IMG/VR virus record: IMGVR_UViG_3300025102_000020
Length of the DNA: 20,000 nt
Strand: one strand, 5' to 3'
Source: an uncultured virus (IMG/VR IMGVR_UViG_3300025102_000020)
Lineage: Duplodnaviria; Heunggongvirae; Uroviricota; Caudoviricetes; Crassvirales
Of this stretch, positions 1 through 20,000 are shown in pieces. The translations under genes were made by a program, and so were the position numbers. Position 1 is the first letter of the stretch; every line of letters begins with the position of its first letter. The notes beneath the pieces are model-generated. The model worked only from the letters and a program-made list of their open reading frames with translations, was not told where the DNA came from and ran no database searches.

Positions 1-2
1 AC

Positions 3-587
3 TTTGAAGGTTCTCAAAGGTATAGATATAACTATAACAACAAGTTGTCATTTAACGTTGGTGCTGCTCAGCGAATAGCCGAGCCATACGGTTATAATCC
101 GCTAGATCAATGGATACTTGATAACGGTAATATTCATTACACATACTTAGCTTTACAGGAAGGTTATAATGTTGACGTGTATAATTCTATATACACAAAT
201 CCAAACGGAGAGGTTGTTGCCACTTCTTCTGATGTTTGGGAGCAAATAGTTATACCTGAAGTATTGTCTGATTACACTAATAAGAAAAGAAATGAATTAG
301 ATAGAATTTGGAACCATTCTTTAGTTATAGGTTTCGACTACTATCATTATACCAAAAGCTATTGGTTGCATAGTTGGGGTAGTATATTTCCTTATCATTA
401 TAATACTAAAAACGAGTACTCTTACCACAACTACATAGATGGTCAGTGGTATGATTATTCTGGAGGAATAATATTTGGAAAAAAGATTAGTAAGCAATTA
501 GGTGTTTTTGTAGAGGGAAAATATAATAAATACTGGAACAGAGAATGGCACAACTTTAAATTAGGAATTAACTATATAATAAGATAA
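3..587 (+). CDS. 5'-truncated protein with outer-membrane beta-barrel-like C-terminus
   Basis: The frame is open from the window edge (TTT GAA GGT...). It has Tyr/Trp/Gly-rich alternating strands (LGVFVEGKY) and ends FKLGINYIIR, resembling a terminal beta-strand signal. Confidence 0.5.
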   Translation, partial: FEGSQRYRYNYNNKLSFNVGAAQRIAEPYGYNPLDQWILDNGNIHYTYLALQEGYNVDVYNSIYTNPNGEVVATSSDVWEQIVIPEVLSDYTNKKRNELDRIWNHSLVIGFDYYHYTKSYWLHSWGSIFPYHYNTKNEYSYHNYIDGQWYDYSGGIIFGKKISKQLGVFVEGKYNKYWNREWHNFKLGINYIIR

Positions 588-588
588 T

Positions 589-834
589 ATGAGCTTTAAA
601 ATGAAAGGGTCTTATCATTACGGTACAAACCCACTAAAACAAAAAGAGGATTTTAAACCTCACAATATGTACGATAAGCAAAAAGCTGAAACGTACAATG
701 AGCACGTTGATTTAAAAGAGAAAGGTTATAAGCACAGTCCTTACAAGGCTAAAGATTGTAATTGCTGGGATGGTTATAGTAGAGTAGCTGGTACGAAACC
801 TTGTGCGCCTGGTAGTTGTAAAAAAGACAAATAA
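589..834 (+). CDS. Small basic protein with N-terminal FKMKG motif and Cys-rich CWDGY C-terminus
   Basis: 81-aa ORF tightly packed between neighbours; MSFKMKG...PLKQ and CNCWDGY...PC..GSC. Confidence 0.7.
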   Translation: MSFKMKGSYHYGTNPLKQKEDFKPHNMYDKQKAETYNEHVDLKEKGYKHSPYKAKDCNCWDGYSRVAGTKPCAPGSCKKDK

Positions 835-835
835 T

Positions 836-1129
836 ATGGCGTTTAAAATGAAAGGGCCTTCACTATATTCAAGTCCATTAGCACAAGCAAATAAAAGAAC
901 AAAAGGCAAAGGAAGACACTTTAGGTCAAAAGAAGAAGGTGCCGGCATGACGTCTGCTGGGGTTGCTTCTTATAAAAAACAAAATCCAGGCAGTAAACTT
1001 CAAACCGCTGTAACAGGCAAAGTCAAACCAGGAAGTAAAGACGCTGGTAGAAGAAAATCATTTTGCGCTAGGTCAAAGGGTTGGACTGGTGAAAGAGGTA
1101 AGGCTGCTAGAGCAAGATGGAAGTGTTAA
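836..1129 (+). CDS. Small basic phage protein (RRKSFCAR...RWKC, DUF6321-like)
   Basis: The likely start is ATG 836 (MAFKMKG), 1 nt after the previous stop. The RRKSFCARS and terminal RWKC motifs are recognised from small phage proteins. Confidence 0.65.
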   Translation: MAFKMKGPSLYSSPLAQANKRTKGKGRHFRSKEEGAGMTSAGVASYKKQNPGSKLQTAVTGKVKPGSKDAGRRKSFCARSKGWTGERGKAARARWKC

Positions 1130-1145
1130 CATTAAAAATAATAAT

Positions 1146-1322
1146 ATGAAAATAGATTGGATTAACGGCTACAAACCAGGTAACAAAAAAGAAAAATACG
1201 AAATAACGTTTAGACTAGGTACTTTTACAGTTTTAGAAATTAAAGCTTGTTTATTCTGTGAAAAAGGATGTTCGTCTAAAAAATTTAGACTTATGATATT
1301 AAACTTAGGACTTGAAATATAA
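1146..1322 (+). CDS. Hypothetical small protein
   Basis: ATG 1146 follows an A-rich leader; its stop overlaps the next start (TAATG). Confidence 0.6.
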   Translation: MKIDWINGYKPGNKKEKYEITFRLGTFTVLEIKACLFCEKGCSSKKFRLMILNLGLEI

Positions 1323-1939
1323 TGACAGATATATATACTAGAGAACAAATAAAAGACACGGTAGAAGGTTTAGGATATAAGTATTTTACAGGAGATAATT
1401 ACGATGTAAATATCGTTGGTATTAGAAACTCTGAAACTAAAGGTAAGGTTACAAACTTGTTTGATGATATAATTACCATATCATATAAAGATGAAAACGG
1501 TGACTGGAATTATCATGAGTACAATTGCACTACAGATCCTGGGGATGATTGGATGGAAAATCCTTGGATAGATAAAATAGGTTGTGCTGTATTAAAACCT
1601 GGGCAATATAGAGGATCTCATAAACTTAGATTACATGGAGGAAAGTATTTAGCGTTAGGACAGAAAAAACCTGTAACAGTTTATAGAGATAACAATAGAA
1701 ACGATATGTATGAATTTGATGAGTCCACTTGTGATACAGGTGTGTTTGGAATTAATATACATAGAGCAACCGCTTTAGAGGGTAAAACTTCTACATATGT
1801 AAACAAGTGGAGTGCCGGATGTCAAGTTATAGCTTCAAACGACGATTGGTTTGCGTTCTTGGAAATATGTCAAACAGCAAGAGAAGTGTGGGGAAATAGT
1901 TTTTCTTACACGTTGATAGAGAGCAAGGATATTAAATAA
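1322..1939 (+). CDS. Putative endolysin / cell-wall enzyme with L,D-transpeptidase (YkuD)-like catalytic motif
   Basis: GINIHRA...WSAGCQV fits the H-x(n)-S-x-G-C motif. It is the last gene of the late arm. Confidence 0.55.
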   Translation: MTDIYTREQIKDTVEGLGYKYFTGDNYDVNIVGIRNSETKGKVTNLFDDIITISYKDENGDWNYHEYNCTTDPGDDWMENPWIDKIGCAVLKPGQYRGSHKLRLHGGKYLALGQKKPVTVYRDNNRNDMYEFDESTCDTGVFGINIHRATALEGKTSTYVNKWSAGCQVIASNDDWFAFLEICQTAREVWGNSFSYTLIESKDIK

Positions 1940-1940
1940 A

Positions 1941-1966
1941 AAAAGGGAGCAATTAAGCTCCCTTTT
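1941..1966. terminator. Bidirectional intrinsic terminator
   Basis: Perfect inverted repeat AAAAGGGAGC-AATTAA-GCTCCCTTTT with A/T tracts on both sides, between convergent genes. Confidence 0.92.
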
Positions 1967-1969
1967 GTT

Positions 1970-2170
1970 TTATATAGTAACAGCGTTCTTCTGTTTCTGG
2001 ACTTCAACTCTAATTTCTTGAGCTAAGTTTTTAATCGTTTGCATAGACTTTCTAACTCTTGTTCCTGCTGAGTTATTACCTTCTACAAATTTCTCTGCAT
2101 CTGGCATACATCTTTCAAACTCTTCACCCATTTTTTGATACAATTTTACTACTTCATTTTCTCCGTACAT
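1970..2170 (-). CDS. Histone H1-like (Hc1 family) small protein
   Basis: DAEKFVEGNNSAGTRVRKSMQTIKNLAQEIR matches the GNxxAGTRxRK signature of Bacteroidota Hc1-like proteins. Confidence 0.75.
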   Translation of the reverse strand: MYGENEVVKLYQKMGEEFERCMPDAEKFVEGNNSAGTRVRKSMQTIKNLAQEIRVEVQKQKNAVTI

Positions 2171-2192
2171 TTTATTTAATTTAAGTTAATAT

Positions 2193-4058
2193 TTATTTTA
2201 CTTCACAATTTCCACCTGCACAAGCTAACTCACCTGATAGATCCGTGTTGTCTTCTAGTTCTATAACTTTGGACAAATCAACATTGTGTAAGGTTTTCGT
2301 CATATCATTGTATATCTGTTTTGTTACATCCTCGAAAGGAGCTTGTACATAACTACCACCATCATAAGGCAGGACAGACAACCCGTTATAATGATTTCTA
2401 TTTTCCCACATCCATTCTCCTGCTTCTTCCCATTCATTTTCTTTTAGAGATACTGTAGCTGAAACATTGTGGGAGTTTGAGCCAGTCTTATGACCAGGTT
2501 TGACCCATTCAGTTGCTACCTTTTTAATTCTCTCTAATAAGTCCATAAACTTCTCGGTTCTAACGATCGAGCCTTTTGGAGCTTTCTGTGGAATGCTAAT
2601 CACCGCCGTATCATGAGGTCTAAAATAATCGTCCTCTAATAATTCCGGATGGTGTATAGCAAGATAAGTATATATAGACTCGTTCTTACCGACACGAAGT
2701 CTACGTATATAATATCTATTGTGCCAAGCGTGTATACCTGATGAAGTTCCTAAAACTAAAGATGTTGTTCCCGCCGGTTTAACTGTTGTTGCTCTAGCAG
2801 CAGGTTTTATACCTATAGTCTTAGCCACCATTCTGTTCATCATTTTCACATGATCGGCGGCTTCGTTCATATTTAATTCAAGAACTTTACCAGAGGCTAT
2901 TCCCGTCATTGACACTCCTATAAGGGCGTCTTTTTCAGTGGTCTCTTGCCAAACTTCTCTTAAATAATGAAACTCTGTGTAACCAGCTTGTAGCGTTCCT
3001 ATGAAAGCGGCGGCGGCAACTCTTTCATTTAAATCATCTTGATCCACTACGTCAGAGACATTTACCTCGCATAAGTTACAAAACTGGAATGGACGTAATG
3101 CTATTTCACAGCAAGGATTGGTTCCCCAATCTTTATCGTTATTAAAATATATCCCTGGTTCTCCAGATCCAGATAACTCAATTCGTTTCCATAAGTCCAT
3201 AAAGAAATCTTTAGTAATCTTATGTCTCATTAAAACAGCTGAGTTATTTGCTCTACCTCTTTGTGGGTCTTTCTCCCACCAATTTCCTGATTTACAAGAA
3301 ATCATTTTCTCATCGTAAGCCGAGAACAACGATATTAATGCAGCCCGTCTAATACCGCCTGCAAGTACAGCATCAGCAATGTGACAAACAATATCGTGAA
3401 CTTCCAGGCTAGAGAGTTTTTCTCCGTCTTGTTTTCCATCTAATATTCCTTTAATTTTTACTAAACATTCTCTTAGTGGTTGCGGTCCAGGTGCTTTTCC
3501 TCCAGAGGTCACGAGACGTGCTCCCTTTGGTCTAATGTCAGAGTAATCAAACTTTATCTTAGATGATCTCTTAGAGCCCAAATAAGACTTGATTAAAACT
3601 TTTATCGCATCTGACCAACCCTCGATACTATCGCCGATAACAAACCTACGTTTTCTTACGTTATGAGGTTTTATTACTTCTGGCAACTTTTTAATATTAT
3701 GTAGTTGTACCGAATATCCTACGCCGCATCCACTAAGTAAAAGAAACATAACCTCACTAAAAGCATCGATATGATCAATAGGTAGATAAGCGCAATTATA
3801 TAGACGATTTGGACTAATTTCGATTGGCTTACCACCGAACTGTAAACTTCGCATAGAAGGTAGGACTTTCTTTTCATAGACGTATTTATAATAAGTATTT
3901 ATATCATTCTCTAAACTTGGGTACTTACGGATGTGCATTGCTTTGTTACGGTCAACCAACTCCTCCCAAGTTTCTCTTCTTTGTAACTCAGGGATATACT
4001 TAGCATATTTCATGTGCACAGTAATATCCGAGAGTATATTGTTGTTTAACTCGTTCAT
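2193..4058 (-). CDS. nrdJ: Class II (adenosylcobalamin-dependent) ribonucleotide reductase, monomeric RtpR type
   Basis: NCAY, GTNPCCEI, TTVKPAGT and a C-terminal redox pair CAGGNC; 621 aa with no adjacent beta subunit. Confidence 0.92.
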   Translation of the reverse strand: MNELNNNILSDITVHMKYAKYIPELQRRETWEELVDRNKAMHIRKYPSLENDINTYYKYVYEKKVLPSMRSLQFGGKPIEISPNRLYNCAYLPIDHIDAFSEVMFLLLSGCGVGYSVQLHNIKKLPEVIKPHNVRKRRFVIGDSIEGWSDAIKVLIKSYLGSKRSSKIKFDYSDIRPKGARLVTSGGKAPGPQPLRECLVKIKGILDGKQDGEKLSSLEVHDIVCHIADAVLAGGIRRAALISLFSAYDEKMISCKSGNWWEKDPQRGRANNSAVLMRHKITKDFFMDLWKRIELSGSGEPGIYFNNDKDWGTNPCCEIALRPFQFCNLCEVNVSDVVDQDDLNERVAAAAFIGTLQAGYTEFHYLREVWQETTEKDALIGVSMTGIASGKVLELNMNEAADHVKMMNRMVAKTIGIKPAARATTVKPAGTTSLVLGTSSGIHAWHNRYYIRRLRVGKNESIYTYLAIHHPELLEDDYFRPHDTAVISIPQKAPKGSIVRTEKFMDLLERIKKVATEWVKPGHKTGSNSHNVSATVSLKENEWEEAGEWMWENRNHYNGLSVLPYDGGSYVQAPFEDVTKQIYNDMTKTLHNVDLSKVIELEDNTDLSGELACAGGNCEVK

Positions 4059-4204
4059 TATTTATTTAACGTTAAGCATACATCTACAAAGGGTAGATAT
4101 AAAACGTGGTTTGTTTTCTTTTTTTCGTCGTAAGATCTAAACCCTGTTAATATACCAGGGTAAAACCCAAAACTTAATTCCCATTTATCTTTTCTTTTTG
4201 CCAT
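4058..4204 (-). CDS. Small hypothetical protein (48 aa, not in ORF track)
   Basis: Manual translation gives MAKRKDKWELSFGFYPGILTGFRSY...LTLNK. It fills the gap, and its stop overlaps the nrdJ start (TAATG). Confidence 0.65.
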   Translation of the reverse strand: MAKRKDKWELSFGFYPGILTGFRSYDEKKKTNHVLYLPFVDVCLTLNK

Positions 4205-4652
4205 TTATTTTATTTTTATTTGTTATTAATTCTACTACTTGATCGCATTCCTTTTGGTTTTGAGGTTTATATAAAGTCACAGAAGGTAAGTTTGCTTTTA
4301 CATACTTTTTAAACATTTTCCAACGTAATGGGAAACTTTCATTAGCTCTTCCTTTGCATTCTATTATAAATGAATCGCTTACAAAATCAGGTGTGTATTT
4401 AATATTTAAGATCTTTTTTTGACCTCTATTAACCATATCACCTTTACCATTACCTTGTCGCTCATAAGAGTCTACATCGAACATAAACCCTTCTTGTAGT
4501 TCAAACGTTGCTCCTTCGTATACAGCATGTATTTTAGCTTTCTTTAAAGCTATGTACATATATTTTTCTAAACCGGATGCGAATTGGATCCCGTCAAAAG
4601 TAACCTTTTTACTCCTGACAGGACCTTTCTTTCTTTTATATTTCTTTTTCAC
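4185..4652 (-). CDS. PD-(D/E)XK endonuclease, T7 endonuclease I / Holliday junction resolvase-like
   Basis: FASGLE...YTPDF...IIECKG motifs. Confidence 0.8.
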   Translation of the reverse strand: MKKKYKRKKGPVRSKKVTFDGIQFASGLEKYMYIALKKAKIHAVYEGATFELQEGFMFDVDSYERQGNGKGDMVNRGQKKILNIKYTPDFVSDSFIIECKGRANESFPLRWKMFKKYVKANLPSVTLYKPQNQKECDQVVELITNKNKINGKKKR

Positions 4653-4908
4653 GATCTTCTAACTCTTCACGCGCGGCCTGTATGTATAGCACAGCATCCA
4701 TTAATTCCTCTTGTATATCCATAAGATATCCAGATAGGTTTTTAAACTTACCTCTACGTTCGTCGTCTAACGTTCTACCGTATTTCTCATAACCAACATC
4801 TGATCTTGATACAAACTTAGTAACTACGTGTTTAACAACTGGGTCTCTAAAACCAAACTCTTTACGTTCTATGCCGTTTTTGGCATCCATAATTTCTCTA
4901 CTTGACAT
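4636..4908 (-). CDS. Small all-alpha NTP pyrophosphatase-like protein
   Basis: The likely start is ATG 4908 (MSSRE). RSDVGYEKYG...QEELMDAVLY carries an EExxD acidic helix motif. Confidence 0.55.
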   Translation of the reverse strand: MSSREIMDAKNGIERKEFGFRDPVVKHVVTKFVSRSDVGYEKYGRTLDDERRGKFKNLSGYLMDIQEELMDAVLYIQAAREELEDREKEI

Positions 4909-4909
4909 A

Positions 4910-5809
4910 TTAATCCTTTTTAAATGTTCCGTTAACCATTTTACCAGTTCTATTTTTAATCTCGTAATAGGCTTGCTCGACGCACTGTTCGATTGGCTCA
5001 CCTATTAATTCAGCTAAGTTAGTCAATACGACAACACAATCACCAATACCATCAATAGCTTCCATATCGTTGCCTTTTAATATAGCTCTACAGGTTTCGC
5101 CGACCTCTTCAACAAGTTTTAACGCCTGTGTTTTAGGATCGCCTTTGTCATATAAACCTCTTTCGTCGGCCCACATTCTTATTAGTTCAAACATGCTAAC
5201 TTCCGAGCATTTGTCGTCACAGTATTTTTGTTGTCTAATACCTGTGGGCGCTAGACTACCGGTTCTACACCTACCATTATATTGGTCGTTCATTTGTTTA
5301 GCGTTGTCTAAGTCGTGTATAGCATAAGCGTCGTGGTTATCAAACCATCTAGCAAAAGCTTTATTGTACACATAACATCTGTCTTGAGTGTATTGAGATA
5401 CTTTAACGTTATCCATTATCCAATCAATTGATTTTGAAGTAATCCCAACTGGACCACTATCGGTTTCCCATTGCATACCTATTTTATCCATAAGTTGCCC
5501 TTTTAGTTTACTGACTGGACAAGGGAATGTCGTAGTCATTTCTGTTACATTTATTCTCATATTATTTATTGTTATTTGGTTTACTGGTTTATATAAATCT
5601 TTGTAAAGTTTTCTGTCAACTCTATAACCCAAGGCTTTCTGGAGTGATATTTCTCTCTCTGATACTAAATCAATATCTGAGGTAGACATTATAACTTGAT
5701 ACTCACCTTCGTAATAACCCTGTTGACGTTCAACCCTTTCTTTAAGATCTGTTGTTACCCCTATTTTTTTACCCGGGATATGGTATAAGTAATACATTTT
5801 ATCTGTCAT
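4910..5809 (-). CDS. Fusion of an N-terminal GIY-YIG-like domain, an unknown middle domain and a C-terminal MazG-like NTP pyrophosphohydrolase
   Basis: N-terminus YYLYHIPGKKIGVTTDLKERV...E; C-terminus WADERGL...QALKLVEEVGE...DGIGDCVVVL...AYYEIKNR. Confidence 0.75.
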   Translation of the reverse strand: MTDKMYYLYHIPGKKIGVTTDLKERVERQQGYYEGEYQVIMSTSDIDLVSEREISLQKALGYRVDRKLYKDLYKPVNQITINNMRINVTEMTTTFPCPVSKLKGQLMDKIGMQWETDSGPVGITSKSIDWIMDNVKVSQYTQDRCYVYNKAFARWFDNHDAYAIHDLDNAKQMNDQYNGRCRTGSLAPTGIRQQKYCDDKCSEVSMFELIRMWADERGLYDKGDPKTQALKLVEEVGETCRAILKGNDMEAIDGIGDCVVVLTNLAELIGEPIEQCVEQAYYEIKNRTGKMVNGTFKKD

Positions 5810-6459
5810 ATTTTATCGTTATATAGATGCATATTATGTGCGAAATGATAATATACACCCGGTTCAATATTAAGTCTGTTAGAGATCATCTTTTGCAGCT
5901 TAGAGAAACAATATTGATCGTTACAAAACCCGAACCACAAATCGTTACTCCTCATTGTTACGCACATATCTAGTCTACCATGTAATATGGTAAATTGAAT
6001 AGCGTAAGTACAAGGTGTGTCTCTCTCGTATTTAGGGTGTTCTTTACAATCGTATATAGATATTGCAGCTTGCCTAGTGTCTTTGTTATTTTTAAGTTTA
6101 TCAATAACATGATCTAATTGGCTAATATTATTCCAACAAGTTCTTTGCCACTGGTGACCATAGTTAGAATTAACATAACCGTGGTCGTTGGCCATACGTT
6201 TCCATATCTCAGGTACCTTACCGTATATATCGCCTAGCTTTTCGATATTGTCATCGCCAGATAAATACCATTGCCATTCAGCTTCAGCATAATCTTCTTT
6301 CCAGTTACGTTCTCTATTTGTTATTCTATTATCCATAGGATCTGTCATATAGAAACCTACGTTAAATAGAGCTTTAGTATCTCCGAAATCTACACCGTCT
6401 CGTATTATACGATCGTGTAAGTATTCATAAGCTGTATTTGCATTTCTAAACTTACGCAT
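5806..6459 (-). CDS. Thymidylate synthase-fold enzyme, probably dCMP hydroxymethylase/methylase type
   Basis: TRQA, DTPC (catalytic Cys), MRSNDLWFGFCND and HFAHNMHLY. It has Asp where ThyA has the dUMP-specifying Asn. Confidence 0.8.
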   Translation of the reverse strand: MRKFRNANTAYEYLHDRIIRDGVDFGDTKALFNVGFYMTDPMDNRITNRERNWKEDYAEAEWQWYLSGDDNIEKLGDIYGKVPEIWKRMANDHGYVNSNYGHQWQRTCWNNISQLDHVIDKLKNNKDTRQAAISIYDCKEHPKYERDTPCTYAIQFTILHGRLDMCVTMRSNDLWFGFCNDQYCFSKLQKMISNRLNIEPGVYYHFAHNMHLYNDKI

Positions 6460-6619
6460 AGTGTTCTCCTTTGTATTTAATATAACTAGATAAATCTCTT
6501 ATAGTGAAATCATCAACACCCGGTATAACTTTATAATACACGGTTTTAAATTCTTTATTTGTTCCCGGGTAGTATGTCAACTGTATTGTATTGTTATTTA
6601 TTTGTTTTATTGTATTTGT
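6452..6619 (-). CDS. Hypothetical small protein
   Basis: Fills the gap between the 94-aa ORF and the TS-like gene; start uncertain (6619 or 6643). Confidence 0.5.
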   Translation of the reverse strand, partial: TNTIKQINNNTIQLTYYPGTNKEFKTVYYKVIPGVDDFTIRDLSSYIKYKGEHYA

Positions 6620-6878
6620 CATAATAGTATTTATAGTATTCATACATTTTAGCTAAAGCTTCTTTGTCTTTGTAAACTTTAGGGTCTAAATGTATTTTCT
6701 TGTTAATATTTAATTCAACTTTCCATTCGCCTTTGCTATTTCCCCAGTCAGGTACTACAGCTATTTTAATTCCTTTCTTATTACACCAACAAACATGCTT
6801 CATATCTTGTTGAGTATATTTTAAAAATCCAGGACTTTGACCTACAACCTTCTTGGCGTTTCTAAATCCTATTCCCAT
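6594..6878 (-). CDS. Hypothetical protein
   Basis: 94-aa ORF overlapping the primase-helicase stop, on the operon strand. Confidence 0.65.
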   Translation of the reverse strand: MGIGFRNAKKVVGQSPGFLKYTQQDMKHVCWCNKKGIKIAVVPDWGNSKGEWKVELNINKKIHLDPKVYKDKEALAKMYEYYKYYYDKYNKTNK

Positions 6879-8581
6879 GGCATAGGCTCGTTCTCAGCCG
6901 CTACCATAACTTCAGGCATAAAGCTTCCAGATCGTGGTTCCCAGGTAAAGAAAGCCTCAGCTCCATTTTCTCCGAGGTTTTGAAACTTAACTTTAAGTAC
7001 TTTAACTTTAGTCGTTTTAGCTTCATAATCTCTATGGACTAACAAACCGTGGTAACTAGCATCGTACCATTCACCACCACCCTTAATGTTGTACATAGTA
7101 GGTTCTTCGATTTTACCATCTTGGCCCTTGTACATTTTAGTGGGGTGAGCAACTATAAAAGTTAACACATCGTACTTTCTACAGAAGGCTTCAATCTTGG
7201 CTAAGTAATCCATTGTATAACGGTTTACATCGTCTGAATGAGCGTTAACATCTCTAACTTTGTTAAATGGATCTATCACTAGACATTTGATACCCTTTCG
7301 TTTTACTAGCTCAGCTCCTTTGCGTAATACGGACTCTAAATTATACTTATCCATATCAATGAAGAAATAGTTATCGTTTACGTGGTCTGCAACTTGATTC
7401 CATTTGTCACCGCCAATATCTCCGGCCGATGGCATATCCATCCATGTTTTCCTCATTAATTTATGTGCGTGTAAGTATGTAGGTTGATTCTCTGGAGAAG
7501 CAAAAGCTGTCTTCCATTCATAATTCTTATTATAACCTACAACCATCTGATCAACAAAATCAGACTTACCACTACTAGGGATTCCAGTAACAGTAATAAA
7601 CTGACCGGTATACGTTGAGAATATTTTATCAAAGTTCTCAAGCCCAACTTGGAAACCAGGTTTGAAGCCGTTTTGTACAAAGTCCTTAAGTTCATCTTCT
7701 ATATCTTTTAAAGTTGTTACATTCTCTAATGGTACCTGTTTAGCCGCGTGTATAGCACTTTTCAGCTTGTCCGCTCCGTGTTCAATTAAGAAATCGTTAG
7801 CATCTTTGTTACCATTAAAATCTACTAAGTAGCATACCTCAGCACCAAGTCTTCTTACAAATTCATTCTTAAGAGCTTGACCAGGTTCATCAGCGTCTAC
7901 CGCTATTACAATCTTAGTTTTATCTTCTAAGTAATCAATACAATTATCTAAATAATCTAAGTTATTAGAATTCAATGTAGCTCCGTTGGGAACTGATATT
8001 GCATTCTGAATACCAGCTTCATGTAAAGCTAGTACGTCCATTTCTCCCTCTACGATAACGCACCAATCATACCCTACAATACTATTAATATTGTAAAATA
8101 CTTTTTCAGCGCCTTTGAAGAGTTTGAAGTTCTTTCTACCATCTCGATATTTAATATTAATAAGTTGGTCACCCATTAAATAATTAAACTGAATGGTATT
8201 TTCATTCTTACTCGTTTGAGGCATCCACTCAGGACCTTCAGTTACATAAAGATCTTTAAGTGTTTTCTTAGAGATACCTCTTGTACCGAACCAAGTTTCA
8301 ACATTAGTACTTACATCGTTAAATTGCTCTGGTGTCTGAGGTCTAACATAGACCTTTTCACTAGCGCCCTTACGTTGGTAAGTATGTAGTTGAAAACTTG
8401 TATCACAATTGTGACAGGTACCGAGACCACGTTCCCAATCATAAGAAGCACATTGTGCTTTCTGATTCTTAGGTTTCCTATCAGATGAACACAGGGGACA
8501 AATCCCCTGTGATGCACCTTCTTTTAGGCTATGTTGATTGAACTCGTCAATCAAAAATCCATTGATCTCTTCTCTATTCAT
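6869..8581 (-). CDS. DNA primase-helicase (T7 gp4/Twinkle-like)
   Basis: Zn finger CPLC...CHNC, TOPRIM EGEMD and DADEPG, Walker A GIPSSGKS, VIDP, VAHP. Confidence 0.95.
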   Translation of the reverse strand: MNREEINGFLIDEFNQHSLKEGASQGICPLCSSDRKPKNQKAQCASYDWERGLGTCHNCDTSFQLHTYQRKGASEKVYVRPQTPEQFNDVSTNVETWFGTRGISKKTLKDLYVTEGPEWMPQTSKNENTIQFNYLMGDQLINIKYRDGRKNFKLFKGAEKVFYNINSIVGYDWCVIVEGEMDVLALHEAGIQNAISVPNGATLNSNNLDYLDNCIDYLEDKTKIVIAVDADEPGQALKNEFVRRLGAEVCYLVDFNGNKDANDFLIEHGADKLKSAIHAAKQVPLENVTTLKDIEDELKDFVQNGFKPGFQVGLENFDKIFSTYTGQFITVTGIPSSGKSDFVDQMVVGYNKNYEWKTAFASPENQPTYLHAHKLMRKTWMDMPSAGDIGGDKWNQVADHVNDNYFFIDMDKYNLESVLRKGAELVKRKGIKCLVIDPFNKVRDVNAHSDDVNRYTMDYLAKIEAFCRKYDVLTFIVAHPTKMYKGQDGKIEEPTMYNIKGGGEWYDASYHGLLVHRDYEAKTTKVKVLKVKFQNLGENGAEAFFTWEPRSGSFMPEVMVAAENEPMPWE

Positions 8582-8890
8582 TTAGAATGGTAAGTCAGCT
8601 TCTGGTTGAGGAGTTGGAGCTGGGGCTGCTGGAGCGCCATCTCTAGGAATAACATCTACGTTGTCTCCATTGGTCCACACTACCTTTACATTACCTAAAT
8701 AAGTCTTAGCTGCTTTAGCATCTCTTTCTTCTTTAGTTTGCTCTACAACTACTGGTCCTTGATTACCGAATTGATCAGCCTCATCATTGATAGTAATTGT
8801 GATTGGTAAATACTTACCTTTCTTACCCACGAAGATTTTATCTTTAGGGATTTTGTTTAAGTCTATACTTGCTTTAATTATACTTGCCAT
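8582..8890 (-). CDS. Single-stranded DNA-binding protein (putative)
   Basis: OB-fold-like beta pattern, Pro/Ala linker and acidic-aromatic tail EADLPF; adjacent to the helicase. Confidence 0.75.
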   Translation of the reverse strand: MASIIKASIDLNKIPKDKIFVGKKGKYLPITITINDEADQFGNQGPVVVEQTKEERDAKAAKTYLGNVKVVWTNGDNVDVIPRDGAPAAPAPTPQPEADLPF

Positions 8891-8892
8891 AT

Positions 8893-9084
8893 TTAACTAT
8901 TTATTAATGTTACTAAATTTCTAACTTGATCAACACTAGCTCCGGTTGTTCTTCTAAAGTTATCGAAGCTCTTATGGTATGGATGTAATCCATCATTAGA
9001 ATTTTCGTTAACATAGAAGTTATCGTTGTTAGCTTTGAATTTCTTGCCTGAAATACTACAGGTCTTCATTTTTGGTCTTCCCAT
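8893..9084 (-). CDS. Hypothetical small protein
   Basis: Likely start ATG 9084 (MGRPKMKTC); fills the operon gap. Confidence 0.6.
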   Translation of the reverse strand: MGRPKMKTCSISGKKFKANNDNFYVNENSNDGLHPYHKSFDNFRRTTGASVDQVRNLVTLINS

Positions 9085-9088
9085 TGGT

Positions 9089-9844
9089 TTATAAGGTTTT
9101 GTTAATAAAATATTGAGCCGGATCGAAGTCATCTGTCTTATAAAATAAGTCATATACTTCTATTGCTTTAATCACCTTGTCTTTCCCCGACTCGTAGAAT
9201 TTAGGTGAACAATCAAACATTCCTATTTGATGCGTCTTTTTGTCTATTGCTATAAATAGCATTTCATAACCGAATAACTGTTGGTATATATAAGCTTGGC
9301 TATCGTAATTAAACTTCTTAGCACTCCATTGAAACCTATCTATATCTCCAGTTGTTTTAAGGTCGATAACTAACTTTTCATCGTGATTGATAATATCAGC
9401 CTTACCTTTCCACATAACACCTTCGATTTCTTTAATCATTGGTTGTTCATACTCAACTGTTCCTTCGTGTCTTTCAAATACGTCAGAACCTAGTATAAGG
9501 TCTCTACATATATCATTAGCCATTATTTTTTCTGTCATAAGGTTTATATTATCTGCCTCTGACTGAAGCAAACACATCTCACCACCAGATATCTCTTTAT
9601 ACTGCTTAGTATTTCTACTAGTAGACTCAACGATCTTAAAACTTGCTAGTTTCTCAGGTTCTAATATTGCTGTATGAAAATATCCACCCATTAAAAAATT
9701 AGGGTTTGGCTTAGATGGTTTACCTAGTTGTAACGGGTTGTTTAGTAAGGTACTAATATCTGAGTTAGATAAGTACTGCTTACCAAACGTTCCGTAATAA
9801 TGTTCATCTATTTTAAGCTTTTGTAATATCTGCTTTTTGTCCAT
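9089..9844 (-). CDS. RecE/ExoVIII-like PD-(D/E)XK exonuclease (DUF3799-like)
   Basis: LSNS, GGYFHTAILEP, KGKADI, IDLKTT and YDSQAYIY; next to an ERF gene. Confidence 0.85.
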   Translation of the reverse strand: MDKKQILQKLKIDEHYYGTFGKQYLSNSDISTLLNNPLQLGKPSKPNPNFLMGGYFHTAILEPEKLASFKIVESTSRNTKQYKEISGGEMCLLQSEADNINLMTEKIMANDICRDLILGSDVFERHEGTVEYEQPMIKEIEGVMWKGKADIINHDEKLVIDLKTTGDIDRFQWSAKKFNYDSQAYIYQQLFGYEMLFIAIDKKTHQIGMFDCSPKFYESGKDKVIKAIEVYDLFYKTDDFDPAQYFINKTL

Positions 9845-10382
9845 TTAATTCTTTTTTATCTGCTGCGGTTAGTTTATATTTAGATTCTATAGCTTCAATT
9901 TTACCACCTGCCGCTATGTATTCTTTAGCTTTTGTTAGTTGAGCTGTTGTTATAGTTGGTTTAGCTTTAGCTTTAATCTTATCTACAACTCCGTGTTTGT
10001 TGCCTGCATCAGCATCTTCAGTGTCATCAATTAAGAATAAATTACCAAGAGCATATTTCTTACCGTATGTAGAGGCTGCTCCGAACTGCTGAGCGGTTTG
10101 CATACCTTTCTGGTTAAGATCTACACCTACAAGAGCTGTTGCGTGTATAGCGTCTGTACCGTTAGATATAGTAGCCGTTGACAATAGTGTTGGCACTGGA
10201 TCTGTTGCTACCATCTCTTCGCTTACGGTCACGTAAACTTTATGTTCTAATAAAAAAGGTTTTATCGCTTCTAATATATCTTCTGATTTTCTAAAGTAGT
10301 ATTTCCCAAAGGAATTATAACTACTTTTCTTAGCTTTCATCTTTGTTTGTATTGTGGCTAAGGATTTTGTTAGTTCTTTCAT
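9813..10382 (-). CDS. ERF-family single-strand annealing protein
   Basis: YNSFGKYYFRKSEDIL and QQFGAASTYGKKYALGNLFLIDDTEDAD, the ERF GxxxxYxxKY motif. Confidence 0.9.
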   Translation of the reverse strand: MKELTKSLATIQTKMKAKKSSYNSFGKYYFRKSEDILEAIKPFLLEHKVYVTVSEEMVATDPVPTLLSTATISNGTDAIHATALVGVDLNQKGMQTAQQFGAASTYGKKYALGNLFLIDDTEDADAGNKHGVVDKIKAKAKPTITTAQLTKAKEYIAAGGKIEAIESKYKLTAADKKELNGQKADITKA

Positions 10383-10453
10383 ATTATTATATTTTAGTCT
10401 ATATTATAATTACACATTAGTGTCTTACTTTTAATTTTATTTATCACTCTATC

Positions 10454-11209
10454 TTACACAAAGTCAAGCACTTGCGAGTGATCTACGTTCTCAATTAGCT
10501 TGTCTACAGCTTGTCTTTTTAGCTGTGAAATTCTAACGTAAGAACTACTACCTTCGATGCCTAAATATTCTGCGATTTGTGTAGCGGAATGTTTATCACA
10601 ATCAAGTCCGTAACTTAATCTTAGTACTTGATACTCTCTATCTGACAAGTGAGCTTGACACAAGCCTTTTAAATAGAGGTTTAGTAAATCTATATTATAT
10701 GGTTCAGATGTATCAGGTATTTGATATACCATATCTTCATCATTAGGGTTGGCGTCAATACTTAAGAATACTGAGTTGAAAAACATTTCAACCATCTTTT
10801 TATCTTTGCCAAAGTTTTTACGTATTTCGTTTATCTTATGCTCAGGTAATCTTATACTTCCTCTATTAGAGTCTATTTGTCTACGAATACTACCTTTGAT
10901 TCTTTTTGAAAAGAAAGATTTTAATGTCTTTTCCATATCTTCAGATTCTCCAAGTTTTTCATAATCTAGCTTTTTGACCGCCTGTACTAATCCTAAACTA
11001 CCAGATTGTATCATATCCATAATTGTCATCACTCCACTAGCTTGTTGGGATGTAGCGAACTTTCTAGCTATATTTTCTACTAATGGCAAAAACTTAATTG
11101 TAAGTTCTTCCCTAGTGTATTCATCCCACATTTTACCTTCTAATCTAGCTACAGCTTGCTTGACATCGTTCTTGTATCTTACATAATTCTGTATGTTATA
11201 TTTCTTCAT
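10454..11209 (-). CDS. Phage-encoded sigma-70 family factor
   Basis: Region 2 LPLVENIARKF...DMIQSGSLGLVQAVKK, then IRLPEH, and region 4 LSDREYQVLRLSYGL...IAEYLGI...RISQL. Confidence 0.92.
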   Translation of the reverse strand: MKKYNIQNYVRYKNDVKQAVARLEGKMWDEYTREELTIKFLPLVENIARKFATSQQASGVMTIMDMIQSGSLGLVQAVKKLDYEKLGESEDMEKTLKSFFSKRIKGSIRRQIDSNRGSIRLPEHKINEIRKNFGKDKKMVEMFFNSVFLSIDANPNDEDMVYQIPDTSEPYNIDLLNLYLKGLCQAHLSDREYQVLRLSYGLDCDKHSATQIAEYLGIEGSSSYVRISQLKRQAVDKLIENVDHSQVLDFV

Positions 11210-11565
11210 TTGTTTAATTTTTCGTTAATTCTTTCTTGTACTATCAATCTATCTATAAGTGTTGGTTTATAATCATTCATTAATTCTTCTGGAACATCAT
11301 TCCATGCACCTATATAATTCTGTACGTTAAACCCTCGTTTAATACATTCAACATATAGTTGAGAATATCTGAACTTAAGGTATAACAGCTTGTTATAGAA
11401 GAACTTAACATGACCGGCGCCTAGTTTAAATTTATCAGGTATACCATCCATGTTGTACTTACCTTTAGCAACACAATTTGGTATTCGCTTAATTTCTCTA
11501 TGTTCCGCCAGTAAATGTTGATTAGTTAATTCAGCTGGTTCTATTCCTACGTTTATTCTAGTCAT
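11206..11565 (-). CDS. denV: Pyrimidine dimer DNA glycosylase (T4 endonuclease V-like)
   Basis: MTRIN...LTNQHLLAEHREIKRI...GHVKFFYNKL...RGF closely follows DenV motifs. Confidence 0.93.
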   Translation of the reverse strand: MTRINVGIEPAELTNQHLLAEHREIKRIPNCVAKGKYNMDGIPDKFKLGAGHVKFFYNKLLYLKFRYSQLYVECIKRGFNVQNYIGAWNDVPEELMNDYKPTLIDRLIVQERINEKLNK

Positions 11566-12182
11566 AATTGTTGGTTTAATAATTTAATTTCTCTTCTTAA
11601 TGTTACATCTAAGTTTCTATGTATTGTTCTTGTTGAGCAGAAACATACCTCTGCTAATCTCCTGATTGTAATATCCACATCATTATCATGAATACTTAAC
11701 ATAGCATCGTAAACATCGTCTGGCGTTACTTTTTTAGTTCTACCTATTAACTCTCCTACAATACGTAGTTTTTCTTCAACGCATAAACCTGAGTTCATTT
11801 TGAATATAACTTTACGTGATTTGTTTTTAGGTGGTTCATCAAGGTCTAACATACTAATTTCATACACCATCTTTCTTAACAAGTCTTCATGTATCGTAAA
11901 TGTAGTAAATCCTTGTTGTTTGTTAGCGATGACTTCTGCTATCTCTACCAATTGATCTTGGTCTAATTGAGGGTTAAGATACCATATAACTAATAAATGC
12001 CACTTAAGAGATTTATATGTAGTTATCTTAGCTTTACTATTGAATAGATGGTAACATTCATACGTTCCATTTTCAAAGAAAAGATAACACTCATTCTCTT
12101 GAGTGGGTTTATCAGTTATAGGATCTCTCCTATAAACGATACGTTTATTATCTAGGTATCTGGTATTTCGATTATGTGACAT
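11562..12182 (-). CDS. DNA-binding protein with C-terminal helix-turn-helix
   Basis: ITIRRLAEVCFCSTRTIHRNL is HTH-like. Confidence 0.6.
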   Translation of the reverse strand: MSHNRNTRYLDNKRIVYRRDPITDKPTQENECYLFFENGTYECYHLFNSKAKITTYKSLKWHLLVIWYLNPQLDQDQLVEIAEVIANKQQGFTTFTIHEDLLRKMVYEISMLDLDEPPKNKSRKVIFKMNSGLCVEEKLRIVGELIGRTKKVTPDDVYDAMLSIHDNDVDITIRRLAEVCFCSTRTIHRNLDVTLRREIKLLNQQL

Positions 12183-12189
12183 TAGCCTA

Positions 12190-12327
12190 TTACTCTATAT
12201 TCTTAAGGGCTGTTGTCACAGTCCCCTGGGGTTTTAAAGTACCGAATATAATCCTAGTTTCATTCTTATCGTTACCATATTTAATATCATTAAATTGTTT
12301 TATTCTTAATCTTAATTTTTCATCCAT
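12190..12327 (-). CDS. Small hypothetical protein (45 aa, not in ORF track)
   Basis: Manual translation gives MDEKLRLRIKQFNDIKYG...KNIE; fills the gap. Confidence 0.5.
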   Translation of the reverse strand: MDEKLRLRIKQFNDIKYGNDKNETRIIFGTLKPQGTVTTALKNIE

Positions 12328-12330
12328 ATT

Positions 12331-12495
12331 CTAAAATTTTAATAGCTTTAAATATCTGTTATACTTCTTAAATAACTCTACCTTTATAGGGCTAAGTTGG
12401 CTGTGTATAGCATTTTGAAATATCTCTTGTCTTAACTTATATACGTGGTGCTCAACTGTATTCATATGTAATCTTTTTCTAAATATCTTATTCAT
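12331..12495 (-). CDS. Small hypothetical protein
   Basis: The likely start is MNKIFRK, overlapping the ligase end. Confidence 0.55.
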   Translation of the reverse strand: MNKIFRKRLHMNTVEHHVYKLRQEIFQNAIHSQLSPIKVELFKKYNRYLKLLKF

Positions 12496-13351
12496 AATTG
12501 CGTATACATTTAAATAAAGGGTGACGATAGCTATTAGCTTTAGTTCTTTCAAAGAAAGTAAACGTAGCTCGTTGACCTATGTAATCATGTATATTATCAA
12601 GCATATCTTTCATATCTTTGTAATTATAACCTTTACCAGGTGGACAACCAAACTCTATACCATCATCATCTCTCATAAGAAACTTACCAAGAGTACCCGT
12701 ACGCTTACCTTTACCATCAACATAACCGATAATAGTAGCTTCGGCATCGGAAAAGTCTTTAAACTTACGTAACGACCATGATCTACCGCACTTGTATATA
12801 TCGTTAGTACGTAATATAGAGCCTTCGTAACCAGCACCTAAATTTTCTTGGTGGTATAATTTAGCTCTTTCTTCAGAATCAACGCTAAATGCTGGTAAAA
12901 ATCTAACACAATAGGAATCTCTTAAATTACTTATTAAAAATAAGGCTCTATCATGATAAGTCATGTGTTCCATTATTGTATCGTAACAATGAAATTGTAC
13001 GTTATCAACTGATTTAAGTCTATCCTCAGTTGTTGGTTTTGTTTTTCTGACCATAGATATAATAGACTCGAAATCGTCTTTAAAATCGTGATTATATAAC
13101 TCACCATCTAACACAACATTAGGATGTTTTGCAAAGAAAGGTTTTAACTCTTCTAATATATGGTCTATATTTTTCCATTCTTTACCTGTGCGTGAGTATG
13201 CTTTTACTTTGAAAGGCGTTTTTACATCTGTAAATTCAGCTTGTATTAAACACCTAACACCATCTAATTTTGGTTGTATAAATGTTGGTTTATTGTAGTC
13301 TATTGGTTTGTCGCTAACAGGATATGCTAACATTGGTTTTTTTCTCATCAT
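12488..13351 (-). CDS. lig: ATP-dependent DNA ligase
   Basis: Motif I QPKLDGVR, LDGELY, YEGSILR, KFKDFSDAE and a terminal RHPLF. Confidence 0.93.
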   Translation of the reverse strand: MMRKKPMLAYPVSDKPIDYNKPTFIQPKLDGVRCLIQAEFTDVKTPFKVKAYSRTGKEWKNIDHILEELKPFFAKHPNVVLDGELYNHDFKDDFESIISMVRKTKPTTEDRLKSVDNVQFHCYDTIMEHMTYHDRALFLISNLRDSYCVRFLPAFSVDSEERAKLYHQENLGAGYEGSILRTNDIYKCGRSWSLRKFKDFSDAEATIIGYVDGKGKRTGTLGKFLMRDDDGIEFGCPPGKGYNYKDMKDMLDNIHDYIGQRATFTFFERTKANSYRHPLFKCIRNYE

Positions 13352-13644
13352 AATTTATCTATTTTATCATTTATTATATCTATTTCTTTTTTAATCTCAG
13401 CACATTCTTCATATTCTTCTTTTTCTTGATGATAGTTTAACTGAGTCATCAATTTAGCTAATTGACCTAATAATTCAGACTCTGTGTCTGCTTTTTTAGT
13501 CTTTTTTCTAGGTTTTTGTTTGAATGTGTTGTATATATCATCCATACTAGACGTAGTATACCACGTCGCCTGCTCTCTTATATAAGTTGTTAACAGTTTA
13601 TCAACAATTATATCTGCTAATTTGTTCATTTCTTTATCTGTCAT
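13348..13644 (-). CDS. Hypothetical protein with UVR-like C-terminal coiled coil
   Basis: EKEEYEECAEIKKEI resembles the UvrB/UvrC motif. Confidence 0.55.
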   Translation of the reverse strand: MTDKEMNKLADIIVDKLLTTYIREQATWYTTSSMDDIYNTFKQKPRKKTKKADTESELLGQLAKLMTQLNYHQEKEEYEECAEIKKEIDIINDKIDKL

Positions 13645-13981
13645 ATTTGTCTATTAATTTTTGTGGTTCTCCCACGAATATACATTTTTCTTTTTCATCA
13701 TTAAAAGTATTTGTTTTAAATATACTTATCCAAGTACTTTTGTCGTAATCTGACCATATATAATATATATAATCTAGATCACTGTGAATATCTTGCACGT
13801 GTTCTATTTCCCAACCACTTAATTTATGGTAATAAGCAAGTGATTGTGCAAGTTCTACACCTAATCCTTCTGGATATCCATCACTATGCACATAAAACTG
13901 TGCGTGTATTTTATCTGGGTGTTCACTAAACGATACTCCATCTTCTCGTGTAGCGAATCTAACTTGCGCTCTAGTCGACAT
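13634..13981 (-). CDS. Conserved phage hypothetical protein (YxHxDGYP motif)
   Basis: The likely start is MSTRA; FYVHSDGYPEGLG and DYIYYI. Confidence 0.65.
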   Translation of the reverse strand: MSTRAQVRFATREDGVSFSEHPDKIHAQFYVHSDGYPEGLGVELAQSLAYYHKLSGWEIEHVQDIHSDLDYIYYIWSDYDKSTWISIFKTNTFNDEKEKCIFVGEPQKLIDKYDR

Positions 13982-14237
13982 AAAATTGTATTTCTTCATA
14001 ATAAGCATTTTGCATACCTTCTATTAAATCTCTACCACTATGAGTATGAAACCCATAACTATGAGTATGTAACGCACTTATTGGTTTGTCTTCTAATAAC
14101 AACTGCATTAAAGCAAACGAATCATAGTCTACTTTGTGTGAAACATAGTTTATAGCTTCCGCTAAAGCCTCACAATTATGTCTTGGTTCACTCTCAAGAT
14201 CTTCTCTTATATATTTTTCTATTTGTTCTCCTGTCAT
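13971..14237 (-). CDS. Hypothetical protein
   Basis: 88-aa ORF with an ATGA overlap to the upstream gene. Confidence 0.65.
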   Translation of the reverse strand: MTGEQIEKYIREDLESEPRHNCEALAEAINYVSHKVDYDSFALMQLLLEDKPISALHTHSYGFHTHSGRDLIEGMQNAYYEEIQFYVD

Positions 14238-14683
14238 TTCTTTATGTTTTTATAGATATACTCTAATGTTGATGGCCAATCGAGACATCTTTGGTTGTGT
14301 CCAAACCATATCCATTTACCTTGGAAATCAGGTTGTCCTCTCCATCTACTATCATCGATCAATACATCACCTATTAGTAAGTCTTTTCTATGTGTTAGTA
14401 TTAATTTTCTTTTAAGGTATGGAAAGTGTTGTTCAATCCATCTTCTCTTCGCCGCCCACATATCAGGTCTAGACCAAGGTGGTGTTGACGCTATAAATAT
14501 ATCAAAGTCTTCATTTAACTTGATAAGAGCGTCTTTTGCACCTGGTATTGCTTGTAATTTACCATAATCTACGTGGAGGTCGGGTCTGTGTATAGCACAA
14601 CCACGTTCCTCTTCTAGGATTTTATGTTCTCTACTGAAATCAGAGATCACTCCATCCATATCTATATACATTACTTTCTTCAT
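14234..14683 (-). CDS. 5'(3')-deoxyribonucleotidase (HAD, NT5C family)
   Basis: IDMDGVISDF, K..W...HFP and KDLLIGDVLIDD. Confidence 0.9.
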   Translation of the reverse strand: MKKVMYIDMDGVISDFSREHKILEEERGCAIHRPDLHVDYGKLQAIPGAKDALIKLNEDFDIFIASTPPWSRPDMWAAKRRWIEQHFPYLKRKLILTHRKDLLIGDVLIDDSRWRGQPDFQGKWIWFGHNQRCLDWPSTLEYIYKNIKK

Positions 14684-14685
14684 AT

Positions 14686-14946
14686 CTAATCTAATAATAC
14701 CATATACGCTTTCGCATTATTTACTTTGAACCAATCTAATCCTCTAGATAGAGTATTAATAATATCTTTATTATTTACACCCATCTCAGAAACTATACAA
14801 GCTCCCATAACTAGATCGTACATAGATAGTTCTATATTATTTAGTTCATATTCTTCTCCTGTGAACCTGTTTGCTACAGTTCCACCTTCTTCATAAACAG
14901 TTCCATCGAACCATTTAGGTAGTGTTTGTTCTTTTGTTTTACTCAT
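14686..14946 (-). CDS. Hypothetical protein
   Basis: The likely start is MSKTKEQ at 14946. Confidence 0.65.
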   Translation of the reverse strand: MSKTKEQTLPKWFDGTVYEEGGTVANRFTGEEYELNNIELSMYDLVMGACIVSEMGVNNKDIINTLSRGLDWFKVNNAKAYMVLLD

Positions 14947-14948
14947 AA

Positions 14949-15053
14949 TTATTTTTCTGCTGTTAATATTTCGACACACTCTGCCCACGTCATTTCTTCT
15001 ATTTGTTCTTCAGTATAGATACCGAGTTCTTTTACCATTTCCCAAGGACTCAT
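14949..15053 (-). CDS. Small acidic protein (34 aa, not in ORF track)
   Basis: Manual translation gives MSPWEMVKELGIYTEEQIEEMTWAECVEILTAEK; 1-2 nt spacing to neighbours. Confidence 0.55.
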   Translation of the reverse strand: MSPWEMVKELGIYTEEQIEEMTWAECVEILTAEK

Positions 15054-15054
15054 A

Positions 15055-15276
15055 TTATTTATTTCTATATTGATTACTATTTCTTAATGCTTTTTGAGTT
15101 GTAAGATTATCTATCTTATCTTGTACTACTTTAATCATTTGTAACCAGTATTCTCTAGTTATGATAGGTCTTTGGCCCATTAGTTTCGCCTCGTCTTGGC
15201 TCTTGTGCATTTCTGCTACAAAGTTATCGACCATCTCGTCTAATATAACTCTGTCTTGAATGTCAAATTTTTTCAT
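15055..15276 (-). CDS. Hypothetical protein
   Basis: 73-aa ORF with an A-rich leader. Confidence 0.65.
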   Translation of the reverse strand: MKKFDIQDRVILDEMVDNFVAEMHKSQDEAKLMGQRPIITREYWLQMIKVVQDKIDNLTTQKALRNSNQYRNK

Positions 15277-15297
15277 TTATTTAATTTTATTTGTTAG

Positions 15298-15509
15298 TGC
15301 CCAAGGGTGGATTCGAACCACCTATTTTCCTAGTACTACTACCGAGTTTCGGTTATTGAGGTCCACTAAAACGCTTTATCCCTCTACCGAGTTTCGGTTT
15401 GTAGCGACAAGGCTCTATTTTTGTTCAGTACTTACCGAGTCTCATCTCAACAACTCGCCAGCGTACTTCCCACATTACCATAGATTTACTGTTCACCTTG
15501 TACTTGGGC
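15298..15509 (-). ncRNA. tRNA-like structured RNA (acceptor stem + T-arm) with ~180-nt insert
   Basis: 5' GCCCAAG pairs perfectly with 3' CTTGGGC-A; T-arm GGTGG-TTCGAAT-CCACC; GC-richer than flanks; occupies an intergenic gap. Confidence 0.75.
15339..15440 (-). repeat. Hairpin direct repeats AACCGAAACTCGGTAG (2 exact + 1 partial)
   Basis: Identical 16-mers at 15339-15354 and 15384-15399, and a partial ACTCGGTA at 15433-15440. Confidence 0.85.
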
Positions 15510-15524
15510 TGTTATTAAAACACT

Positions 15525-15878
15525 CTATTGAGCGGAATTTTCTTCTGTATCATCTATTATCTTAAACTTATTTTCTATTAAACGTATGATAGGTTCTCTT
15601 ACATAATCACAACTATTAAATTCTATACTATTAGTAGTAATTCTATTATCATAATCTATATCGTATTCAAAGTCATAATTTTCTGTATCATTGAAGTCAA
15701 ACTCTTCTATACCTTCGGTAACACAGTCGTATATAATGTCCAGTGTAGACTGATTTAACTTTGGTTTATTAACATTGTTTAACTCTATAGTTTTAACATT
15801 TAACTCTGTTTGTAACAACTCTAATTTGTCTTGTAAGCCTTTTACTGTAGCTTCTAACAGTTCTTTTGATTCACTCAT
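15525..15878 (-). CDS. Hypothetical acidic protein with N-terminal coiled coil
   Basis: 117-aa ORF. Confidence 0.7.
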   Translation of the reverse strand: MSESKELLEATVKGLQDKLELLQTELNVKTIELNNVNKPKLNQSTLDIIYDCVTEGIEEFDFNDTENYDFEYDIDYDNRITTNSIEFNSCDYVREPIIRLIENKFKIIDDTEENSAQ

Positions 15879-16117
15879 ATTATTATTATTTTATATTTTC
15901 CTGATTTGTATTCTTCTCTAGTTTCAAGATACTCCATTGGAAACTCTTGATGAGTTTTGAATGAAGTATATCCACCTGGCCCATCACTTAGTATTTCTAT
16001 CGTACCATATCCTGGCCAGTGAGGATTATTATCTATATCTAGTATTATTTCTTTTCTTTCTTTAACGTTAGATCTATCTAAGTTAAACCATAATTGTTTT
16101 AGTTCTTGTCTATTCAT
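15875..16117 (-). CDS. Hypothetical protein
   Basis: The likely start is MNRQELK at 16117; ATGA overlap downstream. Confidence 0.6.
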   Translation of the reverse strand: MNRQELKQLWFNLDRSNVKERKEIILDIDNNPHWPGYGTIEILSDGPGGYTSFKTHQEFPMEYLETREEYKSGKYKIIII

Positions 16118-16271
16118 ACCATATTCCTCTCGCTGTTGTTTCACCAACTATATTACCACTACTATTTCTCATAAGAGCTTTTCCTTTAACGCTCTTGACA
16201 ATACACTGTCCCTTTAATAGGCTTTTGTCTTGGTACTTAGGGTTCTTACTGTTTAGTTTTCTTTTTTTCAT
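16110..16271 (-). CDS. Small basic protein (53 aa, not in ORF track)
   Basis: Manual translation gives MKKRKLNSKNPKYQDKS...ARGIWYE. Confidence 0.5.
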   Translation of the reverse strand: MKKRKLNSKNPKYQDKSLLKGQCIVKSVKGKALMRNSSGNIVGETTARGIWYE

Positions 16272-16398
16272 CTAAATTCTTTATTAAATTTTTTCTATTT
16301 ATATTACTTCTTATATGACACTTTATTTGTGACGATATATACATTCCCATAGCTATTCCTACGCCGAATATAGTTATTATTCCTATTGTTTCTTCCAT
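16246..16398 (-). CDS. Small single-pass membrane protein (50 aa, not in ORF track)
   Basis: MEETIGIITIFGVGIAMGMYISSQIK...: a hydrophobic N-terminal helix followed by a basic tail. Confidence 0.55.
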   Translation of the reverse strand: MEETIGIITIFGVGIAMGMYISSQIKCHIRSNINRKNLIKNLDEKKKTKQ

Positions 16399-16399
16399 G

Positions 16400-17068
16400 T
16401 TATTTTACTTTATATCTATGTCCATCTATTATTATATCTACTGAATTTGGTTTATCTTCTTTCCATTTATTCCAATAAGCGTGTTGCTCGTGAACAAATA
16501 CATCACCATTTTCTAAATTAGTTATTTGACCACCTGAATATTCAAAGTTAATCATGTCGTCAGTATCTTTACATTTAAGAAAATCACCAAGTTCGTATTC
16601 GTATTTAGTTACTTTCTCCATTGTTTCTAAATCATGTTCATACTTCCATTTAGATATATATTTACCGTCTTCAACTTGATTCGCTTGTTTAATATAATAG
16701 TTTTTGAGACAATAGAGTACTAAGTATCTTAATCTAGCTACTTCACCTCGTATAATTATACGTCTTTTACCTTCAAATTTATTGTATTTACCTGTCCAAT
16801 ACTGTTCGTCACGTGTATCACACCACTTGTAGTCTTTGAAATACTCTACACTTGGTTCACACTTATTTAGTTGATAAGGTGTATAACCACCGTTCATTCT
16901 TCTTACATAACCTGACTGAAACGAACCTACCTCTATATACTTACCATACATTTTGATAGGTAATCTATATATTATAGTACCGTTTTTCTGTTGTTTTTTA
17001 GTTGAAATATCTTTCCAACCTAGTAAATCGATAGTATCGATCACTTGTTTTTCACTTTCTAATTTCAT
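16400..17068 (-). CDS. Hypothetical protein
   Basis: 222-aa ORF, no motif recognised. Confidence 0.75.
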   Translation of the reverse strand: MKLESEKQVIDTIDLLGWKDISTKKQQKNGTIIYRLPIKMYGKYIEVGSFQSGYVRRMNGGYTPYQLNKCEPSVEYFKDYKWCDTRDEQYWTGKYNKFEGKRRIIIRGEVARLRYLVLYCLKNYYIKQANQVEDGKYISKWKYEHDLETMEKVTKYEYELGDFLKCKDTDDMINFEYSGGQITNLENGDVFVHEQHAYWNKWKEDKPNSVDIIIDGHRYKVK

Positions 17069-17069
17069 A

Positions 17070-17309
17070 TTATTTATTTTCTATTAAAAATCTATCACCA
17101 TATAGATCTTGCCATACTAACTCTGTTACATCATTATCTGTCCAGATAAACACCTGTTGTAGTTGTTCTACTGTTAATTGACCGAAGAAATAGTTTTCTT
17201 CTAACGATTTTTTAGTTACTTGTGGGCCAACAGTATATTTACCTTCATCAATATAGTGATTTATTGTTCGTTTATACTCTGGTTTGAGTCTATTCCATAA
17301 GTTTTCCAT
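17070..17309 (-). CDS. Hypothetical protein
   Basis: 79-aa ORF with 1-nt spacing to neighbours. Confidence 0.7.
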   Translation of the reverse strand: MENLWNRLKPEYKRTINHYIDEGKYTVGPQVTKKSLEENYFFGQLTVEQLQQVFIWTDNDVTELVWQDLYGDRFLIENK

Positions 17310-17310
17310 A

Positions 17311-17637
17311 TTACTTATTATTTTTACGTTCAGAAGCTCTTTTTATTGCTTCTTCAAGTGTTACACCTTTACTATTAGTATAACTACTCATAGCGTCGTT
17401 AAGAGTGTCTTGACTATCTTGATCTAACTCTGTGCCATCTTCAAGTTTCCATTCACCATCACAGTCATCACAACCACAATTATTTTCGTCAACACTAATC
17501 AACTCGGTCATATAATCACCACTTTCTATTAGTTCTTGTTGGTAAATTATAATCGCTTCTTTCTCACTGAGAGCTTCAACTTCAACTCCACATCTCATTC
17601 CTGTACAATCTCTGTACTCAATTTCATACTTCTTCAT
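17311..17637 (-). CDS. Hypothetical acidic protein
   Basis: 108-aa ORF directly downstream of a promoter-like repeat. Confidence 0.7.
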   Translation of the reverse strand: MKKYEIEYRDCTGMRCGVEVEALSEKEAIIIYQQELIESGDYMTELISVDENNCGCDDCDGEWKLEDGTELDQDSQDTLNDAMSSYTNSKGVTLEEAIKRASERKNNK

Positions 17638-17657
17638 ATTTTATATCTTTATTTGTT

Positions 17658-17692
17658 TATATTATCCTTCTATTGTCGTATTTAGTTTGTAA
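17658..17692 (-). promoter_or_regulatory. Phage promoter-like repeat, copy 1
   Basis: TTACAAACTAAATACGA-N8-GGATAATATA (1 mismatch to consensus), 20 nt upstream of an ATG. Confidence 0.8.
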
Positions 17693-17908
17693 TTAACACA
17701 ACATTGTACCATAACCTCTACGTCGAGTCATCTTAGATATTTTCGCTGCGTCACTTTGTGACATTATCTGTATAGAGTTACCAGTCTTGTGGTTAATAAG
17801 AGGTGCACAACCATACTGTTCTACAGTTGAACAATTAACACAAGTTTTATAACCAAGATTGACTCGTCCGTCAGGTATTATACTTCCACATTTACAATTC
17901 ATATTCAT
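17693..17908 (-). CDS. DksA/TraR-like C4 zinc-finger protein
   Basis: CKCGSIIPDGRVNLGYKTCVNC resembles the C..CG..IP..R......C..C pattern. Confidence 0.55.
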   Translation of the reverse strand: MNMNCKCGSIIPDGRVNLGYKTCVNCSTVEQYGCAPLINHKTGNSIQIMSQSDAAKISKMTRRRGYGTMLC

Positions 17909-17916
17909 TATTTATA

Positions 17917-17951
17917 TATATTATCCAATGGTAATCGTATTTGGTTTGTAA
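17917..17951 (-). promoter_or_regulatory. Phage promoter-like repeat, copy 2
   Basis: TTACAAACCAAATACGA-N8-GGATAATATA. Confidence 0.8.
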
Positions 17952-18185
17952 TTAACAATTTAATTCTCTAGTAAGATCTAAATTAGTTATAATTCTCTTA
18001 TCGTCGTGAACCATCCAGTTTATATTATTTAGTTTATGACCTTTTATTTTAGTTAAATACCACTCGATATTTTCACTATCGTCCTTATCATTACCATTCC
18101 ATCCATCTTTGAAGTGTTCTAAGTTTTTGTATTGAAACACTCTTCCTACTTCATAATCTAATACTGTTATATATTTTCCTTCCAT
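17952..18185 (-). CDS. Hypothetical protein
   Basis: 77-aa ORF. Confidence 0.7.
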   Translation of the reverse strand: MEGKYITVLDYEVGRVFQYKNLEHFKDGWNGNDKDDSENIEWYLTKIKGHKLNNINWMVHDDKRIITNLDLTRELNC

Positions 18186-18186
18186 A

Positions 18187-18543
18187 TTACTTATTCAAGT
18201 GTATTTTGTGACCGTGTTCCGATAGTATTTTTTCCATTTCGTCCGCCACTAACGAGATCCAGTATATTTGTCCCCATTGTTCTTCAACAGAACCATGAGA
18301 ATAATCACCATTGTTTTCATCTTCCAACATCATAGACATAACATCATCTAAAGTGTTAAATAACTCTTCTAGTAACTCGTGTCTTACTAACACACTATCT
18401 TTGCACCATTCCGACATCACTGTCATTCCTTCGTACTTATACACGTCATTTATAGTTTCAACACAACACTTACTCATTGTTGTCTGTCCATAACTTAATC
18501 CACTTAGTAGTAATCCTACTACACTTAATTTAATTCTTTTCAT
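18187..18543 (-). CDS. Secreted protein with signal peptide
   Basis: MKRIKLSVVGLLLSGLSYG|Q: basic n-region, hydrophobic core and Gln at +1. Confidence 0.65.
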   Translation of the reverse strand: MKRIKLSVVGLLLSGLSYGQTTMSKCCVETINDVYKYEGMTVMSEWCKDSVLVRHELLEELFNTLDDVMSMMLEDENNGDYSHGSVEEQWGQIYWISLVADEMEKILSEHGHKIHLNK

Positions 18544-18607
18544 TTTGTTTTAATATTTAGTTGTACCATTTTTCTTTATAAGTTTTTTCATCCACTTATC
18601 AAATTCT

Positions 18608-18868
18608 TTAATCGAGTCCGTCATAATTTCCTTTTATTATATTATTATTTTTATCTATTTCTATACATTCCTTGATCGCTCTTTCCATAGGAGTGATCTC
18701 ACGTTTTACTTCGTTTAACCATATTTCTTCAGACATTTTATCTACGTCTTCCATAGTTAAGTCCATACCTAGATAACCCAAGTGATGTTCTTGACCAAAA
18801 TGATCTACCACATGAACATTGTAGTGGGTATTACCTTGATATTTATCTATTATTATTCTTCTACTCAT
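18608..18868 (-). CDS. Hypothetical protein
   Basis: 86-aa ORF. Confidence 0.65.
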   Translation of the reverse strand: MSRRIIIDKYQGNTHYNVHVVDHFGQEHHLGYLGMDLTMEDVDKMSEEIWLNEVKREITPMERAIKECIEIDKNNNIIKGNYDGLD

Positions 18869-18999
18869 AACTCATCTTTATTTAAGATATTTCTAATTTG
18901 ATCTTGTACAGTCTCCATCCACTTCTCATAACAATCCGTTTCTTTATTGAAGTGAGGTAAAAACATTAACAAATACTTTTTTAATAATCTTTCATTCAT
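18865..18999 (-). CDS. Small protein (44 aa, not in ORF track)
   Basis: MNERLLKKYLLMFLPHFNKE...KDEL, with an ATGA overlap and a leader shared with the upstream small ORF. Confidence 0.6.
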   Translation of the reverse strand: MNERLLKKYLLMFLPHFNKETDCYEKWMETVQDQIRNILNKDEL

Positions 19000-19014
19000 A
19001 ATTTCTATATTTTA

Positions 19015-19131
19015 TTATACATAACTCATTGTTGAGAACAATTTCTCGTAACATTTATTTTTATCTCTACTCACCATCACTAGTGTTCCAAACAGAACCA
19101 ACTTGTAATATTTTCCATTAAATCTAATCAT
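19015..19131 (-). CDS. Small protein (38 aa, not in ORF track)
   Basis: MIRFNGKYYKLVLFGTLVMVSRDKNKCYEKLFSTMSYV; leader AATAAAATATAGAAATTATGA. Confidence 0.55.
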   Translation of the reverse strand: MIRFNGKYYKLVLFGTLVMVSRDKNKCYEKLFSTMSYV

Positions 19132-19161
19132 AATTTCTATATTTTATTTGTTATACATTAG

Positions 19162-19203
19162 TTGTAGTGTGAGAATCGAACTCACTTATTTACCATAACT
19201 ACA
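19162..19203 (-). ncRNA. Minimal tRNA-like element (acceptor stem + T-arm, no anticodon arm)
   Basis: TGTAGT-TATGGTAAATAA-GTGAG-TTCGATT-CTCAC-ACTACA-A. Confidence 0.7.
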
Positions 19204-19273
19204 TAGTTTCTGAAACTCTGTCCATTCACATTATTTATACTCGTTAAATGTGTCCAACTACGAGTGAAAAGAA

Positions 19274-19504
19274 TTATACTAATTCCTTTCCTCTACACAC
19301 CATCGGTATGTTATTGGTCGCGGTGTAACTCTTATATTTTTCCCAACACGGTAGAGACTCTAATGTCGACTTCATAATCTCGTACACTTTGTCGTGATTG
19401 TAAGTTATTTCGTCACCTTTTTTCGTCGTGAAAGTGATCATTTGGTTTTTTCCGATTAAAGACTTTCTTACGACAAATCTTTTACTTTTTAATACATTTT
19501 CCAT
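19274..19504 (-). CDS. Hypothetical protein
   Basis: 76-aa ORF downstream of a promoter-like repeat. Confidence 0.7.
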   Translation of the reverse strand: MENVLKSKRFVVRKSLIGKNQMITFTTKKGDEITYNHDKVYEIMKSTLESLPCWEKYKSYTATNNIPMVCRGKELV

Positions 19505-19566
19505 AATTTTTAATTTTTTTAAGTTTATATTTATTTTTATTTATTTATTTCGTTTCGTTATTCATA

Positions 19567-19601
19567 TATATTATCCAATACTGTTCGTATTTGGTTTGTA
19601 A
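19567..19601 (-). promoter_or_regulatory. Phage promoter-like repeat, copy 3
   Basis: TTACAAACCAAATACGA-N8-GGATAATATA. Confidence 0.8.
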
Positions 19602-19605
19602 TATA

Positions 19606-19854
19606 TTATCTTTTAAGTTTATAATTTAAGTCTTTATTATAAGTAAGTTTTGATTTAAAATTATTATAATTAAAGTATGGATTATTATCATAATGGTCGT
19701 CAAGAGAAATATAAGTATAACCTTTTATTGAAATAAAGTCTGTAATATATTTATTGAAGAACTTTGGTAATTGATGTAATTGATAAGGTAAATAAGTTTT
19801 ATTATTTATTTTAAGAATGTTTAATTGATTAAATTTTAATTTTTTAGAAGTCAT
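19606..19854 (-). CDS. Hypothetical protein (very AT-rich)
   Basis: 82-aa ORF between two promoter-like repeats. Confidence 0.55.
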   Translation of the reverse strand: MTSKKLKFNQLNILKINNKTYLPYQLHQLPKFFNKYITDFISIKGYTYISLDDHYDNNPYFNYNNFKSKLTYNKDLNYKLKR

Positions 19855-19935
19855 AATTTTTATTTTTTTTTAAATTTATATTTATTTTATTATATTTTTT
19901 ATAAGAATATATTTATATTTTTTATTTCTTACAAT

Positions 19936-19970
19936 TATATTATCCAATTGTATTCGTATTTGGTTTGTAA
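19936..19970 (-). promoter_or_regulatory. Phage promoter-like repeat, copy 4
   Basis: TTACAAACCAAATACGA-N8-GGATAATATA. Confidence 0.8.
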
Positions 19971-20000
19971 AAGTATATGAATTGTTTAGTTGATAGAAAT

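Follow-up and report, generated by a model that had tools for sequence, protein, structure and literature searches.

The element and its setting

What kind of gene begins and ends like a tRNA and carries something else in between? This question is raised by the minus strand of positions 15298-15509 of IMGVR_UViG_3300025102_000020, where a 212-nt tRNA-shaped RNA is encoded within the 20,000-nt stretch analysed here (the window). A first-pass annotation of the locus had described a perfect 7-bp acceptor stem on this strand (GCCCAAG, 15509-15503, with CTTGGGC, 15305-15299), a discriminator A at 15298 followed by CTA in place of an encoded CCA, a canonical T-arm (GGTGG TTCGAAT CCACC, 15322-15306) and an 18-codon ORF starting at 15481 (MVMWEVRWRVVEMRLGKY), all of which are present as described. 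The window has a single match to the T-loop pattern GGTTCRANTCC, for which 0.03 would be expected, and the MFE fold of the element (-67 kcal/mol, z = -3.67) has the acceptor and T-arm closed, together with two long interior arms.

The element fills the gap between two ORFs of its own strand, with 15 nt separating its start from the stop codon of the ORF at 15525-15878 and 21 nt separating its end from the ATG of the ORF at 15055-15276. The gene content of the window is that of a replication and nucleotide-metabolism module. Its primase-helicase shows 41.6% identity with that of Cellulophaga phage phi10:1, the other matches being to Flavobacterium and Tenacibaculum phages, and parts of the neighbourhood of the element are contained in 24 sequencing runs, the run labels of which are marine metagenome. 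Four of the runs are RNA or possibly RNA, and their contigs over 13500-17500 are from relatives; none covers the element, 15376-15509 being left bare in two runs.

ARAGORN finds neither tRNA nor tmRNA genes in the whole window, and Rfam 15 gives no match in the window at gathering scores. When the E-value limit is relaxed to 10 for the region 15150-15650, Rfam 15 still returns nothing real, including no hit to RF00005 (tRNA) or to a group I intron. The comparison with known families thus gives no match to tRNA, tmRNA or intron families.

Identification of a family of related RNAs

Relatives of the element were collected by pattern searching. Exact matching of the T-arm and the acceptor 3' strand against IMG/VR gave two contigs, the interiors of which have long blocks in common with the window. 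Scanning with a shared 16-mer, TATGGTAATGTGGGAA, gave 35 loci, 14 of which have an acceptor/T-arm frame around the 16-mer, with four different acceptor stems; in metagenomes, 88 loci matched the 16-mer in combination with CAAAAATA. A complete element can be parsed in 89 of the 101 loci examined; in the remaining 12 the match lies near the end of the locus. The collection holds 79 distinct full-length members from viral and metagenome contigs, ranging in length from 121 to 276 nt.

Because the GCGGGUG lineage (lineages being named here by their acceptor 5' strands) was repeatedly misaligned at its 5' end by MAFFT, a covariance model, R2, was built on 20 other sequences with the four helices written by hand, and this model was then used to align all sequences. 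R2 recovers all 79 members at 58-149 bits, and places the window element at exactly 15298-15509 (112.9 bits, E 4e-28). Four of the five near-complete or complete phage genomes that carry the element have one copy as scored by another model, R1; the copy in the fifth is rich in insertions, is missed by R1 and is known from the 16-mer search.

The family was also sought outside these sources. A search of one genome per species for 185,579 prokaryote species gave 12 pattern matches, none of which is a family member. Comparison of the locus and of a minimal member with 50,697 cultured-phage records by blastn gave either nothing or T-arm matches to tRNAs. Two further patterns were not productive: AAAATARAG..GGTTCRANTCC finds ordinary tRNAs, with no new member among the matches listed, and GTGGGAA..AACAAAAATARAG finds 31 loci, of which only four are members, all already known, the rest being mostly a coding region. 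Literature searches with the motif strings of the family gave no relevant match (one irrelevant primer), and those on phage tRNA-like stable RNAs gave nothing relevant by title or abstract.

The element is almost certainly a real structured RNA gene, and belongs to a conserved, uncatalogued RNA family in phages of marine Bacteroidota. With 79 distinct relatives, strong covariation (see below) and no match in Rfam, ARAGORN or the literature, the proposal of the first-pass annotation that the locus encodes an undescribed phage ncRNA on a tRNA acceptor/T-arm frame is upheld.

Fold and anatomy

Members of the family share a single order of parts. From the 5' end, this is the acceptor (7 bp), 1 nt, helix P2 (6-7 bp), bulge L1, helix P2b (5 bp), the junction strand GGUAAUGUGGGAA and hairpin P3; the second half consists of the junction strand WNAACAAAA, the 3' strands of P2b and P2, 0-2 nt, the P4 arm, a linker, the T-arm, the acceptor 3' strand, the discriminator and a C. 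The acceptor, the P2 rod, the P4 arm and the T-arm meet in a four-way junction. In terms of tRNA equivalence, P2 is found at the place of the D stem and P4 at the place of the anticodon stem, so that a 12-bp rod, which ends in the junction formed by the two junction strands, stands in place of the D arm. The earlier reading of a tRNA with its D and anticodon arms replaced by one large insert is correct in that neither arm is present, but the interior is a four-way junction and not a single insert. Of the internal pairings proposed at the same time, ACAAGG/CCTTGT is real and conserved, forming part of the 7-bp P2 (ACAAGGU/GCCUUGU), whereas CGAGT/ACTCG and GAGG/CCTC belong to the variable arms and lack conservation in the family as a whole.

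In the window, all parts are on the minus strand. The acceptor 5' strand GCCCAAG (15503-15509) is followed by a single U (15502) at the place of tRNA position 8, as placed by the segment parse; most members have U here, whereas the GCGGGUG group has A and two loci (L019 and L200) have G. The P2 5' strand, ACAAGGU (15495-15501), in the D-stem place, ends in a U-G pair that is retained in 76 of 81 alignment rows. Bulge L1, GAACAGUAAA (15485-15494), is present on the 5' strand only, and according to the segment parse its counterparts across the family have 3-13 nt and begin with GA or AA. The P2b 5' strand, UCUAU (15480-15484), contributes to three inner pairs that are invariant and two outer pairs that covary (C-G, U-A, U-G). 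It leads into the junction strand GGUAAUGUGGGAA (15467-15479), which together with the UAU before it makes up the near-invariant 16-mer (15467-15482). The variable hairpin P3 has 39 nt here (15428-15466) and 12-73 nt in the family, with 20 closing 4-bp combinations. The second junction strand, UGAACAAAA (15419-15427), corresponds to the family consensus WNAACAAAA as counted over the 79 members, and is followed by the contiguous 3' strands of P2b (AUAGA) and P2 (GCCUUGU) at 15407-15418, as supported by both the parse and covariation.

The remaining arm, P4 (15335-15405), is 71 nt long in the window, where the fold has it closed by GCUAC/GUAGU. It varies from 10 to 97 nt across the family, with 30 closing 5-bp combinations, and in the members of 121-130 nt it is a plain hairpin with a loop of 3-4 nt. 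Although P4 takes the place of the anticodon arm, an anticodon loop is absent from it in the window, as it is in all members; the RNA cannot decode codons. The linker ACUAGGAAAAUA (15323-15334) shows the family pattern GG-W-W-AAU-N directly 5' of the T stem, of which the AA is invariant in the alignments and one G is conserved to at least 90%. The T-arm GGUGG UUCGAAU CCACC (15306-15322) and the acceptor 3' strand CUUGGGC (15299-15305) close the element, followed by the discriminator A (15298) and an encoded C74 (15297); C75 and A76 are not encoded. Of the interior of about 180 nt in the window, only about 45 nt are conserved, and the remainder is mostly lineage-specific filling of P3 and P4.

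The conserved helices are supported by covariation. In an alignment of 81 rows, 98.5% of the cells of the modelled pairs are paired and 18 of the 24 pairs have changed on both sides, although these figures are favoured by the alignment, which is model-made and fitted to the structure. The compensatory changes among homologues that the first-pass annotation had looked to are thus found in most of the modelled pairs: in 7/7 pairs of the acceptor (99.6% of cells paired), 6/7 of P2, 2/5 of P2b and 3/5 of the T-stem, the inner G-C pairs of which are invariant (99.8% of cells paired in the T-arm). Doubly changed cells number 167, compared with 24.4 in shuffles, and none of 500 shuffles reaches any of the measures; when the partners are slid by 1-3 columns, pairing falls to 23-49%. 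The same compensations are seen in an independent segment parse, with at least seven acceptor types and 10 P2 types.

A near-invariant junction at the tip of the rod

The two strands of the junction, UAUGGUAAUGUGGGAA and AACAAAA, are near-invariant. The 16-mer TATGGTAATGTGGGAA is identical in 79 of 79 distinct members, a figure that is inflated because the 16-mer was itself in the search patterns. On the opposite side, the strand of which was partly in the metagenome search pattern, the most frequent of the variants among the 79 members are AUAACAAAA (42), UUAACAAAA (16), UGAACAAAA (7, the form seen in the window) and AGAACAAAA (5).

An independent scan was anchored on the 5' 17 nt only, and so samples only the GCCCAAG lineage to which the window belongs. 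It found 88 loci, mostly a coding sequence, and nine family contigs. Seven of the nine have the exact 16-mer, and the other two, which are identical to each other, have GUGAAAA for GUGGGAA. In this variant the opposite junction strand is altered too, with AAGCGAA for AACAAAA, and the two strands may change together, as judged from this single case. None of the 81 sequences seen departs from the 12-mer UAUGGUAAUGUG, while the helices on either side of it vary freely; this would point to a function beyond that of a cutting signal.

tRNA-like ends and tRNA neighbours

The ends of the family follow the grammar of tRNA genes. Members have a 7-bp acceptor, a T-arm with a GTTCRANYC loop, a discriminator and a 3' flank of the tRNA type. 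The discriminator is A in 73 of the 79 members, U in four and G in two, and position 74, the base after it, is C in all 79, followed by A or U; one member encodes a full CCA. True tRNAs at the same loci show the same habit. ARAGORN finds 50 tRNAs, 36 of them distinct, in 18 of 88 family loci, and C74 is encoded in all 32 of those that could be parsed (four could not), with a full CCA in only eight. No gene is called by ARAGORN on the element itself at the homologue positions.

The element can be an immediate neighbour of tRNA genes. In 14 loci a spacer of 5 nt separates it from a tRNA gene of the same strand: in 13 of these, tRNA-Asp or tRNA-Glu follows downstream, and in the remaining one tRNA-Ser precedes the element. 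According to ARAGORN, the window itself has no tRNA gene. Phage contigs of 150-207 kb carry the element between tRNA-His and tRNA-Glu, within rows of 13-14 tRNAs. CCA-adding enzyme families are absent from the five near-complete or complete carrier genomes, which would imply a dependence on host enzymes for completion of the 3' end. Given the shared C74 and the 5-nt spacers to tRNA genes, maturation by the tRNA enzymes of the host is likely, and on these sequence features we expect, with fair confidence, that the RNA is processed like a tRNA.

A TAnnTTTG box, which we take to be the promoter consensus of the Bacteroides literature, lies 36-47 nt upstream of seven of the 79 members, all of them in the GCGGGUG and GAGAGGU lineages, where shuffles average 2.65. 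This suggests that those seven members may have a promoter of their own. No box of this type is found within 60 nt upstream of the window element.

A recurrent hairpin and neighbouring small RNAs

The tip of P4 in the window carries a 27-nt hairpin, GAGGGAUAAAGCGUUUUAGUGGACCUC (15358-15384), between two copies of ACCGAAACUCGG (15387-15398 and 15342-15353; two copies, compared with 0.02 expected). This hairpin behaves as a plug-in: it recurs in P3 of one locus (L021) and in bulge L1 of another (L224), and at a third (L288) it is found inside a different RNA with a long stem and a U-tail. The presence of a common hairpin in two RNAs is a hint of a common partner. A k-turn in the plug-in hairpin was among the ideas formed by eye and later dropped, as was mimicry by the junction of the 16S 530 loop or of a T-loop.

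At least 6 of 89 loci have a long-stem RNA of this kind next to the element and in the same orientation, and in 18 of 89 a second tRNA-like family is a neighbour of the element. An E-value search of Rfam with the neighbouring long-stem RNA returned only noise. The carrier phages, then, have small-RNA islands.

Comparison with known tRNA-like RNAs

To our knowledge, the tRNA-shaped stable RNAs of phages, first described in the T4 and T5 era, have had no function assigned to them. The closest in form is T4 species 1 RNA (rnaC, 139 nt, AF158101 70908-71046, annotated as "small, stable RNA"), which is likewise phage-encoded, stable and co-oriented with the tRNA genes it adjoins. Its fold is also four-way in outline and has no anticodon: an acceptor-like stem closes a long first arm, a short hairpin and a canonical T-arm (GGGUUCGAAUCCC). 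It differs in that the acceptor-like stem of T4 has mismatches and the UAUGGUAAUGUGGGAA / AACAAAA junction is lacking; it scores 10.4 bits with R1, which is below true tRNAs, and is not matched by R2 at E <= 0.001. The hosts differ as well, T4 being an enterobacterial phage and the family belonging to phages of marine Bacteroidota. As far as we know, the function of species 1 RNA has been unknown for decades, and a literature search for it found nothing.

T5 RNA1 and RNA2 (AY543070 30501-30644 and 32959-33083), annotated as "tRNA-like stable RNA with unknown functions", resemble the family in being tRNA-shaped RNAs of 125-144 nt from a phage tRNA region, with an acceptor, a T-arm and an oversized interior. 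However, RNA1 scores 19.7 bits with R1, which is the level of an ordinary tRNA, neither RNA is matched by R2, and both are without the junction core of the family. By the measure of these sequence comparisons, T4 rnaC and T5 RNA1 and RNA2 are analogues, and not detectable relatives.

Outside phages, the bacterial Y RNA YrlA is also a non-coding RNA with a tRNA-like domain. According to Chen et al. (2014, PMC4201824), the YrlA of M. smegmatis is cut by RNase P and has CCA added. The long-stem RNA that neighbours the family, and at L288 carries the plug-in hairpin, is a further point of resemblance. The Ro60-binding stem of YrlA is made by the ends of the RNA, with the tRNA-like part distal, whereas the ends of the family make the acceptor stem. 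The GNCGAAN0-1G motif is not seen in the window element. A TROVE/Ro60 gene was found in none of the five near-complete or complete carrier genomes. With acceptor-stem ends, no TROVE gene and no Rfam match, identity with Y RNAs was rejected. The position of the element between two ORFs also fits RNAs of the type of plant mitochondrial t-elements and mascRNA, in which a tRNA-like fold marks an mRNA boundary for RNase P/Z, cleavage being in the present case a prediction.

Possible roles of the RNA

tmRNA is typically about 350 nt long and needs a G3:U70 alanine determinant. In both tmRNA and the family a tRNA-like acceptor/T-arm domain closes a larger RNA, and the first-pass annotation had raised the possibility of a tmRNA analogue that is not charged with alanine. 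In such a rescue RNA the 3' end would be charged and the internal ORF, starting from the conserved AUG, would be the template of a tag. The tRNA-like top half speaks for this, as does the short AUG-initiated ORF that begins within the invariant 16-mer in every member. Past its first five codons (MVMWE), however, the ORF runs for 7-59 codons with unrelated sequences, so there is no conserved tag frame; the 3:70 pair is C-G in the window and G-C, U-A or C-G elsewhere, never G-U in any lineage; neither the tmRNA search of ARAGORN nor that of Rfam responds; and the minimal members, at 121-130 nt, fold without need for pseudoknots. On these grounds a tmRNA is very improbable and was rejected. Still less credence, close to none, is given to an intron-containing or decayed tRNA gene, the interior of which would be intron or junk. 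Descent from a tRNA is plausible, since acceptor, T-arm, discriminator and C74 all conform to a tRNA gene, but no tRNA or group I intron match appears even at E up to 10, and whole members exist down to 121 nt, the shortest having no room for D and anticodon arms and a P4 loop of 3-4 nt. Unlike junk, moreover, the interior core is the best conserved part of the element and its helices covary. An intron-bearing tRNA was accordingly rejected.

The reading that we favour, and hold to be probably correct on the sequence evidence, is that of a stable RNA which the tRNA-processing enzymes excise and which acts in trans via its invariant junction. Its main rival is a purely cis-acting cutting signal ("tRNA punctuation"), in which the tRNA-like frame would do no more than bring in RNase P and the 3' processing enzymes to split a polycistronic message between the flanking ORFs, the excised RNA having no role of its own. 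The tight placing of the window element between two ORFs of the same strand, 15 nt after a stop codon and 21 nt before an ATG and with no TAnnTTTG-type box within 60 nt upstream, is what such a signal would look like. Yet a cutting signal needs only the acceptor and T-arm, while the most conserved part of the element is the junction 12 bp away; 14 loci are inside tRNA rows, where the neighbouring tRNAs already give cuts; and the boxes of seven of the 79 members suggest transcription from their own promoter. We consider the cutting signal unlikely. A specific form of trans action, to which we would likewise give only a small chance, is an anti-defence decoy or sponge, in which the mature mimic, with its CCA end, would sequester a host factor that targets or senses tRNAs, such as toxins that modify the acceptor end, tRNA nucleases or tRNA-sensing regulators. 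The complete acceptor/T-arm minihelix with its tRNA-like 3' grammar is consistent with this, as are the restriction of the family to phages (the 12 pattern matches in the genomes of 185,579 species being all non-members) and the occurrence of one copy in each phage genome, in the company of early, replication and tRNA genes. Mimicry of the acceptor end, though, would not call for an invariant distal junction, and anticodon nucleases are unlikely targets, the arm at the anticodon position being unconstrained and less conserved than any other part. The first-pass annotation had named a scaffold, too, as a candidate role. A slimmer chance still attaches to a joint action of the tRNA-shaped RNA, the second tRNA-like family and the Y-RNA-like long-stem RNA, itself able to carry the plug-in hairpin, as a set encoded in relatives, which together would capture or disarm a host machine of RNA surveillance or tRNA sensing, with the invariant junction as the contact site. 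The UGGU of the junction is complementary to an ACCA 3' end.

For the stable trans-acting RNA, the following course of events can be proposed. The window RNA would be transcribed within a long minus-strand message, and in the seven members with a box, of the GCGGGUG and GAGAGGU lineages, perhaps from an upstream promoter of its own instead. RNase P would cut at G1, the 3' side would be trimmed back to A73-C74, and host enzymes would complete the CCA, as with the phages' own tRNAs; the product would be a stable RNA about 215 nt long. Its processing, stability and tRNA-like outline would be owed to the acceptor/T-arm frame. Aminoacylation by one dedicated synthetase is probably not involved, because the acceptor sequences differ between lineages. 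P3 and P4 vary freely. The functional site would be the junction in which the 12-bp rod ends (GGUAAUGUGGGAA, AACAAAA), and this junction would most likely dock a conserved macromolecule of the host (or of the phage) in trans; from its conservation, we put the chance that the junction binds such a partner at somewhat better than even.

Significance for phage biology

The family is spread across phages of marine Bacteroidota with genomes from about 60 kb to more than 200 kb, and the loci that encode it are now read as empty intergenic DNA; it should be taken into RNA catalogues. It offers a clean handle on the tRNA-shaped stable RNAs of phages, with a minimal version of 121 nt, a fold supported by covariation and a short, near-invariant junction that lends itself to mutation with the processing frame left intact. 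The partner of this junction, if found, could reveal the purpose of tRNA mimics in phages, be it counter-defence, control of host tRNA metabolism or RNA quality control.

A hairpin shared between RNAs

A 27-nt plug-in hairpin, GRGGGAUARAGCG..UUAGUGGACCUC, lies in the window element at 15358-15384 on the minus strand and is also found at two other loci, L021 and L224. Across the family RNAs it occupies three peripheral sites, namely the variable arms P4 and P3 and bulge L1, which is the 5'-strand bulge beside helix P2. In another phage (L288 299-325) the same hairpin is found in the apex of a long-stem RNA that adjoins the family element. The hairpin could represent a small mobile insert, or else a module for protein binding that these RNAs share. 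In the window the hairpin stands between two exact minus-strand copies of ACCGAAACUCGG (15342-15353 and 15387-15398), where 0.02 copies would be expected. Because ACCGAAACUCGG is near-palindromic, the two window copies pair together in the predicted fold. In L002 and L029 the repeat occurs twice upstream of the family element.

RNAs neighbouring the family element

The long-stem RNA follows the pattern CGAG.GUGGCGCGUGAGA.GUGUA ... UCUUACUCACUUGGCCACCUCG UUUU and adjoins the family element on the same strand in at least 6 of the 89 loci (L003, region 1673-1800, minus strand; L288 270-355; also L011, L021, L029, L252 and L277). Its outline resembles that of Y RNAs, but it has no Rfam match, and a search of the window did not find it there. 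Anticodon-less tRNA-like RNAs of a second family, with the pattern ..CUAGGUAUGG...ACUACUGACGAGUAUGAGGUUCGAUUCCUCACUAG.., occur in 18 of the 89 loci (L029 1383-1468 and L288 365-432, both on the plus strand, and 16 further loci), where they lie 350-460 nt downstream of the main element or end about 10 nt upstream of it. The contig of one relative, from an oligo-dT RNA library, carries 76 additional letters precisely at the element's 5' edge (window 15510-15518), an insert whose size and place match an additional tRNA or tRNA-like gene of the kind present in L022 and L029.

The window itself holds one weak second tRNA-like candidate besides the main element, at 19161-19263 on the minus strand, directly past the stop codon of the ORF at 19274-19504. 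It combines a T-arm (GUGAG UUCGAUU CUCAC), before which AUGGUAAAUAA stands, with six of seven acceptor pairs (UCGUAGU/ACUACAA), and scores 15.7 bits (E 0.016) against R2, the covariance model of the family; its fold is not better than that of shuffled sequences (z 0.10).

Gene content and tRNA genes

The genes of window 2193-13351 form a module for phage replication and nucleotide metabolism, encoding a B12-type ribonucleotide reductase, DUF1064, a MazG-like protein, thymidylate synthase, primase-helicase, a PDDEXK nuclease, an ERF recombinase, a sigma-70-like factor (10454-11209), a pyrimidine-dimer glycosylase, an ATP-dependent DNA ligase and an NT5C nucleotidase.

At the loci with tRNA rows (L012, L035, L210, L264 and others), the 3' ends of the phages' true tRNA genes were tallied. 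C74, the first position after the discriminator, is encoded in all 32 parsed tRNAs and the full CCA in 8, so most genes do not encode C75-A76. This uniform 3' rule is unusual, and may reflect the way in which the hosts trim tRNA precursors.

Follow-up and report, generated by a model that had tools for sequence, protein, structure and literature searches.

The window analysed in this work is a stretch of 20,000 nucleotides from an uncultured virus of the Crassvirales (IMG/VR record IMGVR_UViG_3300025102_000020). On its minus strand, at 15298..15509, it carries the gene of a tRNA-like RNA of 212 nt (GCCCAAG...CUUGGGC-A), a member of a group of related RNAs that we call family A. The gene is flanked by minus-strand ORFs at 15525-15878 and 15055-15276, for which no Pfam, PHROG or PADLOC family was found. 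A small terminator-like hairpin followed by a U run, taken from a consensus scan only, lies at the end of the upstream ORF (15521..15534, minus strand) and stops 11 nt upstream of the 5′ end of the tRNA-like RNA. A promoter scan, performed with a promoter type that is the wrong one for Bacteroidota, gave sites that were not above those in shuffled sequence.

The minimum free energy (MFE) of the 212-nt RNA is -67 kcal/mol (z = -4.0), a stability that none of 200 shuffles equalled, and model R1 of the family finds a single copy of it in the window with 127.6 bits and E 2.5e-29. According to the modelled structure, the RNA would fold into a cloverleaf-like four-way junction formed by a 7-bp acceptor stem, a long arm 1, a variable arm 2, a 12-nt linker and a canonical T arm. 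All these parts are located on the minus strand. The 5′ strand of the acceptor stem (GCCCAAG, 15503..15509) has its partner at 15299-15305, within the segment 15298..15305 that comprises the 3′ strand (CUUGGGC) and the discriminator A. CCA is not encoded in the window, where the next base is C. Among 43 members, 39 have A as discriminator, 3 have G and 1 has U; the base after it is always C (43/43), and none (0/43) encodes CCA. Acceptor-stem pairing is complete in the 29 aligned members (100% of cells paired), with both-side changes in 7 of the 7 pairs.

Arm 1 occupies the D-arm position and bears the conserved sequences UAUGGUAAUGUGGGAA ... AACAAAAAUAGAG. The first of them, the core motif at 15467..15482, is present in 22 of the 22 unique RNAs that were recovered by their 5′ end alone. 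It includes two U-N-N-N-A pentamers (UGGUA and UGGGA), whose variants retain U1 and A5, and which may be T-loop-like by the motif definition in PMC4810234. The tip of arm 1 is variable (15426..15466 in the MFE fold, with a shorter version in member L218). It is followed at 15407..15425 by a conserved A-rich strand together with the 3′ strands of helices P2 and P1 (AACAAAAAUAGAGCCUUGU), a stretch that is nearly invariant in the family and whose helices P1 and P2 are supported by covariation. Arm 2, in the anticodon-arm position, spans 15335..15405 and is 71 nt long in the window RNA; its base helix GCUAC/GUAGU encloses the repeated element discussed below and an insert. The linker of 12 nt between arm 2 and the T arm, ACUAGGAAAAUA (15323..15334), has the family consensus ..GG(A/U)(A/U)AA(A)U.., and the T arm GGUGG-UUCGAAU-CCACC (15306..15322) is paired in 100% of cells, with both-side changes in 3 of 5 pairs. 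The RNA is presumably excised by tRNA-processing enzymes and stable.

A family of non-decoding tRNA-like RNAs

Family A comprises 43 unique members, recovered from contigs of viruses and metagenomes. With model R1, 29 full-length members are detected at E from 1e-10 to 1e-35; these values are rough, and the model is dominated by one clade. In these 29 members, 96.6% of the cells are paired, compared with 82% in shuffles and 33-44% when the partners are slid, and 23 of the 30 pairs show both-side changes, a level reached by 0 of 500 shuffles. Members outside the GCCCAAG clade were recovered with the core motif as bait, and for this reason the invariance of the motif across clades is partly ascertainment. 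Member lengths are evenly spread modulo 3 (14/14/15 for the 43 members), so the region is non-coding. The strand opposite the RNA is free of stops in 20 of the 43 members. We discarded as a compositional artefact the plus-strand ORF of 101 aa that runs over the RNA (15260-15565), in view of these even lengths and of the lack of PHROGs or Pfam matches.

The arms of the RNA are exchanged combinatorially between members of the family. Among 35 unique close relatives there are 21 types of arm-1 tip, that of the window RNA being one of them, and 21 types of arm 2, which occur in 33 combinations; the arm-2 type A10, for instance, is paired with six different arm-1 tips. A contig of 196 nt from RNA-library run X22, roughly coextensive with the RNA, has the arm 1 of the window unchanged and a different arm 2; these library data are contigs that possibly include DNA, and RNA ends are not visible in them. 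The X22 contig gives a weak hint that the RNA accumulates as a discrete small species. In another RNA-library run, X21, the downstream gene alone was covered. As for genomic location, the members L026 and L049 are found within tRNA clusters, and an approach through neighbouring proteins led to 13 related loci, one of which (L004) has the RNA at the corresponding place.

Scans with an 18-mer of the 5′ end fell on unrelated coding sequence at 114 of the 141 loci examined. A core 16-mer scan of the genome collection gave at least 120 loci with 0 members by script and 0 by model R1 in the first 100 of them (L250-L349), and we took these matches as chance. The exact 16-mer of the repeats described below has 3 matches in IMG/VR, all in unrelated coding-looking sequence. 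In 50,697 GenBank phage records, blastn with the RNA and with the short member L049 returned ordinary tRNAs, in matches of T-arm size only. Megablast of the whole window returned nothing. When R1 was run on four cultured relatives (Cellulophaga phi10:1, Tenacibaculum JQ, Flavobacterium elemoC and vB_RanS_PJN03) and on T4, the sole match was an annotated tRNA-Ala. Full-text literature searches gave no description of family A or of the twin cassette presented below. We consider family A a tRNA-shaped RNA of marine phages that was previously uncatalogued, with the reservation that the IMG/VR-wide catalogue of PMC10690425 may include it among its 8,495 models.

The RNA shares with decoding tRNAs the 7-bp acceptor stem, the 5-bp T stem and a loop of UUCGAAU type. 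ARAGORN predicted no gene in the window, nor any that overlaps the RNA in 28 + 13 loci. In the members L063, L195 and L218, arm 2 is reduced to a hairpin of 3-5 bp with a 3-nt loop, and therefore it is no anticodon arm. Rfam gave 0 gathering matches for the 212-nt RNA, Y RNA-like (YrlA), skipping-rope and other tRNA mimics included, and the TROVE/Ro domain was absent among the 19 ORFs scanned. With regard to tmRNA, for which the alanine identity pair G3:U70 is expected, pair 3 is C-G in 23 of 29 members and G-C in the other 6, and no match was obtained with ARAGORN, nor with RF00023 at E <= 10. The arm lengths are not multiples of 3. We rejected, by eye, a reading frame like that of tmRNA in either of the two arms: the frames are unconserved, and L063 has an early UGA.

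The repeated hairpins and the twin cassette

An earlier note on this DNA had described a periodic mini-array of hairpins inside the tRNA-like RNA, and its basic observations are correct. The 16-mer CTACCGAGTTTCGGTT of the plus strand (AACCGAAACTCGGTAG on the minus strand) has two exact copies, located at 15339-15354 and 15384-15399 with a distance of 45 nt, and a third partial copy, an 11-mer with 10 of 11 bases identical, lies at 15433-15443, 48 nt beyond the second exact copy. The repeats do lie within the RNA, AGTACT is found after two of the copies, and each 13-mer ACCGAAACUCGGU on its own can form a hairpin in which 5 bp close an AAC triloop (-3.9 kcal/mol). When up to 3 mismatches are allowed, the 16-mer is found in 2 places only of the 20-kb window, for an expectation of 0.06 in shuffles, and 0 of 200 shuffles gave two or more matches.

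The arrangement of these elements is a different matter. Read on the RNA strand, exact copy 1 of AACCGAAACUCGGUAG (15384..15399) and exact copy 2 (15339..15354) form the 5′ and 3′ halves of what we call a twin cassette, and they are predicted to pair with each other with probabilities of 0.80-0.98. Between them, at 15355..15383, the loop of the cassette holds an insert of 29 nt (AGGGAUAAAGCGUUUUAGUGGACCUCAAU), a hairpin module of GAGG...CCUC type. The third partial copy, GAGACUCGGUA (plus strand, 15433-15443), supplies the 3′ strand of a hairpin, CGAGUU/GACUCG, in the arm-1 tip; its pairing register differs from that of the exact copies and it is at most a degenerate relic. Thus, instead of a repeat-spacer array, there are two true copies only, predicted to pair mutually, whose spacing is set by the insert in the loop. 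The distances of 45 and 48 nt are right for the window, but they are not a period: in relatives the copies are 15 (L184, L158), 38 (L222) and 37 nt (L242) apart. Neither do the supposedly unrelated spacers of about 30 nt behave as such. The first, which separates the partial copy from the nearest exact one, coincides with the part of the family that is most conserved, its core (the A-rich strand with the 3′ strands of P2 and P1), and the second is the structured insert module, of which a very similar version, GGGGGAUAGAGCGAUUUAGUGGACCUC, is located in the arm-1 tip of L035. In the comparison of relatives, which had been proposed as a check, copy number and intervening sequence vary, the first spacer is invariant and the second is a module in reuse.

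The twin cassette is defined as ACCGAAACUCGG-N3-ACCGAAACUCGG, a unit of 27 nt, whose loop is expanded in the window by the 29-nt module. In L184 and L158 the two copies are 3 nt apart in arm 2, with a CUCA loop where the window has its insert; in L222 a copy, 25 nt and another copy are found in arm 1, and L205 has one copy in arm 1. The twin is present in 14 viral loci, 13 of them distinct. In all 13 its flanks pair (6-17 flank pairs), and therefore the cassette caps a helix. Its carriers include terminator-like hairpins, arm 1 of family A and a tmRNA-like RNA of 96 nt. Five of five cassette-bearing viral records, genomes of 59-79 kb, hold exactly one twin, and family A is absent from the four such records tested (4/4). 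The strand of the cassette is invariably the transcribed one, and the early-gene region where it lies is syntenic; it is absent from complete relatives, G006 and G010 among them.

The conservation of the cassette is strict. No letter of the 12-mers or of the two AAC triplets differs between 13 or more distinct contexts, whereas the 3 nt that join the halves are variable (CUC, CUU, CAC) and the loop tolerates inserts of 25-33 nt. The possibility that the hairpin unit arose by a chance duplication, which had been named as a refutation, is countered by the recurrence of the twin, without a letter changed, at 13 or more further distinct phage loci and in three additional structural contexts. The hairpin unit is thus a real and reused RNA module, shown on a tRNA-like scaffold. 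In the insert-bearing versions, the direct repeat extends 3-4 nt beyond the palindrome (UAG in the window, UAAC in L242); this extension looks like a duplication footprint and not like a structural need.

The two copies could form two separate hairpins or a single rod. We think that mutual pairing is most likely, giving a predicted rod of 5 bp, a symmetric AAC/AAC internal loop and another 5 bp; its basis is nearest-neighbour energies and a handful of relatives. For arm 2 of the window, the rod has -20.4 kcal/mol versus -17.8 kcal/mol for the twin hairpins, and pair probabilities of 0.80-0.98 versus 0.014-0.018 for the local hairpins. Moreover, for all twin contexts that were folded the MFE structure is the rod. 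A rod is also what the homologous arm of L025 (ACCG-CAAC-CCGG-CCCA-CCGG-AAAU-CGGU) gives; judged by eye, this arm cannot make two local hairpins, and the inner helix is by eye UCGG/CCGA, CCGG/CCGG and GGUU/AACC in different members. In L205, the lone copy is able to form a local hairpin by itself. The cassette hardly varies, and because of this there is no real covariation inside it. Selection for pairing only would not require an identical AAC on both strands, and a protein or RNA that reads AAC and the 12-mers sequence-specifically would explain their exactness no less well than a passive strut.

Interpretation of the cassette

Taking these data together, we think that the mini-array is probably the variable periphery of a non-decoding tRNA-like phage RNA that carries a portable twin cassette in arm 2. 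The halves of the cassette would pair, so that arm 2 is lengthened as a rod, and in the window the apical loop, CUCA in relatives, would have been replaced by the 29-nt hairpin module. Cassettes and other hairpin modules would swap by recombination between the arms of family A and other structured RNAs, within a hypervariable non-coding island amid the early genes of marine phages of Flavobacteriia type. On this view, the tRNA-mimic scaffold would carry the arms on its periphery, for display or for stabilisation. With a lower probability, the cassette may serve as a protein-binding or sponge element.

Four other explanations were weighed. The best of them takes the last suggestion literally: the cassette would be a twin protein-binding site, a sponge or tag in which adjacent identical CCGA-AAC-UCGG hairpins each receive one subunit of a dimeric RNA-binding protein of phage or host. 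We regard this as unlikely. It accounts for the letter-for-letter identity of the 12-mers and AAC triplets in at least 13 contexts while the connector varies and takes inserts, for the one twin per genome in 5/5 records, for the constant location on the transcribed strand of a syntenic early-gene region and for the single copy of L205, which can be a local hairpin. Against it, the local hairpins are 2.6-3.1 kcal/mol worse, with about 2% pair probability, and the arm of L025 is incapable of forming them. No ORF specific to cassette-bearing genomes was found among 9 genomes and the window, so any partner would have to come from the core proteins of the phage or from the host. The cassette is also missing from complete relatives such as G006 and G010, and therefore it is dispensable. 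On the same explanation, the tRNA-like RNA, the terminator hairpins and the tmRNA-like RNA would be mere stable carriers of one site per genome.

Palindromes of the REP or MITE kind offer the comparison for another explanation, in which the unit is a selfish or neutral DNA mini-element that lodges in hairpin loops through recombination or template switching and is functionless, being harmless at helix tips. We consider this improbable. It would be in keeping with the permanent location at the helix tips of unrelated hairpins, the sporadic presence among close relatives, the extended direct repeats, similar to duplication footprints, of the insert-bearing versions, and the many other modules that act alike. 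Nevertheless, unlike multi-copy mobile palindromes, the cassette occurs once per genome (5/5), none being scattered over 59-79 kb; it is restricted to one syntenic non-coding island, its sequence is undecayed across contexts, and a transposase-like gene was not found in the window.

It is very improbable, in our opinion, that the site acts at the DNA level, with the dyad 11-mers (CCGAnnnTCGG) as operators or iterons of a dimeric protein, or as a single-strand initiation or origin hairpin, and the RNA context incidental. Every unit is indeed a DNA palindrome, and a single site per genome amid early and replication genes (RNR, primase-helicase, ERF, ligase) would be appropriate for such a role. 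However, the site always sits in elements whose flanks pair as RNA or single strands, that of the window is inside an RNA gene with strong RNA-level covariation, and cooperative DNA binding would fit poorly with a unit spacing that ranges between 15 and 45 bp. In addition, the site is missing from complete relatives, and therefore it is no essential origin.

A processed repeat-spacer array (CRISPR-like, solitary-repeat RNA anti-CRISPR, ToxI-like antitoxin or tRNA-capped guide precursor) is hardly credible and largely refuted: direct repeats with hairpin potential do lie in a probably stable RNA and vary between relatives in copy number and intervening sequence, but the true repeats are only two, of 12-16 nt each, one spacer is invariant core, the repeats have no Rfam CRISPR-DR or antitoxin family match, cas, ToxN and defence proteins were not found in the window, 400 of the 401 sampled genomes of the likely host class gave no twin or array, and the antisense matches of the variable parts in the window are 3 against 2.8 in shuffles (11-mers). 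Signs of cutting into guide-like pieces of about 45 nt were not found either, the RNA-library data being contigs in which RNA ends are not visible.

Returning to the portable cassette in the periphery of a tRNA-like RNA, a bolder extension can be formulated, which we find quite unlikely as it stands. The locus could be an RNA display island of marine Flavobacteriia phages, in which invariant, nuclease-proof scaffolds (the tRNA-like RNA, a tmRNA mimic with the TLD only and terminator hairpins) bear interchangeable cassettes, each one a specific decoy for, or docking site of, a factor from host or phage; the arm swapping would be the trace of an arms race, and the double U-N-N-N-A core might grip the tRNA elbow. 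If true, the arm swapping, with its 33 combinations in 35 sequences, would be an RNA-level analogue of the shuffling of anti-defence genes.

Significance and comparison with known systems

The locus adds to phage biology an RNA family that is widespread in marine viral metagenomes, with a sharply conserved core and cassette-like recombining arms, as well as a twin-hairpin unit of 27 nt that is reused letter for letter on very different RNA scaffolds. It also offers handles for experiments, such as a minimal member of 125 nt for structure determination, a defined cassette for pull-downs and natural domain swaps. For annotation there is a caution: regular-looking short repeats in a structured RNA can be two helix strands plus an insert, with no array needed.

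What the locus shares with CRISPR arrays and RNA anti-CRISPRs is a phage genome with short direct repeats that could form hairpins. CRISPR arrays have several repeats of about 23-47 nt at a fixed period and unique, equally long spacers that are replaced from strain to strain, and RNA anti-CRISPRs are solitary repeat units. The window, in contrast, has two exact 16-mers, of which 12-13 nt are common to relatives, and one 10/11 partial copy, at unfixed spacing; its first spacer is core and its second is reused in L035. The earlier note had seen no cas or recognisable effector gene in the window; Pfam (19 ORFs), PADLOC (27 ORFs) and PHROGs (19 ORFs) found no cas, ToxN-like or other defence protein there. 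The matches to CRISPR or type III antitoxin repeats that it had suggested looking for were not obtained in Rfam (CRISPR-DR, ToxI and other families) for the repeats. The sole Rfam CRISPR-DR match in the window, DR44 at 15620-15649 with E 1.9, is outside the RNA, and there was none in the cassette loci. Of 401 sampled genomes from the class to which a Flavobacteriaceae MAG belongs, the likely host class, a single one gave a match to the twin pattern, and this match is an unrelated two-unit tandem; matching arrays were not found in the sampled genomes.

Type III antitoxin RNAs resemble the window RNA in having a repeated RNA unit that could bind a protein. ToxI-type antitoxins are made of head-to-tail tandem repeats of about 36 nt. 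In the window the repeats are non-tandem, and head-to-tail repeats of that size, an adjacent ToxN/AbiQ-like gene and an Rfam match are all absent.

Non-decoding look-alikes of tRNAs, also called tRNA-like stable RNAs, have been known in phages since RNAC and RNAD of T4, and they are still without a function: one source states that the ‘biological roles are unknown’ (PMC3014915), another speaks of ‘RNAs of yet unknown functions’ (PMC9697503). RNAC and RNAD (species 1 and 2 of the T4 tRNA cluster, about 120-140 nt) are, like family A, non-coding and non-decoding, with a tRNA-like T arm at the 3′ side and a closing stem. Nevertheless, there is no detectable homology, R1 giving nothing at E <= 1 in the region of tRNA, rnaC and rnaD or in the whole T4 record; the closing stem of RNAC is imperfect (5/7 pairs by eye), and T4 has no described counterpart of the core motif, the four-way junction or the combinatorial arm exchange of family A.

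The tRNA-like domain of tmRNA (RF00023) is also similar to the window RNA, in that an acceptor stem and a T arm close a large non-tRNA body. The window RNA differs in its C3-G70 pair, in its lack of a conserved frame and in its two arms, which close separately instead of being enclosed by a single P2. The cassette-bearing RNA of L242 (96 nt, G3:U70) gives a partial match to the tmRNA model, of 33.4 bits, under the gathering score of 47. More speculatively, the U-N-N-N-A pentamers of the family A core recall the interdigitated T-loop modules of T-box stem I, RNase P and the L1 stalk of 23S; the likeness is one of sequence pattern only, and the core pentamers differ from such modules in lying 3 nt apart on one strand.

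In murine gammaherpesvirus 68, a viral tRNA-like element is joined to extra hairpins, as in the window; these hairpins are located downstream of the tRNA-like part and are released as microRNAs. The tRNA-linked small RNAs of that virus (PMC4337559) are the nearest precedent for the tRNA-capped precursor proposed earlier. The virus is, however, a eukaryotic one, and the hairpins of the window are instead enclosed in the tRNA-like fold, with mutually paired acceptor strands on either side.

Repeats within a tRNA-like RNA

Two exact copies of the 16-mer CTACCGAGTTTCGGTT (+ strand reading) lie at 15339-15354 and 15384-15399, and a partial copy, TACCGAGTCTC, with 10 of 11 bases in common with the repeat, lies at 15433-15443, the starts being 45 and 48 nt apart. 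With up to three mismatches allowed, the 16-mer is found at only two places in the 20-kb window, where shuffles expect 0.06, and two matches occurred in none of 200 shuffles. The repeats and the spacing described in the earlier note are thus borne out, and they are real and non-random. The minus-strand reading of this unit is AACCGAAACUCGGUAG, of which the central 13 nt, ACCGA-AAC-UCGGU, can form a stand-alone hairpin of -3.9 kcal/mol.

The surrounding genes are all on the minus strand, and the repeats fall in a gap of 248 nt between the ORFs 15525-15878 and 15055-15276 (-). This gap holds a tRNA-like RNA at 15298-15509 (-), GCCCAAG ... GGUGG-UUCGAAU-CCACC-CUUGGGC-A. Its acceptor stem has 7 bp, its T arm is canonical, and the two enclose about 180 nt with both exact copies; the earlier note had likewise placed the repeats inside a tRNA-like RNA. 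A four-way junction is predicted, formed by the acceptor stem, a long arm 1 (D-arm position), arm 2 (anticodon-arm position), a 12-nt linker and the T arm. The minimum free energy (MFE) is -67 kcal/mol, compared with -50.6 +/- 4.1 in shuffled sequences (z = -4.0). Neither a tRNA nor a tmRNA is called by ARAGORN, and a search of Rfam gives no hit at gathering scores and no relevant one at E <= 10.

The genes of the window form a phage module for replication and nucleotide metabolism (ribonucleotide reductase, primase-helicase, thymidylate synthase, ERF, sigma factor, DNA ligase), and its DNA is present in marine metagenomes. For the primase-helicase, the counterpart in Cellulophaga phage phi10:1 has 41.6% identity, and the hits after it are to Tenacibaculum and Flavobacterium phages. 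The early module that holds the RNA also encodes, at 10454-11209 (-), a sigma-70-family protein with weak region 2 and 4 matches. An ORF of 101 aa on the opposite strand (15260-15565, +) spans the whole RNA and was rejected as a gene, because the lengths of the homologous RNAs are spread evenly over the residues modulo 3 (14/14/15); the opposite strand is free of stops in 20 of 43 members, probably due to base composition.

RNA-library contigs from three studies cover portions of the window RNA or of close relatives, a weak hint of expression. One run (X22) gave a 196-nt contig about coextensive with the RNA, the contigs leaving its ends unshown and possibly stemming from DNA; short contigs from X23 (two) and contigs across the T arm from X19 (two) could likewise derive from DNA. 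The flanking genes have no contig cover in X22 and X23.

A family of RNAs with exchangeable arms

A homologous RNA occupies the same place in one of 13 loci coding for relatives of the flanking proteins (L004). It shares with the window RNA the 5' 43 nt, AACAAAAAUAGAG(C/U)CUUGUCGCUA and the 3' 45 nt, and differs in sequence at the positions of the repeats. The 16-mer UAUGGUAAUGUGGGAA, common to both, was searched in IMG/VR and found at 35 loci, 13 of which hold tRNA-like RNAs built in the same way; among them the acceptor stem occurs in four different, covarying versions. The remaining loci are unrelated sequence. A second bait, the 5' 18-mer, gave 61 viral and at least 120 metagenome loci, mostly unrelated coding sequence; scripted excision recovered 22 unique RNAs from 141 of these loci and 13 from the other 40. 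In total, this family (family A) has 43 unique members of 125-276 nt, and the RNA at one locus (L191) does not differ from that of the window.

A covariance model built from seven short members (R1) finds 29 full-length members with E values of 1e-10 to 1e-35 and matches the window at exactly one place. In the R1-fitted alignment of these 29, which is biased toward structure, 96.6% of cells are paired, compared with 82% after column shuffling and 33-44% after the partners are slid; changes on both sides occur in 23 of 30 pairs, which 0 of 500 shuffles reach, and the acceptor stem covaries at all seven pairs. The core helices are secure all the same, given the slid controls and the existence of four different acceptor stems. 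Of the 43 members, 39 have A as discriminator; all 43 have C directly after it, CCA being encoded in none, and this invariant C may serve as a signal for processing or CCA addition. Since arm 2 is in some members (L063, L195, L218) reduced to a hairpin of 3-5 bp capped by a 3-nt loop, the RNA is unable to decode.

The conserved family motif (window 15467-15482) contains two U-N-N-N-A pentamers, UGGUA and UGGGA, of which U1 and A5 are kept in all variants seen (UGGCA, UGAAA, UGGAA, UUGGA), as they are in T-loop motifs. A third element, GG(U/A)(U/A)AA, lies in the linker preceding the T arm. Members of only 125-130 nt, the shortest, have the acceptor GCGGGUG (L026, L031, L049) and are found on large phage contigs of 148-207 kb, and therefore the family is not limited to the ~60-kb Flavobacteriia-type phages; two of them (L026, L049) adjoin tRNA-Glu, tRNA-Thr and tRNA-His genes. 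Members were found neither among GenBank phages by blastn nor, with R1, in four cultured relatives and T4, where the sole match was an annotated tRNA-Ala. Genome-collection loci with a chance occurrence of the bait gave none by script, and R1 none in the first 100.

The core is almost invariant among the 35 unique members of the window's clade, while 21 arm-1 tip types and 21 arm-2 types occur in 33 combinations, arm-2 type A10, for instance, being joined to six tips and tip T11 to four arms. Modules also change position: the window insert GAGGGAUAAAGCGUUUUAGUGGACCUC is similar to the arm-1 tip of L035, and GUAAUCGAUUUAAAACUAAUGCGC lies in arm 1 of L145 and L162, in a separate upstream hairpin of L116 and, as the one-base variant GUAAUCGAUUGAAAACUAAUGCGC, in arm 2 of L157. 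An independent check on arm exchange comes from the RNA libraries, in which the X22 contig is identical to the window over 15406-15510, and so has the same arm 1, and carries the module CCUGAAGAGUCUAAAGAUGGACAGG in place of the window's arm 2.

Other elements lie close to family A. A second tRNA-like family stands directly upstream of it (L043:~395-470; likewise L123, L145, L162, L181), with the build UAACUAG-GUAUGG...variable insert...CUGACGAGUA-UGAGG-UUCGAUU-CCUCA-CUAGUUA-C; ARAGORN does not call it, and R1 matches it only weakly (e.g. L145 424-514, E 0.007). A tRNA-like element of ~72 nt with a short acceptor stem, GGUAG...AGAGG-UUCGAUU-CCUCU-CCUACCA, also uncalled by ARAGORN, adjoins family A at its 5' end in L004 (2363-2434), L126 and L158. 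Hairpins whose base, AUAUACGAGG ... CCUCGUUUUAUA, is conserved and whose tips vary occur in series directly upstream of the RNA (L116, L131, L137, L193), downstream (L017, L025, L035) and at L236-L246. Their tips carry modules that are also seen in the arms of family A, with a twin cassette (two 12-mer copies and a short loop) in L244, and the hairpins could represent either terminators or processed small RNAs belonging to the same non-coding island.

The twin cassette and its fold

Both exact copies lie in arm 2 of the window RNA, GCUAC-AA-[copy 1]-29 nt-[copy 2]-GUAGU, as a twin cassette with its loop expanded by an insert. Arm 2 of L184 has the insert-free unit ACCGAAACUCGG-CUC-ACCGAAACUCGGUAG, and L158 the same with one loop change; arm 1 of L222 reads copy, 25 nt, copy, and that of L205 has a single copy. 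The pattern ACCGAAACUCGG-N3-ACCGAAACUCGG occurs at 14 IMG/VR loci, 13 of them distinct, and at all 13 the flanks pair mutually (6-17 pairs); the unit is therefore a helix cap. Family A is not involved at the twin loci in the four genomes tested. Among these helices are hairpins with a U run after them (L239, L244, L247), a recurrent GGCAGG...CCUGCC element and a 96-nt RNA on an IMG/VR contig (L242:369-467, -) with the acceptor stem GGGCGCG/CGCGUCC (G3:U70) and a T arm, whose body is only the twin cassette, its copies on either side of a 25-nt insert. Against the tmRNA model of Rfam the last RNA gives a partial match of 33.4 bits, short of the gathering score of 47, and it looks like the tRNA-like domain of a tmRNA with no mRNA part.

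In five of five records that bear the cassette there is exactly one twin, with no stray copies. Two complete relatives (G006, G010) have no cassette, and in a third genome (G007) the only trace is a diverged pair in arm 2. No ORF tracks the cassette when nine genomes and the window are compared all against all; its early-gene neighbourhood is constant, near homologues of the window ORFs 15525-15878 and 16400-17068. The twin pattern is matched in one of 401 sampled genomes from the class of a Flavobacteriaceae MAG, by a two-unit tandem that is probably unrelated. An intergenic pair CCGAAACTCGG-AAC-CCGAAACTCGG in a Bacteroidia-class genome (L403, G313:C1:2923657-2923681), in a stretch rich in other short tandem repeats and with no flanking helix, is probably unrelated to the cassette.

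We favour a fold in which the two copies pair together as a rod (ACCGA/UCGGU, AAC x AAC loop, UCGGU/ACCGA). In the window arm 2, the rod is predicted at -20.4 kcal/mol, whereas two local hairpins reach -17.8, with pair probabilities of 0.80-0.98 versus about 0.02, and it is the MFE structure in all twin contexts folded. The homologous arm of L025, ACCG-CAAC-CCGG-CCCA-CCGG-AAAU-CGGU, also folds as a rod and, judged by eye, is incapable of two local hairpins; the inner helix likewise appears compensatory across members (UCGG/CCGA, CCGG/CCGG, GGUU/AACC). A live rival is that the cassette has a sequence-specific reader, rather than acting through structure alone: the 12-mers are conserved letter for letter, a helix has no need of identical AAC on both strands, and the lone copy in L205 is a local hairpin.

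The repeat-spacer array suggested earlier does not hold, since the exact copies are halves of a reusable helix-capping cassette in a swappable arm, and the supposed first spacer (15400-15432) comprises the conserved core's 3' strand together with the base of arm 2, and is hence fixed, not variable. The third copy (GAGACUCGGUA) forms, in the MFE structure, the 3' strand of a hairpin (CGAGUU/GACUCG) at the tip of arm 1, in a pairing register different from that of the cassette, and L218 has the same tip in shorter form; it may be a decayed relic, because true copies stand at the same place in L205 and L222. One AGUACU is a portion of the conserved GUAGUACUAGGAAAAUAGG, present also in the repeat-free members L004 and L123, and the other is the base of the arm-1 tip, self-complementary as GUAC/GUAC.

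Comparison with known systems

The repeats match no CRISPR direct-repeat or antitoxin RNA family of Rfam. No Cas protein, as had been noted before, and no ToxN-like or other defence family was found in PADLOC (27 ORFs), Pfam (19) and PHROGs (19), and antisense matches of the variable parts within the window are not above chance (3 versus 2.8 in shuffles). We think that family A could be a tRNA-mimic scaffold that would be excised and stabilised by tRNA-processing enzymes and would bear exchangeable peripheral modules, possibly acting as specific decoys or docking sites.

Family A is a new tRNA-like RNA family. At least some of the skipping-rope, DUF2693-FD and salivarius-1 RNAs are Rfam families, and Rfam gives no match for the window RNA; a 2026 preprint presents these three as bacterial tRNA-mimic families. 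No description of family A or of the cassette was found in full-text searches of the literature, with the reservation that a 2023 catalogue of about 8,500 IMG/VR RNA candidates could include the family (PMC10690425). Phage non-decoding tRNA-like small RNAs are of a long-known kind: RNAC and RNAD are annotated within the T4 tRNA cluster and are still without an assigned function (PMC3014915, PMC9697503). On T4, R1 leaves rnaC and rnaD undetected, and therefore family A resembles them in kind, not by membership.
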